Part shown: positions 1 through 53,970 of the stretch, one piece after another
Numbering within the stretch: position 1 is the first letter of the stretch
How the letters are laid out: every line of letters starts with the position of its first letter
DNA from: a virus
Lineage: Duplodnaviria; Caudoviricetes
Strand: one strand, 5' to 3'
Virus record (IMG/VR): IMGVR_UViG_3300023171_000016
Coordinates: 1 to 53,970 of that record
DNA: 53,970 bases
The notes under the pieces: model-generated
What the model was told of the DNA's origin: nothing
The model's database searches: none
What the model saw: only the letters and a program-made list of their open reading frames with translations
Translations under genes and position numbers: made by a program

Positions 1-126
1 AGTGGTTAGTAAATAGGTACTCGAATTTAGTTGCAGATACGGCTACCAAGGTTACAGCGGCCCAAAAATGGCGTTCGTGCCAGTCGCTACTAAACCCCAA
101 ATGCACAGCCCCTAAATAAGCCTTTG
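1..126. repeat. Terminal direct repeat (left copy); circular/assembly overlap
   Basis: 1-126 is identical to 53840-53965. Confidence 0.95.
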
Positions 127-217
127 CCATCGTTACCGTTAGTTCCTGTGAGCCGTATTCGTGGCGGTATAGTATGTTGTAGAGCGTTTCGAGTGTTCGG
201 CGGTTGGTGGTTAGCAT
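1..217 (-). CDS. 5' part of a ~104-aa hypothetical protein spanning the circular junction (continues to 53742)
   Basis: ATG at 217 (MLTTNRRTLETLYN...) is in frame with the 53742..53945 ORF through the repeat. Confidence 0.75.
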   Translation of the reverse strand, partial: MLTTNRRTLETLYNILYRHEYGSQELTVTMAKAYLGAVHLGFSSDWHERHFWAAVTLVAVSATKFEYLFTNH

Positions 218-220
218 GGC

Positions 221-451
221 TTAGAAGTTTTCAGGAAATGATTTAAGTGTTAGTATTGGTTTTTCGTCAGCAGTAATTGTGACTTCATTTTCATTTCCAT
301 GCACCCGAATGTATGAAGCAATGGCACTAAAGAAATCGTGTAACGGGACCTCTGTTTTGTCCAACATTATGCTTTCGTTTTTAGGGCTTGTTCGGGCAAT
401 ATATATTTTACCTGTAAGTGGGCTGCCGTATAGCCTGTAGTTCTTGCTCAT
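221..451 (-). CDS. hypothetical protein
   Basis: 76-aa ORF coupled to its neighbours. Confidence 0.7.
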   Translation of the reverse strand: MSKNYRLYGSPLTGKIYIARTSPKNESIMLDKTEVPLHDFFSAIASYIRVHGNENEVTITADEKPILTLKSFPENF

Positions 452-672
452 TGTAACTGTTTTAAAATGTTATCGTATCGGGTTTTCATAAAGTCGGCTA
501 ATTCTTCATAGCGTACGGCCGTTTTCTTATAATGCACATTAATGGTGCCATCTGCGTAATTGAGTGCACTGTATTGTTTCGCTGAATCGGTGCGATACCT
601 GCACTGCCGTATCATTCTCAGGTATCCTATAGCTCGTTCGTGCTGCTTGATTCGCTGGTTTGTGGTTAGCAT
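448..672 (-). CDS. hypothetical protein
   Basis: 74-aa ORF, 4-bp overlap with the next gene. Confidence 0.7.
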   Translation of the reverse strand: MLTTNQRIKQHERAIGYLRMIRQCRYRTDSAKQYSALNYADGTINVHYKKTAVRYEELADFMKTRYDNILKQLQ

Positions 673-683
673 GTTATGTTTTT

Positions 684-1019
684 TTACTGCATTAACGATA
701 AATTTCTTTCCCTTGCATCATTTTCAGCGGTGCCGTCATTGCTGCCTTTGCTGTAGAAGCCGGTGCCCGTTATGCGGCTGGCGGTGTGCGCCGCTACCAG
801 ACTGTCCAGCTCCGCAATAGCCCTATTCAACGCCTCACGGCTTACCGGATATTTACCGAATGCGTTAGGGGATAGTGTTAGTACCATGTGTTCAGCAAGT
901 TCAATTCTACCCTGAGGTGTCATGTTCGCTTTAAGGCTGTCCGCATACTCCGTTAGTAGCTTAGTCTGCGCCTCTGTTGTAGCTGTGAGGTCTGCGTATA
1001 GTTGTTCTAGTGATTGCAT
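684..1019 (-). CDS. hypothetical protein
   Basis: 111-aa ORF in the leftward operon. Confidence 0.7.
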   Translation of the reverse strand: MQSLEQLYADLTATTEAQTKLLTEYADSLKANMTPQGRIELAEHMVLTLSPNAFGKYPVSREALNRAIAELDSLVAAHTASRITGTGFYSKGSNDGTAENDARERNLSLMQ

Positions 1020-1032
1020 GTTGGGTGGTGAG

Positions 1033-1227
1033 TTAAAGTGAATATGAATAAGTAACCATTATTTGGGTGAACTGTCGATCAATAACCATCTGTATGTTAA
1101 CCACAGTAAAGGACACATTGCCGTCTGTTTTTGATTTTGTCCTTTCTGTTTCTGTCTTTATAAAGTCGTTAACCGACCGCTCCACATCTTCCAATAATTC
1201 CTGAGCAAATATTTTTATCCGTGTCAT
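1033..1227 (-). CDS. small hypothetical protein (start moved to MTRIKIF)
   Basis: The ATG at 1227 lies downstream of the promoter at 1270-1277. Confidence 0.6.
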   Translation of the reverse strand: MTRIKIFAQELLEDVERSVNDFIKTETERTKSKTDGNVSFTVVNIQMVIDRQFTQIMVTYSYSL

Positions 1228-1269
1228 ATCCCTGAATGTTTTCCTCGCCCCGTCATTGGTTTGATAAGG

Positions 1270-1277
1270 CAAAGGTA
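1270..1277 (-). promoter_or_regulatory. Bacteroidota -7 promoter element (leftward early promoter)
   Basis: TACCTTTG on the minus strand in the divergent AT-rich gap. Confidence 0.65.
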
Positions 1278-1330
1278 ATGCTAATTCTGATACTTGCAAC
1301 TTTATTTTAGAAAAAAATAAAAATAAATTA

Positions 1331-1362
1331 TTTGCGCGGTAAAATATAAACACCTATATTTG
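1331..1362 (+). promoter_or_regulatory. Bacteroidota -33/-7 promoter (rightward early promoter)
   Basis: TTTG(1331-1334)-N20-TATATTTG(1355-1362). Confidence 0.75.
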
Positions 1363-1381
1363 CAGAAACAAACCAACAAAA

Positions 1382-1585
1382 ATGAAAAAAGCATTCAAGG
1401 TATTTTATTTCAGGGACAAAATGACGGATAAGCCTACAGTAAAGGCTTTCAGCGATTTGGTGGCACTAAAAGAAAACAGTGAAGTAACCAAGGCGCAAGT
1501 GAGTAGCCTCATTTCGGCAATGGAGCATGAAACAAAGGAAACAAAAAAGAAGCTCGAAACATACAGGGCTAAATTGAGCAAGTAA
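1382..1585 (+). CDS. small basic protein, first gene of the rightward operon (possible regulator)
   Basis: 67 aa, A-rich leader, directly after the promoter; the function is inferred from position only. Confidence 0.65.
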   Translation: MKKAFKVFYFRDKMTDKPTVKAFSDLVALKENSEVTKAQVSSLISAMEHETKETKKKLETYRAKLSK

Positions 1586-1619
1586 CCCCATTCCTCACCC
1601 GCGAAAAAGCAAAGATAAA

Positions 1620-1820
1620 ATGAGCACAGAAAACGAAGTAAAGCAGACGGTAGACCGCGCTATATCTGAGATAACAGACACTATCAGGCAGATAAAGCCT
1701 GATGTTTCGGAAAGAGAAATATGGATTGTGCAGTCACAAATAAGGAGCCTATGCCAGAGCGTGATTTTAGACATAGGCAATGCAACTATTTCACTAACCA
1801 ATGCAACCAAGAGCATATGA
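1620..1820 (+). CDS. hypothetical protein
   Basis: ORF in the coupled operon. Confidence 0.65.
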   Translation: MSTENEVKQTVDRAISEITDTIRQIKPDVSEREIWIVQSQIRSLCQSVILDIGNATISLTNATKSI

Positions 1821-1990
1821 CCCCCAAAGAAAAAGTACTACAGGTGTGGCCGGATGCGGTAGCACAGAAGCGCGGTGTATTGTTTTACATACAGGACGGT
1901 CGGGACGGTGACGCAATAGGATTTTCCTTACAGTCCTTTGAATTAGCATGGCAGGACGCATTAAATCAACTTAAACAACAAACCACATGA
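1817..1990 (+). CDS. hypothetical protein (MTPKEKVLQVWPDA...)
   Basis: ATGA overlaps at both ends. Confidence 0.65.
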   Translation: MTPKEKVLQVWPDAVAQKRGVLFYIQDGRDGDAIGFSLQSFELAWQDALNQLKQQTT

Positions 1991-2217
1991 GAAACAAAGC
2001 AATGATGGGAGCGTTACTAATGGTTCCCGAAATGTTGATAGGTAATAGCCTTATGCAGACAGGCCCAACACCCATCAACCCCGCCGACATAGACGTGAGC
2101 GGCAGTAGTCCGAACGTGGTCAAGCTACACCCCTTCACAATCCACGACAAGACAATTCTTGCACCCGATAAAAAGGCTGCGAAGAAAATTTATAACAGGG
2201 AAAATAACAGAAAATGA
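1987..2217 (+). CDS. hypothetical protein
   Basis: Coupled ORF. Confidence 0.65.
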   Translation: MRNKAMMGALLMVPEMLIGNSLMQTGPTPINPADIDVSGSSPNVVKLHPFTIHDKTILAPDKKAAKKIYNRENNRK

Positions 2218-2546
2218 GAACATGTAAATGGTGCGGCGGGGTACTGGGCCGAGACTGCTATAATGAATACGACTGCGGGGCCGTTACTCAGTCCACGCAA
2301 CAGCAGCAGCAACAAGATCCGCCGATAAGGTGGATAAAGTCAAGTGAGCAGAACCCGCCTTTTGATATGCAAGTGCTTTGTTACTGCAAGATTTACGGCA
2401 GATACATTGGCAGTTACATTCAGGTGATAGGTGTGTATGGGAACTGGAGCAATGGTAAAGAAATGGGAATTCTACCGCCAATATACTGGATGCCTTTACC
2501 GCCAGCACCTAATGAAGAAATAGACTTAGATGATTTACCATTTTAA
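2214..2546 (+). CDS. DUF551-like protein with N-terminal Cys motif and acidic DDLPF tail
   Basis: WIKSSEQNPP...YWMPLPPAP motif. Confidence 0.7.
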   Translation: MRTCKWCGGVLGRDCYNEYDCGAVTQSTQQQQQQDPPIRWIKSSEQNPPFDMQVLCYCKIYGRYIGSYIQVIGVYGNWSNGKEMGILPPIYWMPLPPAPNEEIDLDDLPF

Positions 2547-2564
2547 AAACCACAAACTAAGCAA

Positions 2565-2978
2565 ATGACCACAGAGCAACTACTACAGCCAAGGTACGAG
2601 GTGATAGAGGATTACCCGAATAGCCCGTTTACCGTAGGGCAGATAATAGATTTTTCCGAGGCTCCAATGTTTCTGTCAGGGAACGTTACGGGCAACAAAA
2701 TGCAGGGAACGGATTTCTACGACAAATACCCCCACCTTTTCCGCCACCTTAAATGGCACGAACGGCGTAAGGCTGAGGAAATGCCCTTGTACCTGAAATG
2801 CACAGACGTGGAAGATATTAAAGATGGGGAAATAGTAAAAGTAGACAGGTGGGATTTCACAGAAAACGAGGTTTATCTTGACCACGATTATGTTTGCTCC
2901 CTGTACTTAGGCTACGACCTCGGCATAGAACCCGCCACCGAAACAGAATATCTCACATACTTAAATTCACAGAAATGA
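2565..2978 (+). CDS. hypothetical protein
   Basis: 137-aa ORF. Confidence 0.75.
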   Translation: MTTEQLLQPRYEVIEDYPNSPFTVGQIIDFSEAPMFLSGNVTGNKMQGTDFYDKYPHLFRHLKWHERRKAEEMPLYLKCTDVEDIKDGEIVKVDRWDFTENEVYLDHDYVCSLYLGYDLGIEPATETEYLTYLNSQK

Positions 2979-3160
2979 TACTGAAAAGAATAGCCATAAT
3001 AGCAGAATTATCGGACGGCACATATAGGCAGGTAGCCGCCAAAGAAGAAGAACTGACGGTCATTATGCACACGCTGAATGCACTACATGACGGCACCGTT
3101 AAAATCATGCCTACTACACTATCTATAACATTTGAAAAACCTTACCCATGCACAAAATAA
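2975..3160 (+). CDS. hypothetical protein (MILKRIAII...)
   Basis: ATGA coupling with the upstream gene. Confidence 0.6.
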   Translation: MILKRIAIIAELSDGTYRQVAAKEEELTVIMHTLNALHDGTVKIMPTTLSITFEKPYPCTK

Positions 3161-3510
3161 CAACAGGCAACGGCGATTTTCTATTTGTGGGGGTGCCGGA
3201 AGATGTGAAGCCGGAAACCATCAACACACGCACTACAGGCTACCTGCATTACAGGACAGAATCGTGTTCGTCTACCTGGTCACATGTAACACTCCCGCCC
3301 GGCTCATACCCCCTCATAGCCGACACCGCTACGATAACAGAGGAACAGGCGGGAATGATAGTTGAATTAGAAACGGGCATTATGTGCGCATGGTACACTG
3401 ACTACGATAATGGGCCTGTTGGATTTTTCGGCTATGCACTTGAATCCTTCGCCTCCCTCCTTCGCTCCAATCAACTCACTGGCAGATATGCCATTTTAAA
3501 AATCACATAA
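3148..3510 (+). CDS. hypothetical protein
   Basis: 120-aa ORF. Confidence 0.7.
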   Translation: MHKITTGNGDFLFVGVPEDVKPETINTRTTGYLHYRTESCSSTWSHVTLPPGSYPLIADTATITEEQAGMIVELETGIMCAWYTDYDNGPVGFFGYALESFASLLRSNQLTGRYAILKIT

Positions 3511-3779
3511 TGAAAAAGAGAAGATACAAGATAGAATACAAATCGAATTGGGTAAGCGCAAAAGACAGAATGCCGGAAAACTCAGGGCATTACCTATGCT
3601 TCACGAATGACGAACTGATTATAACATGCTTTGTCGCTGTTAATGGCTGGTGGTCAATTGTGCCGGGTGCCGAGGCTTATGGGGATATGGGCAAGCGAAT
3701 AGTTATTGACAGCAAATTTACTGAACGAGAAGTAACACATTGGCAACCATTGCCGCCACCACCAAAACACACCACATGA
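3510..3779 (+). CDS. DUF551-like protein
   Basis: WVSAKDRMPE...VTHWQPLPPPP motif. Confidence 0.75.
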   Translation: MKKRRYKIEYKSNWVSAKDRMPENSGHYLCFTNDELIITCFVAVNGWWSIVPGAEAYGDMGKRIVIDSKFTEREVTHWQPLPPPPKHTT

Positions 3780-4111
3780 CCTACAACGAAAGACTACACC
3801 AGCTGGCCGAGAAAATGGCGGCCGCTGAGCATAACGCCGAATTTGAAAAGGGCAAGTACACCTCCGACCATGCCACATGGAAAGAATTAGCGATTAAGGA
3901 AGGGCTTGTAAGCATAGTAGAAAACGAATACAAATACTATCTGCCCGTTGCCCGTCTTGCTCTGGCTGAAATGGCGGATGCTGTACGTAAGCTGTTTGAA
4001 AAGAACCACACAGACAGTGACGGGGACTACAACACGTTCTATGAGCCTGAATTACAGCATTATTTACAATCACACGGACTTGTGCCGGGTAAAAACGAAA
4101 CAAATGAGTAG
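3776..4111 (+). CDS. hypothetical protein (MTYNERL...)
   Basis: ATGA coupling. Confidence 0.7.
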   Translation: MTYNERLHQLAEKMAAAEHNAEFEKGKYTSDHATWKELAIKEGLVSIVENEYKYYLPVARLALAEMADAVRKLFEKNHTDSDGDYNTFYEPELQHYLQSHGLVPGKNETNE

Positions 4112-4261
4112 AAAACATCGTAAAAACTGCAAGAAACACCTAATGCGCCCCGTGGAATACAGACATTGCTACGTAAGCGTTTACAGCCGCAAAACCTACG
4201 AAATGCTGTATGATAAGGACTGGAATTATCACCCATTTTAATCACACTTAAAAAACCAAAA

Positions 4262-4747
4262 ATGAATAACGAATTGAGAATGGCGGCGTTTGGGGCGTAC
4301 CCGAATGCAACCGCAATAGGACAGGATGAGCGTAACCCGCATTTCCCTGCCGATACAGGCAAGATAGTAGAGCTGGCAGCCTACAAAGCCACTATAGACA
4401 ACAATGGCGAATACTACGAGTTTATACCGGATGAGGTGAAGCTCCTACTTACGCCTTTGTCCCGCATAACGGATGAGCATGCGATTGAGGTGGCGAAGCT
4501 GGCGGATATATCGGAGGCAGAAAGAAAATATCGGCATGGCTGGAACGATTACGATAATTACGAAAGGATAGGCAAGGAAATCGCACAAGACCTGATTGAA
4601 GATTATGGCGACCCTTGCAAGGTAGGCGCAAAAAATGCTGTCGCAATTGTCGACTACCTACGCTCCAAAAGTTACCTGCTCCCATTTCGAGGCGTAGACC
4701 TCATAGCGGCTGGTATAGCTGTTGAAAAGGGGGTGGGTGATGAGTGA
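4262..4747 (+). CDS. hypothetical protein, YopX-like
   Basis: KLLLTPLSRIT...DYLRSK..LPF pattern. Confidence 0.6.
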   Translation: MNNELRMAAFGAYPNATAIGQDERNPHFPADTGKIVELAAYKATIDNNGEYYEFIPDEVKLLLTPLSRITDEHAIEVAKLADISEAERKYRHGWNDYDNYERIGKEIAQDLIEDYGDPCKVGAKNAVAIVDYLRSKSYLLPFRGVDLIAAGIAVEKGVGDE

Positions 4748-5036
4748 GCAACTACTTTCCGCAGCCGAGGTCTACGCAGACTACAGCGTTTTTGACCTTA
4801 ACGGACACCTGTTTTCTAACAACAATGACGAGGCGGCTAATGCTATTAAATGCAGCACAGAATCATTCACCGCTGGCGCACAGTGGGCTGACCCGATAGG
4901 GTTTGCGGAATGGCTACTTACGCCTGATTGCAGGGCATACAGGGAGCTTGGGACATTCAATTGGACCATGGTTGACACCGGGGAAAATGTATCGACACAA
5001 CAACTATTCACAATCTTCAAAAAACAGCAGCAATGA
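4740..5036 (+). CDS. hypothetical protein
   Basis: FTAGAQWA motif, typical of phage early proteins. Confidence 0.65.
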   Translation: MSEQLLSAAEVYADYSVFDLNGHLFSNNNDEAANAIKCSTESFTAGAQWADPIGFAEWLLTPDCRAYRELGTFNWTMVDTGENVSTQQLFTIFKKQQQ

Positions 5037-5386
5037 GTAAAGTACTAACCGCCACGCTAAAAAAGCAGTGGTACGATATGACCTTGAGCGGGGTTAAAAA
5101 AGAGGAGTACAGGGAGATAAAGCCGTATTGGATAAGGCGGCTGGTTAGGACATCGTGGCTAGAGCAAACACCGGAAGGCGAATGGACTATTGACCCAGCG
5201 GAATACGAAGACATAGCGTTTATTCCCTTCACACACACCCATTTCACCAACGGCTACGGGAAACACCGCCCTTCAATGCTTATAGAATGCAAGGGCATAC
5301 GAATAGGCATCGGCAGACCGGAATGGGGCGCACCCGATTACCCTGTATTCATTATTGAGCATGGGGGTATTATAACAACCAACTAA
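5033..5386 (+). CDS. ASCH/PUA-like domain protein
   Basis: LKKQWYDMTLSGVKKEEYREIKPYW...FTNGYG motif. Confidence 0.8.
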   Translation: MSKVLTATLKKQWYDMTLSGVKKEEYREIKPYWIRRLVRTSWLEQTPEGEWTIDPAEYEDIAFIPFTHTHFTNGYGKHRPSMLIECKGIRIGIGRPEWGAPDYPVFIIEHGGIITTN

Positions 5387-5424
5387 TTTTTAACCAGTGC
5401 AAATGCACTAAAATTGATAGAAAA

Positions 5425-5847
5425 ATGTCATTCGAAATAAACACCGAAGAAAAGACAATAACAGTACTGAAAGACTGTTCAACTTGCCAGCACCTAAAAG
5501 TATGCAGGTTTCACAAGGAGATAAGTGACGTAACAAAAACCAATGACTTTTATTCAATAGTAACCTATGCTGAATGGAATAACGCATTGGCTGTTTTTGA
5601 AAAACACGCATCATGTAGCCACTTCTTGTATAAATATAATGTAGGCCAAACAGTTTCGCTCGAATCTGCACCTGAAATAATAGAGAAAGTAATCAGGCTG
5701 ATGGGCGCATATTCATGGAGTTCTGACTTTAAAAAGAACAATTCGTGTTCCGTCAAAAACGTATTGGGAGACAAATTAGACGCCAAAGTAAGCGACTTAC
5801 TGGAAAACTCAAAATATTTTATAGCCGATAAAATTAAATCTAGATAA
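5425..5847 (+). CDS. hypothetical protein with CxxCxHxxxC motif
   Basis: 140-aa ORF. Confidence 0.65.
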   Translation: MSFEINTEEKTITVLKDCSTCQHLKVCRFHKEISDVTKTNDFYSIVTYAEWNNALAVFEKHASCSHFLYKYNVGQTVSLESAPEIIEKVIRLMGAYSWSSDFKKNNSCSVKNVLGDKLDAKVSDLLENSKYFIADKIKSR

Positions 5848-5848
5848 T

Positions 5849-6379
5849 ATGCCTAAATCATACGTAATACTCACCCCCGGCGCAAGTGCTGTGGTTAGTT
5901 TGGTGAAGCCGCAGCCGGTACGCACAGGGTTGCTAAGGAATGTACAGATGATGTCGTACAATGGAAAGCAGGTATATGCTTCTGAACTAACTAAGTTTGC
6001 CCCCTACGCCATCGGCCAGCGAGTGGCGGCGAAGGAAAAGTGGGGCGAAGTATACGAGATTGTTGAAGGGAAAAGAATACACGTTGCCTATATCTATGAT
6101 TCAGACAAAGGGAATGAACAGTATTCCGAGTATCATTTTGATGATTACCGTTCCCCCGTCACCATGCCGCTATCAGCCGTGCGCAGGTGGTTGGTTGTTG
6201 AGAGCGTGGAGTGTTTGAGGGTGAAGGATGTGACGAATTTTGTCGAATTAGGGGTATCAGGCAACGACAGAGAGGAAATGTTTACCAATTTCCCCGCGAC
6301 CATCATAAAGAAACACGGCCCCGCCGCATGGGACGACAACGCATATATTTTTCTAACCACTTTTAAGGATGAACAATGA
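5849..6379 (+). CDS. hypothetical phage protein (ASCH-related family)
   Basis: PY.IGQR...KE.W and SPVTMP...R.WL.V..V...RV.D patterns. Confidence 0.6.
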   Translation: MPKSYVILTPGASAVVSLVKPQPVRTGLLRNVQMMSYNGKQVYASELTKFAPYAIGQRVAAKEKWGEVYEIVEGKRIHVAYIYDSDKGNEQYSEYHFDDYRSPVTMPLSAVRRWLVVESVECLRVKDVTNFVELGVSGNDREEMFTNFPATIIKKHGPAAWDDNAYIFLTTFKDEQ

Positions 6380-6765
6380 CAAAGAAAACACGGCAACAGG
6401 TACACGATAAGTTTGGCGGCAGGTGCGCTTATTGCGGGTGTGAGCTAACCAAAGGTTGGCATGTAGACCACGTGCTGCCGATAAACAGAGTGTTGAAAAG
6501 GTCAGATAAGGGACTATACACAGATAGTGAATGCGAACACCCTGAACGCAACACAGAGGATAATTATTACCCCTCATGCGCTTCGTGCAACATGATGAAG
6601 ACAAATGCGCCGATAGAGCATTTCAGAGGCGTAATAGCGGCCTTCATGCAAAGCCTCAACAAGTATAGCCCGCAATACAGGTTCGCAAAGAGATACGGGC
6701 TTATTGAGGAAACGGCAAAACCTGTGGTATTCTATTTTGAAACGTATAAAACCGAGCAGCAATGA
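6376..6765 (+). CDS. HNH endonuclease
   Basis: GRCAYCG...WHVDHVLP...N..PSCASCNMMK. Confidence 0.9.
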   Translation: MTKKTRQQVHDKFGGRCAYCGCELTKGWHVDHVLPINRVLKRSDKGLYTDSECEHPERNTEDNYYPSCASCNMMKTNAPIEHFRGVIAAFMQSLNKYSPQYRFAKRYGLIEETAKPVVFYFETYKTEQQ

Positions 6766-6909
6766 GCATAGACCAGCAGATAGCAATTATTGAATCGCTC
6801 ATACACAAACAGGCGTGCGATATAATGTATGGCGGATTGAAGCACGCAGACCATTTCGAGTTGATTTTGAAACGGAGGAAATTATTGATAACTAAACAAA
6901 CCACACAAG

Positions 6910-7296
6910 ATGAAAAGAGTTAACAAAGAAACGGCCGTAGGGCTGAAAGAGGTGGGGTACGATGTGCCGTGTAAGCCGCATTATTATGGGCCTGAATGTA
7001 AGGCGTACTATAAGGTAGTATCATCCGTGAATCACAACAAATTCCCTTTGTGCGTTTCTGCCCCCGACCTGAATGAAGCCGCTGAATGGTTACGTGACGT
7101 GAAGGGCTTGCACATATCCGCACAACCGGACATCAACTACCTGCCTAAAAAATGGGTCTATGAGCTGTTTATGCTGAACGGCACAGAATGGAGTTTAGGC
7201 GATAGCCATAGCACATACGACACCCACGACATAGCCCTTGCCGCTGGAATTTCCCGTGCGGTTGACATTTTAAAAGAGCGCACCAATGGCAAATAA
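6910..7296 (+). CDS. hypothetical protein
   Basis: SAP.L.EAAEWLRDVKGLHI motif typical of Bacteroidota phage early genes. Confidence 0.7.
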   Translation: MKRVNKETAVGLKEVGYDVPCKPHYYGPECKAYYKVVSSVNHNKFPLCVSAPDLNEAAEWLRDVKGLHISAQPDINYLPKKWVYELFMLNGTEWSLGDSHSTYDTHDIALAAGISRAVDILKERTNGK

Positions 7297-7594
7297 ATGG
7301 ATAATTACTAACGGGCAGTTTCGCATGGCATCTGCTATTGACTTTCACAGAGAGTTGGCAGACGACATTAAGACCGTAATAGGCGGTGGATGGTGGCACT
7401 TAGTTCATGCCGAAAAGAAACTATACCTATACGGCACATCCGACGAGTTTGGCCCATGTAGCGAGGAGCAAGTAAGGCAGTCCATTGAGCAGTATATGTC
7501 GCCAAGGCTACTTGGCTATAAGGTATATCTATCAAGCGGACTAACCGTATCCGATGCGGTTTTTAAAGGGTCCTTTATAGGAGAAATAATGTAA
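7286..7594 (+). CDS. hypothetical protein
   Basis: 102-aa ORF with GGGWW and LYG.S.EFG motifs. Confidence 0.7.
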   Translation: MANKWIITNGQFRMASAIDFHRELADDIKTVIGGGWWHLVHAEKKLYLYGTSDEFGPCSEEQVRQSIEQYMSPRLLGYKVYLSSGLTVSDAVFKGSFIGEIM

Positions 7595-7653
7595 TTCACT
7601 CACCGGCACCTATGTTGCCATAACCACCTGCGATAAGGCGCAGTAATAATAAG

Positions 7654-7935
7654 ATGAAAAACAGATACGAAAGCAGCGAAGTTTTTACGGCATACGCCAC
7701 AATGGATGCGGGTTATTATATGCTACAGCAGTTGTTATTGAAGCTGAATAAGCCACGAAGCCCGATTGAATCTGCCGTAGATAAAGCATGCGGATATAAC
7801 GAAAACATTGAGATTGCAAAGGAGGCAATTGTTATCCTAAAAGACATAATAGAAGCAAAGGCTATCGCCGAGGTTGACGATACTGGCGACGTTCAGATGC
7901 TCAACAATTTACAGAATTTCATCACTAACAACTAA
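7654..7935 (+). CDS. hypothetical protein
   Basis: 93-aa ORF. Confidence 0.7.
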   Translation: MKNRYESSEVFTAYATMDAGYYMLQQLLLKLNKPRSPIESAVDKACGYNENIEIAKEAIVILKDIIEAKAIAEVDDTGDVQMLNNLQNFITNN

Positions 7936-7958
7936 ACAACCGCTGGAGGCGGGGGATT

Positions 7959-8243
7959 ATGAAAAAGGGAATATACAGACTATGTTTTTCGGCAGGCAGG
8001 AGCGGACACCTGCACGGAATATTTATAGCAACTAAAACAGCCGTTGACGACCTTGTTAAGTCTGAAAATGTAATACATTTTGGCGAAGTATTGGGCAAGC
8101 ACTCTGAGGTTTACGGCCCTATAGACAAAGGAGAAATAACGCTTGTTACCAATGACAAAACCGCCGTAGATGCGTTTAGTAAGTTCAAAATGGAAACAGG
8201 GTATAATCCATTCAACTACTTACATCAGGACGAAGACGAGTAA
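7959..8243 (+). CDS. hypothetical protein
   Basis: FGEVLGKHSEVYG...GYNPF motif. Confidence 0.7.
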   Translation: MKKGIYRLCFSAGRSGHLHGIFIATKTAVDDLVKSENVIHFGEVLGKHSEVYGPIDKGEITLVTNDKTAVDAFSKFKMETGYNPFNYLHQDEDE

Positions 8244-8293
8244 CTAACCCCACGGGTGCCGCAAATCGTGGCACCTGTTTAAAAACAAAACTT

Positions 8294-8506
8294 ATGACAC
8301 AGGAACAAGCAATTGAAGCCGTTGAAGATGCAGACATAAGTACATCCGGCTGGCTCGATGTAATAATTGAGCAGATAAGCGACAAGTACGCACAGGGTTA
8401 TTTGACCTGTTTTCTCGAAAACTTATCCGGCAGATTATCGGCAACTTACGAAGAATATAGAGAAGAAGTTTTAGAAGCACTTGAATATGATATTTGGGGT
8501 AAGTAA
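8294..8506 (+). CDS. acidic hypothetical protein
   Basis: 70 aa, A-rich leader. Confidence 0.65.
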   Translation: MTQEQAIEAVEDADISTSGWLDVIIEQISDKYAQGYLTCFLENLSGRLSATYEEYREEVLEALEYDIWGK

Positions 8507-8509
8507 CAG

Positions 8510-8530
8510 ACGGGGCCGAAATGGCCCCGT
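8510..8530. terminator. Terminator hairpin between the convergent arms
   Basis: ACGGGGCC-gaaat-GGCCCCGT between stop codons at 8506 and 8535. Confidence 0.75.
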
Positions 8531-8534
8531 TCCT

Positions 8535-9041
8535 TTACCCTATAAACCCCACTAATTTCGGGTCGTCTAACCTTCGTGTACGTCTGCATACCATGCCGCC
8601 GGTACGGCTCCCGTTCGCATCGGTATTGCCTTCTATTGTCACCATTACGCCACCATCTACAGATACTACTATGCCGGTATGGCCTAATCCTTTGCCATAA
8701 TCCATAATGAATATGTAGCCCGGTAAAATAGTGGCGTTTTTAGGCTTACGCATGTGTTGTGGAGCATTACGCCATCCGTTCAATACGCCGCCTGTTTTGT
8801 GCAAAGGATTGGCTACATGGAGGATTTCGGCAGCTTCATTGAAGCATCGGTAAACAAAGGCCATACACCAAGCATTATTTTTGCCAAGTCCCACCGTTTT
8901 CAGGCATGCTTCGACAAACGGCCCGGCATTGCTACCCGCTGGAATTTCCTTTTTGCCGATGTATGTTGTAGCTATCTGTAGTGCCGTTTCTGCCAGCGAT
9001 AACGGCAGGGTTACGGATTGATTTTGTGTTTCTGTGTTCAT
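8535..9041 (-). CDS. CHAP-domain endolysin
   Basis: AWCMAFV...GHTGIV...TIEGNT catalytic Cys/His motifs. Confidence 0.85.
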   Translation of the reverse strand: MNTETQNQSVTLPLSLAETALQIATTYIGKKEIPAGSNAGPFVEACLKTVGLGKNNAWCMAFVYRCFNEAAEILHVANPLHKTGGVLNGWRNAPQHMRKPKNATILPGYIFIMDYGKGLGHTGIVVSVDGGVMVTIEGNTDANGSRTGGMVCRRTRRLDDPKLVGFIG

Positions 9042-9118
9042 GGTGTATATTTGTGGCTACTTTCCGTGTTCTTATTACCTACACCCCGTAATCCCCATAC
9101 TTGCGGGGTGTATTATTT
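9023..9118 (+). ncRNA. Putative antisense small RNA with its own promoter and terminator hairpin
   Basis: TTTG-N19-TATATTTG (9023-9053); 12-bp hairpin 9080-9112 followed by a T-rich tail; no ORF. Confidence 0.5.
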
Positions 9119-9242
9119 AATATAATATCCACGCAAAAGTTGTACATAATTTTAGGGCAAAAGTTGTAGATTAAATCAGGCGGGATTTCTACCCGCAGCC
9201 CCGTCTTTGCCGGACGGTATATTTAGCTTTTCTACGACTGAT

Positions 9243-9605
9243 TTATGCCAACACCTGTTTATTATCCTCAAACACCTTTTCAAACAGTTCGCCGTACTTT
9301 TCGCTTTCAAGACGGTGTTCGTCAATATGGGCTATCATGCGTGTTGCTATTTCCTTTGCCACACGCTTACGCTCCCGTGATGTGGCTGCACCTTCAAGAC
9401 GTTCTTTCAGGGCATTCAGGGCCACAATCAGGGCCAGCCTCAATGCTTCGTCTTTATCGCCCGGTATGACCTGTGTAACGATTATTGCGCCCTTACTTTC
9501 TGCCAGCCACAGCAGCTTAGTCGTCACCTGCAATACCTTTTCTGATATGCGGCGGATTGATGCGGGGACAGCCCCGAAAGCGAGCATTAGTTTACGAAGG
9601 AACAT
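9243..9605 (-). CDS. hypothetical protein (possibly lysis-associated)
   Basis: 120 aa, upstream of the endolysin. Confidence 0.65.
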   Translation of the reverse strand: MFLRKLMLAFGAVPASIRRISEKVLQVTTKLLWLAESKGAIIVTQVIPGDKDEALRLALIVALNALKERLEGAATSRERKRVAKEIATRMIAHIDEHRLESEKYGELFEKVFEDNKQVLA

Positions 9606-9703
9606 ATGATACCGATTATTAGTAGTGAGGTAATTACGATGCCAAGTATTGTTCGGCTCGCTGTCTTATCTGGTGGTGGCACTTTGCCGATGTTGTCTAA
9701 CAT
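9587..9703 (-). CDS. 38-aa single-TM peptide, probably leaderless
   Basis: ATG 4 nt after TATCTTTA (9708-9715); hydrophobic C-terminus. Confidence 0.45.
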   Translation of the reverse strand: MLDNIGKVPPPDKTASRTILGIVITSLLIIGIICSFVN

Positions 9704-9767
9704 GTTGTAAAGATAAGTAATTAATTCACACAAAAAAGGCCCACACGTGTCAAGGTGCAGGCCGTTC

Positions 9768-9809
9768 ACTGCCTCGCTGAAAACTTTGCGAGAAAACAGC
9801 GGGAGTTAG
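9768..9809. repeat. 42-bp 3'-UTR element, copy 1
   Basis: Matches 11248-11289 with one mismatch. Confidence 0.9.
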
Positions 9810-10255
9810 ATAAATATTATGTTGCCCATTCTGTGCATTTCAATGTCACCTGCGCCAAAAATAGCCATCCATTTAGCTTTATCCGCCTTAAATTCGGCAA
9901 ATGTGGTAGCATGTTCAGCCGCAAATTCGGCGCACTCATCAATGGTTGAAAAAACAGGTGTTATAGGCGTACCCTCTGTGGTTGTTTCGTAACCCTGAAA
10001 ATGGGTACACAATTCCGCGTCTTTTGGGTCATATGGCAGATAAGAAGAAACACACGGCGCATCGCCCCCATATTCTGCATAATACTTATAATCGCTGTCT
10101 TGTTCAGGGTGTTCGCGTTTACTCCAAAGGTCGTTGTTTTTCAGCCATTCAGCTAATGCCGCTGCGTAGCTTTCATTGTACATAGGAATATATTTCCCGT
10201 AACTGTCTTGTGGGTGTTTCCAATTGGCCGGAACTCTCCTTAATTCTCTTCCCAT
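9806..10255 (-). CDS. hypothetical protein (MGRELRRVPANWKHP...), independent transcription unit
   Basis: Promoter TATCTTTG 10293-10300 upstream; terminator at about 9732-9763 downstream; start moved to 10255. Confidence 0.8.
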   Translation of the reverse strand: MGRELRRVPANWKHPQDSYGKYIPMYNESYAAALAEWLKNNDLWSKREHPEQDSDYKYYAEYGGDAPCVSSYLPYDPKDAELCTHFQGYETTTEGTPITPVFSTIDECAEFAAEHATTFAEFKADKAKWMAIFGAGDIEMHRMGNIIFI

Positions 10256-10355
10256 TTTTTCGCAAAGTTTTTCACCGCTACCTGCGGCCCGACAAAGATA
10301 CACAAAAAAGCCCCACCTTTCGGCAGGGCAGTACGCGTAGGGAACATTCACGAAC

Positions 10356-11183
10356 CTACGGTAGTAAGTTAAGGCATTCGGCGTAGTGGTTGGCGGTTTC
10401 TACTGCTTGATTGCGCTCTGTTGCAAAGTGGTTGTGTGCTGATTTTACCAGTTCGGCGAGTGTAAATGCCCGCTCTGTATTGGTAAGGTCTGCGAGAATG
10501 TTTTCTATTCGGTGAATAGGCTTTTTCTCTTGCTCCGAAAGCAGCATGTCCAACACATGTGCATCATATTCGTTGCGCTCCGCTTTCGCCTTCAATTCCA
10601 CAATTTCGGCGGTAAGTTCATTTATCTGTTCTGCTGCGGTGGTCAGCGTACGTTTGTTAAATGCAACCTCTTTTTGTAGTTCTGTATTGATAGTACACCA
10701 CCCGTTAATCCCTTTTTTCAATTCTGCATTATCCGCACTTAGTTCTGCAATCGTTTCATCTTTACCTGAATCCTGTGCATGTAGTTGTTCGATGTACGTG
10801 CGCCTGTCTGCAAGCGTAGCCGTAAGCCCGTCTATTTCTGCTTTCAGGTCTGCGCGGCTGCCTATCGCTTCGTCAAGCTGGCAGTTGAGGGAATTGATAG
10901 CAGAGTTACATTTTTCAATGTGTACACTAAGCCCTTCAATAGTTTTGTCCTTTTCCCTTACTGCTGCGTGTAGCGGAGCAACATCGGCACGTAGTTTATC
11001 TCGCTCATTGAACAACCCTTTCATAATATTTTCCGCTTCGTCTACTTGATTTCCGAGGGAGGAAATGGTTATTTTGTTCGATTCAAGTTTCGCCGCCTGC
11101 TTGTTGCTCTGTGCCAACTGTGCTTTAACCAGCCCTTCCAACTCCTTTACCCTCGATAATAACTGTGCATTTGTCTGTTTCAT
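10356..11183 (-). CDS. long coiled-coil protein, independent unit
   Basis: Heptad-rich sequence; TACCTTTA 11209-11216; terminator at about 10304-10329. Confidence 0.8.
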   Translation of the reverse strand: MKQTNAQLLSRVKELEGLVKAQLAQSNKQAAKLESNKITISSLGNQVDEAENIMKGLFNERDKLRADVAPLHAAVREKDKTIEGLSVHIEKCNSAINSLNCQLDEAIGSRADLKAEIDGLTATLADRRTYIEQLHAQDSGKDETIAELSADNAELKKGINGWCTINTELQKEVAFNKRTLTTAAEQINELTAEIVELKAKAERNEYDAHVLDMLLSEQEKKPIHRIENILADLTNTERAFTLAELVKSAHNHFATERNQAVETANHYAECLNLLP

Positions 11184-11247
11184 TTTGTGAATGTTTTTTT
11201 GTGAGGGGTAAAGGTAATAAAAAAGGCCCACAGTTGTGAGCCTTAGT

Positions 11248-11289
11248 ACTGCCTCGCTGATAACTTTGCGAGAAAACAGCGGGAGTTAG
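11248..11289. repeat. 42-bp 3'-UTR element, copy 2
   Basis: Matches 9768-9809. Confidence 0.9.
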
Positions 11290-11558
11290 TCGGTAGATAC
11301 CGTACAATATTGGAATACCAGACTATTTGCAGCATGGTTAAACTCCATGTTGTTCAGGCCGCTATTCGTTAACTCATTGAATATCCTGTTAGGAACCACC
11401 GTAGCCAACGCATGCATAAACATGGTGAATTTCTGGTCATCGTTTAGGTCTTCCTGTGGTATGTGAAAGTCATTGTCTTCTTCAAACACCTGTGCAATTG
11501 CTCCGTACAGCTTAACTGCGTACTGAAAAATTTGGTCTTGCTTCTCTTGATGTGTCAT
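11286..11558 (-). CDS. hypothetical protein (MTHQEKQDQ...), independent unit
   Basis: TACCTTTA 11598-11605; terminator at about 11219-11243. Confidence 0.75.
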   Translation of the reverse strand: MTHQEKQDQIFQYAVKLYGAIAQVFEEDNDFHIPQEDLNDDQKFTMFMHALATVVPNRIFNELTNSGLNNMEFNHAANSLVFQYCTVSTD

Positions 11559-11639
11559 TTTTTTTCGCAAAGTTTATCCGGCAACATTACCGGACGGTAA
11601 AGGTAATAAACTTTCCGCAATTTCCGGTTAGTTGGTGTA

Positions 11640-11778
11640 AAATGAGTAACGCCGCATCGGAGCGGCGTTAGACTTTCATTGAATCGTTTTTTGCTCCTGC
11701 GCCGACAACACGATATTGCTTAGGCTTGGGGACTCGAACCCCGCTGCACCGATAACCTACTTACTTTCGGTTTGAGGC
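11640..11778 (-). ncRNA. Putative small RNA containing a tRNA T-arm-like hairpin
   Basis: Promoter TACCTTTG 11781-11788; GGGG-TTCGAGT-CCCC at 11728-11742; terminal 9-bp hairpin 11647-11670. Confidence 0.5.
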
Positions 11779-11855
11779 TACAAAGGTAGTAACGTTTTTG
11801 ACACTACCAAACATTTCTGCATAATTTACTTTCAGGGGTGGCGGTGGGTTGCTTT

Positions 11856-11966
11856 AAACAAAAAAGGGCATAACGAATCGTTACCCCCTTTCAAATCCAC
11901 CATGTTATGCTGACCGGGCGGATACTCTAAACCAAAACATCGAAGTAGATGCAATAGCGTAGTGCG
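11856..11966 (-). ncRNA. Putative small RNA / mini-ORF unit
   Basis: Promoter TATATTTG 11970-11977; terminator hairpin plus U-tract at about 11856-11891. Confidence 0.45.
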
Positions 11967-11988
11967 CCACAAATATACAACTTTCCAT

Positions 11989-12018
11989 AAACAAAACACC
12001 CGCCACGTGGACGGGTGT
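11989..12018 (-). terminator. Intrinsic terminator of the tRNA operon
   Basis: ACACCCG...CGGGTGT followed by TTTGTTT right after tRNA-Tyr. Confidence 0.75.
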
Positions 12019-12022
12019 AAAG

Positions 12023-12106
12023 TCGAAGTAGAGGGATTCGAACCCCCGAAGCCATAAGGCGGCTGATTTACAGTCCACCCGTTTTATCCATCTTACCTAT
12101 ACTCCG
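12023..12106 (-). tRNA. tRNA-Tyr(GTA), long variable arm, atypical C1-G72 pair
   Basis: Acceptor CGGAGTA/TACTTCG-A, loop CTGTAAA, T arm GGGGG-TTCGAAT-CCCTC; weak D and anticodon stems. Confidence 0.8.
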
Positions 12107-12112
12107 ATTTTG

Positions 12113-12185
12113 TGGGAACGGTTGGGGTCGAACCAACATCTAAGGTTTTTCAGACCTTCGCTAAGACCGCATCAGCTACGCTCCC
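12113..12185 (-). tRNA. tRNA-Phe(GAA)
   Basis: GGGAGCG/CGTTCCC-A; AAGGT-CTGAAAA-ACCTT; GTTGG-TTCGACC-CCAAC. Confidence 0.93.
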
Positions 12186-12191
12186 ATAATG

Positions 12192-12262
12192 TACCCCCAC
12201 ATGGAATTGAACCATGATCATCCGGTTAAAAGCCGGTAGCTCTGCCGTTGAGCTATAAGGGT
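12192..12262 (-). tRNA. tRNA-Lys(TTT)
   Basis: ACCCTTA/TGGGGGT-A; GCTC/GAGC D stem; CCGG-CTTTTAA-CCGG; CATGG-TTCAATT-CCATG. Confidence 0.92.
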
Positions 12263-12268
12263 ATTTTG

Positions 12269-12341
12269 CACGCACCCAGAGAATCGAACTCTGCCAAATG
12301 GTTTTGGAGACCTTTTCGCCATCCTTGGGACATTGGCACGT
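12269..12341 (-). tRNA. tRNA-Trp(CCA)
   Basis: ACGTGCC/GGTGCGT-G; GGT-CTCCAAA-ACC; CAGAG-TTCGATT-CTCTG. Confidence 0.88.
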
Positions 12342-12343
12342 AT

Positions 12344-12380
12344 AAAAACAAAAATCCCGCTTAGTTTTCACCAAGCGGGA
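12344..12380 (-). terminator. Intrinsic terminator (attenuator 3:4 stem) immediately upstream of the tRNA operon
   Basis: TCCCGCTTGGT-GAAA-ACTAAGCGGGA followed by TTTTTGTTTTT. Confidence 0.85.
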
Positions 12381-12403
12381 CACTATTATGTTTAACAAAA
12401 TAG

Positions 12404-12463
12404 CTATCGCTTGGTAACGTTTCCGTACCAATAACTAAAGCTAAAATGTTTCGTTGTATTCAT
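12404..12463 (-). CDS. Putative attenuator leader peptide MNTTKHFSFSYWYGNVTKR
   Basis: ATG 4 nt after the -7 element; 7 of 19 codons are Lys/Phe/Tyr/Trp; overlaps alternative hairpins. Confidence 0.75.
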   Translation of the reverse strand: MNTTKHFSFSYWYGNVTKR

Positions 12464-12467
12464 GCCA

Positions 12468-12498
12468 CAAATGTACTACTATTTTTCAATTCACCAAA
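12468..12498 (-). promoter_or_regulatory. Promoter of the tRNA operon
   Basis: TTTG(12495-12498)-N19-TACATTTG(12468-12475). Confidence 0.8.
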
Positions 12499-12744
12499 TT
12501 ATATCCCAATATCCTCCATTCCCGTATCAGTCAGCCCGAAAAACTTTATAGTGTAGTGCATTAGCGTGGTGCCTATAGTCATGCCTGTTACTATCTGATA
12601 TTTCAGGTGTTCCGGTATGCCGGGCAGCATGGTTAGCACGATAGCAATTGCGCCGTTAATGAATGAGAAAATGCGAAAGGCTAATTTCAGCCCTTTCGGC
12701 GTGGGGTTGTTCACCTGTGCAACTCCGAATTTAATGTCTGCCAT
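12499..12744 (-). CDS. small 2-TM membrane protein (holin-like)
   Basis: Two hydrophobic segments; PTPK motif before the first TM. Confidence 0.6.
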   Translation of the reverse strand: MADIKFGVAQVNNPTPKGLKLAFRIFSFINGAIAIVLTMLPGIPEHLKYQIVTGMTIGTTLMHYTIKFFGLTDTGMEDIGI

Positions 12745-12747
12745 ATT

Positions 12748-13089
12748 TTACGGTTTATCCTTAATTTCTAATCTTGTTACTTTCGCCAGTACGCCCCGCC
12801 AGTCTATCAGCTTTAGGAATATCATTATGTCGCGGCTTGCAAGGGTAGCGACCGGCACGCAATATGCGCCAGCCTCAGGTGCATGTGCAAGGAACCACTT
12901 ACTTGTAATGAAACCTACGAAAATACCCATAAAGCTGGTGCCGAGAATATACAATCGGGTTATGCGCTTCTTATTGATTATATCCAGCCCAAAAGTACCT
13001 ACAAGCCCTATAAGGACGTAGGCAAACCATGCTCCGTACTTCGTTAGCACGTCTAAAGTTTCTTGGTAGAGTGTTTGTCTGTTTGACAT
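12748..13089 (-). CDS. putative holin
   Basis: 2-3 TM segments and a basic C-terminus; start moved to MSNRQ. Confidence 0.6.
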   Translation of the reverse strand: MSNRQTLYQETLDVLTKYGAWFAYVLIGLVGTFGLDIINKKRITRLYILGTSFMGIFVGFITSKWFLAHAPEAGAYCVPVATLASRDIMIFLKLIDWRGVLAKVTRLEIKDKP

Positions 13090-13406
13090 AATCTGTAAAT
13101 GAGCCATGCGGTAGCCGATGCTGCAAAAATTATTTCTATTCCGTCGATTTGGGCCGCTTGCCCCCTCACTTCGTCTATCCAGTTATTTACAGCCAAAACG
13201 CCGCAATACTCTAACCAAACCTTTTCCCGTGTCGTGCATTTGTACAGCTTACAGGCTATAGCCATGCACACGAATGAGAACGCCTGCCATGTGCAGAATG
13301 ATTGACTTAGTGCCGCCGCTGTTTTGGCTGGCAGCCCCTCACTATGAATAAGCCACCGTGGCAGCGTATTCGTTAGTATGGCAATTATGGTAAATACTAT
13401 GCTCAT
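13053..13406 (-). CDS. membrane protein
   Basis: Several hydrophobic segments. Confidence 0.6.
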   Translation of the reverse strand: MSIVFTIIAILTNTLPRWLIHSEGLPAKTAAALSQSFCTWQAFSFVCMAIACKLYKCTTREKVWLEYCGVLAVNNWIDEVRGQAAQIDGIEIIFAASATAWLIYRLCQTDKHSTKKL

Positions 13407-13693
13407 TTGCGAATTACTGGTGGTCTGCCGCCTACGAACTCTACCGCTACGCTGGTGTATGGGTTATTGCCGCCGGAATCTGTGAAGTTGATTGAGGCAT
13501 TGGCACCTACGTCAGCATAACCGCACAGCACATTTGCGCCGTTCCTGTCTTTTTCTATCCACATGCTGCCTATGTAGTTGGCAACCGTACCTGTTACCGA
13601 TGTTGGCACCTGTGGTACATTATCAATGCCTGTTATTAGGTCGCTGCCTATGTTGTCTACGTGGTAGCATACTTTATTGTCTGTACAACACAT
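13403..13693 (-). CDS. hypothetical protein
   Basis: 96-aa ORF, coupled to the next gene. Confidence 0.6.
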   Translation of the reverse strand: MCCTDNKVCYHVDNIGSDLITGIDNVPQVPTSVTGTVANYIGSMWIEKDRNGANVLCGYADVGANASINFTDSGGNNPYTSVAVEFVGGRPPVIRK

Positions 13694-13719
13694 TTTTATA
13701 TTGGTTTAAAAGTTACAAA

Positions 13720-14322
13720 TTACCTACGCACTATCAGCACGTCAACCGTTGCCCCGCTTACCGGCGTAGTCGCTATAGACAAGGCCAAAGTAAGCACAGA
13801 TACGCGCTGATATACAAGTACTGAAAATGCTGTAGTTGAAATAGAAATTACCCTACATTGATACTGATCTGTACCGCCTATAATATTGGCTTGTATCGAA
13901 GGTGTTGCGGCATATGCCACAGGGAATGTAATGTTGAATAAACCCGCGCCGTTAGTAGTTCCGGTATATGATGTATCTCGGCGGGTAGATGTTGCCGGTA
14001 TGCTGATAACGCCGGTTGCTGCATTGTAAGCCGGTGTTGCGTTGGTGGTGACTACTGATAGTGCGGCGCGTGCAGCAGAAGACATTGCCGCCCTAAGTGC
14101 AGCCGCTGTATCTCTGTCCCTACGGTCTATGTACTTCTTTGCGCACTCGCTTGCCCACGGCGAATGTGTGCTAACGTCAATAACACCCATAGTGTCCTGA
14201 CAAAGCCCTGACATATACACACCATTTGCAAACATTATCACAGGCGTAACAGTTACACCGGTTTGCCCCGCTGCTACTGACAGGGAGCGGGCAAGTAGGA
14301 GGAAAATTAGTAGGTTTTTCAT
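13720..14322 (-). CDS. signal-peptide protein with a fibre-tip/lectin-like C-terminus
   Basis: MKNLLIFLLL...AAG/Q; ITFPVAYAATPSIQA pattern. Confidence 0.7.
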   Translation of the reverse strand: MKNLLIFLLLARSLSVAAGQTGVTVTPVIMFANGVYMSGLCQDTMGVIDVSTHSPWASECAKKYIDRRDRDTAAALRAAMSSAARAALSVVTTNATPAYNAATGVISIPATSTRRDTSYTGTTNGAGLFNITFPVAYAATPSIQANIIGGTDQYQCRVISISTTAFSVLVYQRVSVLTLALSIATTPVSGATVDVLIVRR

Positions 14323-14323
14323 C

Positions 14324-14695
14324 TTATTCTATGGGTCTTAATTGTGGTATCTGAGTACGAATATAGTTATAAAGATACACTACACGCGCAGTAGTATCAT
14401 CGCTGCATATGTCGCGGTACATGTGGTATGCGGTGCCGTTAAATGGTAGGTTGTATGTGCATTGCTTCACGCCTGCATCGGAGTAGGTAAACACTGATAA
14501 CATGCCGTTATCTATGGTATTATCACCGGAAACGATAACGCCCATGCGGGTGCTTATATCGGTGCCGAAACCACAGAGCGTATCTGTAATATCGGTGTAA
14601 TAGTATGTGCCTACGCTGTCATAGCGCACGGTTATTGTTGCGCTGCTGTCGGTGAACCGGAACAGTATTAGGAGGATGAGTAGTGTGTATTTCAT
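14324..14695 (-). CDS. signal-peptide protein
   Basis: MKYTLLILLILF...SSA N-terminus. Confidence 0.7.
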   Translation of the reverse strand: MKYTLLILLILFRFTDSSATITVRYDSVGTYYYTDITDTLCGFGTDISTRMGVIVSGDNTIDNGMLSVFTYSDAGVKQCTYNLPFNGTAYHMYRDICSDDTTARVVYLYNYIRTQIPQLRPIE

Positions 14696-14804
14696 ATAGC
14701 TGTTTTACTTTGAGAGATATACTAAGGCGATTACGACAATCATGTGTACAATAGTGCAAATGTATTCGATTACGTCATCAGAAAGTTGTCTCATGTTACC
14801 TTTT

Positions 14805-15023
14805 TTAGTCCATTGTGTGTACATCATCGTACCAGTTTGAGGGGGTTGTTTCTTCTTCATCGTGCGAAAATTCGGCTGCGATGTTTAGGGAAATAAACAA
14901 TGCAATTGCAGCAAGTGCAAAATTTGAGTATATGGCTAGCGATAGGCTAGTATAAAGCATTGAATTTATGTACCAAATAGCCGAAAGGCACAGACACAAT
15001 AAGAATATGAGTATAGATTTCAT
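14805..15023 (-). CDS. small 2-TM protein
   Basis: Hydrophobic segments and an acidic tail. Confidence 0.55.
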   Translation of the reverse strand: MKSILIFLLCLCLSAIWYINSMLYTSLSLAIYSNFALAAIALFISLNIAAEFSHDEEETTPSNWYDDVHTMD

Positions 15024-15033
15024 AGCCCCAAAT

Positions 15034-18000
15034 CTACAACAATTTGATATAATAAGTTACACTACCTGCCGCACCGTTTAAATAAATTGTTGAACTGCTG
15101 GCAGATAACAGGCGATTGAACGTAGTTGTAGTGAACACACCCGCAGAATATGCCACATCACCGCCTATTTGTGTGCCGCCGGAAGAAGTACCCACGCGGA
15201 TAGTTTCAGCCCCTACAGGCACTGCCGTAATGCTTACAAGCTGCATTAGTGCGGGTAGTGTGAATGTGGTGTTGCCTGTGGCGGTTACTGTTATTGTCGT
15301 GGCCGCCGTCCGTAGCTGGCCGGTAGATGGGTTGGCTAACACCATGTAATCCGTAGCAAGTCCGGCAGGTGTTGTAAGGCTACTAATTGCCGCGCTGCCT
15401 GTTACCTGTAGTTTGTTTGTACCATCGTCAGCCACTGCGCCTAAAATCCAGTTACCACTGCTCGGAATGTAGGCCCGAATGTTACCGGCACCATCTGCAA
15501 GTATAATATTATTGCTGCTGGCTGTTACATTCAGGCCCCCAGCATTACCGCTGTGACCGCCTGTAATTACATTGTTACTCCCGCTTACCATCGCTGAACC
15601 CGCGCCATATCCGAGAAAAACGCCATTAATACCTGTATAGTGCGCCCCTGTTGTTCCACTACCCGCACCAACACCCACCGCAACATTATTGTCCTGATCT
15701 GCAAACTGTAGAGCATTCACACCCACCGCCGTATTATCTATCACGCCCGTTGCTACAGTGCCATTCATTGCATTATGCCCTATGGCTGTGTTGCCGTTGC
15801 TGGTGGTAATGGCTCCAAGCGCGCCACTGCCTACTGCCGTATTGCCGCCGCTGCCACCTGTCGGGTTTGTAACCGCATCCATTGCGCTTGAACCGAATGT
15901 AGTTTGATTATTCCCGCTGGCAAGTACTGCCAATGTGTTCAACCCTACGCCTGTGTTCAGTGTATTACCGGACGCTCCGGAGCCTACACGAATACCATTT
16001 GCCACCTGTATGCCTAATGTGAACTGCCAAAAACCCGTTGTTACATTCGGAGTAGCAATCGCCGCACCAACCGTAGGCGTGATAGTAATCAACGTACTTC
16101 CAGCAGTAATGCTACTCACATACCCCCCCACAATAGAACTTGCACTATTCCCCGCAAAAGTTATCGCAGTAGTACCCATTGTAAACGGTGGTGCCGCTGT
16201 TTCGACTACCGATATAGCCGCCTGTGTACCTTCGCTTACTACTACCGCCGCACCTTGCAATATCAACCCGTCCGGTGAATGATTGTCGAAGTCTGTAGCC
16301 CTTGTGAGTACCCATGCCACGGCACCGCTGCCGACTGTCGTAACGGTGTATATGCCCTGCCTGAACCTGTTAGCTACCGCCTCGCTCCATACTAACACCC
16401 TGTCATTAACTGCCAGTGCAACGCCGTCAATGCTTAACGCTGCGAGTGTGCCGCTGTTTGTTAGTGTTGCACCTACTCCCGCCGCATTATTGTTGTATGT
16501 AGCCGTTAATGAAGCAGTAGTAGCAACACGTACCGCACGCTGAACGGGCGGCATGACGTATGCGCCGGAGGTTACACGGCCCTTGCTGTCGGTGGTGACA
16601 TTGTTGTATGTCCCTGCCGTTCCGGCCGCTGCAAGCGTAGGATTTGGATATGTCCCCGTAAGATCACCACCGGCCGAACCGGCTATAGTAGGCGCAACCG
16701 TAGTTACAGTAGTTGTGCGCCCATAAGCATCAACGGTTATTACCGGTATAGCTGTTGCGCTGCCTGTAGTAGCCGGTGTAGCATTTACTGTAACAAGGTC
16801 TAACACAGGATTTACGCCGCCTGTGCTGCTTATTCTGCCTGCTGTGCCGCTAACGCTGGTAACTTTATGATTAGCCAATGATCTTACTGCTGCCTGTGTC
16901 GGCGCAATTGAATTACTATTTCCTGACAGCGTTGTATCACATGCTAATGGCGCAGCTGGCTGTACAAATATCCTACCGTTTACCGTGCTATTCAGCGCAA
17001 TACCGACTATCATAGTATAGTATGGGTGCTTTGCCGGCACATTTGTAATCTGCCCTGCTACAGTATCAAGATACAATATGTCACCGTCCGAAAATGATGA
17101 AGTATTGAAGCCCATAACCGTGCCGAGTGTGGTAACAAATCCGGTAGTATTATCCGGTATGTTTTCCGTGGCTATGCCCACCATAAACGAGGTAGCCAGT
17201 GTTCGTGCATCTGCTAATGCTATTGTGGGATTGTTGCCAAGTGCATCATTTATATAAACCGCCTGCCCGTCCGTAATTGTTACGCCGGTATTGTTCCTTG
17301 CTCTGATGTGGTTTTCCTGTCCTACTTGTAATGTAACCTCATTATTTAGCGGTACAGATATTGTTTCATTCGTTGCATCCCAATACATTTGTCCGGTAGT
17401 CGTCAGTGATCCGGTTGGTGTCAGGTCAAGTACAACGCTGTTTGGCAAAATATTGTGTTCGCCTAAGTTTACATTATGTGTCGCACCATTATACGGGACT
17501 AAGCTATCCCGCAAAGATTGTGCGGTGTCTGCAAGAGCTAATGCTGCGGCTGCACGTACATCTGCTGCCGTGTCTGCTAATGCTGCATAAATGTGTGTAG
17601 TGTCAAAACTGCTCGGAATATTCGCTGCAACACTATCCACATACCGCCTGTTTGCAATAACGCCAGTGTCCACACGCACTGTACCGGTTGTTGTTATCGG
17701 GCCGCCTAATGTGCCGTAACCTGTAGCAACAATCGAAACTGTACCCTTCCCATTAATAGCCGTATAAATATTCGTCCGGCTTGTATCTGCCCTGAAATTG
17801 GTATAAAACGTAGCACTATCACCACTACCGCCACCGCCTGCCGGTACAGCAAAAATAACCTTACCATTCGCATCAGTCGTTAAAAACCGTGCAGCATTAG
17901 TATTAGTATATGCACCCAATTTTAGAACGCCTAAAGTGCGGCTGGTATCAGTCGTGCGGCTGGTAGCCCCGAAACTGTAAGTGATCTGCCCATAAGTAAC

Positions 18001-18054
18001 AGACGACAACAGGCACAATGCCATTAAAAACAGTACTAATTTTAAAATCCTCAT
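15034..18054 (-). CDS. 1006-aa mosaic fibre/adhesin-like protein with signal peptide
   Basis: T/G/A-rich; ITVDAYGR and VTTDSKGRV fibre motifs; GDLTGTYPNP; IDGVALAVNDRVLV module; NTAVG beta-roll repeats. Confidence 0.8.
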   Translation of the reverse strand: MRILKLVLFLMALCLLSSVTYGQITYSFGATSRTTDTSRTLGVLKLGAYTNTNAARFLTTDANGKVIFAVPAGGGGSGDSATFYTNFRADTSRTNIYTAINGKGTVSIVATGYGTLGGPITTTGTVRVDTGVIANRRYVDSVAANIPSSFDTTHIYAALADTAADVRAAAALALADTAQSLRDSLVPYNGATHNVNLGEHNILPNSVVLDLTPTGSLTTTGQMYWDATNETISVPLNNEVTLQVGQENHIRARNNTGVTITDGQAVYINDALGNNPTIALADARTLATSFMVGIATENIPDNTTGFVTTLGTVMGFNTSSFSDGDILYLDTVAGQITNVPAKHPYYTMIVGIALNSTVNGRIFVQPAAPLACDTTLSGNSNSIAPTQAAVRSLANHKVTSVSGTAGRISSTGGVNPVLDLVTVNATPATTGSATAIPVITVDAYGRTTTVTTVAPTIAGSAGGDLTGTYPNPTLAAAGTAGTYNNVTTDSKGRVTSGAYVMPPVQRAVRVATTASLTATYNNNAAGVGATLTNSGTLAALSIDGVALAVNDRVLVWSEAVANRFRQGIYTVTTVGSGAVAWVLTRATDFDNHSPDGLILQGAAVVVSEGTQAAISVVETAAPPFTMGTTAITFAGNSASSIVGGYVSSITAGSTLITITPTVGAAIATPNVTTGFWQFTLGIQVANGIRVGSGASGNTLNTGVGLNTLAVLASGNNQTTFGSSAMDAVTNPTGGSGGNTAVGSGALGAITTSNGNTAIGHNAMNGTVATGVIDNTAVGVNALQFADQDNNVAVGVGAGSGTTGAHYTGINGVFLGYGAGSAMVSGSNNVITGGHSGNAGGLNVTASSNNIILADGAGNIRAYIPSSGNWILGAVADDGTNKLQVTGSAAISSLTTPAGLATDYMVLANPSTGQLRTAATTITVTATGNTTFTLPALMQLVSITAVPVGAETIRVGTSSGGTQIGGDVAYSAGVFTTTTFNRLLSASSSTIYLNGAAGSVTYYIKLL

Positions 18055-18569
18055 GCCTGTGCGAATATTGTTTGCCCGTTAAAAAATCCGAATGAAATAG
18101 CTGTGATAGTAGCCCCTGACTGCGTGAAACCTACGTCACGTAAATAGGTTTGATTCTCTGTAGATATGGCCTGAATTTCGTGCAGCGCAAAGAACGCATC
18201 CGTGTATTCCTGTCCGTCAACGTCAACTATAATTAGCTTGTTTGCGCCTGCTTCGGGGTTAGGTGTAATGTTGTTGCCCATACCTAATGTCATGTGCATA
18301 TTCAACTTATAGCAGGTGTCATTTACTAATTCTCCATCACTGTCAAATATGGTCATTACGTGCAGGTAAGATGAATTTAATGTATTAGGCAATACTATAG
18401 GTTCATCAGCAACCACAGCTATAACAGACGTTTTAAACGCACCGTTAAATTCTATCCTTACTGTGTAGTTACCGCTTTCGGTCAATACTATACCGGTATT
18501 TATTCCGGTGTCGCATGGATTAACGTACAAGTTTATGCACTCATTTATTGTACAGGCTGGACAACTCAT
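18051..18569 (-). CDS. putative structural protein (MSCPAC...)
   Basis: Coupled ORF in the late operon; start revised. Confidence 0.7.
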   Translation of the reverse strand: MSCPACTINECINLYVNPCDTGINTGIVLTESGNYTVRIEFNGAFKTSVIAVVADEPIVLPNTLNSSYLHVMTIFDSDGELVNDTCYKLNMHMTLGMGNNITPNPEAGANKLIIVDVDGQEYTDAFFALHEIQAISTENQTYLRDVGFTQSGATITAISFGFFNGQTIFAQA

Positions 18570-18925
18570 TTTTGATTGTATGTAAGGGTGAAAAAACCTG
18601 CAAGGGATGCAATGAACCAAAATAATAACAGCCACACCGCGCTACCTGCTGCACCTAAAGGCCATTGAGTAAACAACTGCATGCCAAAAACGTATAAAGG
18701 CATATACGGCAATACCCACCACCACGATGTACACTGCTCACAGCCACCAAATACCTTTTCCAGCATTGAGCCTCGCTTATACAGCGCATCCATTGCACAC
18801 TGCCACTTACCACCGGTAATAACATCTAAAAGCCCGTTTGTCTGCATTGCGCCCCACATGAATTTAATGAAGCCCATGTAACCAAGCACAAATAAACCGG
18901 ATAGTACTATAAATTTTGTTTCCAT
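18566..18925 (-). CDS. membrane protein, DUF1360-like
   Basis: TM segments and a CEQCTSWW motif. Confidence 0.6.
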   Translation of the reverse strand: METKFIVLSGLFVLGYMGFIKFMWGAMQTNGLLDVITGGKWQCAMDALYKRGSMLEKVFGGCEQCTSWWWVLPYMPLYVFGMQLFTQWPLGAAGSAVWLLLFWFIASLAGFFTLTYNQK

Positions 18926-18927
18926 AA

Positions 18928-19464
18928 CTAACAATTTTTGCAGGGATTTTGAATGCACCTTAGTGCCTTATAAACGTATGGTATCGTATAGGTGAAGCTG
19001 ATTGAAACAACCTGCATATTTTCAGGTAATCGCTGTAGTGCGTTTACCCTGTCGCTGTCCGGTATCTTGATTAACTCCTGTAGTATCGCGCCGGCACCCC
19101 AATTTGCTTTCGTGTATCGGAAGTTGCCTTTACAGTAGTTGGCAAGCGTAGATAACAGATTTTCGAGCAACAATGTTTCATCAGCATCGCGCACGCACGA
19201 CACTAAAACAAGGTCGTATTTAATACCTATGCTACCTGCCATATCAGCTATAACGTTGCTGTTGCTGGTATCAAACTGCGCCGTATGCGGGTATCGTATG
19301 TAGAAGTAGTTTCCATATTCGTCAGATGGGAATATACGTTCATACCCATCGTTCACTACGCCTATAATTTCATCTTGTTCAGCGAACGGGAAATATTTAT
19401 CAAAGTAGGTGTTATTCTCCTTTATGAAGTCAGCTACAGCCGTTATGTGTTCTGTTATCGTCAT
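18928..19464 (-). CDS. putative tail terminator/completion protein
   Basis: Size and position after the neck gene; function inferred. Confidence 0.55.
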   Translation of the reverse strand: MTITEHITAVADFIKENNTYFDKYFPFAEQDEIIGVVNDGYERIFPSDEYGNYFYIRYPHTAQFDTSNSNVIADMAGSIGIKYDLVLVSCVRDADETLLLENLLSTLANYCKGNFRYTKANWGAGAILQELIKIPDSDRVNALQRLPENMQVVSISFTYTIPYVYKALRCIQNPCKNC

Positions 19465-20165
19465 TGCCCTATATTTACACCTAATGTTTCCCCTTCTAAT
19501 ATAATTCCTACCGTCAACCGTTTCAGGGAAAATAAAGCCCTTTTTTCAAATTCTTCTATTTCTGATGCCGAGGCCTGCAAAAATACACCTCTTCCTGCCA
19601 TTTTACCCGTACCGTATGCCTGCCCATTATACACATCCGCGCTACGTTGTGTGGTAAGTCCCAAAACAATTGCATCGCCCTGCCTGCCCTCTTGATAATC
19701 ATTAAGCATTTGGCCGCCGTAGCTCATGTTTGTTATGTCTGTGCGCAATCCCTGAATATCCCTTAGTTCTTTATATCCACCCGGCAGATACATTGATTTG
19801 CGCTGCTGGTAGTTTTTGCGTACTAATATCGGATTGTACAGCCCTTTTTTTGTCGGCTCTAACTTACCCTTACGCAGCTTGTTTATCGTGTAGGTGTCTA
19901 ACGTAATGTCATTCGCACTGGTCTTGCCATACCCAAAGAACCCACCGCCCACAAACTGGCTTTGCGCGGCATACATTTGCTTAGTACTGTACTTACGCAA
20001 CTGGCTGCCGTCTGTAGCTTCGCCTTTATTTTTCACCCTGTTACGGATAGCCAGCAACAAACCTGCTGCCGCTGGTGCAATGGCAAGGTCAACCAAATCA
20101 CCACCGACTAAGGTAGCGTTAAGGTTTTCTAGCCGTTCCATCAATGTCGCGAGCGTTACTGTCAT
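19461..20165 (-). CDS. putative neck/virion morphogenesis protein
   Basis: IRNRV...G...YS...GGYKELR..QG...NMSYGGQM basic pattern. Confidence 0.6.
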   Translation of the reverse strand: MTVTLATLMERLENLNATLVGGDLVDLAIAPAAAGLLLAIRNRVKNKGEATDGSQLRKYSTKQMYAAQSQFVGGGFFGYGKTSANDITLDTYTINKLRKGKLEPTKKGLYNPILVRKNYQQRKSMYLPGGYKELRDIQGLRTDITNMSYGGQMLNDYQEGRQGDAIVLGLTTQRSADVYNGQAYGTGKMAGRGVFLQASASEIEEFEKRALFSLKRLTVGIILEGETLGVNIGQ

Positions 20166-21136
20166 ATGTTTGTCATTACTACAATTCCCCTGCAATTAAG
20201 GCATTCGTCCTGATATTGTTTAAGCATTTCAAATAGTCCCCCTTCAATCATAGCACTGAATTTGGACGTGTATTTGCCCTGTAATTCCGGTAGGTAGTAT
20301 TTTTGTATATCCTCCCTGTTGTATGTCGTCCAGCTATTCCACCGGTTAGACTTGTACATTTCTTCATACACCATTTCCTGCCACTTCAACCATATCAATT
20401 CACCCATAAATGCGCGGGAAAAATTGCACATCAATGCTTCATAATCGCACTCACAAACAAACTGAATATTAAGCCCGTACCCGTTCGACCTTACGGCTCC
20501 ATCGCCATCGTAACCCTGTGCGCTGCCGCATGGGTTTTTACTGCCACTACACCCATCTTTGCAGGTTATCACGCTTGACCCAAAATGAATGGTTGTGTTA
20601 TCTACGCGAACCAAAATAGTATGATTCTGCGCTGTGTATTCGATGTTGAATGTGTTAAGCTGGTTAGCTACAAAAGTAACATCTACATACGTGCTTATCT
20701 CTATCCCGTTGTTGTAGTCGGTAATGAGTATTTGCCCATCACCGGACACCAACGGGAAACATTGTATTTTCTTTATTTTCAGCTTACGTAAGCCGCCCCG
20801 TGTAGTTCTTCCTTTGAGTACCTGTCCCCTGTACCCGTCATATGTACCGGTGTCCTCCGTGGTATTGAAGTATGCCGTATCGTATAGCCTTTCTGTTAGT
20901 GTGCTGGCAATGTTGTTAGCCTGCAACACGCCTATGAAGTCATTTCTTACGGTAATAATAGCTGTTTCTTTCTTAGCGTTGAACATTGCAACGCCTGTAC
21001 CGTACTGCTCCGTGGCAATCTTGTTACCATTGAGCGGTGACATACCCGGTGCATTCATCAGCGTTAACCCGCTGGTGCTTGTTTCATCTTCACAAAGTCC
21101 GAGTGAAACAACGTCATTAAGGCAAGATACAAGCAT
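20162..21136 (-). CDS. putative head-tail adaptor/structural protein, Cys-rich
   Basis: Follows the capsid gene; start moved to MLVSCL after TACTTTTA (21144-21151). Confidence 0.6.
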   Translation of the reverse strand: MLVSCLNDVVSLGLCEDETSTSGLTLMNAPGMSPLNGNKIATEQYGTGVAMFNAKKETAIITVRNDFIGVLQANNIASTLTERLYDTAYFNTTEDTGTYDGYRGQVLKGRTTRGGLRKLKIKKIQCFPLVSGDGQILITDYNNGIEISTYVDVTFVANQLNTFNIEYTAQNHTILVRVDNTTIHFGSSVITCKDGCSGSKNPCGSAQGYDGDGAVRSNGYGLNIQFVCECDYEALMCNFSRAFMGELIWLKWQEMVYEEMYKSNRWNSWTTYNREDIQKYYLPELQGKYTSKFSAMIEGGLFEMLKQYQDECLNCRGIVVMTNI

Positions 21137-21150
21137 ATTGCTATAAAAGT

Positions 21151-21188
21151 AAAACAGGGGTGCAGGCATGAACCCACACCCCTGTTTT
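21151..21188 (-). terminator. Terminator after the capsid gene
   Basis: AAAACAGGGGTG...CACCCCTGTTTT inverted repeat. Confidence 0.75.
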
Positions 21189-21208
21189 GGGTTAGTTAAA
21201 AATTGCTA

Positions 21209-22564
21209 TTACGCTGTGAATGTAAACGCTGTGTCGTTGATGTTACCTGCCAGTGCAGTGTAACCGCTGTACTGTATGTTCACGCCGTTCAGGGTGAATG
21301 TTACACCGCTGTAGCTTGCATTGAACAGGGCAACAAGTGCCGTATCATTGGCAACCGATACATTCGGGTAAGACTGCTGTCCGCCGATGTTGAGGTTCGT
21401 TACTGTGAACGGATAGCTGAACGCGGGGTTATAGCTGAAAGTGTCTTCTTCTACTACAGGGCTAAGTGCTGTGCCGGTTGGGCAGTTAGGCACTACGATA
21501 GGACATGTGCGGTAAAGCATGATGCCGTTGATACCTTCGGCGTTACAAACCTGTATAGGTGTATAAAGTATGTCCCAGTTAAGCTCGAAATGCCAGTCAT
21601 AGCGGCCTGTATAGCTGCCTTCTACGCACGGGGTGTAGTGCATATAGAAGTCCCACAGAATATCGTAGTTCGGGCTTTTGAATGTGGTACGCACTACTGT
21701 TTCTGTGCCCATCTTCATCAGAGAATCGAAGCCCGTGGCCCAGTCAGTGATGTTGGTAGCCCACATACCGGCGTTCCTGTTCCAGCTCACGAACTTCAAC
21801 GCTTCCGGCGTGAATGTGAGTATGTATTCAGGGTCGGTCGGCCCTACACCCATTATGGTGTTCAGGTTCACATCATAGTACAGGTTGGCGATTGCCAGCG
21901 ATGCGAAGTTTTGGCCCAGTGTGGTATTGGCTGTTGCAATCTCGCTTGCCTTGCGCCAGTAGAACACCTCAGTTTTACCAATGTAGAACGTATTGACATA
22001 GGCAAGGTCTGTTTGTTCCAGCTCTATCTGCCAGAAACCCATCGGGGTCATCAGTCCGTTAGTTGTGTTGCTGGCTGTTACACGTGCGCCGAACTCAGAG
22101 CCATCAGCATGTACACCCTTGTGGGCGATAATGTCTGTGAGTATCTGTATATCCAGTTCCTTTTCCAGCGCGCCAAGGATAGTGGCTATCTGTATGCGGC
22201 CGTGGTCTTGTATCTGAAAGTCACCATCTACATAACGGAGCTGGTCAGGGTACAGGCTGTATGTCTTGCTTTTCAGCAGCTTGTTTATCGTGTAGAAGTT
22301 CTGTATTGGTGCCTGCTCAGTGCCGGGCGCACACAGGTTTATCGAAGTATCTTCACTTACCACATCGCACTGTATAGGGTAGTAAGACACTTTCAGTTGG
22401 CGCAGCTTGCCGGGGCCGTCAAGGAAATCGCCGGAAACTTCGCGTATAGTGCTATTCAGGTCACGGGCATTCAGTACGGCCCTTATGCCTTCAAATATCG
22501 GGGTTCTGTATTTCTGGTCATAAAGAAATTTCTGAATTGCCCTGCCTGCATTTAAAAATGACAT
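21209..22564 (-). CDS. putative major capsid protein (C-terminal beta-rich extension)
   Basis: 451 aa, follows the scaffold, has its own promoter and terminator. Confidence 0.7.
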   Translation of the reverse strand: MSFLNAGRAIQKFLYDQKYRTPIFEGIRAVLNARDLNSTIREVSGDFLDGPGKLRQLKVSYYPIQCDVVSEDTSINLCAPGTEQAPIQNFYTINKLLKSKTYSLYPDQLRYVDGDFQIQDHGRIQIATILGALEKELDIQILTDIIAHKGVHADGSEFGARVTASNTTNGLMTPMGFWQIELEQTDLAYVNTFYIGKTEVFYWRKASEIATANTTLGQNFASLAIANLYYDVNLNTIMGVGPTDPEYILTFTPEALKFVSWNRNAGMWATNITDWATGFDSLMKMGTETVVRTTFKSPNYDILWDFYMHYTPCVEGSYTGRYDWHFELNWDILYTPIQVCNAEGINGIMLYRTCPIVVPNCPTGTALSPVVEEDTFSYNPAFSYPFTVTNLNIGGQQSYPNVSVANDTALVALFNASYSGVTFTLNGVNIQYSGYTALAGNINDTAFTFTA

Positions 22565-22801
22565 GTTGTCAGTAATTTAAGAGGTTAATAAAAGATTGAT
22601 ATTAACCTCTTGCTGTTAGGCTCGGTTCAGCCTGCAACGCGTTACGGATAGGTGCGTGAAACCTGCAATGGTTTTAGGAGTGACCATGAACACGGTGTAA
22701 AAGTATGTAAGCGTTTTGATATAGCAAAATAAAAATAAAAAAACCCACACATTGCTGTGTGGGCCTGTCGTGGTTCACTGGTTATGGCACAGCGGCCCAC
22801 A

Positions 22802-23662
22802 CTACGCTGGAATGCCTAAATACTCCATAAGGTTGCTCTCTGCCTGCTGGTTTGGCGACATCATGTTACCATCAGCCCCTTTAACAAAGTGGTCTTTCGG
22901 CTTTGCTATTGCCTCCGCCGGATTTACGGCCCTGTTGTCTTCGTTCCACTGCATCCGGTCTACGTGGTATTGTTTCTGTATGTCGGCAAGTTTAACCTGC
23001 TGCGAACGGGCATCATTCAGCGCGAGGTTATTCGGGTTGTTTTTTTCGTACAACACTATATCCTTACCGTCCTCTGTCAGCTTCACAGTAAAGTTGCCGT
23101 GCAAATACTGCTCAAAATCTGATTGCAGTATATCTTTTTTCGCCTTCGGGTCAATCCCCTTAGCATTCGCGTACAACTGTCCCAGCACATTTTTAATGCC
23201 GAAAGAAGCTATTTTCTGCTGAAACTCTTGTTCTTTAGCAGTTAGCGTACCCTTTACTGCTTCCAGTTCCTTGGCATGGTTAGACATTACCTCTTGTAGC
23301 TGCTGTGCTGCCGTGTCCTTGTCCGTTCCGAGGCTCTTGGCGTAATGCTGAACGGCCAAACGTGTGGCTTCTTTACCGTCCTTGCCTTCTATTTCTGCTG
23401 CGGGTATGCCGGTAAGCTCTATGAGCGTTTTTTTATGTGCGGCGGTTATCTTTCCGGACACTTTACCGTTAATTTCGCCTTCCAGTACGCCCCTTAGTTT
23501 CTGCTCTATTATCGGGCTACGGTTCGCATCAACAAGGCTCAATATTTCATCCTCATTGTATGCCGTTTCTGCATTATCGTCCGCAACAAGGTCTACGTCC
23601 TCCCCTGTTAACTTGCTGTACGCTTGCTGTAATTGTTTTGCTGTTAATTTGCGCTGTGCCAT
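22802..23662 (-). CDS. putative capsid scaffolding protein
   Basis: Charged helical 286-aa protein between portal and capsid. Confidence 0.65.
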   Translation of the reverse strand: MAQRKLTAKQLQQAYSKLTGEDVDLVADDNAETAYNEDEILSLVDANRSPIIEQKLRGVLEGEINGKVSGKITAAHKKTLIELTGIPAAEIEGKDGKEATRLAVQHYAKSLGTDKDTAAQQLQEVMSNHAKELEAVKGTLTAKEQEFQQKIASFGIKNVLGQLYANAKGIDPKAKKDILQSDFEQYLHGNFTVKLTEDGKDIVLYEKNNPNNLALNDARSQQVKLADIQKQYHVDRMQWNEDNRAVNPAEAIAKPKDHFVKGADGNMMSPNQQAESNLMEYLGIPA

Positions 23663-23665
23663 ATG

Positions 23666-23854
23666 CTACTTTTTTTTTAAAGTGAAATTTTCCCGTTTAC
23701 TATATACCCTGTCCCACATTTCCTGAGTGACTACCATTGAGCCGCTACCCGATACTTCTACTTCTACATATCCGGCTTCAAGTACTGTTTCACTTGAATG
23801 CGTTACTACCGTGGGCTGTAGTACGGGTTGTAGTACTTTTTTGTTGTCTTTCAT
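23666..23854 (-). CDS. hypothetical protein
   Basis: 62 aa, coupled. Confidence 0.6.
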   Translation of the reverse strand: MKDNKKVLQPVLQPTVVTHSSETVLEAGYVEVEVSGSGSMVVTQEMWDRVYSKRENFTLKKK

Positions 23855-23855
23855 G

Positions 23856-24197
23856 CTATCCGAGTTTAAATTGTGTGGGATAACGCTTTACCATGCTTTC
23901 GGCGCGTTTCTTGCTCATAAGCGAACCTTTACCACCGGATATGGGTACAAGACGCGCTTTTTCGGCTGTGTTGCCGCTGGCCGGCGCGGGGGTGTCCAAT
24001 GAAGGTTGCAATATATGCTTTACGGGCCTTAGTACCGGCTTTGTCGCGGTAACATCCGTGTGTGCTTTACCCTTTTGTTCTTCCACAAGGATGTTAAACC
24101 CCTGCTCACTTAGCCCCATCAACAGCAGTTGGTGCGGGTCTGTAATGGATGGGTTTTTGTCCATCAGTTCTTTGTCTTTGGTTGTTAGCTTTGCCAT
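23856..24197 (-). CDS. hypothetical protein
   Basis: 113 aa, coupled. Confidence 0.65.
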   Translation of the reverse strand: MAKLTTKDKELMDKNPSITDPHQLLLMGLSEQGFNILVEEQKGKAHTDVTATKPVLRPVKHILQPSLDTPAPASGNTAEKARLVPISGGKGSLMSKKRAESMVKRYPTQFKLG

Positions 24198-24208
24198 AAT
24201 CGATTTTT

Positions 24209-26035
24209 TTATTCGTTAACTTTTACTACTGTTTCTGTTGTTTCCGGTGGTTCCGGCTTTTCAATGGTGTCGTTCTCTTTTTTTACCAGTGCTTCAATTT
24301 CATCATACGGAGCATTCACAAACCATATTGTACCGCGCTCACGCTTTATTTTGTCAAGTATGGTAGGCAGGTTATTGCTGAATGAAAACGCATCTATTGT
24401 GATTGCATTACTTGCCAGCATTGCCGATTTTTCTATCATTGGAGTAACAGCGAACGGGTCCATTTGGTTGATAAGTGACACCTTTCGCTTCATGTAATCA
24501 CTGCCGCCAAAAACCTTATCAACGTACTGCTCAAGCTGCTTTTTAATCACGTATTCCGGTATGTCTGCGTCTTTGCTTTCCTTCATTTCTTCCAGCAAAT
24601 CAAACTCCGTTTTAAGCGCAAAATCAGTAGGCTTCACTAACTCATATTGCGGTATTTCCGGCTTACGCTCTCCGTCCGTTACTTGGGTATGCCGGATAGA
24701 TAACACGTCAATTAAGCACGATTCTATAAGATTCCACACACCATTACTTACCATTGACCGGTACAGGTATTCAGCCTCTCGGTCTATTTCTTTTGCTTTG
24801 CCGCTTTGCGCTTCGTCTATGGTCTGTTGGTGAAGGGAGCTTTTAATACCTGCTTTTATAAGGTCTGCCGTTTCTTGTAGATGCTTGTTGATGTTAACAT
24901 CGAAGTTGATTATTTTAAGCAACTCCTTATCTGCCATATCTTTCGGCACCATTACCCGCTGGCCGGGATTGAAAGACATTATGAACTTTGCGCCGTTACA
25001 GTCGGGGCAAGCAATTCGTGAAAAGTCTTTATTTTCAGATTCGCATACGCACTGGCTGCCTTTATGGTGGCACGTGTTACAAAACTGTACCTCCCCGTGC
25101 GCATTGCAGCCGGGGCAATCTGTCTGCACCATCTGAATAAATGGAAAACACGCCTCTTTATTTACCATCTGCACGTCACTGTGTGCAGAAACAAAGTCAT
25201 CACAAAATGGCAATGCAGCCTTTAGATAGCTGTCATAGTAACGCAACGTATTCCATATTCCGCCTGCAATATGTATAGGCTTACGGTTCAGCAAGTGTGC
25301 ATAATATCCATCGTCCACGCCATCAGCATTTACATATGTCTTACCGTCCTCCTCTCGCTTAAACCTGAAATATCCGGTATCAGTAATCCACCACGCATAC
25401 TGCCTATCTGAAAATGGTTCGTAATAAACTACTTCATCTTCGCTTATGTATAGTATTTCGGCAGAAGGTATATGTATGATTTCAGGCTCTACCATTGTGC
25501 CGGTTTCTTTGCGGCTTACTTTTGGCTTCACCACAAACAGACTGTTAGGGTCTTCGCATATGGCTTTAAACATCCACTCGAAATACCCTACAAACGTTTT
25601 ACCTGAAAAGTTTTTCCCGTCTATATACTTTTGGTCTTCTGTGTCTGATATCAGCAGTGTGTATTTGCTGTCGCCAAAAATACACGCTGACAGGCTATTG
25701 ATAGCTTCCAGCAGTGGGGCCATTTGATACGGCCTGTAAACAGACTTACGGTATTCCCTTGTTATCTGTGGTTCGCGGGGATATCGGTTAAGCAGGTAGG
25801 TATCGAATATTAAATCGTAATTAGCATTTATCCACCATGTAGGCGTAGTTTGTGCTGTGCCTAATGCGTAACCGCTTGTTTCATTATACCGCAATGGGTA
25901 GAACCTCGGACACGTACCTGTGGTATGTATCGAGGTTCTATAAAATATATTCTGCCACTGTATAAGGAAAGGTTGCAGGGCAAAACTGCCGTTAAGCATA
26001 CTTAAAACTTCTGTTTGGCTACGAGCCATAATCAC
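24209..26035 (-). CDS. putative portal protein with a Cys-rich zinc-finger insertion
   Basis: 608 aa; AQSGKAKEID portal-like motif; CPGC...CNTC...CPDCNG insert; upstream of scaffold and capsid. Confidence 0.75.
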   Translation of the reverse strand: MIMARSQTEVLSMLNGSFALQPFLIQWQNIFYRTSIHTTGTCPRFYPLRYNETSGYALGTAQTTPTWWINANYDLIFDTYLLNRYPREPQITREYRKSVYRPYQMAPLLEAINSLSACIFGDSKYTLLISDTEDQKYIDGKNFSGKTFVGYFEWMFKAICEDPNSLFVVKPKVSRKETGTMVEPEIIHIPSAEILYISEDEVVYYEPFSDRQYAWWITDTGYFRFKREEDGKTYVNADGVDDGYYAHLLNRKPIHIAGGIWNTLRYYDSYLKAALPFCDDFVSAHSDVQMVNKEACFPFIQMVQTDCPGCNAHGEVQFCNTCHHKGSQCVCESENKDFSRIACPDCNGAKFIMSFNPGQRVMVPKDMADKELLKIINFDVNINKHLQETADLIKAGIKSSLHQQTIDEAQSGKAKEIDREAEYLYRSMVSNGVWNLIESCLIDVLSIRHTQVTDGERKPEIPQYELVKPTDFALKTEFDLLEEMKESKDADIPEYVIKKQLEQYVDKVFGGSDYMKRKVSLINQMDPFAVTPMIEKSAMLASNAITIDAFSFSNNLPTILDKIKRERGTIWFVNAPYDEIEALVKKENDTIEKPEPPETTETVVKVNE

Positions 26036-26049
26036 GCCAAATTAAAGGA

Positions 26050-26670
26050 TTAAAGTATGATACCGGCATCGGTAGCATTGAAGAATACTTTGTTACGCAT
26101 GTCCAGCGGATCACCGTTGAACAGTAAGCGGAACTGCTTTGTTTCTGTTGCAGTTGCGCCCTGCGTTGTAGGCCGTATATAGTTCACGAACCCACGAAGC
26201 GAGCCTATGAAATCTATCTTACGGAAATCGTTATTGCAGTATCCCAACAGGAACCGTATGTTACCCTGATTGGTTAGCTTATCCATCCAGTACGTGTAAT
26301 CAAAGAACGTATCATTTATGAACGGGGAAACGCTTGAAACGTCCTGTATGTATCGGTCTTCAAACGTCACCGCGCGTCCTTGCAGAACCTGAATAGAAGG
26401 GCGGCAATCGTCAATTGCTATTTCTTCATAGTTGGGGTCTTCAAATGTCATATTGAACAGCCGGTTACTGAATACCAAATCACCTGATTCAGCAAGGGCT
26501 AACATTGCTGCATTTACTGCGGCCTGATCGCCTGTAGGCAGTGTAATGTCGCAATTGTAGAACCCGAAACGTATTGGCGTAGTCTGCCGGAATGTGTTGG
26601 AACAATCGGGCGAAGGAAGCCCGATAAGCTGTGCAGGCGTGCAATTAGTAAAACACGGAGTTGATGCCAT
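26050..26670 (-). CDS. putative major tail tube/structural protein
   Basis: 206 aa with its own promoter (TACTTTTA 26725-26732); function inferred. Confidence 0.5.
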   Translation of the reverse strand: MASTPCFTNCTPAQLIGLPSPDCSNTFRQTTPIRFGFYNCDITLPTGDQAAVNAAMLALAESGDLVFSNRLFNMTFEDPNYEEIAIDDCRPSIQVLQGRAVTFEDRYIQDVSSVSPFINDTFFDYTYWMDKLTNQGNIRFLLGYCNNDFRKIDFIGSLRGFVNYIRPTTQGATATETKQFRLLFNGDPLDMRNKVFFNATDAGIIL

Positions 26671-26761
26671 TTTGTGAGTATTATGTCAGTTAATAATCAC
26701 AATTGTATCCGGCAATTGCTGTGGTAAAAGTAGGCATTTTAAAATAACAAACAAAAATCTT

Positions 26762-27616
26762 TTATGAGGCGGTTACTATGGTAGTGTGTGTAGTGCCGCA
26801 ACAGTCAGTGTAAGTCACCTGATAAATTGGGAATACGTCACCATCACAGTTAGTAAAGCCAACTATATTCATGTTGGGGTTTATCGGTATCGGGTTAGGT
26901 GTGCATCCGCTGCCGCATATCGCATCGTCAGAATAAGTACCGCTATCCGGCACGCCTGATGTAAGCGCATTTGTTTGCAGGTAGTTCACGGTGTAGCTGT
27001 TGCACCCGCTGCCGCAATCATCAACAAACAGGTACAAATCCCATTCAGTACATGCGGGGTTAGTAGGTATTAATGCGTAGTATTCACCGGTTTCCTGATT
27101 GCACAACACCGGGCCGTTACACTCAATTACATAGTTCCCATCGGTGCAAATGATATTATCCAATAGCGTTACAGAGTAAATGAATGATGTGGCATATCCG
27201 CCTATCCATACTGTTTTTCTGTAAATATCCCCGCCTATGCTCACTAAGTCAGATAGTGAATTAATGGTTACCGTGAACACACTACCACCAGTAACTATGC
27301 CACTTATTTTAAACGGGCAACTGAACCCACCAGACATATCGAAGTCGAAACGCGCATAGCCAAAAATTATTGGCGTAGTTCCCATATCTACAGAAACATC
27401 GGACAATATTGGACATTCACACTCTGATATAGTAAAGCAAAATCCATTATCCGCACCTGAATTATCTACATAAGCCACATAGTCACCGGGCGTAGTTATA
27501 CCGGGGTCAAATGTGGCGTTCGTTTGAACTACAGGGCCATATACAACAGTAGTGCTGCTGTCTTCTATAGTTACAAGAAATGAGCCTGTAGGCGCGGGTA
27601 TGGTTATTGTAGGCAT
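26762..27616 (-). CDS. Cys-rich beta-sandwich structural protein
   Basis: Many Cys; V/T/S-rich. Confidence 0.65.
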   Translation of the reverse strand: MPTITIPAPTGSFLVTIEDSSTTVVYGPVVQTNATFDPGITTPGDYVAYVDNSGADNGFCFTISECECPILSDVSVDMGTTPIIFGYARFDFDMSGGFSCPFKISGIVTGGSVFTVTINSLSDLVSIGGDIYRKTVWIGGYATSFIYSVTLLDNIICTDGNYVIECNGPVLCNQETGEYYALIPTNPACTEWDLYLFVDDCGSGCNSYTVNYLQTNALTSGVPDSGTYSDDAICGSGCTPNPIPINPNMNIVGFTNCDGDVFPIYQVTYTDCCGTTHTTIVTAS

Positions 27617-27619
27617 GGC

Positions 27620-27895
27620 TTATTGTCCTGTTGTAAATGTATCTGTTTCCCAATCGCTGAATTGATTATCAGGGTTACACCTGCGTAGTTGATACTCATA
27701 ATCGGTATCGTCTGCCAGTGGGCCTATACCAATAAATGCACTGTCAACGGCAGGGCTTACCGACTGATAAACCGGCAGCGGGTACGTATATGTTTGCTGT
27801 GTCCAGTTGGTAGCACCGACAATGCGAAACCACAGCTCATAGTACAATGTACTGTTGCTGTCATCACCTATAAACAATCTGTGTAGCCGGGCCAT
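27620..27895 (-). CDS. fibronectin type III-like small protein
   Basis: Y.L.FR..G..NW...L..DTDYEYQLRR.C......SDW....FTT. Confidence 0.7.
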   Translation of the reverse strand: MARLHRLFIGDDSNSTLYYELWFRIVGATNWTQQTYTYPLPVYQSVSPAVDSAFIGIGPLADDTDYEYQLRRCNPDNQFSDWETDTFTTGQ

Positions 27896-29536
27896 TTAAA
27901 GCGGATATTTTATGTTGAATAATTCAATGTAGTATGTGCTGCCTGCCGTGCTTGTTTCCTGTCCTGAATAGGTAATAGTACCATCCATTTCAATCAGCAA
28001 TGTAGATGCAGGCGGCATGTTTCCGTTATCGGTTGAAGTTATGAGTATGTCCCGCGAAGGCATACCGGACTGCATAACACCCAACACCATATTAGTAAAC
28101 GGCCCTGAATATGCGCCTGTAGACCATGACATATTCAGCGTTCCCTCACCTCCGTATTGCACCGCACTGCTGTAGTTTGGCGACAACAACCAACCGGGCG
28201 CAGGGGTTATAGCTATCATGTATTCGTTATAATCTACATCATCTTCACCCGTAATATCAGGCACGGGTACTGATATTGCTATGTCATCTTCACCCGTAAC
28301 GTCCGGTACTGGCACCTGATTGTTATTCGTCACTCCATTGCACAACGGTGAAAGGTCTGTAGTATTTACCGGCAGCTGCTTAGGGAATATCCTTTGCTGT
28401 GCTATCGGCTGGTCTACATACAGGAACTTAGGCAGCACACCGCTGCTGATAACCTTTAGTGTGGCATATACAGGACATGGAGCCACAAACGGTAATTGCG
28501 CAACCTCGGACGTTCCCGGCAATGAATCAAGATATATCGCCAGCGTATCGGGGCTTTGTGCTATCAGCCTCATGCTATCATCGTACAGGCGTTCAAATGG
28601 CGCAGGGAACAGGTAATACGTTGCAAGGCTACTGCAATCAGGTTGGCAACCGTACATCTGCCATTCGAAATTACCTTGAAATGGTATAGCCATCTTATAC
28701 ATGTACACGCAATTCACGGGTACACCTGCTACCTGCTCAAATACCTTGCCGCCTATAGACTGCCGCTCTACATCGTCAACAAACAGTTTGTTACCACGTA
28801 GCATGCCCTCAATGTCTTTCATTTTCCACACGGGGAAAGCGACATTGCCGGTAAGCGTGTATTGTGCAGTATAGCCCGTTTTTTGTGTCCTGTTGTTAAT
28901 GCTTATTATGCGCTCCACCTCTGTAGGTAAGTCCCTGAATCTGCCCGGTATGTAGCTGTAACGGGTGTATGTAAAGGGAATACCTGTAATAGCTGAACCT
29001 GTAGCGTAGTAGTCGCCGGTATAAACATCGAAGCAATCAAATGACGTTTGCAGTTTTACATATTCTTCACCACATAATGCCGGATTCGCACCGGGAATAC
29101 ATGGCGCAGTTGGCACTCCGTCAATCAGTATTTCAGGAACGAAAGAACCGGGAACCACGGAAGCTATTTTGTATTGCTGTGTCCACTTATTGAACAGGGT
29201 AACACCTGCATTTGTAATTACTACATTCAGTACATAACACTTATTGGAGAGCATGTAATCACTGTAGCTGTTTCCACGAATATTTACAAAGTAGTAGGTA
29301 GTCCCGCCTAACATGAACGAGGCAAAATAAATATCAAAATACGCTGTACCGTCTTCCTGAAATGAACCATCAACGCTACACACGTTTACAGTGACTGCGA
29401 TAACCGGCGAAGACAGCGCAAAACCGTTAGCCTGTAAAGACATATCCAATGGGCTGAAAATAGCATCGGAGTAGCACCCGTAAGGCTCTGCCGAATGGTA
29501 ATATTGAAGCTCTGATATGTTGTTTACGAAGATCAT
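27896..29536 (-). CDS. putative tail tip/baseplate protein
   Basis: 546 aa, downstream of the tape measure. Confidence 0.6.
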   Translation of the reverse strand: MIFVNNISELQYYHSAEPYGCYSDAIFSPLDMSLQANGFALSSPVIAVTVNVCSVDGSFQEDGTAYFDIYFASFMLGGTTYYFVNIRGNSYSDYMLSNKCYVLNVVITNAGVTLFNKWTQQYKIASVVPGSFVPEILIDGVPTAPCIPGANPALCGEEYVKLQTSFDCFDVYTGDYYATGSAITGIPFTYTRYSYIPGRFRDLPTEVERIISINNRTQKTGYTAQYTLTGNVAFPVWKMKDIEGMLRGNKLFVDDVERQSIGGKVFEQVAGVPVNCVYMYKMAIPFQGNFEWQMYGCQPDCSSLATYYLFPAPFERLYDDSMRLIAQSPDTLAIYLDSLPGTSEVAQLPFVAPCPVYATLKVISSGVLPKFLYVDQPIAQQRIFPKQLPVNTTDLSPLCNGVTNNNQVPVPDVTGEDDIAISVPVPDITGEDDVDYNEYMIAITPAPGWLLSPNYSSAVQYGGEGTLNMSWSTGAYSGPFTNMVLGVMQSGMPSRDILITSTDNGNMPPASTLLIEMDGTITYSGQETSTAGSTYYIELFNIKYPL

Positions 29537-29537
29537 A

Positions 29538-29726
29538 CTACGCCCGTGCTGAGATATAGTTTAAAATGTCACTGTCTAAATTATTCTGCGCTTCTTTTGC
29601 GTAAGATGCCAATTTACGAACTACTTTCAGTAGTCTGTTTCTTTGCATTCTCCTAAAGTCCAGTTCGTCAACAAACCTAACCGAATAAAGCCCGTAAGGT
29701 AATATTTTCCAGTTTTTCATAATCAT
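29538..29726 (-). CDS. hypothetical protein
   Basis: 62 aa, coupled. Confidence 0.45.
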   Translation of the reverse strand: MIMKNWKILPYGLYSVRFVDELDFRRMQRNRLLKVVRKLASYAKEAQNNLDSDILNYISARA

Positions 29727-32098
29727 ACTACTCCCGATAATTCTATATACTGTCCTGTCCCCTCACTATCGCCCACTTTATAACATGCTTTGATGCCTGT
29801 AATTATGCCCATGTTATAAAATGTTGTGTCCAAAAGTACAGTAAATAACAGTCTTTGCCCATTTACATTTTCAGTAAGCCTCAATTTTTCTATATCCTCA
29901 CAGCACAAAGGTATTTTCAACCGCCATTTTTTATTCAAACGTGGGTATCTGCACGGGTCATCTATCCAATGGTATCTATCCCATAACGTGCCTGCATAGT
30001 GTGGCTCATAGTACATAGAGTAATTAACCAGTATTGCCGCATTTGCCAGCACTGTTGCCCCGAAAATGTTGGTTACCGCATATACACCTGCCGGAGTTCC
30101 AAACGGCGGGAATTGGCCTATAACCTCTACTTTCGGCGGGTGATTGTCAACCCACGGCGTAGGCGAAGGTATAGAAGCAGGAACAAATGTAGTCCCGCCA
30201 ACGTCCGGCACCATAGTAGGGTACAGCGTGTTAATGGTCGGTTCAGTAATTCCCGGCACAGTGCCAGCATAGCCGGACTTGCCAATAGTATATACTGTGC
30301 CATCAATATTTATCTTGTCACGTACCGCCGTAGCATTCAGGTAGTTTGGGTCGGTTGGATTAGCAACATCACCATCCCATATTAGTATTTTAGGTTTGCT
30401 GATTGTTTCGGACTGCAACAACAATTTGTAGTCTGCATATGCGCCTATCTTGGTTGCCAGTTCTCCGAGTATCACCAACCCTAATGGGCTTACCGCCGTA
30501 AGTGAGTACGACACTTGTAGCGCATCATATATGTAATTGGTAGTGCTGCCATCACAGTTAAAGTGAGCCGCTGAAAAACCGGATAGCTTATTGAGCATAC
30601 CGTTAAAAATAGGATTGATAACGGTATTCCCGAATGATATATGCTGTGTGCCGTTGTAGAAGTCGCCTGCCTCTACACCACATTTATCGGCTGTGTCGTC
30701 TTCGTACAGATACGAAACGGATGCAGGCAATACTAATTCCTGCTGCTCATAACATATACCCTCAACTATCTTACTACGGTCTGCACCGCCTATACTGAAA
30801 TCATACAACGGGGCTTGGTCTTGAAACCAATCTTTTCGCTTAAAATACAGCGTAGGAACACCCGCCTCTACTATTATCCGCCACTGGCTGTTATACAGGT
30901 TCCCCATTTCATCTAAAAACCTATCAAGCGATATTACAGGCGCGTTTTCAGGCTGGTAGTATGTTGTAGTGTCAGGGTCTGTTTCTCCGGTAAACAGGTT
31001 TATTTTTCTGAACCTGCGCACGCCACGCTTCACCTGCGGGAATAAGTAACATGCGTTATAATCAGGGTTCGGCTCTGTGTGTAATGCACCGTCACTATGT
31101 GTAAGTGATATGATAGGCGCAAAGAATGTATCAGCGGTCGAAGCGGAAACTACTACACCACACTTATTGCAGACATTCAGAATATAGTCACGAACGAACG
31201 GCGCGGGGTGTTCCCTGCCACAGCCTGCCGCCTCAATCATGGTGTTAGCCCATCCTAAGAATACTTCTACAGGTGTAACAGGTGCGGGGCCGGGGTCTGC
31301 ATCGGGTATATCAGGTATTGGCGTACCGCCGACTATAGCGATAATAGCATTTACTGCTGAAATAATGAAGTTGATAGCGGCAATCAGTCCCGACAATGCC
31401 ACACGGATAAGCCACACAATCAGCAATATCGGATAGAACACTGTGTACAGCAGTGACATTATTATAGCTACCAACATGGACAATTGCCACAGTAACACTA
31501 ACGTCCAGTTGGGCCGCTTTTCTATGCAGTACCCGAAACGCGGGTGTTTGACTAACAGCCCCGTGTTTACGTCTACCGGTTCGGGCTGGAACCAGCCTTG
31601 CCAGTTATCGCTAATTACCGTGCGCTCTATGCAGTTCGTATAATCTTCAATCTGCTTCAAATTCAGGTTGAACACGCATAGGCTGTTAAATTCGCACCAC
31701 TCCAAGTGATCGGACTTAATGAAATATCCCGTGTACCTGCCGCAGCTTGTATCGGTTATCTGTACCTCTACCTGATTTAGCGTACCGGCCACATCGTCAA
31801 CCAAATAAGCCTTTAGAAAATCATATGCGGCACGTTCAAACGACAGTGAAGCAGAAACCCCTTTAACCGGCGCAAACTTACCTACTGCCGCTTTGCCATC
31901 GTCTGTTTTTTCGGCTGACCATTCTAATTCTATGTCTTGTAGCCCTTCAACATAATCGGTGAAGTCTTGCCACGGGTTACTGATACTGCCAATAGTCACA
32001 GCCAAAGACAAAGGATTAGGGCCGGTGTAGTACACATCGTTACCGTAAATATCCTTTAGCTGCCGTTTCCTTAGCTGTATCGTTAGTTGTTTGAGCAT
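29723..32098 (-). CDS. putative tail protein with an internal hydrophobic segment
   Basis: 791 aa; long TM-like stretch WTLVLLW...IIAIVGG. Confidence 0.65.
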   Translation of the reverse strand: MLKQLTIQLRKRQLKDIYGNDVYYTGPNPLSLAVTIGSISNPWQDFTDYVEGLQDIELEWSAEKTDDGKAAVGKFAPVKGVSASLSFERAAYDFLKAYLVDDVAGTLNQVEVQITDTSCGRYTGYFIKSDHLEWCEFNSLCVFNLNLKQIEDYTNCIERTVISDNWQGWFQPEPVDVNTGLLVKHPRFGYCIEKRPNWTLVLLWQLSMLVAIIMSLLYTVFYPILLIVWLIRVALSGLIAAINFIISAVNAIIAIVGGTPIPDIPDADPGPAPVTPVEVFLGWANTMIEAAGCGREHPAPFVRDYILNVCNKCGVVVSASTADTFFAPIISLTHSDGALHTEPNPDYNACYLFPQVKRGVRRFRKINLFTGETDPDTTTYYQPENAPVISLDRFLDEMGNLYNSQWRIIVEAGVPTLYFKRKDWFQDQAPLYDFSIGGADRSKIVEGICYEQQELVLPASVSYLYEDDTADKCGVEAGDFYNGTQHISFGNTVINPIFNGMLNKLSGFSAAHFNCDGSTTNYIYDALQVSYSLTAVSPLGLVILGELATKIGAYADYKLLLQSETISKPKILIWDGDVANPTDPNYLNATAVRDKINIDGTVYTIGKSGYAGTVPGITEPTINTLYPTMVPDVGGTTFVPASIPSPTPWVDNHPPKVEVIGQFPPFGTPAGVYAVTNIFGATVLANAAILVNYSMYYEPHYAGTLWDRYHWIDDPCRYPRLNKKWRLKIPLCCEDIEKLRLTENVNGQRLLFTVLLDTTFYNMGIITGIKACYKVGDSEGTGQYIELSGVV

Positions 32099-32296
32099 TT
32101 ATTTCAGCTTACAGGTAACGTCATTTTTTGCCGTATCGTTAATGTTCCTTTGGCGCATTTCGCAGTAGCCCTTAGCTAATTCATACTCATTACCTATGTG
32201 GAAACTTGCCCCATTGCTGCACTTGCAATCGTATGACGATTTTAGTTTTTTGCAGGACACCGCACAAATAGCAACTATTAATATTAAATATTTCAT
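32099..32296 (-). CDS. small lipoprotein (moron-like, own promoter)
   Basis: MKYLILIVAICAVS/CKK lipobox; TATCTTTG at 32301-32308. Confidence 0.65.
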   Translation of the reverse strand: MKYLILIVAICAVSCKKLKSSYDCKCSNGASFHIGNEYELAKGYCEMRQRNINDTAKNDVTCKLK

Positions 32297-32308
32297 TTGC
32301 CAAAGATA

Positions 32309-35302
32309 CTAACTTTTCCATTTAACGCGGTCTTTCCTCATTTGCCGCTCTGTAATCAGAGCCACACCCCTTTCATCAATTGTATTCCTAACGCTCAATT
32401 TCTGCCCCTCTACGGCCTCACGAACGGCCCTCATTTCGCTGCGTAGCCCATCTATGTCGCTACGTGTGCCATGCGACCCCATGTAGTTGGCAGGCGCAAG
32501 GCTATACCCCTTGTTCATAGCTTCCAATAATGGTTTGTTTCGTCTAGTGGCCGCCTCGGTCATAATGCTTTCACCTGCACTTATGCGAACTAAATTGCTG
32601 TCACTGGTGCCGGTGCCTTTGCCCTTGTACCCTACTACACCGTCTTTGAACCCTTCTAACTGTGAACTCCTATCCAAACCTCGAACCAACCCATAACCGG
32701 AAACAATAGCCCCGACCGCCGCCGCAACGGTAGCAATAGAAGCAATGCCGCCGCCCTCTGCCGCCGCCTTCGCTACTGCCAATAGAGCATAACTAAGCTG
32801 CAATGCACTGTTTACCGCCTGCTGCTGCTGTGCTGACTTGCGCTGCTCAATCTGTGCCGCCCTTAGTGCCTTTGTTTCAATATCCAGTACCTGCGTATTG
32901 CCCTTTTCAGTCAGCGCAATAGCCGCCGATACACGCTGCTCACGGGCCTGTATTTCCCTGTCAAGATCTTGCAGCCGGTATGTGTTCAGTGTGTTATATC
33001 CTTGTGCCGCAATCTGTGTTATCTGCGTGAACGCATCGGCAAAGGCTGACACATAGGCAACCGTAATATTACGCGTGCTGTCATTTATTTTAGTATTGCT
33101 GGCATTGATTGCAGCGTCCAACCTGTCCAGTTCAGTAATGGCTAAATCCACTTGTTCCTGCGCGGCTTTAATGCCTTCGGGTGTGGTTGCCCCTTCACGC
33201 GCTTTATTGGCCTGTTCCAGCCTGTTTTGTGCCGCTATGCGCAGTTGTGTGTTCTGCTCAATGTTTACACGCTCCTGAACACCAATATTGCGCAATGTTG
33301 CCAACCGGTTTTTAAAGTCACGGCCAAAGAACCCACCACCGCCTTTACCGGATATGGCTAACTGCTCTTCACTAAAACCCTTAGCAACGGACGCATTTAG
33401 TTGCGCTGTCTGCCGCTGAACCTCTGCGATAATATCAGCGTACCCCTGCTTTATGTTGTTGATGCGCTTTACCTGTGCCGCTGATTCTTCATCCTGTTGT
33501 TTCTGCTGGTATATGGTGTATATCCGGCTAAGGTCGTCCAACAACTGCTGATATTCTGCCGTTTCGGTAAGTCCCTGTTTTTCAAGTTCAGCCCTGCGCT
33601 TGTTCAGCGATTGCACCTGCTCATCATATTGCGCACTATTAGCCGCCCTTTGTACCTGCAATTCCTTATCAGCAACATTATTGCGTAACTCCAAATTCTG
33701 TTGCAGGTCTACGCCGGTAAGTAGTTGTAACTGCTGGTTGGCGTGTGCAAGTTCCTCCGATAGCAGTTCCTGATTTAATTTCTGCTGCTCATGTAACTGC
33801 TGCTCATTGAATAATCGGATGGCTTCCAGTTTCTTAGCTTCATTGTCGCGCACAAGGTTGTCGAAACGAATATCGAACTTCGCCCGTACCTCTGCCGTAG
33901 CTGTACCCGCCTTTTCTGCCGCATCAAGTTCTAAGTTAAGCGCACGAACCGCCGCCGCACCCTGAATATTGAATGATTCCTCAATGTTTTGCGCTGTTTT
34001 CTCCCTGCGTGCGATTTCGTCAAGCAGGTATTTATCATTGTCGGCTGATATTTCCTGATTGAGCTTTTTGTTAAGCTGGAAGATAGCCGCATTACGCTTT
34101 GCTACAAACTCTATACGAGCTTGTTCTATTTCGGCTTCTTTGTCTAATACGCTTTGCCGCTGCTCTTCCAGTTTCACACCATATTCCCTTTCAACCCTTA
34201 GCAATACATCACGAAACGATACACGCTGTTTAACTGCATCCGCCAAGTCTAACCGGAATTGCTCTTTTTCTTTTTCAGGTAATGATATTTTTGATATTTC
34301 AGCAAACAGGTCTTTTGCTATCTGTATTCTTTGCTTGTCCGGAAGTATGCGGGTTAATATGCTCTCTTCTACATCTTGACCTCCTATGAGCTGCAAATCC
34401 TTTACTTTCTCCCTGAATGTGTTGATTGCCTGCTCTGCCTGCTTTGCATCCGACAATTCAGCGGCCCGGCGTTTCTGTGCAGCCTCAAAGTTTGTTTGTT
34501 CTGCCTTTGCAACCTCACCATTAACAACCCCTGCCGCCTTTGCTGCTTCCTCAGTACGCTTTAAACCATCAACAGACGTAGCAAAGGAACTTTTGCGCAG
34601 AATGTCTAGCTTTTCCTGATCTTCTACAACTTGTAATATAGAATCACCCAACGCCTCGAAAGAACCTGCCAGTTTTTCATTCACTTCCAGCAAATCACGT
34701 GACTGCTGATTTAAACTCAGCTCATAGGTAATGAGCCCCGTTAACGCATCAACTACGCCCGGTATGATAGATAGCCCTGTGCCTAAACCTATGCCCTGTA
34801 ATAAGCCCCTCACAGCCCCTGCCGCCTCATCCTTAAAACTATCACCAAACAACTGCTCTATGATGTTTTGTTCAGGACTTGTCAAATCTGCCAATTCCTT
34901 TTTCAACACCTCAATTTCCGCCGTAATCCCCTTTGTAGCCTCAACTGATGTTTGCCTTTCCCGTGCTTGTTTCAGGTCGTTTATTTTATCGGTCAACTGC
35001 TCAATAATACCCAACTCCCGCGTGAGCGCATTTTGTATTAATGGTGACTGCTGCACCTGCTTTGTCAACTGCTTAGTCTGCGTATCAATGGATTTATTCA
35101 GGTCGTCTATGGCCTTTTTAGCACGCTTTACGCGCTCCGTGTCTGTATCCTTGGCTGATTGCCGCTCTAACAGTTCCTTTTTTTTTCGTAGGTCTTCAAT
35201 GGCCTCGGCCTGTTTTTTGAACGCATCTAATTGCGCCTGCAATGGTGCATTGTTGCCAACCTCTACCGATAGCTTTGTGATTACTTCTATTATTTCAGCC
35301 AT
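32309..35302 (-). CDS. tape measure protein
   Basis: 997-aa coiled coil; C-terminal FKDG...GTGTSDS...RISAGESIM. Confidence 0.8.
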   Translation of the reverse strand: MAEIIEVITKLSVEVGNNAPLQAQLDAFKKQAEAIEDLRKKKELLERQSAKDTDTERVKRAKKAIDDLNKSIDTQTKQLTKQVQQSPLIQNALTRELGIIEQLTDKINDLKQARERQTSVEATKGITAEIEVLKKELADLTSPEQNIIEQLFGDSFKDEAAGAVRGLLQGIGLGTGLSIIPGVVDALTGLITYELSLNQQSRDLLEVNEKLAGSFEALGDSILQVVEDQEKLDILRKSSFATSVDGLKRTEEAAKAAGVVNGEVAKAEQTNFEAAQKRRAAELSDAKQAEQAINTFREKVKDLQLIGGQDVEESILTRILPDKQRIQIAKDLFAEISKISLPEKEKEQFRLDLADAVKQRVSFRDVLLRVEREYGVKLEEQRQSVLDKEAEIEQARIEFVAKRNAAIFQLNKKLNQEISADNDKYLLDEIARREKTAQNIEESFNIQGAAAVRALNLELDAAEKAGTATAEVRAKFDIRFDNLVRDNEAKKLEAIRLFNEQQLHEQQKLNQELLSEELAHANQQLQLLTGVDLQQNLELRNNVADKELQVQRAANSAQYDEQVQSLNKRRAELEKQGLTETAEYQQLLDDLSRIYTIYQQKQQDEESAAQVKRINNIKQGYADIIAEVQRQTAQLNASVAKGFSEEQLAISGKGGGGFFGRDFKNRLATLRNIGVQERVNIEQNTQLRIAAQNRLEQANKAREGATTPEGIKAAQEQVDLAITELDRLDAAINASNTKINDSTRNITVAYVSAFADAFTQITQIAAQGYNTLNTYRLQDLDREIQAREQRVSAAIALTEKGNTQVLDIETKALRAAQIEQRKSAQQQQAVNSALQLSYALLAVAKAAAEGGGIASIATVAAAVGAIVSGYGLVRGLDRSSQLEGFKDGVVGYKGKGTGTSDSNLVRISAGESIMTEAATRRNKPLLEAMNKGYSLAPANYMGSHGTRSDIDGLRSEMRAVREAVEGQKLSVRNTIDERGVALITERQMRKDRVKWKS

Positions 35303-35344
35303 GTAGCGAAATTACACTATATTTGGGGCTAAAACCAAATAGTT

Positions 35345-35818
35345 ATGGCAGACAAATTGAACAAGAAAATCAGCATGCCGGTTGCCCCGCAGCCTTCGAC
35401 ACCAAAACCAACACCCGAACAACAGAAAGAAGCACGATTTCAGGCGTTCAGCCAGCAGTGGCTAAGTGAAAATATCTATGTGCCGCCGTATGTGCCGGAA
35501 CAATTCGCACACTGGTTCTGGCTTACGTTCAGCAATTTCAGCGCATCCGGCCTGAGAATAGCGCATAACCTGTATAACGACATACTCCGCGCCGAACAGT
35601 ACACCTACAACCAGTACAACATAGTATTACAGTTGTTCTCTATGGTCAACGGCGCACAGCTACAGTGCAGCCGTGGTGAATACCTCGAATTTCAGGACGC
35701 TTGCCGTCTGATGGAATCGGACTTCACCGAGGCGCAGCTAAAGGCAGTAGAAATAATGAGAAAGGAATTTGACGATATAGAATCGGTTATGGCAACCAAT
35801 GAAGTAGGGCAGGCGTAG
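35345..35818 (+). CDS. hypothetical protein on the opposite strand with its own promoter
   Basis: TATATTTG 35318-35325; 157 aa. Confidence 0.7.
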   Translation: MADKLNKKISMPVAPQPSTPKPTPEQQKEARFQAFSQQWLSENIYVPPYVPEQFAHWFWLTFSNFSASGLRIAHNLYNDILRAEQYTYNQYNIVLQLFSMVNGAQLQCSRGEYLEFQDACRLMESDFTEAQLKAVEIMRKEFDDIESVMATNEVGQA

Positions 35819-36371
35819 CATTCGTTTTTTTAAGTAATGGCAGGGCTTTATGGCATTCAGTATTACCACCGTGTACTGTTGCGATAAAGCCCTCTTTATA
35901 TCCGTGGCAATGCAGGCGGCCATTGTTGCTTATAAACGCCGTGTCTTCACCGTGGGACGTGTCAGGGAATGGCTTACGCTCCCATGTTTTGCGCCAGTAG
36001 CACAGTGTGGCCCCGCATAGGTATAGTTGGCCCTTGGGTGTTAGTTCGTGCATCTGCCTGCGCTGTGTATCGTAGAAGTAGGCGTTTGATAGACCTACTA
36101 TGTCGGCCCCACTGCTTTGCAGGGCTTCTACGCTGCGGGTTATCCAGTCGGGGGCGTATATGTCGTCGCTGTCAAAATGCAGTATTATTTCGCCAGAAGC
36201 ATGTCTGCATAGGTTATTCCTTTTGAAACCTATGCAGTTGTTGCTAAAATCGCATAGATGCTCAATTTTGCCCTTATAGTCTTGTTCTGAAATTATGCAA
36301 TCAGCACGGAATGCCATTTCTTTCCTGTCGTATGTGTTTGGCGTAATGACCGTAACATTAGGCATATTCAT
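35787..36371 (-). CDS. glycosyltransferase family 2 (GT-A)
   Basis: VTVITPNTYDR, IGFKRN, HFDSDD, GED. Confidence 0.85.
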   Translation of the reverse strand: MNMPNVTVITPNTYDRKEMAFRADCIISEQDYKGKIEHLCDFSNNCIGFKRNNLCRHASGEIILHFDSDDIYAPDWITRSVEALQSSGADIVGLSNAYFYDTQRRQMHELTPKGQLYLCGATLCYWRKTWERKPFPDTSHGEDTAFISNNGRLHCHGYKEGFIATVHGGNTECHKALPLLKKTNATPALLHWLP

Positions 36372-36680
36372 AAAACTACCTGTATAAAAGTGTTAAGCAA
36401 ATTTGAGTGATAGCCCCAGTTCATGCCCATAACATGGAGTTTTATAATCTTACCGTTAGTTATTATTTCGGCATGCGGCCACATCTTGAATATCATTGGT
36501 TTTGTCATTGCTTGATTTTTTGAATGATAACATCCACTACATCTTTAGGCAACGATGCCCCTTGCTGCAATGCCTCATTTAATACCTGCATACCAAATAC
36601 CTGCATTGCGTGTACTATCAGTTTCTTTTCAGATGCGGTACATTGCATGGTGCATACTAAAACATGTGCTGCTGTGTCCA

Positions 36681-36902
36681 TTATCTCAACCTTTTAAACT
36701 GATAAACACCTTTAACATATGTATTATAGAAACTGCCGTAGCTGGCTGCATTCTTAAACCTCAACCACATGGACATAGGAAAATCACGGTATTCGTACTT
36801 GCCATAGTTTATCATATCCACGGTTAATATCCGCGCCGATTCGTTATAGCTGATTTCGGTGAATAGCGAGCTGCTACGGGTTTCTATTGAGTGTTTAGCC
36901 AT
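36681..36902 (-). CDS. KTSC domain protein
   Basis: SS....ISYN....ILTV.....YEY..FP......F..A.SYGSFYN..VKG.Y. Confidence 0.85.
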   Translation of the reverse strand: MAKHSIETRSSSLFTEISYNESARILTVDMINYGKYEYRDFPMSMWLRFKNAASYGSFYNTYVKGVYQFKRLR

Positions 36903-37605
36903 GAAATACGTATTTATGCTTTTTCAGCAGGTAAGAAATATTATCAAATGTCTGCCCTTTTATCGGACGTTGGTATAGGTGAATTTCAGGGGCTTTCAAG
37001 TCGAGTAGTTCTAGTAGGTAGATAATGGAGGTGTTGACGGTGTGGATTTCTTTGCATTTCTCAATCATATGCGCCCAATCGAAAATAGAAAATGATTTCA
37101 ATGGGTGCATTAGGATGGTGTAGTTGTCTCTAACTATCGGTATAGAAATGGTTAGTTTGCTTTCACTACCAAAAATATTATTAACCAGAATACATTCATT
37201 GGGTGTATAAGGGTAATTATACTGCAATTCTTTTTCCTGTTTCTCATCCCTCACCCACATCGCCCTTTCCCGCCAATCCTCAAAATCCATACCATACAGC
37301 ATATACTTAGCCTTCATGCAGTCATTGTACGGCACTTTCAGTATAGCATCTGCCCACCTCAAAGGCAACGCGGTACACCGGCCTAATGTCGGATGCTCAA
37401 ATTCGTATTGATCACGCCGGTCAAAGTCTATTTGCATTGTGCGGTGGTCTACGAACTTAATATGCGGGTATGCACGCTGCAAGCCTTCTACGAAATGAGC
37501 CAGCACAGGCCACACTATTGGCCTGCCGTCTGCTATGCGGTGTACTAATGTTTGAGTGAAAATTATATCGCCGAGTCCGAAAAATTGGTTGGGGATAATG
37601 GTCAT
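36895..37605 (-). CDS. putative glycosyltransferase (GT-B-like)
   Basis: N-terminal GLGDII; C-terminal FDW...IE.C.EIH.VNTS. Confidence 0.6.
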   Translation of the reverse strand: MTIIPNQFFGLGDIIFTQTLVHRIADGRPIVWPVLAHFVEGLQRAYPHIKFVDHRTMQIDFDRRDQYEFEHPTLGRCTALPLRWADAILKVPYNDCMKAKYMLYGMDFEDWRERAMWVRDEKQEKELQYNYPYTPNECILVNNIFGSESKLTISIPIVRDNYTILMHPLKSFSIFDWAHMIEKCKEIHTVNTSIIYLLELLDLKAPEIHLYQRPIKGQTFDNISYLLKKHKYVFHG

Positions 37606-37775
37606 AGAAGATAGTTTTTAAGATTTGGGAATAAGCCGCATATGGTATCTAAGTCGATATACGATAAATCTTTTTTCTCCGAAATAGTCATCAACAAATC
37701 TATGGTCTCTACTTGCTCTTTTTCGAGATTATAGCAATCGTACCTTTCAAATACTTCTTCAAATGACTTTTCCAT
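37602..37775 (-). CDS. small hypothetical protein behind a structured leader
   Basis: ATG follows a hairpin/U-tract; promoter 37871-37878. Confidence 0.55.
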   Translation of the reverse strand: MEKSFEEVFERYDCYNLEKEQVETIDLLMTISEKKDLSYIDLDTICGLFPNLKNYLL

Positions 37776-37879
37776 AAACAAAAAAAGCCACCAAAACGCA
37801 TCAACCCCGGTAGGTATCAGCATATAAGGTGGCAATAAGTTTGAACAATCGTAGTTTTCCGGCTACATGGTAAAAGTAC

Positions 37880-39115
37880 TTATTTTTTTCGGTATTGCAA
37901 ATCTTTCGGCAACATTGACATATCTACATGCGGCCCGTGGAAACCGAACGAACCGGAATACCTGTTATCAGGTGAAGGCACACCGTACGCCTCAATGCTA
38001 AACCGGTCGGCGACCTCTGCCGGTGCGAACTTGATACCCAACTGCTCCAATGCTGGCCGGTATGTCCGGCATATGTGGTAGTCTTCGGGGTGAAGATAAT
38101 CCAAATGGTGTTCAGCCAGCAAGTCACACAGCTTTTTACTGCGCAGCGAAAATCCGCCGTTACCTACGTTGCGCCCGTCTTTATACCACCATGTTGCGCC
38201 TATGTAGTCGTATTGCAACCATTCAGGGTTCCACGCCTCACAGTTAAGTACATACCCGTCAGCGTGAATAGTCAGCACATGCGATGTGCTGAAATGCTTG
38301 TAAAGTTCTTTGAGCATGAAGCGGCTGTAGTCCTCTCGCCGTTGCTCATTAGTGCCTTTCCTGAACAGGTCTTTAGTAATTATGTTGACGGCCCCAAATT
38401 GTATATCACGCTGGCTTATTTCCGCGGCACGGTTGATGCCTGCAACATCATGCCCATCAATACCGAACAGGGTGACGTTAGGCAGAGAAAGGCGTTTAAA
38501 GTCGTGCGCTACGTCTGCGCCTATATGCCCCATGCTTGACTTTAGACCGATGTGCTGAACACATGAAGGTATTGTAATTGCTACGCTTCCTGCGCTTTCA
38601 CTTGCCATGTAATCCCAGTTGCCAGACTTTGCCTGTAGTGCTGGCTTTATGTGCTTTTCGTATTGCTCACGGTTGAAACACATATTTATGCCGTTGGCGT
38701 GGGCTTTTACTGCGCAGCTATCCAGCAACTTAATTATTTTCTCTTTAGGGTTGTTGAAACCCGAAACAATCATTTTTTGCCGGTCGTGCAATCTAACCAA
38801 CCTTTCAATAAAATCCGGCTTTACTAACGTGTCGCTGTCGAGGGTTATGATAAGGTCGGCGCCTGCCGTAATCGCATCTTCAATGCCTATCATTAGCGCA
38901 TGTTTAACGCCGTGGTTCGTGCCCAACATGCGCCATATGTAGCCTTGTTCTTTAACTAATGAGCGCCAAGGATGTTCAGGCATTATTTCTGTGCTGCCAT
39001 CGTCAACAATTACAACCATATCCGGCTTCACAGTCAACGCAGTCAGCGATTCAAAACACTGCTTCACGTATTCCGGCCTGTTGTACACCGGTATTACTAG
39101 AGCTACTTTATTCAT
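37880..39115 (-). CDS. two-domain glycosyltransferase (GT2 plus DUF5672-like)
   Basis: VIPVYNR, VVIVDDGS, LDSD; second domain H.DG, YDYIGA.W, VGNGGFSLRS, PED, FGFH. Confidence 0.85.
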   Translation of the reverse strand: MNKVALVIPVYNRPEYVKQCFESLTALTVKPDMVVIVDDGSTEIMPEHPWRSLVKEQGYIWRMLGTNHGVKHALMIGIEDAITAGADLIITLDSDTLVKPDFIERLVRLHDRQKMIVSGFNNPKEKIIKLLDSCAVKAHANGINMCFNREQYEKHIKPALQAKSGNWDYMASESAGSVAITIPSCVQHIGLKSSMGHIGADVAHDFKRLSLPNVTLFGIDGHDVAGINRAAEISQRDIQFGAVNIITKDLFRKGTNEQRREDYSRFMLKELYKHFSTSHVLTIHADGYVLNCEAWNPEWLQYDYIGATWWYKDGRNVGNGGFSLRSKKLCDLLAEHHLDYLHPEDYHICRTYRPALEQLGIKFAPAEVADRFSIEAYGVPSPDNRYSGSFGFHGPHVDMSMLPKDLQYRKK

Positions 39116-39118
39116 TCC

Positions 39119-39625
39119 CTACGCTTTTTGAGCCATTACACAAAAACTGTTATTCAAATCCACACCCGATACAAAAATGTTTTCCCATCCTCTTGCTGTC
39201 AGATAATCCCGGATCAGTACAGGCGTGAACACATGCACATGCTTACGGTTGTTCCACGGCAGCCAGTATGTCTGCGTAGGGTGCGGCAGGTACAGGAACA
39301 ACACACCCGCACGCTTTATGCGCGTCTGCCAGTAATCCAACGCATCGACCCAGTTCGATAAGTGTTCTGCGCAATGCGAGCTGAATATGTAATCAAAATG
39401 TCCCGGCGGCAGGTTCATTGCATCATATTCGCCTAATGCGGGGTCAACCTGTAACGCTGGCACGCCATCAATGTCAGTAAAGGCCCATTCCGGACGGTTA
39501 CAGCCCACATCGCAGCCATAACCACGGCATACTTCACGGGCGAACGGAAACGCGAATTTAGCGGCAAATCCTGCAGCCTGAAATGCGGGGTATCTTGTGG
39601 TTTCGTGTAGTATGGTTTTTATCAT
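39119..39625 (-). CDS. class I SAM-dependent methyltransferase
   Basis: DVGC...FDYIFSSHCAEH...GVLFLYLP. Confidence 0.85.
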   Translation of the reverse strand: MIKTILHETTRYPAFQAAGFAAKFAFPFAREVCRGYGCDVGCNRPEWAFTDIDGVPALQVDPALGEYDAMNLPPGHFDYIFSSHCAEHLSNWVDALDYWQTRIKRAGVLFLYLPHPTQTYWLPWNNRKHVHVFTPVLIRDYLTARGWENIFVSGVDLNNSFCVMAQKA

Positions 39626-39933
39626 GCCTTATTCGCGTTTTTAATGGCTTCGTTCCTTTTGTCAAGCCATTCGTTATAATTCAGTATTCGGTAATAGTAT
39701 TCAAAGTAAGTGCAGTTAGCTAAATAATCAGCCTGTTGCTGGTCACCTTCTGCGCGCGCTAAACAAGACTGCACCACGCCATGGTAACACTGCTCCATTA
39801 GCTTCACGGGGTCTTGGGTAACATCAGCATATTTATTGCTTCCTCCCTGCTCGTCAAATATTCCCTTACCTGCAAACCACGACAAATTGTCGCATAGTCG
39901 GGCGTAAGTGCTACGCCCTGAATCAAAAAAAAA
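39622..39933 (-). CDS. -1 frameshift extension (GT) of the tail assembly chaperone
   Basis: The frame is open from the T9 slippery run (39925-39933) to the stop at 39622; TGA lies just upstream in this frame. Confidence 0.65.
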   Translation of the reverse strand, partial: FFFDSGRSTYARLCDNLSWFAGKGIFDEQGGSNKYADVTQDPVKLMEQCYHGVVQSCLARAEGDQQQADYLANCTYFEYYYRILNYNEWLDKRNEAIKNANKA

Positions 39934-40328
39934 TCACGTAGCGCGGGGTCTGCCTTTGCCATATCCAGCTTCTTACGGGTATATGCTTCATGCACTTCAT
40001 CAGGGTTTTCGCCCTCTATGAATACGCCTATGGCAGCCATACGCAAAATGCACTGTTCATCTAAGGTGTTGTTGATCCGATATTGCAGGTTATGAGCAAT
40101 AGCCGACATGTCGCTTATGAACGTAGTTATAGGCACCTGCTTATTTACGCGGTCTAAAATTTCCTTTACAAAGGATTGCAGCACTTCCGGCGACACGCCG
40201 CAACGGCTGAATGTGTCTTGTGCTTGCATCGCCAGTTCGCGGGACTTGTGGTATTGCGTATCTTCTGCCGGTGCATAAAAACCGGGATATACCTCACGAT
40301 AAAGTGGGTTGTTTTTGTACTGTGCCAT
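39804..40328 (-). CDS. putative tail assembly chaperone (G)
   Basis: 174 aa with GAT TTT TTT TTG (DFFL) slippery site near the C-terminus. Confidence 0.65.
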   Translation of the reverse strand: MAQYKNNPLYREVYPGFYAPAEDTQYHKSRELAMQAQDTFSRCGVSPEVLQSFVKEILDRVNKQVPITTFISDMSAIAHNLQYRINNTLDEQCILRMAAIGVFIEGENPDEVHEAYTRKKLDMAKADPALRDFFLIQGVALTPDYATICRGLQVREYLTSREEAINMLMLPKTP

Positions 40329-40340
40329 GTGTCAAATGTA

Positions 40341-41678
40341 CTACTTTTTCAATAACTTCAAATATGTATCGCGTATGTATTGCAAAAAGTACGTTTGCAG
40401 CAAGTAGCGCATGCCATCAAAGTAATCCATCTTGTAGTTATCCCTGTCCTTTAGCAACTGCGAACCCTTAACACTTTTCTGGTCTACAGTCGCCTTTCGC
40501 ATATCAGCTATCAGCGTCACACAGCACGGGTCAACATACACGGGGTAATGCTCAAAAACGGCATTACACAGCAACCGGCTATCTGCATGTTCCAAATTGG
40601 CGGTGTTAAGGTTCATTTGCCTATCAGATAGCCCCAACAATGCCTGAATCATTTGGTAAATAGTCTGGTTGCGGCCCACGTCCTGATTTTGCCCCGAACG
40701 GTCTCCGGTAACGTACAGTATACTATTTGGAAATGCGGTTAGTATGTGATTGCAAATGTCATCTACTTTGATATGCCCACCAAATTCACGTATTGCGTGC
40801 AGGAAATTACCGCCGCCGCCCCGCTGTCGTGACATCTGCCAAGCAGTGCAGCTCAAGGGGTCGGCGTTAATATCGAATGTTAGGTAAACGGGTTCCGATT
40901 GTAGGAATGGGAGTTTTCGAATGTGTGAACGCTTATCGTATTCATCCCTGAACGCATACAGCCAAGGGTATTCATTTAGGTTAATATCCCAATTTCCTTT
41001 AACGTATATCTCATACTGCACCGTAGGCAGATTTGCAAGAGAAGCCATGTAATCGGCATCAGCAGTAATGAATGGGTTATCGGTAATAAGAGCAGGTATG
41101 TACATGAAGTCATCCGGCAATGTGCCTGCCTTCCATCGGTCGTACAATAGCGTTTTAACCCATGACCACGAAGGGTTACAGGTCATCAACACCAGAGGCT
41201 TAGGCTTCACGCATCCAATAGGCGGTATATGAGAACCGGCACGTTCTATTGCCTTCCAAAAAGACACTTCCTGTAGTTCGTTAGCCTCTTCCAACAGGAA
41301 ACCGTTTACTTCAAGACCCTTCCATCTGTTCAACTCCTTATCGTCATCGAAATTTTCAGAAAAGAAAATAATCTGTGACCCATTTCGGAATGTAACAGTT
41401 TGCGTGTCCTGATTGTATTTTGTAATAAAGTTGGTGGGTACTATTTTGTTGAATGACGGTATAGTATTGCGCTTCAACGTTTGCAGGCTATCCCTGACTA
41501 TTGCCCATCGTGTATTAGGGTAAACCTTAGCCAGCAAAATAAGCGTACCTAGTCCGCAAAATGTCTTACCTGAGCGTATGCCGCCACCGTAAAGTATGTA
41601 TTTGTGCTGTTTATCAAATGCGGCCTCAATAAACTTTTGCTGCTTCGGGAAAGCATCGAATAGGATTTGATTAGCCAC
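40341..41678 (-). CDS. terL: terminase large subunit
   Basis: YGGGIRSGKT Walker A, LLEEANE Walker B, TCNP, DNP; nuclease FD...GD...D. Confidence 0.93.
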   Translation of the reverse strand: MANQILFDAFPKQQKFIEAAFDKQHKYILYGGGIRSGKTFCGLGTLILLAKVYPNTRWAIVRDSLQTLKRNTIPSFNKIVPTNFITKYNQDTQTVTFRNGSQIIFFSENFDDDKELNRWKGLEVNGFLLEEANELQEVSFWKAIERAGSHIPPIGCVKPKPLVLMTCNPSWSWVKTLLYDRWKAGTLPDDFMYIPALITDNPFITADADYMASLANLPTVQYEIYVKGNWDINLNEYPWLYAFRDEYDKRSHIRKLPFLQSEPVYLTFDINADPLSCTAWQMSRQRGGGGNFLHAIREFGGHIKVDDICNHILTAFPNSILYVTGDRSGQNQDVGRNQTIYQMIQALLGLSDRQMNLNTANLEHADSRLLCNAVFEHYPVYVDPCCVTLIADMRKATVDQKSVKGSQLLKDRDNYKMDYFDGMRYLLQTYFLQYIRDTYLKLLKK

Positions 41679-41679
41679 A

Positions 41680-42171
41680 TTACCCTATTTTTATTTCTTG
41701 GTCGCCTATTTTGAAAACTTGGTCGGTAGTGACATTGGCGTTAATTTCCTTCTTATCGGTGAACATGGCTACATGCTTACCCATCAGCTCTAACGCCCTG
41801 TTTGCTCCATTGCTGTCAAATTCCCACACCCCCTGACCTTCTTCATCGGTCTTTTGCTCCATGCATTTATCAATCGGATTGAACACCATTACAGGTGTAG
41901 CCTGCATGCACCTATCTGCTACCTCTTTTAATTTTTCAACGACGAAAGTTGCATCTACCAAAGTATTTGCACTTCTTTCTTTCATTTTTTGTTGTATATA
42001 CGCGCGAATATCAACATGCTTCAACAAACGTTGACCCTGAGAGTATGCAGTATCTTTGCTGTAACCGGCCCTTTGTGCTGCCTGTGTTGCATTAAGGTCT
42101 ATTAGATATTCCTCGCAGAAAGTCTTCTGTTTTTCATTAAGGTTTGCTATATCTATCAGTTCTTCTGCCAT
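41680..42171 (-). CDS. terS: terminase small subunit
   Basis: LNEKQKTFCEEYLIDLNATQAAQRAGYS...ALELMGKH. Confidence 0.93.
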   Translation of the reverse strand: MAEELIDIANLNEKQKTFCEEYLIDLNATQAAQRAGYSKDTAYSQGQRLLKHVDIRAYIQQKMKERSANTLVDATFVVEKLKEVADRCMQATPVMVFNPIDKCMEQKTDEEGQGVWEFDSNGANRALELMGKHVAMFTDKKEINANVTTDQVFKIGDQEIKIG

Positions 42172-42213
42172 ATCCCCAAAAGTAAACAAAAAACTGATAC
42201 GGGCAAAAAATAC

Positions 42214-42432
42214 CTACTTGGCGGCATAATCCCTGCCTTTATCGGTTAAAGTTACAATACCCTCCCTGTCTACCTGTGCGTACCCGTGGCGGATGAGGGC
42301 GTTCATAATTTCTGTGTGGATAACGTCCTCGCCGTCTACCCATATGTACCATTTCGAGAAACGTTCCGCCTTTCGCGTCCTCAACTGCTCAATAAGCGCC
42401 TTTTGGTTTGGTGTTGGTTTGTGGGGGATCAT
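42214..42432 (-). CDS. small winged-helix-like protein
   Basis: ALIRHGY....VTLTDKG motif. Confidence 0.55.
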   Translation of the reverse strand: MIPHKPTPNQKALIEQLRTRKAERFSKWYIWVDGEDVIHTEIMNALIRHGYAQVDREGIVTLTDKGRDYAAK

Positions 42433-42818
42433 GATATATTTATTTTATTGTTCCAAGTGTAGTTGTTTCTCTTGCTTACTTTTTTAGCGCAATATCGGTA
42501 AATTCTGTGCCTAAGACCTGTTCCGTTGAAATAGCTATTTGATACGCTATTCCATCTTTCAAGTGATTCATGTTCCATGTTGTAGTATTTCTTAGTAAAG
42601 TAGTATGTATAAAAGAAATTTATCTGAAAGAAAGTAGCAAGCCATTTAAACATTTGGGATATGAAATCGTATATCAGGAATGAAATTCCGAATACCACTA
42701 AAATAAAAAAAAGTATAATTTTACCCTTCAACTTAAATTGATCATCCCTTAGGTAGTAACCCGCCACAACTAGGTTAATTGATATGTAAATTGCTAATAC
42801 TGCATTAATGTGTATCAT
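42429..42818 (-). CDS. AT-rich membrane protein
   Basis: Two TM segments, low GC; start revised. Confidence 0.6.
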   Translation of the reverse strand: MIHINAVLAIYISINLVVAGYYLRDDQFKLKGKIILFFILVVFGISFLIYDFISQMFKWLATFFQINFFYTYYFTKKYYNMEHESLERWNSVSNSYFNGTGLRHRIYRYCAKKVSKRNNYTWNNKINIS

Positions 42819-43321
42819 TTTCCATTTTTTATGCCATTCCCGGCGGGTGAAATAATATCGTGATGCTCCTGCACTGCCATACCCAAAACAACGCACTCAA
42901 TGCAGTATCTCCATTGCGGGAATGTGCGCGGTACGTAGGTAGGCACGCCGGCTATTGCGTGCCGTTCGTGTATGTCCCGCTGTTTCGGCCCTACCGTACC
43001 AGACGGCAATTTCAGTTCTATACCAACTGCGGGGCGATTTAAGCGGGGTTCTCCTATGTAGATGTAATCTTGTACCCCTGATACTAAACCCTGCGCTACA
43101 AGTGCCATTACGCGCTGCCTGTGCTGGTCTACAGTTTCGCCCTTAGCCCGTGTTATTTCGTTCGGTACATGGAATAGCAAGCCATGCAGGTCAGCTAGGT
43201 AGGTGTTGTGCGCCCATTGGTAGTAATCTGCGCCTTGTCTGGCTTCTGTGGCGTAGCCATTCACGCCTGTGTCGGGGTTGGTGGTTGATTCTATTTCTAG
43301 TATTTGGTTTGGTGTTTTCAT
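42815..43321 (-). CDS. VRR-NUC domain nuclease
   Basis: FHVPNE...G..SGVQD...IELK...G....KQ. Confidence 0.8.
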   Translation of the reverse strand: MKTPNQILEIESTTNPDTGVNGYATEARQGADYYQWAHNTYLADLHGLLFHVPNEITRAKGETVDQHRQRVMALVAQGLVSGVQDYIYIGEPRLNRPAVGIELKLPSGTVGPKQRDIHERHAIAGVPTYVPRTFPQWRYCIECVVLGMAVQEHHDIISPAGNGIKNGK

Positions 43322-43336
43322 ATTTGCGTATTTGTG

Positions 43337-44746
43337 TTAAAATGGTGCGTCATCTTCTGGTGGTAGTGGGTTGCGTAAGTGCTGAAATCCAGCGCGCGGG
43401 TTATCAGGTGGGCGTGTGGTTGGTGTTGGCGTTTCCCATAGCATAAGGTCGCCGGAAAACTTCAACTCTACATCGCCACATTGCCCGTCCCTGTTTTTCA
43501 CAATACACACTATGTGCTTTGTTTCTTCCTCTGATATTTGGTTGGGCCATATCATCATGACTATGTTTGCATCTTGCTCTACTGCGCCGGATTCTCTAAG
43601 GTTTGACAAAGTAGGGCGTTTAGTAGTTGTTTTTTCAACCTCCCTGTTAAGCTGAGCCAATGCTACTATAGAAATTTCCAGCTCCGAGGCTAACAGTTTA
43701 AGTGTGCGGGTAATGGTTGCAATTTCCTGTTCCCTGTTGCCGTTCTTGTCCCTGTTTGCCCGTATCAATTGCAGGTAGTCAATGTAGACAATCTTTATTT
43801 TGTTCTTTTTTACTTTCCGGCGTATGGCTGCAACTATCCTATCAAGGCTTTGCGTTTTGTCGTCTATCTCAATTGGCAGGCTATAGAAAAACGAAGCGTA
43901 TTCTATAAGTTTCTGACTTTGGTAGTCTGTAAGATCAGCCTTTTTTACTGCCGAAAAGAAAACCCCCGTTTTCATTGCCGCAAACCTTTTCACCAATTCC
44001 TTTTTACCGGCCTCTAATGAGAATATCAGAGTAGGCACCATGCCTTTAAGTGCAAAGTTAAGTGCAAGGGCCGTTTTACCTACAGATGGGCGTGCTGCCA
44101 GTACTATGAGGTTTCCCGGCTGCCAGCCGTCCGTCATGCTGTTTATTTCTTCATAACCGGTATCTATGCCGGTAAGTCCCTGCGGCCTGTCTTTCATTTC
44201 TTCTATGTCCATCAGCATTTCGGTATAAGTTTCGCCAATAGCCACAAATTCGCTTATAGAGTTGCCCTCTGTTATTGCCTGTATCTGCTTTTCAGTATCG
44301 GCTATAAGGTCAAAAACGTCTTGATTGTCATCGTATGCGTCTGCTATTGCTTTGCCGCAAATCCTGATAATCTCCCTGCTGTTGAATTTTTCTATTATTA
44401 TCAGCGAGTGCGTCTGTACGTGAGCGGATGAATTTACAGACTGAGTGAGCAATGTTAGGGCGTACCGGCCCCCGACTATTTCAAGTTCTGCTGTTTTGTT
44501 GAGTTGTTCAGCCACGGTAAGCAAATCAATTGGCCGGTGCTGGTTGAATAACTGCACCATTGCTGCATATATCTTTTGGTGCGCGTCTACATAGAACATT
44601 TCAGGCTTTAGCAGCTCATGTACTGTTTCAAATGCTTCACGCTCTAACAGGCACGCACCTATTACCGCTTGCTCCAATTCTGTAGCTTGTGGTGGCACTT
44701 TGCCATATATGAGCGTGTTTAGTTGGGTTTTATTGAGGGGTGCCAT
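43337..44746 (-). CDS. dnaB: replicative DNA helicase
   Basis: PPQATELEQAVIG; AARPSVGKT; IDYLQL; LAQLNR; LRESGAVEQDA; KNRDG. Confidence 0.95.
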   Translation of the reverse strand: MAPLNKTQLNTLIYGKVPPQATELEQAVIGACLLEREAFETVHELLKPEMFYVDAHQKIYAAMVQLFNQHRPIDLLTVAEQLNKTAELEIVGGRYALTLLTQSVNSSAHVQTHSLIIIEKFNSREIIRICGKAIADAYDDNQDVFDLIADTEKQIQAITEGNSISEFVAIGETYTEMLMDIEEMKDRPQGLTGIDTGYEEINSMTDGWQPGNLIVLAARPSVGKTALALNFALKGMVPTLIFSLEAGKKELVKRFAAMKTGVFFSAVKKADLTDYQSQKLIEYASFFYSLPIEIDDKTQSLDRIVAAIRRKVKKNKIKIVYIDYLQLIRANRDKNGNREQEIATITRTLKLLASELEISIVALAQLNREVEKTTTKRPTLSNLRESGAVEQDANIVMMIWPNQISEEETKHIVCIVKNRDGQCGDVELKFSGDLMLWETPTPTTRPPDNPRAGFQHLRNPLPPEDDAPF

Positions 44747-45419
44747 ATTGCTTAAGCCAGTTTTTAAGTGTTATAAATGCAGATTTGTATTTTTTGGTAA
44801 GTGAGTTATTGTTGTGCATCTTTTCGCACATGTCAGTCATTTGCCGTTTCCTATAACCCATATCCCGTATCTCAAAGTATTGTTCAGTTGTGAACGGCTC
44901 ACACATAGAGAATAGCGAAGGGGTGTTTTTCTCTATCCAATTTTGAAACAAATCGAATTCTTTTTTTTGTTCCTCAGAAAATACTATTACGTTAGTAATA
45001 GTATTATTTCCTTTCTTTTCTTTTCCTTTCTTTTCTTTTATAGCATTGCCATCGCTATGCGTTCGCATTGCGTTCGCATCTTCCCACCTCGTTTTGGCTG
45101 ATTTTGAAGCTTTTAGAGATTTTTCATTTCTTAATTCTAAGCGTTTTCTTACACTATTGCTCCAAAATTCATTTTCGTCTTTTTTGAACAAATCGAAGTC
45201 ATTTATTACGCACATTATTTTACTAATATCTACCCTTAGCGTAAAGCAATAGGTGGGTATTTCGGCCAACTTCAACGCGCCGCCCTGAGTATACATAAGC
45301 TCTACTAAATCCCAAAAAATACCTTTCCCCTCATGTCCCATAGACATTTGCAACTTCACCATTTTCGGGTCTTGCCCTGCATTATAATCATGAGAAAACC
45401 AGTAAGATTTTTCGGACAT
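44730..45419 (-). CDS. DUF4373-like replication initiator
   Basis: YWFSHDYNA..DPK..KL....G.EG.G.FW; directly upstream of dnaB. Confidence 0.75.
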   Translation of the reverse strand: MSEKSYWFSHDYNAGQDPKMVKLQMSMGHEGKGIFWDLVELMYTQGGALKLAEIPTYCFTLRVDISKIMCVINDFDLFKKDENEFWSNSVRKRLELRNEKSLKASKSAKTRWEDANAMRTHSDGNAIKEKKGKEKKGNNTITNVIVFSEEQKKEFDLFQNWIEKNTPSLFSMCEPFTTEQYFEIRDMGYRKRQMTDMCEKMHNNNSLTKKYKSAFITLKNWLKQYGTPQ

Positions 45420-46253
45420 TTATATTCTTATTAAGGGGTAATTTGAAGCGGGTGTAAGCGGCCCAAAATCGTCTTTATAAACTATATAGGCACCTGTTAC
45501 GGGCCTCCTGTCGCCTTTGGACTGCATGATGTGCCGGATAAGGTTTATGTATAGTGTCAACTGATCATCGTCTAAGGCAAATAGTTTAGCGTCTATTATT
45601 CTAACCTCTGCTTTATTGCTGCAAATGAAGTCTGGAAAACAAATACTACGTGCGCTGCCGGATAGTTTATACTCAATGCACTGTTGAGGTATCACAATAT
45701 CCCAAATTCCACGAAGATATACAAGGGCTTCGGCCTCCTGTTTTAATGAATTTATCTTTGCCTTTTCATACCCATTATAGAGTGTTTCGGTAGGGGTAAA
45801 GCCATATTCTAACCTTAAATCCTTTCTTCCTGTGCCTTTAATGAACTCCCATAACGGCTTATACTTTATCTGCTTAATAAGCCCACACGCCTTTAGCACG
45901 TAGGCTAAAACATCACGTGGCACCTGTACCCGTGGCTTTATTACCGGTTCCTTTCCGCTGAATGACATATGTTTGCCTTTTATGGTCTTGTAGTTCTCGC
46001 AGCCCCAAAAACCATAACTGGAAACATAATTAAGTTTACCGCCACAAAACGCACACTGCTTTTCCCTGAAACACCTTATTTTTTCTTCAACCTCTTTAAA
46101 GTTCTGTATTTCTTCAATCTTCAATTCGTGCGCCAACTCATCTTAAGCGTTCAATATAGCATCACCATGCGCTATTATCGTGAAATGGCTCTGCTCGTCA
46201 AATGGTGTTTTAAATTCCGGAGTTGGGGAAAGTTTGGCAAAATCTATTTTCAT
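45420..46253 (-). pseudogene. Zn-ribbon plus PD-(D/E)xK nuclease-like gene with an in-frame TAA at 46143-46145 (or a short form starting at TTG 46136)
   Basis: ATG 46253 is in frame with the 238-aa ORF; CAFCGG..FWGCENY and PDF.....IIDAK motifs. Confidence 0.55.
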
Positions 46254-46409
46254 AAATTAATAAAGCCCACATGGGATTGACGGGTAGAAGCGGCTCAAGC
46301 TCTGCTGTGTTGCCTCCGTCAGCCCCATGTGGGCGTAAAATGTTGTTGATTATTCAGGCTTCTACCTCTGAATTACTGGACTGCGAATATACTAATAAAT
46401 CGCTGAAAA

Positions 46410-47882
46410 TCAAACTAATTTATTCGTGTAAAATACTTTTTCTCCGACCTTTGCGCGGTGGTGTTCGGCCCATCCCAACTTATAGCCCTTAGCCATGCCG
46501 AATATAGTCAAAAATTCAGGGTCGGATATGCTCCGAGCCTTAGCAACCCTGATAGCAAAGTTCAATTTGTCGTTTTCCTTTGACCATTTAGCAAGCTCTA
46601 TCGCAGTTAGTTCACTTAGTTTCTTGCCGTATTTCGGTTTTTCCAACATCACAGTCCTAACCCCATCCAGTTGCTCAACCGCCTGCTTAACAAATACATG
46701 ACCACAGTTCGGACACTCCATAGCAGTAGGCCGTAGCATATAGTTACATTTCGGGCATATCTTCACCGGAGCAACCCCTTCGCGCTTCTTTGGTATCTTG
46801 TTCCACATTTCGGCCCACGGGTGATTATAGTCCCACCTGCCGTGCCGCTTGCCGTTGCCGCCAAAGTCAACAACACGAAAACCGGTTTTACCGGTAGCTG
46901 TTGACATGCGCGAACCACGGCCAATAGATTGCAGATAACGCGGTAGTGATGTAGTAGCCATGTACAGAAAAATTAGGTCTACCGGTGGAAAGTCATAACC
47001 CTTGTTCATGCTGGCTACTGATATGCAGATAGTAACCGGCGAACCCAAATCGTGGAACTGTCCAAGGTCGTAGGATTGTTTCGCCTCACTGCGAATGTCG
47101 TAACGGCTGTGCTGCACACAGTTTGCGCGACCCTGTTCGCTAAGGTATGCCGCCAATGATTCAGCGGATTTTATCGAGGCGCAAAAAATCATGCAGCGTT
47201 TATAGGGTGATTCATCTAAGTACTGCAATGCAAACCTGTGCGCGTCCGGTGTGTCAAAAATACGTTCCTGTGATTCTTCCGTAAAGTCACCATTGCTGCC
47301 TATTTTCAGCGTGCTAATGCCGGATGGTATTACCTGCGCGTGGGTGTATGGCATTAGTCGGCCATTGTCTACCAACCATTCGGGCTGTGAGCCTACAGTA
47401 ATGCCGTTGTAAAGTAGTGGCAGGTGCTTGGCCCACTTCATTGCAGGCGTGGCCGTAAATCCAATAAGCAGTGATTGCGGTAACTGTAGCAATAGCTTGG
47501 TCGCTGTACCTATGTGAGCTTCGTCATTGATAGTTAGTAGACCTTCGCCCATCATTGAGAACTGGCTTATTAGTTTTGGCCTCCGTGCCAGTGTTTGCGC
47601 CATTGCTATGTACAACCGTCCCGGCTGAATGTATGTAAGCTTTGCGGTGCTGTTGATATTCACGCCCCCCGGTATTTCCGCGTCCAGTTGCCTGTATATT
47701 TTGTCGGATTCAGTAACCACCAACACTGTGCGCTTTTGCAGTGCATTCAGGGCTATCGTTATAAACACCTTCGACTTACCGAAACCAGTGGCGGCACACG
47801 CTATCTCGCGCTTACGTGCCGCCACTCCCTCGGCGATGTTTTTGTAAAATTCCTTTTGGTCTGGGTAAAGTTGAATACTCAT
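46410..47882 (-). CDS. SF2 (DEAH) helicase with C-terminal Zn ribbon
   Basis: ATGFGKS, DEAH, GFTATP, QSIGRGSR, CPKC...CPNCG. Confidence 0.9.
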   Translation of the reverse strand: MSIQLYPDQKEFYKNIAEGVAARKREIACAATGFGKSKVFITIALNALQKRTVLVVTESDKIYRQLDAEIPGGVNINSTAKLTYIQPGRLYIAMAQTLARRPKLISQFSMMGEGLLTINDEAHIGTATKLLLQLPQSLLIGFTATPAMKWAKHLPLLYNGITVGSQPEWLVDNGRLMPYTHAQVIPSGISTLKIGSNGDFTEESQERIFDTPDAHRFALQYLDESPYKRCMIFCASIKSAESLAAYLSEQGRANCVQHSRYDIRSEAKQSYDLGQFHDLGSPVTICISVASMNKGYDFPPVDLIFLYMATTSLPRYLQSIGRGSRMSTATGKTGFRVVDFGGNGKRHGRWDYNHPWAEMWNKIPKKREGVAPVKICPKCNYMLRPTAMECPNCGHVFVKQAVEQLDGVRTVMLEKPKYGKKLSELTAIELAKWSKENDKLNFAIRVAKARSISDPEFLTIFGMAKGYKLGWAEHHRAKVGEKVFYTNKLV

Positions 47883-48526
47883 GATATAGTTTCGTTTTCG
47901 CGTTCTGGTTCAGGCTCCCATGCAGCCGAAAATTCTTTATCAGAGAATAATTCTACAAGTCCGCTTATCTGCGATAGCCTTAATACTTCGTCAGCGTCCA
48001 TGCCTAATTCTTTGCTTATTTTTTCCGGTGACCAGTTTCGGCGTTTAAGGTCAACCACAATTTCAGACATGCTATCAACCTTATGTTTCCCGCGCGCCCT
48101 GTTGTGGCGTATTGTAGACGCTATTCTGTCGCCTTTACCGGTCTGGCTTTCCCGTATGGTCACCACCGGAAGATAGCCATGTATTCTGGCAGTTATATCG
48201 GGGCAATCCTTGCCAACTATATTACGGTGAAACCCGTCTATAACCTCCCTATTACCGTCACCGTCCGGCATTGTAACAATCGGCTGCGTGTAACCGTCAT
48301 TGGATATACTTACCCTTAGCAACTCCTTTTCTGGTGGGGCAACGCTGTTGGGGTTGTAGTCATTGGCGTACACGCTGTTGTTGATGACCCATAGCACGCA
48401 GTCTACCGGCTCCGTTTTGAACGGGCTTACTTCGTGAATGAGTAGGCGAAGTTCATTTATTGCATTTACCTTTTCAGCTAATGGCAGTTCAGCCAGCGAC
48501 GCTATGTAGTCTTTAATTTCCGTCAT
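47879..48526 (-). CDS. IbrB/YbdM-like ParB-Srx domain protein
   Basis: ANDYNPNSVAPPE..LL..SI..DGYTQPIV, IDGFHR, STIRHNRARGKH. Confidence 0.88.
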   Translation of the reverse strand: MTEIKDYIASLAELPLAEKVNAINELRLLIHEVSPFKTEPVDCVLWVINNSVYANDYNPNSVAPPEKELLRVSISNDGYTQPIVTMPDGDGNREVIDGFHRNIVGKDCPDITARIHGYLPVVTIRESQTGKGDRIASTIRHNRARGKHKVDSMSEIVVDLKRRNWSPEKISKELGMDADEVLRLSQISGLVELFSDKEFSAAWEPEPERENETIS

Positions 48527-49733
48527 AAAAATTGTCTTTTAGTCTGCGTGATTTTTTTAAGCCTAAGTACCGTTGATAAGCCGCTGTTTTCTGTTGTGTG
48601 AACCCTAAACCCTTGCACCAAAAATCGTTCCTTAATAGGGACTTGCATATTCTGCGCCACGATGGGGCAAGTTTTTTGCTTTCCAGAATATAGGGAGCTT
48701 CGTCCGGTATTCCGTCAGGGTAGCCCCGTTCGCGCCACCACTCAATGAACGTGTATATTTTATTCAGGTAGTGCTGTTTTGTTACGTCCGGTATGCTGTT
48801 AAGGAATAATCCGGCGAAACTATTCCATGTATGGTTAGGCGGCAGTTTTACGCGGTTGTAGCCGTTTATAGAACCACTTTCGTTAATGTACAGCGCGCCG
48901 CTGTTTGCGCCATTTACACGCGCTACGACCTTCGCCCATGTTTCAGGTTCTATGAGGTGAAACAGCCACAGGCCGCGCCGCTGGTCATCGCCGTAGGGCT
49001 GGCATATCCGCTGCTGGTGTATAGATAGCCCAGCCTTGTGCATCAGTTCGTATAGCTGGTTATATCTGTCTGTTGGGTGTTTGCTGTGGTATATCCAAAT
49101 GTCCTCCGTGGTCATATCGTATATGGGGTAGACGTTGAATACATTAGGGGTTACCAGAGTTGTGTAACACCGGCCCTGTATCGTAACTTTGTCCTTGCTG
49201 GCTATAGTCCGGTAGCGGTTCAGGCTTTCATCTGTCCTTATGCCTACCAGACACGCGCACGATTGACCTTGTGAATACCATTCGCCAAACTCAGGTACAA
49301 ACTCTTCAAACTCCATACCATCACGAAAGAACGGGAAAAATGACGGGTCACTTATTGCCTTTTCAGGTATTGGCCTTATCCAATTTTCTTTTTGTTCAGC
49401 ATCCCAACACTTCCAAAAGGGCTCATACACGCTTACTGCATTTCTCAGGTGAATAGGCAGGCACACCCAATACAACTCTATGTTATCCGCATACTGTTCT
49501 ATGCAGGCGTGAAGGTGGTCTATTGTGAATTTATATTGCCCTTCGAGGTCTACAATTAGCACGCCAACTTTTGCGCTGCGCTTCACTGCTTCTTTCATCA
49601 CTATATGCAGCATTACCGTACTATCCTTACCCCCGCTGAACGAAATATACACCCGCTTAAATGTGTCGAATACCCATTGTGTGCGCTGTACAGCCGCTTC
49701 ATAAACATTGACATCTAATCTGTACTTTGGCAT
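48513..49733 (-). CDS. IbrA/YbdN-like PAPS-reductase-family (DUF3440) protein
   Basis: SFSGGKDS PP-loop, GIRTDESLNR, PIYD...DIW, QRICQPYG. Confidence 0.88.
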   Translation of the reverse strand: MPKYRLDVNVYEAAVQRTQWVFDTFKRVYISFSGGKDSTVMLHIVMKEAVKRSAKVGVLIVDLEGQYKFTIDHLHACIEQYADNIELYWVCLPIHLRNAVSVYEPFWKCWDAEQKENWIRPIPEKAISDPSFFPFFRDGMEFEEFVPEFGEWYSQGQSCACLVGIRTDESLNRYRTIASKDKVTIQGRCYTTLVTPNVFNVYPIYDMTTEDIWIYHSKHPTDRYNQLYELMHKAGLSIHQQRICQPYGDDQRRGLWLFHLIEPETWAKVVARVNGANSGALYINESGSINGYNRVKLPPNHTWNSFAGLFLNSIPDVTKQHYLNKIYTFIEWWRERGYPDGIPDEAPYILESKKLAPSWRRICKSLLRNDFWCKGLGFTQQKTAAYQRYLGLKKSRRLKDNFYDGN

Positions 49734-50098
49734 TCTGTTTGTGCGTTAATCCATGATTGCAATATTACGTCTGCTATGCTGTCTGCTTCGTTCTGCTGTG
49801 GTTTGGTGAGCAGTGACCACGCCTCCATAGTTACGGTACTTGGAACACCTGCATACAGGCAACATGCAGCCTGACCCAAGTAAGCTATGCGATTTAGTGA
49901 GGGGTTGCTAAGGTTATGCTCACAGGAATATCGCCATTCGTCAACTACTTTTTGCATGTATTCTTTTGTCTTATCCGGTTGCGAAAACATTTCTATAACG
50001 GATCGTAGTTTTTGTTCTTTTTCGCTTCCTGACATGTTGTCGTAAAATCCGTGCTGGTGGTCTTCCCATAGGTGCCACGGGTGGTATATTCGCGTCAT
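49715..50098 (-). CDS. hypothetical protein coupled to the IbrA-like gene
   Basis: MTRIYHPWHLWED...SCEHNL.N...NRIAYLGQAACC. Confidence 0.7.
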   Translation of the reverse strand: MTRIYHPWHLWEDHQHGFYDNMSGSEKEQKLRSVIEMFSQPDKTKEYMQKVVDEWRYSCEHNLSNPSLNRIAYLGQAACCLYAGVPSTVTMEAWSLLTKPQQNEADSIADVILQSWINAQTECQSTD

Positions 50099-50415
50099 TG
50101 CTCCGCCACCTCCTGAGCGTATTTTTCTACACTTGAGCGTTGTTCGTCTGTCATTTCCGACATTAGTGTGAACACGGAGCCGTACACCATAAAATCGCGC
50201 TTCCAGTCGTCGGCCCATAGTTTCCGGTCTTCCGGTGTAACGTCCTTTATAAAGAACTTTTCAAACAACGTAAACCGTTTAAAAAACTCTTTCATAGCCT
50301 GCTTTATGCCAAATTGAATACCCCCGCACCCTAATAGGTAGTCTTTGTATTGTTCAGCGCATTTCAGTAGCGCGAACATGGCGTATACTTGCTTTGCTTC
50401 TTTTTTGTGTATCAT
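50095..50415 (-). CDS. hypothetical protein
   Basis: 106 aa, coupled. Confidence 0.7.
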   Translation of the reverse strand: MIHKKEAKQVYAMFALLKCAEQYKDYLLGCGGIQFGIKQAMKEFFKRFTLFEKFFIKDVTPEDRKLWADDWKRDFMVYGSVFTLMSEMTDEQRSSVEKYAQEVAEQ

Positions 50416-50424
50416 GTGGTTAAT

Positions 50425-51012
50425 TTAAGCTGTCCCGAATTTCAATATTTGTTCCGCCATCCAGTCCGGCGCGGTCGGTGTTTTCCTGTCACTAAAAAAT
50501 ATATCGTCACTTTTTGCGCAATAGATAAGCAGGTATGATTTAGGGACGTTGGCACATGAACGCTCAATGTAACACTGATTATCGTACCCCATGTATTCAA
50601 TGTGCTTTTCGGCATCCTTGCTTTTAATCCCGCATACCTTCATTTCTACAGTGGCGATACGTGGCAGAACGAAGTCTACCAGTGACTTTACATGTATGGT
50701 GAACCCTGAATATTCAGCGGTCGCCGTTACGCCTACCTGCTTCTTTAATTGGTACAGGTACGGCATCTTATCGAGCATGTACATAGCTATGCGTTTTGCC
50801 TGCTGGAAACTGGCTGAATTTGGCGGGAAAGACTTACCACCAGTGATTATAGCATCTACCATAGAACCTAGTCGCATTTTAGGCGTTTCATCTATCGTGG
50901 GCATGACCCCGTTTATATTGTACTTAAAGAAACTGTTGGAGTAGCCGGGGCTTGAAAGGTATTGCCCGAACTCCATTTCAGGCAATACCTTGTGATTAGT
51001 GAATGTTATCAT
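50425..51012 (-). CDS. PD-(D/E)xK exonuclease-like (RecE/ExoVIII-like) protein
   Basis: MRLGSMVD, KSLVDF....VEMK, GYDNQCYI; next to the RecT-like gene. Confidence 0.6.
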   Translation of the reverse strand: MITFTNHKVLPEMEFGQYLSSPGYSNSFFKYNINGVMPTIDETPKMRLGSMVDAIITGGKSFPPNSASFQQAKRIAMYMLDKMPYLYQLKKQVGVTATAEYSGFTIHVKSLVDFVLPRIATVEMKVCGIKSKDAEKHIEYMGYDNQCYIERSCANVPKSYLLIYCAKSDDIFFSDRKTPTAPDWMAEQILKFGTA

Positions 51013-52082
51013 AGCCTGTCTTCTTTTTTGAACGTGATACCCGTTATGGTTAGGTCGTTATCTTCACTTTTCAGGCGCGCCAGCACATCAGCCATTTGTG
51101 ATATTTTCACATTGAAAACTGATTTTGTGCGCAGCTTATCCCATCCTTTCAGGGTTATAAACGCGCTCATTATAGCGAGGCCGGTGGCGGCGGTGTCGTC
51201 CATATCCAATACATACACTTCTTTCAGTGACTTATGTGCCAGTTCTACGCGCTCTACTGCATGCCCCTGCATTGTAGCAGATATGTTTTGCATATTCTTT
51301 TCGTCTGCAATATCCTGTGCCGTGGTCTGCTTTTCGTAGGTCGCCTGTGCCACTGATTCCGCGCTGAACTTTTTATCGTTCGCGAAGCTGGAAAATTTCA
51401 GCGTCAGTAGCTTGTGGTACATGTCTACGTAGCTATCGGGATTGTGCGCGCCGAATATTTCCGTAATTATTGCCAGTTTTTCGGGGTCGCTATCCTTCAT
51501 TTCCGGCAACATGAAGTCTTTAGCCTGTAGTGCCAGTTTCATTTTATCCATTACAGCGGGTTCTATGCTGGTGCAGGTAGGCGATTCAATAGCGCGGATA
51601 TACAGGTCTGCTACGCGGTCATTGATTAGCTGCTGGCACTTGCTTTGCAGCTCATTGTATTCCTGTAGTGCCATTGTTTTAAATGAAGCTAAGGCGTTAA
51701 TGCGTGCCTGCTTTGCGTTGGCCTCCGCCTGTGCCTGTTGCTTTAGTGGCAGCAGTGCCGCGCCGTATGCTTCTATGTGTGCTTTAACGGACTTTTCAGC
51801 GGTCATCTGTCGTTCTTTCCATGCGTCAGTAACGGCGGTTATTTTTTGGCGTTGCACCGAAATTTCCTGTTGTCCGCGCTTTAGTCCAGCCAACACTAAT
51901 TCATACTCTGCTATCAGCTCTATTGATGTTGGTAATGGGGTGGCGGCTATAGCGGTCGCAGCTTCGTGATTTAGCTGCACCTCTGTTAGCGCGGCATTAT
52001 ATCCGAACGCCTGCCAGCCTGTAGCCTTTTTTGTGGCATCCGGTATGGCCGCCTGTTGTATTACTGTGAGTTCCTGTGACAT
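51009..52082 (-). CDS. helical hypothetical protein of the recombination module
   Basis: 357 aa, coiled coil, C-terminal ITGITF. Confidence 0.7.
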   Translation of the reverse strand: MSQELTVIQQAAIPDATKKATGWQAFGYNAALTEVQLNHEAATAIAATPLPTSIELIAEYELVLAGLKRGQQEISVQRQKITAVTDAWKERQMTAEKSVKAHIEAYGAALLPLKQQAQAEANAKQARINALASFKTMALQEYNELQSKCQQLINDRVADLYIRAIESPTCTSIEPAVMDKMKLALQAKDFMLPEMKDSDPEKLAIITEIFGAHNPDSYVDMYHKLLTLKFSSFANDKKFSAESVAQATYEKQTTAQDIADEKNMQNISATMQGHAVERVELAHKSLKEVYVLDMDDTAATGLAIMSAFITLKGWDKLRTKSVFNVKISQMADVLARLKSEDNDLTITGITFKKEDRL

Positions 52083-52297
52083 TATTGGTTTGGTTGTGGG
52101 TGTGAGAAAATTCCTTTGATTTTGCTATTGTAATAGCCGCCTACGCTGTCTGCCTGCTTCATTTCCATGTACGTGCTGAACGGTACATCTACATACACAT
52201 ACTGCCTGTTATTTTTGAATGATACTGTCAGCGTGTTATCTATCCATGCGACACGGGCAATCATGCTGCTATTCGTTACTTCGTGTTCGTGGTTCAT
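52082..52297 (-). CDS. KTSC domain protein
   Basis: SSMIARV.W....LTVSF....QYVY.DVP.......A.SVGGYYN..IKG. Confidence 0.85.
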   Translation of the reverse strand: MNHEHEVTNSSMIARVAWIDNTLTVSFKNNRQYVYVDVPFSTYMEMKQADSVGGYYNSKIKGIFSHPQPNQ

Positions 52298-53124
52298 AGG
52301 TCATTCGCTGTTATCGCATCCGGCGGTGAAACAATAAATGAAGGCGAGTATGTGCCGGTCATTTCTTCTGCCTCTGTAAATTCTTCTTCCGGTTCGTTGG
52401 TCACGCGCTTTTCGGTAGGTATGGACACATTAAGCATCACCTTAGCATTCGGGTTTGTGCCGAGCTTTTCGAGCGAGTGGCGCAGTGCCTTGGCTATAGC
52501 AAATTCAGGGTCTATGCTGCCGTTGTGGCTACGGTACAGTTCGTTTGCATGGTTCAGGGTGTTGGCATCCGGCTGTGGCTTTGTGCTGTGCTGTGCGTTC
52601 CATGTACGTGCATTCTTTTTGTGGCTGGCAGTCATCCACTTTTTGAAGTACACAGTATCATATTCGATTGTTTCCCACCGTGGTGAAGGCACAGACGGGC
52701 GCAATAGCTTTACTGTAACCTTTATGCACTGTCCTTTTTCATTGTACGAAACCGATGGGCGTTCGTGGTCTAATATCGTTCCGCACTGATAGGCTACCGA
52801 CAATGCACCATTAGCAGTTAAAGGGGCTTCAAGTACCTTTACATAGCTATTTCCCTGCTTCACGCTGCCCGGTATAAGGTACATCAGCTTTGCATCGGGG
52901 TCTAAGGTGAGGTTTAGCTTTATGGCCCTGCGAACGGCTATCAGTATGCTTTGCGGTGCGCATTGCAGAATAGCGGGGGTTTTAAATCCATGTTCTTCTA
53001 CATACTGTATTTCCTGCAGTACCATTGTTTCAATGTCAGTACCGGGGCGGGCGTTCAGGCCCATCAATGCCTTTAGCGTAGGCAGGTTGTTCGTTAGTAT
53101 CTGTATTCCTGTTTCTGTGCTCAT
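52294..53124 (-). CDS. RecT-like ssDNA annealing protein
   Basis: QCAPQSIL.AV..A..LNL.LDP....MYLIP; AIAKALR. Confidence 0.7.
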   Translation of the reverse strand: MSTETGIQILTNNLPTLKALMGLNARPGTDIETMVLQEIQYVEEHGFKTPAILQCAPQSILIAVRRAIKLNLTLDPDAKLMYLIPGSVKQGNSYVKVLEAPLTANGALSVAYQCGTILDHERPSVSYNEKGQCIKVTVKLLRPSVPSPRWETIEYDTVYFKKWMTASHKKNARTWNAQHSTKPQPDANTLNHANELYRSHNGSIDPEFAIAKALRHSLEKLGTNPNAKVMLNVSIPTEKRVTNEPEEEFTEAEEMTGTYSPSFIVSPPDAITANDL

Positions 53125-53239
53125 TTTATACGTGTTTTAAGTGAGTGAATGTTTAGTATTATGCAAAACTTTATCAGCAGTTCATGCTTACGCTGCCGCC
53201 GTGTTTTGTTGGGTCGGGTGTAGTGGCGGATGTATAGGT

Positions 53240-53635
53240 TCATAGGTTCTGTGGGTTGTCGTGAATGTTGCCGATAACTTCTATTTGGTCTCTTCTAACA
53301 TCAAATGGTAAGCATGCAGGCAATTGGGACCTGAATTGCATATTTTTTGGCTGCCACTCACACACTGCAATAACATGTTCTTTCGTTATTTCTCCTTCTT
53401 CGTTCTTTTTGTACAGCTTTGCAATATCACCTTGATACACATTATTCCAATTCCTGTCCTCCACGCCCGTAAACTGCCCAACAGTATCGCCATCTACCTC
53501 ATGCCGGAATAGCGTTTTTTCAGAGCATATAAAGTGCTGGTTCAGTTCAGCATCGAAGTGGTAGTAGCCGGTTATCCATGGCTTTAGGTCTCCAGTAGAC
53601 CGGCCCCTACATAGTAGTTGTTGCTGTGGTTTCAT
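53240..53635 (-). CDS. YopX family protein
   Basis: RG...W..G, TVGQFTG..DRN...VYQGDI, EVIGNIHDNP. Confidence 0.85.
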   Translation of the reverse strand: MKPQQQLLCRGRSTGDLKPWITGYYHFDAELNQHFICSEKTLFRHEVDGDTVGQFTGVEDRNWNNVYQGDIAKLYKKNEEGEITKEHVIAVCEWQPKNMQFRSQLPACLPFDVRRDQIEVIGNIHDNPQNL

Positions 53636-53741
53636 TTGTCTGTGTTTTTAGTGTAAAAGATAATTTTTAGAAATACCACCGCTACCATCAGCACGGCGAT
53701 TATTATGGCGTGTTTTCCGAGTGTGTCGAGTTGTTGGGGTG

Positions 53742-53965
53742 TCATGGGGTAATCTGTTTTTTAAGGTTATCAATAGCTGTTTCCAGCCCTGTAAATACTT
53801 CATTGCTGCTGTTCCAAAGGTTGTGGGTGGGCCAGTCGAAGTGGTTAGTAAATAGGTACTCGAATTTAGTTGCAGATACGGCTACCAAGGTTACAGCGGC
53901 CCAAAAATGGCGTTCGTGCCAGTCGCTACTAAACCCCAAATGCACAGCCCCTAAATAAGCCTTTG
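53742..53965 (-). CDS. 3' part of the junction-spanning hypothetical protein (starts at 217)
   Basis: In frame with ATG 217 across the terminal repeat. Confidence 0.7.
53840..53965. repeat. Terminal direct repeat (right copy)
   Basis: Identical to 1-126; the last 5 bases of the window diverge. Confidence 0.95.
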
Positions 53966-53970
53966 GGGTT

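Follow-up and report, generated by a model that had tools for sequence, protein, structure and literature searches.

Three adjacent genes in the genome of an uncultured phage each carry, between stop codon and transcription terminator, a short segment complementary to the translation-start region of the same gene. The window, meaning the whole 53,970-nt stretch of DNA analyzed here, is the complete genome (~53.8 kb) of a soil-litter phage with Bacteroidota-style signals. We give an even chance to the explanation that the 5′ and 3′ UTRs of each mRNA pair in cis and thereby occlude an initiation region devoid of a Shine-Dalgarno (SD) sequence, as in icaR, hbs, or hok.

Organization and transcription signals of the three units

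Genes 1, 2, and 3 are neighbors on the minus strand (10255–9806, 11183–10356, and 11558–11286, respectively), with a tRNA cluster on one side and lysis genes on the other. Each constitutes a unit of promoter box, ORF, stem-loop, and terminator. A first-pass annotation had described three promoter-ORF-terminator units here; on rechecking, all of its sequence features lay where it had placed them, and −7-type boxes and minus-strand terminators were located for each gene. The features are as follows.

11598–11605, minus strand: −7-type box of gene 3, TACCTTTA, 7/8 match to TAnnTTTG
11560–11578, minus strand: leader motif M of gene 3, GATAAACTTTGCGAAAAAA, ending 1 nt 5′ of the ATG
11286–11558, minus strand: gene 3, 90 aa, an ORFan and sole member in 5.8 billion clusters
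11248–11289, minus strand: 3′ element R3, beginning at the stop codon TAA and holding the reverse complement of M
11223–11244, minus strand: predicted intrinsic terminator of gene 3
11209–11216, minus strand: −7-type box of gene 2, TACCTTTA
11187–11195, minus strand: leader segment of gene 2, AACATTCAC, at −12 to −4 of the ATG
10356–11183, minus strand: gene 2, 275 aa, a coiled-coil protein with no family above cut-off
10336–10360, minus strand: 3′ hairpin of gene 2, CGTAGG/CCTACG, with the stop codon TAG in its 5′ arm and GTGAATGTT in its loop (10343–10351)
10310–10329, minus strand: predicted intrinsic terminator of gene 2
10293–10300, minus strand: −7 box of gene 1, TATCTTTG, 8/8 match
10255–10273, minus strand: leader motif M of gene 1, GAAAAACTTTGCGAAAAAA, extending into the A of the ATG
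9806–10255, minus strand: gene 1, 149 aa, of a widespread phage family
9768–9809, minus strand: 3′ element R1, 41/42 identical to R3 and holding the reverse complement of M
9738–9763, minus strand: predicted intrinsic terminator of gene 1
8407–8435, no strand assigned: fifth motif copy X, oriented like the leaders (minus) and contained in the plus-strand ORF 8294–8506

The −7 box of Bacteroidota promoters occupies positions −12 to −5, as given in PMC9723704. Transcription is predicted to start at ~11593 for gene 3, ~11204 for gene 2, and ~10288 for gene 1, which would leave 5′ UTRs of ~35, ~21, and ~33 nt, respectively. These predicted leaders are of normal size compared with the phylum medians of 24 and 32 nt stated in PMC9723704 and PMC7366714. 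TAYCTTTR boxes directly follow a terminator in five consecutive units, and the leader motif would be part of the mRNA if these boxes are promoters. A −33 TTTG at a distance of ~19–21 nt was absent for genes 1–3, in which the preceding terminator overlaps the site; one does occur for the neighboring unit at 11781, and another at 1355. Such an element is reported as not general (PMC7366714).

Complementarity between leaders and 3′ flanks

It had been proposed earlier that the 3′ loop of each gene complements its own leader. We assessed this uniformly across 82 ORFs, taking the longest perfect complement between each ORF's own leader (−25 to +6) and its own 3′ flank (stop codon to +42). The three genes took the top three ranks, with complements of 12, 10, and 9 nt, followed by next best values of 8 and 7 nt. 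Among 6636 non-cognate pairs serving as a control, 29 reached at least 9 nt, nine at least 10 nt, and one at least 12 nt; the proposed complementarity lies far above chance. Sorted by duplex energy, the three genes held ranks 1, 2, and 5 of 82 (z = −5.5, −3.3, and −2.0). The genome windows pairing as well numbered 3/7704, 61/7704, and 33/7706 for the three genes.

Genes 1 and 3 share their elements. The 42-nt repeat noted previously at 9768–9809 and 11248–11289 was confirmed, and its two copies sit behind two unrelated ORFs and precede two different terminators; their near identity in unrelated surroundings suggests a conserved module. The 10-mer AACTTTGCGA occurs exactly four times in the window, at 9782 and 11262 on the plus strand and at 10260 and 11565 on the minus strand, where ~0.1 exact copies would be expected by chance (2 × 53970/4^10). 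Allowing up to one mismatch, a shuffle test of this 10-mer was not significant (6 copies found, mean 4.44, 6 reached in 29 of 100 shuffles). The longer 18-nt motif is present in five copies, all within 3.2 kb and in both orientations, the fifth of which (8410–8427, minus strand) had escaped the earlier annotation.

Gene 2, described earlier as an unrelated sequence with the same layout, indeed has AACATTCAC at 10343–10351 on the plus strand and its complement at 11187–11195, a match of a length attained by few non-cognate pairs (the 29 of 6636 above). Two unrelated sequences sharing one layout are not explicable by a single DNA motif. In all three genes, the 3′ copy falls within the gap of ~45 nt from stop codon to terminator and hence on the same transcript as the leader.

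The sole difference between R1 and R3 mirrors the sole difference between the leaders of genes 1 and 3, and this had been read as a compensatory change. The argument is weak, since it concerns one A/T position at which the motif is possibly degenerate; with two A and two T copies at a freely variable position, matched pairs arise one time in three. Beyond the ~18-nt core, pairing did not rise above background, with 54%, 4.7%, 20%, and 44% of windows equally good, and G-U pairs showed no strand bias between the minus-strand RNA and the complementary strand. Pairing energies for the strand and its complement were −33.3 and −30.3 kcal/mol for gene 1, −23.8 and −24.1 kcal/mol for gene 3, and −11.5 and −20.4 kcal/mol for gene 2, whose pairing comprises just 9 A/U-rich bp. 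Because complementary strands pair equally well, nothing marks the minus-strand RNA over the DNA as the selected molecule.

The stem-loops reported at or after the stop codons, before the terminators, were found in place, but they are marginally stable. The local fold of R1 had a z of −2.05, with a minimum free energy structure that is a different hairpin and pairs part of the presumed “loop”; R3 had a z of −2.43, and the gene 2 hairpin had a z of −1.06, with 21 of 200 shuffles folding equally well. Folds of the full-length mRNAs contained 22–28 expected 5′–3′ pairs with a predicted pairing probability of the leader/3′ core of 0.9–1.0 for genes 1 and 3, and of ~0.3 for gene 2. Upon addition of the 3′ UTR, the unpaired probability of the region from −20 to +6 dropped from 0.45 to 0.18, from 0.64 to 0.43, and from 0.80 to 0.64 in the three genes.

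On our reading, this pairing would also take place in vivo and have a repressive effect. Each gene would give rise to its own short mRNA, starting at a Bacteroidota-type −7 box right behind the previous terminator and ending at the gene's own intrinsic terminator. The putative 3′ UTR, which begins at the stop codon or overlaps it, has 9–17 nt complementary to approximately −20 to −4 of the same mRNA, the presumed target being an SD-less, A-rich translation initiation region. In Bacteroidota, mRNA structure and upstream A residues tune initiation, as described in PMC6847099. Once finished, the 3′ end would pair with the 5′ end, closing the mRNA and lowering ribosome access; the paired ends may also form a double-stranded target for RNases or shield against them. 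Translation would then be favored while the transcript is still being made and damped once it is complete. One portable pair, the M leader motif plus the R module of 42 nt, would serve genes 1 and 3, and gene 2 would use the same layout with an unrelated sequence. The self-silencing proposed in the first-pass annotation is partly supported, by the complementarity, its placement, and the predicted folds; its compensatory change, toxicity, and generality find less support or none.

Alternative explanations of the repeats

One alternative takes the 18-nt sequence GAWAA(A)CTTTGCGARAAAA for a signal in DNA, either the operator of a phage or host regulator or a weak AAnnTTTG promoter box used both ways, and holds that the gene 2 match arose by chance. 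We consider this reading unlikely, although several observations fit it: the small number and tight clustering of the motif copies, their two orientations, and the position of one inside an ORF of the opposite strand. The motif also has two GAWAAC/GAAAAC half-sites spaced 13 nt apart. Its core resembles a −7 box (AAACTTTG, 7/8 to TAnnTTTG), and similar AACTTTTGC boxes occur twice upstream of the endolysin gene. Furthermore, the flanks are not complementary, and the equal pairing of both strands suits a DNA signal as well. If M were a real promoter, transcription would begin 2–4 nt 5′ of the ATG and M would lie outside the mRNA; this speaks against the promoter version, because such 2–4-nt leaders form a class of 3.7–5.5% of the phylum's mRNAs (PMC9723704 and PMC7366714). 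A DNA signal leaves unexplained why gene 2 has a 9-nt inverted repeat of independent sequence and why the two inverted copies lie exactly between stop codon and terminator. Pfam and PHROGs scans recognized no DNA-binding regulator in 81 window ORFs, most of which lack any family. The exact 18-mer is also no common promoter string: in the 80 listed genome matches and 16 viral matches, it mostly represents EKLCEK codons within ORFs. A generic host promoter was rejected on similar grounds, as the at least 120 genome matches and 16 viral matches are taxonomically mixed and mostly inside ORFs. An AT-rich viral contig (L285), in which the motif and its complement flank a terminator-like hairpin, looks unrelated, and L289 and L282 are unrelated too.

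A second alternative is that the inverted repeats serve, or once served, as recombination sequences, either as substrates of an invertase, which would flip each ORF against a promoter and terminator that stay in place, or as functionless scars and junctions of cassette exchange. This appears quite unlikely to us. It accounts for the inverted repeats that frame each ORF and leave its promoter box and terminator outside, and for the mirrored A/T difference, which recombination between repeats could produce by keeping each pair alike. The moron-like character and unrelated origins of the units are in keeping with it, and the motif letters form [DE]KLCE codons in gene 1 homologues of other phages, a hint at copying from coding DNA. 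However, the perfectly matching cores span just 12, 10, and 9 bp, an indel of 1 nt distinguishes the members of the pair, the repeat does not delimit any longer region of homology, and the presentation of the 3′ copy in a stem-loop would be unexplained. No recombinase family was recognized in the Pfam and PHROGs scans of the 81 window ORFs, which leaves room for a host enzyme, and neither an integrase nor a repressor nor any sign of a temperate lifestyle was found in the phage. Neither variant letters nor inversion joints appeared in the assembled contigs of two DNA runs, in which minor forms are invisible; run X2 contributed three 151-nt pieces only. No RNA run was found to contain the region. 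If the motif proves to be a recombination repeat or a site in DNA, this would be a regulatory or mosaic junction of an ordinary kind.

It is very unlikely, in our view, that the 3′ elements and X act in trans on the leaders, as processed 3′-UTR RNAs or as the last mRNA of the convergent operon: nothing points to processing or to small RNAs of their own, pairing in cis is kinetically favored, and X, which lies within an ORF, may have arisen by chance or be a relic. The energies themselves would permit action in trans. R1 and R3 pair nearly equally with either leader (−21.1/−21.2 and −28.0/−29.7 kcal/mol), and among plus-strand RNAs of the genome, the one covering X pairs best with the gene 3 leader (−31.5 kcal/mol, equaled in 2 of 2345 windows), surpassing gene 3's own element (−23.8 kcal/mol). 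With the gene 1 leader, X is equaled in 304 of 2345 windows.

Gene products, homologous loci, and known systems

The first-pass annotation had considered the products possibly toxic; no sign of this emerged, as neither a family nor a fold match was found. The start codon of gene 1 is fixed by the shared MGRE/MSRE beginning of all 21 aligned family members. Its product was modeled as a soluble α/β protein (pLDDT 85.9) with no PDB match at E ≤ 0.001. Genes 1 and 3 belong to no Pfam or PHROG family, and an Atlas search with both returned hypothetical viral clusters only. The gene 2 protein had no relative in our searches, and the X-bearing ORF 8294–8506 is, like gene 3, an ORFan.

Calling the arrangement a general self-silencing device proved too wide. 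From 80 gene 1 loci, the analysis took in the 46 whose match was near-complete and began at residue 1–3, leaving out 34 partial or near-duplicate ones. None of the 46 had a leader/3′ complementarity of at least 9 nt; the maximum was 8 nt, in one locus. In 71 endolysin-related loci (789 ORFs), there was likewise no enrichment, with cognate complements of at least 9 nt in nine ORFs (1.14%) versus 1.12% of 7320 non-cognate pairs. The search for relatives with the same cassettes, in which covariation could be followed, found none: the R pattern had no match in viral contigs or in metagenome contigs. A 15,968-nt contig of run X1, possibly of a related phage, does contain an exact 18-nt copy of the leader motif together with a 22/23 match to the gene 2 terminator. 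The portal protein found no relative among viral contigs and one 45%-identical match among metagenome contigs, on a 4.6-kb contig; in a blastn comparison with phage records, the tRNA region alone matched.

Among systems with end-to-end folding, hok/Sok and aapA1/IsoA1 are loci of small membrane toxins with an antisense RNA antitoxin, in which a 5′–3′ fold-back keeps the full-length mRNA inert until its 3′ end is processed. The phage mRNAs resemble hok and aapA1 in that end-to-end pairing, here predicted in silico, would hide the translation start in the full-length transcript. Unlike those toxins, the products have 90–275 aa, look soluble, and give no indication of toxicity. The analogy to type I toxins drawn earlier therefore extends to the predicted fold-back and not to a small hydrophobic peptide, the ORFs encoding 149, 275, and 90 aa. 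In a non-exhaustive search, no plus-strand promoter and terminator unit for an antisense RNA antitoxin was seen over the three genes. Rfam returned no antisense RNA match between 8000 and 13000, where only tRNAs exceeded the threshold and the remaining entries fell below it.

Phage morons are promoter-ORF-terminator units inserted between phage genes. The three units are like morons in having unrelated origins and each its own promoter-like box and intrinsic terminator; they differ in their matched 5′ and 3′ UTRs, on which the moron concept says nothing.

[quoted passage not shown] In silico evidence suggests that the phage locus is a variant of such cis pairing. Staphylococcus aureus icaR has a long 3′ UTR (more than 100 nt in the paper's classification; PMC3868564), which binds the SD region of its own mRNA through an anti-SD-like UCCCCUG motif. 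The phage genes resemble icaR in that a short 3′-UTR motif complements the gene's own ribosome-binding region, and the predicted effect would be similar, namely blocked initiation together with a double-stranded RNase substrate. They differ from icaR in that the 3′ UTRs measure ~75–85 nt including the terminator, that an A-rich leader without SD is the predicted target, and that three neighboring phage genes carry the putative device. In the hbs mRNA of Bacillus subtilis, a 14-bp interaction of the 5′ and 3′ UTRs modulates RNase Y cleavage, shielding the leader from cleavage and stabilizing the mRNA (PMC5737220). As in hbs, the phage genes would form a UTR-UTR helix of comparable length (12–17 bp) in a short monocistronic mRNA; unlike in hbs, the helix would lie nearer the start codon.

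If the pairing is real, three adjacent cases with two unrelated sequences would point to a modular principle that can be transplanted onto arbitrary genes and would show a way to limit expression in Bacteroidota-type systems, where SD sites are missing and the A-rich leader has to be open. Together with its 18-nt partner, the 42-nt module would then make a small, testable part for control of gene dose. A bolder version, which we regard as distinctly improbable, is a portable device of the ~18-nt leader motif and 42-nt module, or its gene 2 version, that can be fitted to unrelated accessory ORFs and self-closes their mRNAs, with X, a third anti-leader copy within the last gene of the convergent plus-strand operon, enabling the mRNA of that operon to silence gene 3 in trans. 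Such a device would amount to a translation timer for SD-less systems, modular and sequence-addressable, and the start and stop codons would adjoin each other at the foot of the helix.

Genome setting and organization of the three units

The first 126 bases of the window recur at 53840–53965, and we read this 126-nt terminal overlap as the mark of a complete circular or terminally redundant genome; the virus record carries a completeness rating of 100%. The source of the contig is a leaf-litter metagenome; the contig is present whole in one run and as three 151-nt pieces in a second. Its GC content is 45%. Genes from 1382 to 8506 lie on the plus strand, and from 8535 to 53803 the layout is entirely minus strand. 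Family scans left the majority of window ORFs without any family and recognized no integrase, repressor, recombinase, or RNA chaperone among them. Gene leaders are A-rich and lack Shine-Dalgarno (SD) sequences, and TAnnTTTG boxes are frequent between genes, the one at 1355 lying in a textbook TTTG-N20-TATATTTG. From these signals, the phage most likely infects a bacterium of the Bacteroidota.

Landmarks of the phage genome (protein genes by family scan)
48513–49733, minus, PAPS-reductase-like protein
46410–47882 and 43337–44746, minus, helicases
41680–42171, minus, small terminase
40341–41186, minus, large terminase, weak match
24209–26029, minus, portal
12022–12341, minus, four tRNA genes (Tyr, Phe, Lys, Trp), flanked by two terminators
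8535–9041, minus, CHAP endolysin

The three units lie on the minus strand, with the tRNA cluster on one side and the lysis end on the other.

Components of the three units
11605–11598, minus, gene 3 −7-type box TACCTTTA, directly after the preceding terminator
11558–11286, minus, gene 3, 90 aa, ORFan
11244–11223, minus, gene 3 predicted intrinsic terminator
11216–11209, minus, gene 2 −7-type box TACCTTTA, directly after the preceding terminator
11183–10356, minus, gene 2, 275 aa, coiled-coil protein, no family above cut-off
10329–10310, minus, gene 2 predicted intrinsic terminator
10300–10293, minus, gene 1 −7-type box TATCTTTG, directly after the preceding terminator
10255–9806, minus, gene 1, 149 aa, widespread phage family, function unknown
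9763–9738, minus, gene 1 predicted intrinsic terminator

The two neighboring units are preceded by boxes of the same type (11788–11781 and 9715–9708). Because the box was placed at −12 to −5, the position described for the Flavobacterium sigma-A box (PMC9723704), transcription is predicted to start near 11593 (gene 3), 11204 (gene 2), and 10288 (gene 1). Given these starts, the leaders would be 35, 21, and 33 nt long, respectively, lengths that are normal for the phylum, in which leaders shorter than 10 nt are described for only 3.7–5.5% of mRNAs (PMC9723704, PMC7366714). The ATG of gene 1 is fixed, since 21 of 21 aligned family members start with MGRE or MSRE. The gene 1 frame also stays open for 73 codons past its UAA (9587–9808, minus), reading through the 3′ element R1, terminator, and following promoter box and entering a small ORF; an open frame of this length has a chance expectation of ~3%.

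Complementarity between leaders and 3′ elements

Genes 1 and 3 carry a motif, M, directly before their ATGs, and its reverse complement forms the center of two 42-nt 3′ elements, R1 (9768–9809) and R3 (11248–11289), that are identical at 41 of 42 nt. Each element begins right at the stop codon, and a few bases separate its end from the terminator; the two terminators differ. The 10-mer AACTTTGCGA has four copies in the window, at leader and R sites only, two per strand; the 18-nt motif GAWAACTTTGCGARAAAA, with at most three mismatches, has exactly five, the fifth at 8410–8427 on the minus strand. Gene 2 has a 9-mer unlike M, AACATTCAC, at −12 to −4, which is complementary to the loop between the CGTAGG/CCTACG arms of a hairpin including the stop codon.

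A uniform rule was applied to all 82 ORFs, comparing each leader (−25 to +6) with its own 3′ region (stop codon to +42). The longest perfect complements were those of the three genes (12, 10, and 9 nt), which ranked 1, 2, and 5 by duplex energy; the complementarity claimed for them in the first-pass annotation thus stands. Among 6636 non-cognate pairs, complements of at least 9 nt were found in 29, at least 10 nt in 9, and at least 12 nt in 1. Genome-tiled windows were equally good in 3 of 7704, 61 of 7704, and 33 of 7706 cases for the three genes. The evidence reduces to two independent events, the duplicated M/R pair and the gene 2 pair.

Two finer proposals held in part. A stem-loop had been assigned to each gene, and hairpins are located near the stop codons, but as local structures they are weak: the gene 2 hairpin is equaled by 21 of 200 shuffles, and the preferred local hairpin of R1 is another one, hiding part of the “loop.” The single repeat difference had been read as compensatory; the mirrored A/T between the two M/R pairs is real, but matching is expected in one case of three if the position is free to be A or T.

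Predicted mRNA folds and competing explanations

The mRNAs were folded from the inferred starts to the terminator ends. In all three, the minimum-energy fold joined the leader to the 3′ element, and core pair probabilities were 0.9–1.0 for genes 1 and 3 and about 0.3 for gene 2. Adding the 3′ UTR lowered the mean unpaired probability of positions −20 to +6 from 0.45 to 0.18 (gene 1), 0.64 to 0.43 (gene 3), and 0.80 to 0.64 (gene 2). The predicted helix of gene 1 extends into the start codon; in the gene 3 fold, the A-run and AUG are mainly unpaired. Because the 3′ element begins at the stop codon, the predicted closed form would put start and stop codons together. Pairs added by the folds outside the ~18-nt core were not above background (equally good windows, 54, 4.7, 20, and 44%). 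No strand bias of G-U pairs was found: the strands complementary to the mRNA would pair equally well, and G-U pairs therefore give no indication of RNA.

We favor, with moderate confidence, cis RNA pairing as the explanation of the locus: the leader and 3′ element of each finished mRNA would pair, accounting for their position, for one layout with two unrelated sequences, and for R being conserved as a module behind unrelated ORFs. A single DNA motif, either operator or promoter box, would account for five clustered copies in both orientations, and M matches the −7 box at 7 of 8 positions; were M the promoter, mRNAs would start 2–4 nt before the ATG and leader/3′ pairing would be impossible. 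We nevertheless consider this unlikely, as it leaves unexplained both the separate inverted repeat of gene 2 and the location of both inverted copies within the ~45 nt that separate stop codon from terminator. Repeats used for inversion or recombination, or a relic, would account for the bracketing of ORFs and the matched A/T, but the cores are short, the pair is unequal in length by one base, no recombinase was recognized in family scans of the phage, and the stem-loop setting is unexplained; we give this little credence. A purely trans antisense role of the 3′ elements seems very improbable.

The hok and aapA1 toxin mRNAs, with their fold-back mechanism, are among the known systems closest to the proposed cis pairing. 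The three units do not make up a type I toxin locus, however: the ORFs encode 90–275 aa, no antitoxin RNA was seen in a non-exhaustive search, and there was no sign of toxicity. The 5′-3′ UTR pairing of icaR (PMC3868564) and the 14-bp UTR interaction of hbs (PMC5737220), as described there, are also among the closest; on paper, this locus would work in the manner of all three. Compared with that description of icaR, this locus has short 3′ UTRs and no SD target, lies in a phage, and has the arrangement three times in tandem, realized with two different sequences. A limited literature search found no phage example of such 5′-3′ UTR pairing.

Relatives, the fifth motif copy, and neighboring features

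The R pattern had no match in viral or metagenome contig collections. The portal protein had one relative in those collections (45% identity, on a 4.6-kb contig), and no relatives of genes 2 and 3 were found. At 46 gene 1 homologue loci (of 80; 34 partial or duplicate loci were left out), the longest leader/3′ complement was 8 nt, indicating that the design does not accompany gene 1 elsewhere. Nor is it characteristic of phages with related endolysins: there, complements of at least 9 nt occur in 9 of 789 ORFs, equal to the non-cognate rate. Among the matches listed, the leader 18-mer in genomes and viruses mostly fell on EKLCEK codons within ORFs, which argues that it is not a common promoter string. 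[DE]KLCE is a conserved peptide of gene 1 homologues in other phages, and its codons have the letters of the motif; in gene 1 of the window, the corresponding residues are IDECAEF. Against a background of 0.04% of window 16-mers matching the 80 loci, exact 14–16-mers were found as follows.

Exact motif matches inside gene 1 homologues
L005 2558–2581, T form
L006 2827–2850, T form
L019 2833–2856, A form

This codon match may indicate the origin of the motif and does not decide its function. A co-occurring 15,968-nt contig of the same sample (run X1, contig record 3; similar depth, 10.8 versus 12.3) carries the exact 18-nt gene 1 leader motif and, 6.2 kb from that copy, a sequence that agrees with the gene 2 terminator at 22 of 23 positions. 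This contig could represent a related phage.

The fifth motif copy, X (8407–8435), lies in leader (minus) orientation within a plus-strand ORFan (8294–8506) and aligns with the entire gene 3 leader. Plus-strand RNA over X is the genome's best predicted plus-strand partner of that leader (−31.5 kcal/mol; 2 of 2345 windows as good).

A separate small unit without an ORF lies at 11640–11810 (minus). Its promoter is a canonical TTTG-N19-TACCTTTG (box 11788–11781, minus), followed by a body of about 130 nt with a tRNA-like T-arm (GGGGTTCGAGTCCCC) and a terminator at 11670–11647; neither ARAGORN nor Rfam gave a call, and its fold was no better than shuffles. On the plus strand at 9046–9120, a strong hairpin with a U-rich tail (z −4.1) comes after a TATATTTG box (9046–9053). 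This arrangement could yield an RNA of ~60 nt that is antisense to the leader of the endolysin gene; that leader contains the same hairpin on the minus strand. Two tandem TACAACTTTTGC boxes (9133–9165, minus), with a core resembling that of the motif, lie about 100–130 nt upstream of the endolysin ATG. Finally, an ORF of 38 codons that includes a hydrophobic stretch (9590–9715, minus) starts 4 nt downstream of a TATCTTTA box and overlaps the start of the ORF at 9243–9605; the predicted mRNA of the 38-codon ORF would be leaderless.

Follow-up and report, generated by a model that had tools for sequence, protein, structure and literature searches.

The window, a stretch of 53,970 nucleotides, carries on its minus strand an operon of four tRNA genes, preceded by a promoter, a very short open reading frame (ORF) and an intrinsic terminator. 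Ordered from the promoter to the end of the operon, the features are as follows.

12495 to 12498, minus strand: TTTG, the -33 element of a Bacteroidota sigma-A type promoter (pattern TTTG-N19-TAnnTTTG)
12468 to 12475, minus strand: -7 box TACATTTG, separated by a 4-nt spacer from an ATG whose A is the predicted +1
12404 to 12463, minus strand: leaderless 19-codon leader ORF MNTTKHFSFSYWYGNVTKR, stop codon TAG included (ATG at 12463, TAG at 12404)
12425 to 12445, minus strand: putative regulatory codon run F7-S-F-S-Y-W-Y13, from ribosome-footprint simulation
12401 to 12443, minus strand: hairpin 1:2 (putative anti-antiterminator or pause hairpin), inner stem TTGGTACG/CGT(T)ACCAA, -13.5 kcal/mol in its extended form
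12408 to 12417, minus strand: predicted antiterminator strand (region 2) TTACCAAGCG, codons 16-19, its end 1 nt short of the stop codon
12382 to 12404, minus strand: inner hairpin within the antiterminator helix, reusing AGCTA of hairpin 1:2
12343 to 12381, minus strand: intrinsic terminator with a 12-bp stem, GAAA loop and TTTTTGTTTTT tract (fold -19.9 kcal/mol)
12268 to 12341, minus strand: tRNA-Trp(cca), non-canonical, called by ARAGORN and below the Rfam tRNA threshold
12191 to 12262, minus strand: tRNA-Lys(ttt), called by ARAGORN (Rfam 61.9 bits, threshold 29)
12112 to 12185, minus strand: tRNA-Phe(gaa), called by ARAGORN (Rfam 60.1 bits, threshold 29)
12022 to 12106, minus strand: tRNA-Tyr(gta), called by ARAGORN (Rfam 33.8 bits, threshold 29)
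11988 to 12018, minus strand: terminator closing the tRNA operon, a 9-bp stem followed by TTTGTTTAT, from a terminator search

A first-pass annotation of this DNA had described a promoter at 12468-12498, a leaderless 19-codon ORF at 12404-12463 with seven cognate codons (K, F, F, Y, W, Y, K), a strong terminator in front of the tRNAs and a 1:2 stem over the Y-W-Y codons, and all of these were found again at those places, the ATG of the ORF falling on the predicted +1. Its four tRNAs, Trp, Lys, Phe and Tyr, were likewise called where it had put them, but the Trp gene is not canonical: its T stem is only 4 bp long, its D and anticodon stems contain mismatches, and against Rfam RF00005 it does not reach the threshold, the best match being a sub-threshold tRNA-Sec at 22.3 bits. 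No credible tRNA-like remnant was found in 11600-12030 by ARAGORN, relaxed threshold included, and a host match looked for alongside that check was not found either.

Read directly, the promoter is TTTG-N19-TACATTTG (12498-12468, minus strand), and the window has 8 copies of the full motif where 1.94 are expected, a count reached by 0 of 100 shuffles. The same geometry, box-N4/5-ATG, also starts the TerS gene (ATG 42171; Pfam Terminase_2, 1.4e-31) and a 174-aa gene (ATG 40328). For Flavobacterium, a published study locates the sigma-A box at -12 to -5, reports that 5.5% of mRNAs are leaderless and proposes leader-peptide attenuation (PMC9723704). It is conceivable, yet highly improbable, that the tRNAs have a weak promoter of their own that overlaps the T tract of the terminator. 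The sequence GATTTTTG, read directly at 12355-12348, does resemble TAnnTTTG at 7 of 8 positions; however, this box lacks its first T, no TTTG lies 17-21 nt upstream, a pattern search gives no full motif, and the start would fall just ~2-4 nt before the mature tRNA 5' end. Between the terminator and tRNA-Trp there is no space for a promoter.

The codons cognate to the tRNAs of the operon (Lys, Phe, Tyr and Trp) make up 7 of the 18 non-start codons of the leader ORF, an enrichment with a binomial p of 0.009 against the phage's own genes and of 0.013 at the codon level under strict wobble; of the window's 224 small ORFs with 15-25 codons, 2 (about 0.9%) are equally rich. All statistical tests on the window's leader are post hoc, and its own codon statistic is modest (p 0.009-0.022), the longest matched run being 3. 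The position of these codons bears on how the leader could work. The first-pass annotation held that a stall at the codons of any of the four tRNAs would serve; the Phe, Tyr and Trp codons are indeed well placed, whereas the Lys codons are not, K5 lying upstream of the 1:2 hairpin core and K18 inside the antiterminator strand, where a stalled ribosome would favour termination. The effective stretch would be codons 7-13 (FSFSYWY). The two Ser codons of this run have no matching tRNA in the operon.

The terminator stem spans 12381-12354 and is followed by TTTTTGTTTTT; the terminator as a whole ends 2 nt before tRNA-Trp. In computed folds it competes with a second structure, in which TTACCAAGCG and 12377-12368 form a 10-bp antiterminator helix; the pairing had been annotated before, as 8 bp, and is both longer than that and accompanied by the inner hairpin. 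The energies compare as -13.5 kcal/mol for 1:2, -20.8 for the whole 2:3 structure and -19.9 for 3:4, the terminator, and hairpin 1:2 is the first to form in the co-transcriptional folding path. Antiterminator and terminator are mutually exclusive in these folds, and the former depends on where the ribosome is. When the leader is folded under a ribosome-footprint constraint, a check proposed in the first-pass annotation, on a transcript that still lacks region 4, a ribosome at codons 2-13 permits 2:3, a ribosome at codon 14 cuts the 2:3 helix to 4 pairs, and one anywhere from codon 15 to the stop abolishes it. The full-length leader at equilibrium always folds into the terminator, at any ribosome position, and the switch must therefore be kinetic. 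A truncated transcript carrying no ribosome prefers 2:3 at equilibrium, which makes the default state of the switch uncertain.

How readily could such an arrangement arise by chance? Complementarity of the leader to the 5' arm of the terminator is equalled by 1.6% of 2000 dinucleotide shuffles, a statistic that is weak alone because, of the window's 9 terminator-like sites, 2 others also show upstream complementarity to a terminator arm. If the terminator were an ordinary one that leaks to some extent, perhaps belonging to the upstream late operon that ends at 12499, the tRNAs would be made by constitutive readthrough, and the ORF, its codons and the alternative pairing would be coincidence. 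Such a reading draws on the lack of a terminator between the 81-aa gene (12744-12499) and the leader, on upstream complementarity at p<=0.005 at 3 of 9 terminator-like sites in the window, and on single window statistics that each reach only about 0.01-0.02. We consider it unlikely nonetheless. A closed ORF with at least 7 cognate codons, the complementarity and the adjoining stop codon are found jointly in only 2 of 20000 shuffles; a full promoter with the ATG at +1 stands in front; the terminator, with its 12-bp GC-based stem and 11-nt U tract, is not a weak one; and the architecture recurs, with matching codons, in other phages (see below).

The stretch from promoter to terminator might also be a gene in its own right, encoding a small RNA of ~120 nt or the 19-aa peptide, with the tRNAs riding on readthrough. 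At least two further short promoter-hairpin-terminator units lie downstream (11977-11855 and 11811-11647) and another on the plus strand at 9023-9120, the leader fold has a z-score of -4.96, and in Sinorhizobium both attenuator RNAs and leader peptides are reported to be capable of acting in trans (PMC6614838, PMC7298713). A separate gene would be compatible with attenuation rather than exclusive of it, but as a full explanation it is quite unlikely, since it accounts neither for the codon match to the downstream tRNAs, here and in other phages, nor for the position of the stop codon beside the antiterminator strand.

Relatives of this phage were sought at several levels. No search found a sequence homologue of the leader unit, so no covariation is available for its helices. 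With blastn, the region 11000-14000 matches GenBank phages at the tRNA level only, the exact 27-mer of the terminator is absent from IMG/VR, and a pattern back-translated from the leader peptide has no match there. When 301 Chitinophagales genomes are searched by BLAST with the leader plus tRNA-Trp, only partial tRNA-Trp similarity and short chance matches are returned. Of the neighbouring genes, the 81-aa protein has no relative in IMG/VR and finds only itself in a collection of 5.8 billion proteins, and the 291-aa and 200-aa neighbours have no match in the 5 nearest relatives that were compared. Portal homologues exist at 35-68% identity, the closest (61-68%) as proteins only. The loci compared were 14 relatives from IMG/VR and 20 prophage-like loci (Chitinophagales and other Bacteroidota assemblies); in none of these 34 is there a tRNA 10 kb or less from the portal gene, and the 14 IMG/VR relatives, examined as whole records, have 0-2 tRNAs apiece and in no case this cluster or leader type. 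Two relatives (L027 and L028) have the usual order of terminator, promoter and tRNA. Among sequencing runs, no RNA run is listed as containing the stretch. Two leaf-litter DNA runs do contain it, and their contigs are identical to the window wherever the leader/tRNA region is covered, leaving no natural variation to exploit.

Comparable leaders are found in other phages. A fixed, unbiased script scanned phage tRNA arrays for terminator-to-tRNA junctions and for short ORFs in front of them; the arrays were picked via 17-mers of the window's own tRNAs and are not a random phage sample. The first sample (171 tRNAs, 109 gaps) held 9 such junctions, 8 of them with a short ORF, which reached p<0.05 in 6 of the 8. 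A second sample, taken later with the script unchanged (146 tRNAs, 72 gaps), held 4 junctions representing 2 distinct units, both at p<=0.05. Pooled, the samples give 10 distinct junctions with a short ORF, and at 8 of them the leader peptide is enriched in amino acids that the downstream tRNAs carry (Fisher 6.1e-8 for all ten, 1.3e-6 at the codon level under strict wobble). The match of leader codons to cluster anticodons, which the first-pass annotation had suggested looking for in related phages, holds in these other phages with the window left out (2.8e-7). When tRNA sets are swapped among leaders, 0 of 7483 derangements match as well as the observed pairing. In 6 of the 10, the short ORF contains the leader strand of the best duplex with the terminator's 5' arm (p<=0.04). 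Thus the leader RHTWFTFTPQC precedes tRNAs Pro-Thr-Cys-Phe-Trp-Gln-His-Arg and the leader LLLSYYSSLSLL precedes Leu-Leu-Ser-Tyr; units in other phages cover up to 10 amino acids, and one leader has four kinds of Ser codon with four Ser isoacceptors in the array behind it. Two of the ten junctions (L079-Lys and L098-Leu) have a short ORF with no codon match, the L098-Pro junction runs from terminator to tRNA with no short ORF, and the L079 and L110 leaders have no DNA-level match among GenBank phages. Judged by sequence, the same attenuator-like design precedes the tRNA clusters of several unrelated phages.

Taken together, we propose as the likely reading that the unit in the window works by ribosome-mediated (leader-peptide) transcription attenuation and that the signal it senses is a shortage of the tRNAs of its own operon. 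The phage itself is probably one of Chitinophagales-like Bacteroidota, from soil, with its four-tRNA operon under the control of this attenuator. The first-pass annotation had arrived at an attenuator with tRNA-matching codons, and that core is supported; the Lys codons are poorly placed for it, and tRNA-Trp is non-canonical. In the proposed mechanism, host sigma-A RNA polymerase would initiate at the A of the ATG at 12463, and a 70S ribosome would translate the leaderless 19-codon ORF behind the moving polymerase. If decoding is fast, the ribosome is expected to reach codons 15-19 and the stop and to cover TTACCAAGCG; the 5' arm of the terminator would then have no upstream partner, the terminator would form and transcription would stop 2 nt before tRNA-Trp. 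If the cognate charged tRNAs are scarce, the ribosome would be held in F-S-F-S-Y-W-Y, opening hairpin 1:2 and freeing TTACCAAGCG, which could then pair with the terminator 5' arm so that the polymerase reads through and the tRNAs are made. The tRNA products should quicken decoding of the leader, and the loop would therefore feed back negatively on the supply of tRNAs. The window's sequence shows the parts and how their pairings exclude one another, and the analogous units elsewhere show the codon-to-tRNA match; translation of the leader ORF, stalling and readthrough are inferred.

It is also possible, though very unlikely, that the switch is real but is set by a factor acting in trans, either a phage or host antitermination protein or an uncharged tRNA as in a T-box, rather than by the ribosome. 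The roughly equal stability of the alternative structures would suit such a factor, and a shared regulator is suggested by the near identity of the promoter core with that in front of the gene at 40328. However, no terminator follows either of the other two promoters of this type, no T-box or other Rfam family is found at threshold, and the codon match across phages points to decoding.

The proposed ribosome-mediated attenuator resembles several known systems. Classical attenuators of enterobacteria (trp, phe, his, thr, ilv and leu, of which thr and ilv are multivalent) control biosynthetic enzymes. With these the phage unit shares a short ORF rich in regulatory codons, a terminator before the genes and a mutually exclusive, ribosome-dependent antiterminator; it differs in that its targets are tRNAs, so that the operon would sense its own products, in having a leaderless ORF with the antiterminator strand inside it beside the stop codon, and in being phage-borne, with units in other phages listing up to 10 amino acids. 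The chromosomal pheST operon of E. coli (pheM leader) senses charged tRNA-Phe, a single amino acid, and controls phenylalanyl-tRNA synthetase; as proposed for the phage unit, a leader peptide gauges charged tRNA and governs a component of the translation apparatus, but that component is a synthetase and not tRNA genes. T-boxes bind tRNA directly, need no ORF and mostly have synthetase targets. They too sense tRNA status and choose between terminator and antiterminator, and the T-box covariance model has no match at E<=10 in 12300-12520, nor at E<=1 in 11000-13500. Leaderless short ORFs are also known from mycobacteria, as polycysteine ORFs in which a stalled ribosome opens a structure hiding a ribosome-binding site (bioRxiv 10.1101/834739). 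As would be the case in the phage, the operon there begins with a short leaderless ORF, and stalling at its cognate codons turns on the downstream genes; control there is translational, whereas here an intrinsic terminator and tRNA targets would be involved. In the Rfam trpB motif RF04312, of Firmicutes and Fusobacteria, the right shoulder of a hairpin can pair with the following terminator (PMC11109978), and this shared architecture gives a weak match, although the motif comes from other phyla and has no defined ORF. The window's leader was rejected as a member of RF04312 (26.5 bits against a gathering score of 59) and of Trp_leader RF00513 (16.9 against 41 bits), and other Rfam families (L10_leader and more) score far below threshold on it.

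The first-pass annotation knew of no described attenuator of phage tRNAs, and none was found before phage tRNA genes in open-access papers and bioRxiv; a description elsewhere is possible. For decades, discussion of phage tRNA genes has treated them as constitutive helpers that compensate for codon usage, replace degraded host tRNAs or evade anticodon nucleases. A leader that spells out its tRNAs implies instead that phages gauge decoding speed codon by codon and tune tRNA output, which would put a classical mechanism to a new use, the products under regulation acting back on the sensor. Such leaders would give a direct, testable read-out of the tRNAs that become limiting during infection, as well as a simple sequence rule by which unexplained gaps in tRNA arrays could be annotated and transcription units predicted.

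Counter-defence is a plausible purpose for the attenuator. The defence background of the first-pass annotation is borne out in print: PtuAB of Retron-Eco7/Ec78 degrades tRNA-Tyr and PrrC targets tRNA-Lys, a T5-like tRNA-Tyr acts against retron-Eco7 and a phage tRNA-Lys against PrrC170, under a very strong constitutive promoter (PMC11555353); PARIS, too, is reported to target tRNA-Lys. The same specificities, Tyr and Lys, would replace destroyed host tRNAs in both settings, whereas expression here, from the sequence, appears conditional on ribosome stalling and is constitutive there. If tRNA-cleaving defence systems trigger the sensors, the sensors would form an inducible counter-defence. Because as many as 10 amino acids are covered by units elsewhere, a sensor of tRNA supply in general fits at least as well. 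More tentatively, and with doubt, we suggest that phage tRNA arrays in several bacterial phyla are split into sub-operons, each gated by its own leader listing exactly the codons of its tRNAs, to the isoacceptor level; these leaders would be per-tRNA depletion sensors, at which a host anticodon nuclease or infection-induced tRNA decay would cause stalling and so turn on the replacement tRNAs, an inducible counter-defence that takes its cue straight from the condition of the translation machinery.

The cultured Tenacibaculum phage Gundel_1, available together with Tenacibaculum sp. AHE14PA, carries a unit of the same kind and would offer a laboratory system for the mechanism. There, TATGTTTG-N4-ATG is followed by the peptide MKTKLYSYSCFSSWFKNRAG, then by a terminator and by Trp, Phe, Ser and Ser tRNAs, and the predicted antiterminator, which 0 of 1000 shuffles equal, overlaps the stop codon.

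The tRNA genes of this complete phage record (53,970 bp, from leaf-litter metagenome runs) lie in a compact minus-strand unit, and re-examination of the sequence bears out the first-pass annotation in all its coordinates and in its description of the tRNAs, terminator, promoter and ORF. The features are as follows.

12498-12468, minus: promoter TTTG-N19-TACATTTG, upstream of the leader terminator
12463-12404, minus: leader ORF MNTTKHFSFSYWYGNVTKR, 19 codons, its ATG 4 bases past the promoter
12381-12354, minus: leader terminator, a 12-bp hairpin plus TTTTTGTTTTT, with tRNA-Trp 2 nt beyond its end
12341-12268, minus: tRNA-Trp(cca), by ARAGORN
12262-12191, minus: tRNA-Lys(ttt), by ARAGORN, confirmed by Rfam
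12185-12112, minus: tRNA-Phe(gaa), by ARAGORN, confirmed by Rfam
12106-12022, minus: tRNA-Tyr(gta), by ARAGORN, confirmed by Rfam
12018-11996, minus: second terminator of the unit, closing the operon

The tRNA-Trp is non-canonical: its T stem is 4 bp long, its stems contain mismatches, and it falls below the tRNA threshold in the Rfam search.

The window contains 8 copies of the full promoter motif TTTG-N19-TAnnTTTG, where 1.94 are expected. A study of Flavobacterium places the sigma-A box TAnnTTTG at -12 to -5 and reports 5.5% of mRNAs as leaderless, with clues for leader-peptide attenuation in the genus (PMC9723704). With the box at that position, the A of the leader ATG falls at +1 and a leaderless mRNA would result. 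Elsewhere in this phage, box-N4/5-ATG spacing is found at the start of the gene for the terminase small subunit (ATG 42171; Pfam Terminase_2, 1.4e-31) and of a 174-aa gene (ATG 40328) with a promoter core near-identical to the leader's, and leaderless expression thus appears to be a habit of this phage. Judged from its promoter-ATG geometry, the 19-codon leader is a putative translated ORF. The promoters of the 40328 gene and of the tRNA leader have a block of ~21 nt in common, ATTGAAAAA(T)AGTAGTACATTTG. A TAnnTTTG box stands 4-5 nt ahead of the minus-strand genes at 42171, 40328, 32296 and 15023, suggesting that leaderless mRNAs are widespread in the phage.

Three competing stems are computed for the leader RNA: a 1:2 hairpin (-13.5 kcal/mol), which is the first to form in the computed co-transcriptional path, a 2:3 antiterminator (-20.8 kcal/mol) and the 3:4 terminator (-19.9 kcal/mol). 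In the antiterminator, TTACCAAGCG and CGCTTGGTGA pair as a 10-bp helix around a small hairpin; the antiterminator strand, region 2, covers codons 16-19 of the leader ORF and ends 1 base short of the stop codon. Folding with ribosome footprints, a check put forward in the first-pass annotation, was done on the transcript before the terminator 3' arm exists, with a ribosome placed at every codon in turn. The antiterminator is predicted to form with the ribosome at codons 2-13; a ribosome at codon 14 leaves 4 of its pairs, and from codon 15 to the stop the helix is lost. In the full-length leader RNA the terminator is preferred at equilibrium in every case, as it is in the classical trp leader, and the choice made by the switch must therefore be kinetic. 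A stall within codons 7-13 (F S F S Y W Y) opens the 1:2 hairpin and keeps region 2 free. The proposed match of the leader codons to all four tRNAs stands for Phe, Tyr and Trp, whose codons lie in this run, but the Lys codons are badly placed. K5 is further upstream than the run, and a stall at K18, which is part of region 2, would promote termination; the case for Lys is therefore the weakest of the four.

The most economical reading of these predictions is ribosome-mediated transcription attenuation of the tRNA genes. We propose that a ribosome decoding the leader fast would cover the antiterminator strand, and transcription would stop, whereas slow decoding at the cognate codons would free that strand and allow the tRNAs to be transcribed. 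These products would quicken leader decoding, giving negative feedback. Because extra tRNA would be no relief for amino-acid starvation, what the leader senses is more likely to be the availability of tRNA. Codon demand, the decay of tRNAs in the infected cell or defence systems that cleave tRNAs could each cause a shortage. Lys and Tyr tRNAs are known nuclease targets countered by phage tRNAs (PMC11555353), and defence systems could be one candidate source of such a shortage. However, other units name as many as 10 amino acids, which speaks for a general sensor of tRNA supply.

Chance tests on the window's leader, all post hoc, place the 7/18 cognate codons for the four tRNAs at p 0.009 with the genes of the phage itself as background; of the window's 224 small ORFs (15-25 codons), 2 (about 0.9%) are equally cognate-rich. 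The leader/terminator-arm complementarity is equalled in 1.6% of 2000 shuffles, and 2/20000 shuffles combine a closed ORF with 7 or more cognate codons, this complementarity and an adjacent stop codon. Counting against the leader's significance, upstream complementarity at p<=0.005 occurs in 3/9 terminator-like sites of the window. At the terminator at 22766-22741 (minus), a complement TGTGGGCC at 22800-22793 lies right behind the stop codon of a 286-aa gene (duplex -20.7 kcal/mol, z -4.5); this site, 22741-22802 (minus), may be another translation-sensitive terminator, or chance.

Evidence beyond the window comes from tRNA arrays of other phages, where leader codons were compared with cluster tRNAs as the first-pass annotation had proposed. 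Sample 1 was drawn by scanning IMG/VR with a 17-mer of the window's tRNA-Phe anticodon arm, so that leaders played no part in the choice; it yielded 20 loci, 8 with tRNAs, whose full arrays were fetched. A script took each tRNA with an upstream gap of at least 45 nt, required a hairpin and T-run abutting the tRNA, picked the longest ATG ORF of 8-45 codons ending at most 90 nt from the hairpin, and compared its peptide with the downstream tRNAs as far as the next junction or a gap >400 nt. Among 171 tRNAs and 109 gaps it found 9 terminator-to-tRNA junctions, 8 of them with a short ORF. Sample 2, collected later via the window's tRNA-Lys arm with the script unchanged, gave 146 tRNAs, 72 gaps and 4 junctions; the L110 and L113 leaders are identical, so these represent 2 distinct units.

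Leaders, the tRNAs behind them, and codon match by the script
Window unit: leader MNTTKHFSFSYWYGNVTKR; Trp-Lys-Phe-Tyr; 7/18, p 0.022
L079-Leu: run LLLSYYSSLSLL; Leu-Leu-Ser-Tyr; 13/24, p 1.4e-4
L079-Pro: run RHTWFTFTPQCIC; Pro-Thr-Cys-Phe-Trp-Gln-His-Arg; 15/29, p 0.006; 8/8 amino acids present
L086: run FLYSYSWSLCFF; Leu-Tyr-Phe-Cys; 9/27, p 0.048
L097: leader MTSLHKQNQSWFMTPLCGEYIRMCGGSM; 12 tRNAs; 16/27, p 0.017; 10/10 assignable amino acids present
L099: short ORF, 27 codons; Cys-Met; 4/26, p 0.016
L110-Trp (sample 2): leader MTGTKRVIWGVVREGWDD; Trp-Met-Lys-Arg-Arg-Arg-Val-Ile; 9/17, p 0.026
L110-Leu (sample 2): leader MKTVCLSSLSSYSSLLSGGGGS; Leu-Cys-Leu-Leu; p 0.05

With the same script the codon match is missing at L079-Lys and L098-Leu (1/10 each) and the short ORF is absent at the L098-Pro junction; arrays L077, G320 (four stretches), L106, L111 and L112 have no terminator-to-tRNA leader junction. 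With the two L113 duplicates and the ORF-less junction dropped, 10 distinct junctions are left; pooled, their match has a Fisher p of 6.1e-8, or 2.8e-7 without the window, and 1.3e-6 at codon level with strict wobble. When tRNA sets are reassigned among leaders, the observed match is reached in 0.08% of 20000 permutations and in 0/7483 derangements. Past a 765-nt gap behind the L110-Leu unit lie Leu, Leu, four Ser isoacceptors and Tyr; with these counted, post hoc, the MKTVCLSSLSSYSSLLSGGGGS leader has 13 codons in a row for C/L/S/Y, including 4 kinds of Ser codon.

The best leader/terminator-5'-arm duplex falls within the short ORF at p<=0.04 in 6/10 junctions (window, L079-Lys, L079-Pro, L086, L099 and L110-Trp), and also within the ORF, non-significantly, in L097 and L110-Leu (p 0.12 and 0.13). 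Shuffled sequences do as well in L079-Leu (p 0.65) and L098-Leu (p 0.89), the latter with its duplex outside the ORF. The window's TTTG / -7 box / N4 / ATG geometry recurs in L079-Pro and L086, and L097 and L099 carry sigma-70-like or Shine-Dalgarno signals; with Bacteroidota-type signals in some units and these in others, the design is not confined to one host phylum. On L079 (118-kb IMG/VR contig, minus), the ORF before tRNA-Lys(ttt), MRSSAQWVLLL, has no match to Lys, Arg, Asn or Met. Its nt 11-25 pair with the terminator 5' arm (-23.3 kcal/mol; 0/500 shuffles as good), and it may mark a translation-sensitive terminator without codon specificity.

A cultured example is Tenacibaculum phage Gundel_1 (MT732474.1), whose record annotates nothing in the 411-nt gap 4524-4934 ahead of its tRNA cluster. 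The gap holds, in order:

TATGTTTG-N4-ATG
4662-4724: ORF MKTKLYSYSCFSSWFKNRAG
antiterminator strand GAGCAGGATA over the last codons and stop (-13.8 kcal/mol; 0/1000 shuffles as good)
terminator
tRNA-like stretch with a 7-bp acceptor-like stem
non-canonical tRNA-Trp(cca), found by ARAGORN at relaxed threshold only

The cluster comprises tRNAs Phe, Ser(tga), one without assigned specificity, and Ser(gct), and F, S or W codons make up 7/19 of the leader (p 0.006). The alignment to the window leader is weak (z 2.5), and the pairing arms differ in sequence with complementarity kept, which hints that the two leaders are distantly homologous. The window's leader run has two Ser codons (AGC, AGT), yet its operon has no tRNA-Ser; Gundel_1's similar leader precedes tRNA-Ser(gct) and tRNA-Ser(tga). 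A tRNA-Ser may have been lost from the window operon.

No sequence homologue of the leader unit was detectable in GenBank phages, IMG/VR, Chitinophagales genomes or, for the 81-aa neighbour, a protein collection. Portal homologues mark out a family of phages of roughly 50 kb, of which 14 IMG/VR members have 0-2 tRNAs each and lack the window's tRNA cluster; a tRNA within 10 kb of the portal gene was found in 0/34 related loci. Prophage-like relatives are located in Chitinophagales (Flavipsychrobacter, Chitinophaga, Taibaiella), which fits the window's promoter type. In the relatives with tRNAs (L027, L028), a -7 box stands immediately upstream of the tRNA, in the ordinary order terminator, promoter, tRNA, whereas in the window the promoter precedes the terminator.

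Leader-peptide attenuation is a classical mechanism class. Its proposed application to phage tRNA sub-operons, by leaders that would enumerate their own tRNAs, was not found described in open-access full texts. In mycobacteria, short ORFs that are leaderless and act as sensors have been described (10.1101/834739).

The window has other short units. One, at 11855-11977 (minus), begins directly beyond the operon's terminator with a -7 box, TATATTTG (11977-11970), followed by a structured RNA of ~110 nt with three hairpins, one terminator-like (-36.9 kcal/mol, z -3.3), and a short ORF, MFWFRVSARSA, with Phe-Trp-Phe codons and no tRNA behind; it may be a small RNA or what is left of a second leader unit. 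Another has a full promoter (11811-11781, minus), ~130 nt that include GGGGTTCGAGTCCCC, similar to a tRNA T arm, and a terminator (11670-11647); for 11647-11811, ARAGORN finds no tRNA, relaxed threshold included, the fold is ordinary (z -0.95), and five Chitinophagales genomes hold no match. Finally, a full promoter at 9023-9053 (plus), ending in the TTTGTGGC common to the leader promoter, is followed by a hairpin, ACACCCCG...CGGGGTGT. This intergenic unit (9023-9120, plus), upstream of a CHAP-domain endolysin gene (8535-9041, minus) with its transcript heading away from the gene, is possibly a small RNA.

Follow-up and report, generated by a model that had tools for sequence, protein, structure and literature searches.

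A perfect complement of the start codon region in the 3' UTR of a putative phage scaffold gene: a possible lineage-specific fold-back of the mRNA

Introduction

The window analysed here is the whole 53,970-nt stretch of DNA from an uncultured tailed soil phage, record IMGVR_UViG_3300023171_000016, and it contains a putative scaffolding protein gene with an exact complement of its own start region (hereafter, the anti-start) directly behind its stop codon. What could such an element do in this mRNA, given that scaffold protein is required in high copy number, so that there is no obvious need for a repressive element? Self-regulation through a 3' UTR that pairs with the start of the same mRNA is known from very few bacterial genes, with icaR and hbs as the worked examples. 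[quoted passage not shown] In the literature reached by our search, no scaffold gene of a phage was described as carrying an anti-start in its 3' UTR, although such absence is unproven.

Results and Discussion

The scaffold gene and its host

The gene (22802..23662, minus strand; ATG at 23662-23660, TAG at 22804-22802) encodes 286 aa and lies between the portal gene (phrog_7376, E 1e-10) and the gene of the major capsid protein (451 aa, 21209..22564, minus strand). The HK97 fold of the latter was assigned from its AF2 model (pLDDT 77) and a Foldseek search against PDB, with 138 matches at E <= 0.001, the best of which are phage major capsid proteins. The order of portal, two small ORFs, scaffold gene and capsid is kept in related loci, and in the AF2 model of the 286-aa protein (pLDDT 78) the long helices 37-84 and 115-165 predominate; the portal/capsid position and the elongated helical model are those of the scaffolding-protein class. 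Searches of Pfam and PHROG gave no match for this protein, Foldseek of its model against BFVD gave 0 matches at E <= 0.001, and fold matches to annotated scaffolding proteins were weak (best E 2.9e-3, another E 7.4e-3). The scaffold label is therefore putative, resting on gene position and the helical model, without a family match. The start codon itself is backed by the N-terminal MAQRK, which is conserved in five of six aligned sequences.

Neither the DNA nor the capsid protein matched any cultured-phage record, and no close loci turned up in viral, metagenome or genome contigs when these were queried with either of the two proteins, scaffold and capsid, or the six-sequence scaffold alignment. 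An order-level genome search with the scaffold found matches in 5 of 401 genomes, and five scaffold homologues (P0002-P0006), known as proteins, are 49-57% identical.

Related prophages are found in Chitinophagaceae and Flavipsychrobacter genomes. A 4-nt core of the Shine-Dalgarno (SD) sequence precedes only 2 of the 45 ORFs that start with ATG and encode at least 100 aa, the share of A at -14..-10 of the ORFs is 0.56-0.67 vs 0.27 genome-wide, and the scaffold leader AAAAAAAAAGTAGCAT contains no SD. The host is thus likely a member of Bacteroidota, with ribosomes which work without SD pairing and require an unstructured start region. In Flavobacterium johnsoniae, secondary structure around the start tunes initiation, according to the account in PMC6847099.

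The anti-start element and its rarity

Read on the minus strand from the scaffold TAG, the sequence is TGTGGGCC GCTGTGCCATA ACCAGTGAACCACGACA GGCCCACAC AGCAAT GTGTGGG TTTTTTT. The anti-start CGCTGTGCCATA (22783..22794, minus strand), 8-19 nt past the stop, is the exact complement of the start-region arm TATGGCACAGCG (23652..23663, minus strand), which lies at -1 to +11 of the scaffold gene and spans the ATG, so that 12 of 12 pairs are Watson-Crick. The initial annotation had claimed a perfect 12-nt anti-start behind the scaffold stop, and this proved correct to the base.

The two arms are the only zero-mismatch copies of the word in the window; a dispersed repeat was therefore rejected (compare 5 copies of AACTTTGCGAGAAAA). 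An antisense gene at this site was likewise rejected, as the plus-strand ATG at 22784 opens 11 codons only and no consistent one was found (the matching antisense ORF of a distant homologue, L031, has 78 aa). Rejection of a DNA inversion between the arms stands on weak grounds, namely that it would be senseless for a scaffold gene and that contigs from three DNA runs, one of which may be the source, contain no inversion joint; the short pieces of the other two runs were identical, with 22742-22875 uncovered.

How often would such a complement arise by chance? In a scan of 88 greedy ORF calls, in which the start (-15..+15) of each gene was compared with its own 3' 100 nt, the longest complement of the scaffold gene was these 12 nt, while among mismatched start/3' pairs of the genome none of 7482 reached 12 nt and 13 reached 10 nt; when alternative in-frame starts were allowed, 8 of 7482 cross pairs reached 12 nt. 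Pooled phage DNA (644,982 positions) contains six partner words of at least 12 nt for the scaffold 3' UTR, the true site included, which is a rate of about 1.8e-4 per 30-nt window and, after allowing for 88 genes, a chance of about 0.01-0.02. An energy-based duplex test was milder, placing the gene's own start only at p 0.02 among 152 other starts. By these counts, a 12-nt start complement appears unlikely to be a product of chance, but a genome-wide chance near 1-2% is not negligible, given some 88 genes and an initial annotation that was seeking many kinds of feature.

The chief alternative is that an ordinary Rho-independent terminator stands next to a chance or neutral 12-nt complement which is invisible to selection. 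By simple arithmetic, a 54-kb genome should contain about three perfect 12-nt inverted pairs with arms no more than 1 kb apart (54,000 x 1000 / 4^12), and the above chance for the start/3'UTR geometry is not extreme when many features are scanned; the absence of any 12-nt match among the 7482 cross pairs argues to the contrary, and so does the expectation that masking the AUG with a 12-bp helix should carry a cost where initiation works without SD pairing (PMC6847099). In addition, one point change in non-coding DNA would abolish the helix. We hold this alternative to be less likely than not, and somewhat less likely than the fold-back proposed below.

Predicted folding of the scaffold transcript

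Downstream of the scaffold stop lies an intrinsic-terminator hairpin, AGGCCCACACA GCAA TGTGTGGGTTT (22741..22766, minus strand), with 11 pairs, of which 5 are G-C, a loop of 4 nt and a predicted energy of -16.6 kcal/mol alone, followed by a T-run (T7 at 22743-22737); hairpin and U-tract together have the form of an intrinsic terminator. Between the stop and this terminator, the anti-start sits in a 27-nt loop enclosed by two segments: segment 1, GTGTGGGCC (22794..22802, minus strand), which starts at the G of the scaffold stop codon and is the exact complement of segment 2, GGCCCACAC (22757..22765, minus strand), which by sequence and folds is also the 5' arm of the terminator.

Partition-function folding of the 963-nt transcript gives the 12-bp start/anti-start helix a mean pair probability of 0.96, with the terminator fully formed alongside it (pair probabilities 0.6-1.0) and a probability of 0 for the antiterminator helix of segments 1 and 2. 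The start/anti-start helix is thus the dominant feature of the whole transcript at predicted equilibrium, with equilibrium folding taking no account of ribosomes or kinetics.

We tentatively favour, without calling it probable, a lineage-specific 5'-3' fold-back of the icaR type which limits scaffold translation and acts in cis as RNA. The scaffold transcription unit would be closed by an ordinary intrinsic terminator, and the hairpin between stop and terminator would display the anti-start in its loop. After synthesis of the 3' end, and whenever no ribosome occupies the start, the tail would pair with -1..+11 and hide the AUG. Translation would then be confined to three windows: co-transcriptionally, before the tail exists; by ribosomes coupled from the upstream 62-aa ORF, the TAG of which (23666..23668, minus strand) lies 3 nt before the scaffold ATG, so that a ribosome terminating there would cover the start-region arm; and after a ribosome terminating at the scaffold stop has melted the helix, as the anti-start begins 8 nt on. 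We infer the formation of the helix in vivo, the repression of translation and every kinetic step in this scheme.

The likeness to icaR is that a 3'-UTR segment is complementary to the initiation region of the same mRNA, with a proposed block of the initiation complex. However, the target in icaR is the Shine-Dalgarno region (the UCCCCUG motif), whereas here there is no SD and the AUG with codons 2-4 (+4..+11) is covered; the 3' UTR of icaR is long, whereas only 8 nt separate the present element from the stop, so close that a terminating ribosome would cover it; and RNase III cleavage and conservation have been shown for icaR, whereas the present element is known from its sequence, with a comparable helix in 1 of 33 other clusters. 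Hbs resembles our case in having a long-range helix of similar length (14 vs 12 bp) which joins the ends of one short mRNA, but here the 5' arm is the start codon itself and the context is polycistronic.

Both systems also suggest that the helix could act on mRNA stability or processing rather than mainly on initiation, either by shielding the scaffold part of a polycistronic late mRNA against endonucleases near the start, in the manner of hbs, or by forming, with helices next to it, a site for a double-strand-specific nuclease, in the manner of icaR. The present helix is similar in length and predicted to be stable, the hbs interaction modulates RNase Y cleavage, and the icaR duplex is described as an RNase III substrate (PMC3868564). 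Against this, the 5' arm lies 3 nt past the upstream ORF and not at the mRNA 5' end. Twelve base pairs are also short for RNase III, and we consider such a stability element highly unlikely.

A loop-displayed pairing region followed by a terminator is the usual anatomy of 3'-UTR-derived sRNAs, and here a 9-bp G+C-rich stem does hold the anti-start in its loop, with a terminator behind it. A hairpin-terminator fragment could thus outlive the mRNA and pair in trans with other scaffold mRNAs, giving a delayed negative feedback. In Bacteroides thetaiotaomicron, the base-pairing FopS sRNAs repress translation of SusC-like transporters at the level of initiation, as outlined in PMC11697453. The common ground is a member of Bacteroidota and pairing at the mRNA 5' end that represses initiation; FopS RNAs are, however, separate trans-acting host sRNAs directed at susC-like genes, and no sequence relation exists, as no Rfam family matched 20900-24300 at E <= 1. 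Moreover, no promoter-like box for a separate RNA was seen and the parent gene is the only perfect target in the genome, so a trans-acting RNA seems hardly credible.

In P22, scaffold synthesis is reportedly controlled after transcription, its autoregulation being the subject of 1985 papers by Casjens and Adams and by Wyckoff and Casjens, which are cited in PMC5529062. The effector in P22 is the scaffolding protein itself and no RNA fold-back is known in that control, while nothing in our case indicates protein binding.

If the fold-back that we favour is real, it would extend the 3'-UTR/own-start principle to a structural gene of a dsDNA phage, and to Bacteroidota, whose ribosomes are SD-blind and in which the accessibility of the start site is the main handle on initiation. 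As the element is small, exact and stop-adjacent, it would also be a clean and directly testable design.

Conservation among scaffold homologues

The conservation set consisted of 33 other clusters of syntenic scaffold genes, with P0002-P0006, available as protein only, standing outside it. The helix between the start and the 3' UTR measured 15 bp in L031, 9 bp in L042, 8 bp in L003 and L038, and 4-8 bp in the rest, so that 31 of the 33 stayed within the null and only L031 exceeded every null (Fisher combined p 0.64 for own-start complement). In full-length folds, pairing of at least 0.5 was predicted for 4 of 34 genes with their own 3' UTR vs 3 of 73 with a swapped one (Mann-Whitney p 0.43, or 0.52 without the window; n=107 folds), and in the nearest sampled relative, L002, the start/UTR pairing probability was 0.0004. 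The best helix lay at UTR position 8 or less in 12 of 34 clusters, where about a quarter would be expected, which is not significant. Five related complete phage genomes had no own complement of at least 12 nt in 467 ORFs, and 11 of at least 10 nt vs 7.7 expected. By sequence comparison, therefore, complementarity to the own start is not family-wide, and the expectation that it would be kept in scaffold homologues was not borne out in these clusters. The patchy distribution (2 of 34 scaffold lineages) means that a functional element would be a fast-evolving, lineage-specific tuning device and not a conserved part of head assembly.

These results lend weight to the chance alternative: the complement is missing from 31 of 33 other clusters with no family trend, the swapped-UTR controls sometimes reach predicted pairing of at least 0.5 too, and the terminator is the part that is conserved, since a terminator-like hairpin with a T-run stands 41-62 nt past the scaffold stop in all nine members of the clade. 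On the other side is L031, a distant homologue (18% protein identity; search of viral contigs gave no relative of this scaffold), in which an anti-start helix of 15 bp (1 G-U) covers -1 to +14 and begins 0 nt after the stop. Its sequence is unlike that of the window, but the register is the same; its partner is the only 15-nt partner word in the 644,982 positions, the predicted start-to-UTR pairing is 0.86, and the chance does not exceed about 2.5e-5 per window (<1e-3 over the 33 clusters).

Other leader/3' pairs in the genome

The scaffold element had initially been presented as an independent fourth instance of its kind in this genome. As an exact and statistically unusual case the scaffold element holds up, but the argument from independence is weakened, because a single leader/3'-module cassette, present twice, accounts for the other strong cases found, those of the genes at 11286-11557 and 9806-10254. 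The two genes themselves are unrelated, the predicted pairing of leader and 3' loop is 0.77-1.0, and the pair differs between the copies by one compensatory change (U-A / A-U); this compensatory difference in the same genome is a further point against chance.

The position of the anti-start also allows a bolder reading, in which termination gates the start codon. At 8 nt past the stop here, and at 0 nt in L031, the anti-start would be covered by a ribosome that terminates there. Every ribosome completing the gene would therefore open the helix and make the start of the same mRNA accessible right beside it, in a self-sustaining closed loop. A flow of ribosomes would keep the message open; when the flow stops, the message would be locked and perhaps destroyed. 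Stop-adjacent anti-starts would then have evolved repeatedly and independently in SD-blind Bacteroidota phages, the repeated cases being the scaffold gene in two distant lineages and the cassette of two early genes. The Min Jou interaction of MS2 pairs the coat gene with the replicase start over a long range, and translating ribosomes open the helix. As in the reading proposed here, distant pairing masks a start region until ribosomes at another place on the RNA molecule disrupt it, although MS2 has an RNA genome, whereas here the mRNA is that of a dsDNA phage and the start pairs with the gene's own tail. If true, such gating would be a general way of metering protein output per transcript; we judge it decidedly unlikely.

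The terminator, the alternative fold and the capsid leader

A second claim of the initial annotation was that terminator and antiterminator folds compete. The three-segment arrangement does exist, as the 9-bp helix of segments 1 and 2 (1:2) and the 11-bp terminator (2:3) have segment 2 in common and are mutually exclusive, but the competition as such finds little backing, with an equilibrium probability of 0 for the antiterminator and an upstream partner of more than 4 nt for the terminator arm in none of seven clade relatives.

In trp-leader attenuation, the ribosome mediates the choice between exclusive 1:2 and 2:3 helices. By the same logic at the 3' end of a gene, and independently of any pairing with the start, a ribosome terminating at the scaffold stop would cover segment 1 so that 2:3 forms, while with lagging translation 1:2 would form first and allow read-through towards the capsid gene. 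Three segments, a 2:3 terminator and a ribosome at the stop that covers segment 1 are shared with trp; however, here they follow a 286-codon structural gene, with no short regulatory ORF and no regulatory codons, and are not kept in relatives. Such a ribosome-gated terminator draws on the findings that 1:2 is the minimum free energy fold (-22.9 kcal/mol) as long as segment 3 has yet to be transcribed, that masking from the stop to +12 nt abolishes 1:2, and that a 9-nt upstream partner of the terminator arm is rare, being matched in 4 of 3000 random 50-nt windows, with partners of 3-8 nt at the other seven strong terminators tested. The complete 3' UTR nevertheless favours the terminator by 7.4 kcal/mol (-30.3 vs -22.9), and the sequence of segment 1 recurs unchanged as the 3' arm of a different terminator of the genome (9738-9746), so that it may have been left over from the duplication of such an arm. 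We give this alternative as little credence as the stability element. Within the fold-back that we favour, the stop-overlapping arm may add ribosome-dependent control of termination, as a phage-specific and weaker part.

Finally, it had been proposed that termination versus read-through tunes the ratio of scaffold to capsid. Downstream of the terminator stands TACTTTTA (22698..22705, minus strand), one base off the Bacteroidota -7 promoter box TAnnTTTG (consensus as given in PMC6847099), and in relatives the corresponding site reads TACTTTTG, TACCTTTG or TATATTTG. As a box one base off consensus, it means that read-through could matter, which speaks for a ribosome-gated terminator; at the same time, since a promoter-like box and a conserved leader of the capsid gene itself lie past the terminator, read-through need not set the ratio, and the proposed tuning is unsupported. 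The anti-start element alone would not explain scaffold:capsid stoichiometry either. The capsid leader itself contains two tandem hairpins, CAGGT..ACCTATCC and CAGGCT..AGCCTAAC (22615..22665, minus strand), which match no Rfam family. Of 34 clusters, 22 carry such leader hairpins between scaffold and capsid, at a density of 5.06 per kb in the spacer vs 0.60 per kb in the scaffold coding sequence.

Anti-start sequence and full-length fold

The 3' UTR of the scaffold gene contains a 12-nt anti-start sequence, CGCTGTGCCATA (22794-22783, minus strand), which begins 8 nt past the TAG stop codon and is the exact complement of TATGGCACAGCG (23663-23652, minus strand), i.e., of positions -1..+11 of the same gene. 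All sequence features described in the initial annotation, these included, could be read from the sequence at the positions it had given. The gene lies in a minus-strand series formed by a portal gene (24209-26035; phrog_7376, E 1e-10), two small ORFs (113 and 62 aa), the scaffold gene itself (22802-23662, 286 aa), a 237-nt spacer and the major capsid gene (21209-22564, 451 aa), all called as greedy ORFs. Modelled with AlphaFold, the 451-aa protein resembles major capsid proteins of phages with the HK97 fold (138 PDB chains with E <= 0.001). For the 286-aa protein, Pfam and PHROG searches returned no family, and its predicted model, mainly two very long helices, gave weak fold matches only, a few of them to entries that bear the name scaffolding protein; position and shape thus make "scaffold" a reasonable, if unproven, label. 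The start position appears well supported, since five homologous proteins have the N-terminus MAQRK or MA-RK in common.

When the 963-nt RNA spanning 23700 to 22738 was folded with a partition function, the 12 long-range anti-start/start pairs averaged a probability of 0.96; the individual terminator pairs were at 0.6-1.0 and the antiterminator was at 0, such folding leaving ribosomes, proteins and kinetics out of account. A stable helix of this kind could also serve mRNA stability or processing, which we regard as improbable. Neither word has another perfect copy within the window. An sRNA derived from the scaffold 3' end and acting in trans is the least probable explanation.

Among 88 ORF calls, in which the start window was compared with the gene's own 3' 100 nt, the longest complement of the scaffold gene was these 12 nt. 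Mismatched start/3' pairs from the window never reached 12 nt (0/7482; 13 reached 10), and with alternative in-frame starts permitted, 8 of the 7482 cross pairs did. For the first 40 nt of the scaffold 3' UTR, pooled phage DNA held 6 partner words of at least 12 bp, the true site counted, per 644,982 positions. The chance of such a match is approximately 1-2 x 10^-4 for the scaffold gene and 0.01-0.02 for any of the 88 genes, so it is unusual, yet not overwhelming given a reader searching for many features.

Terminator and alternative fold

The sequence GTGTGGGCC (22802-22794, minus strand), the first base of which is the last base of the scaffold stop codon, is able to pair with GGCCCACAC (22765-22757), which doubles as the 5' arm of the terminator; seven T follow the hairpin. 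This 9-nt upstream partner of the terminator arm is rare in its own right: 4/3000 random windows equalled it, and the partners at the seven other strong terminators of the window are 3-8 nt long. When the 3' UTR was folded alone, the terminator with a small upstream hairpin reached -30.3 kcal/mol vs. -22.9 with the antiterminator forced, while the antiterminator was the MFE structure (-22.9) of the nascent transcript before the terminator 3' arm is made. The predicted antiterminator was lost once the stop codon and the 12 nt beyond it were masked to mimic a terminating ribosome. These folds make a three-segment switch plausible kinetically, not at equilibrium. The proposed competition between terminator and antiterminator would apply to the nascent transcript; at equilibrium the antiterminator has zero predicted probability, and the alternative fold is absent from all relatives of the window compared (0/7). 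The intrinsic terminator is kept in 9/9 members of the window's clade, 41-62 nt past the scaffold stop. A ribosome-gated terminator would draw on the masking result; considering the equilibrium folds, we judge it to be quite unlikely.

The 9-mer GTGTGGGCC has exactly three sites in the window: two are the scaffold antiterminator partners (22757-22765 and 22794-22802) and the third (9738-9746) forms the 3' arm of the terminator that follows gene 9806-10254, a distribution that suggests reuse or duplication of terminator arms. A second terminator, at 12354-12381 (minus strand), possibly has an alternative fold as well: its 5' arm finds an 8-nt complement within the preceding 50 nt (equalled by 16/3000 random windows).

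Start/3' UTR pairing in relatives

Searching with a capsid alignment yielded 7 loci of viral, 26 of metagenomic and 24 of genomic origin. Counting the window, 51 loci have a syntenic scaffold gene that could be used, and they form 34 clusters; L011, L017, L026 and L033 (fragment without the upstream ORF) and L030, L032 and L052 (upstream ORF short or start doubtful) were left out. For each cluster, the longest start/3' UTR helix with at most one G-U pair was compared with 313 other start regions. The window (12 bp) and L031, a distant scaffold homologue on a 2.8-kb metagenome contig (15 bp), were above every null, followed by L042 (9 bp), L003 and L038 (8 bp), with all remaining clusters at 4-8 bp. 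Of the 10,642 pairs that make up the pooled null, 4 reached 12 bp, 1 reached 13 and none 14. Combined by Fisher's method, the 33 non-window clusters gave a p of 0.64. Full-length folds, with 107 of 170 planned available for this comparison, gave pairing of at least 0.5 in 4/34 native mRNAs (L031 0.86, window 0.80, L003 0.71, L013 0.60) vs. 3/73 chimeras carrying another locus's 3' UTR (Mann-Whitney p 0.43). Therefore, start/3' UTR complementarity is no family-wide rule among scaffold genes, and the conservation that the initial annotation suggested looking for was not found in these clusters, as L031 alone of the 33 others exceeds the nulls. This pattern, together with the retained terminator, would fit the main rival explanation, an ordinary terminator with a coincidental complement; with the low single-gene chance counted against it, we consider it somewhat less likely than the fold-back proposed below.

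The L031 helix is remarkable despite the absent family trend. Its scaffold protein is only 18% identical to that of the window, and the 15 bp (one G-U) join -1..+14 of the start (190-204 / 1034-1048) to the first 15 nt after the stop; the partner word is the only 15-nt one in 645 kb (chance below about 1e-3 when 33 tests are allowed for). The 3' arm of the helix also holds the start of a 78-aa antisense ORF. Across five related complete phage genomes, 0/467 ORFs had an own complement of at least 12 nt, and 11 had one of at least 10 nt vs. 7.7 expected. G403, the record of L002 (the nearest sampled relative), has 5 ORFs with a 10-nt complement vs. 1.5 expected, all A/T-rich (genes at 22325-22606, 24496-25092 and 30233-30997 among them), three being no more than 6 nt from the stop.

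Loci L019, L037, L039, L042, L043, L058 and others have, in the first 40 nt past the scaffold stop, a hairpin with core GCCGGACGCGGC followed by TATTCAAACAATACGTT, which occupies the place of the U-tract terminator in a Chitinophagaceae/Flavipsychrobacter prophage-like clade. This clade, with one copy each in many species and capsid identity to the window of 35-39%, may be a widespread prophage or domesticated element.

Host and proposed mechanism

The window (53,970 bp) is a virus record of IMG/VR in its complete length, and DNA of the phage is present in metagenome runs from leaf litter and soil. Its host very probably belongs to Bacteroidota: capsid relatives are prophage-like loci in Chitinophagaceae and Flavipsychrobacter genomes, a Shine-Dalgarno (SD) core precedes only 2/45 ORFs that start with ATG and encode 100 aa or more, leaders are rich in A at -14..-10, and boxes similar to TAnnTTTG (consensus from PMC6847099) come after terminators. 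In an SD-blind host, initiation is held back chiefly by structure around the start (PMC6847099).

We tentatively propose a putative cis fold-back, in which the 3' tail of a completed scaffold mRNA, free of ribosomes, would fold over its AUG and hide it. The stop of the upstream 62-aa ORF lies 3 nt before the scaffold ATG, and a ribosome terminating at the scaffold stop would be within reach of the anti-start; both features suggest that ribosomes may gate the anti-start/start helix. The proposed working resembles icaR or hbs, and it would share with icaR the 3' UTR fold-back logic, here adapted to an SD-blind host. Unlike in icaR (PMC3868564), the anti-start target is not an SD and the anti-start is not conserved in the orthologues compared.

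Repeated cassette and capsid-gene leader

In a genome scan, two more genes of the window, 11286-11557 and 9806-10254 (true start ATG 10254, not GTG 10351), showed strong complementarity between their own 5' and 3' regions. Both are small and encode unrelated proteins, and they have in common the leader word AAACTTTGCGAAAAAA before the ATG and the 3' module TAA CTCCCGCTG [TTTTCTCGCAAAGTTWT] CAGCGAGGCAG followed by a TGTGGGCC-TTTTTT terminator; this shared leader word and module mark them as a single cassette used twice rather than as independent inventions (minus-strand copies at 9730-10300 and 11215-11600, with a related copy at 8407-8427). The claim of an "independent fourth instance" is weakened accordingly, the other strong cases in the window being copies of one cassette. 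The cassette comprises a promoter-like TAYCTTTR box, a leader of ~38 nt ending in AAACTTTGCGAAAAAA-ATG, a 3' hairpin and the TGTGGGCC-T6 terminator, and its core word AACTTTGCGAGAAAA occurs 5 times in the window in alternating orientation. It does support the general idea of 3' UTR anti-leader pairing: past the stop and ahead of the terminator lies a hairpin whose 17-nt loop is complementary to the leader, the only difference between the copies is a single compensated pair (GAUAA of one leader with UUAUC, GAAAA of the other with UUUUC), and leader-3' UTR pairing is predicted at 0.77-1.0.

Past the scaffold terminator, both the window and its relatives show a word similar to the -7 box, and the leader there has characteristic hairpins of the form (C)AGGN-loop-N'CCTWW; therefore, the capsid gene looks like its own transcription unit. 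The major-capsid leader carries one or two such hairpins, (C)AGGN-loop-N'CCT and then A/T-rich bases; those of the window lie at 22615-22665 (minus strand; e.g., CAGGCT..AGCCTAAC). They are present in 22/34 clusters of scaffold-capsid spacers (related loci L002-L058 and the window), at a density of 5.06 per kb in the spacer vs. 0.60 per kb in the scaffold coding sequence. An Rfam search gave no matching family; the hairpins may be a conserved but undescribed element of this phage group, either a leader RNA or a protein-binding site.
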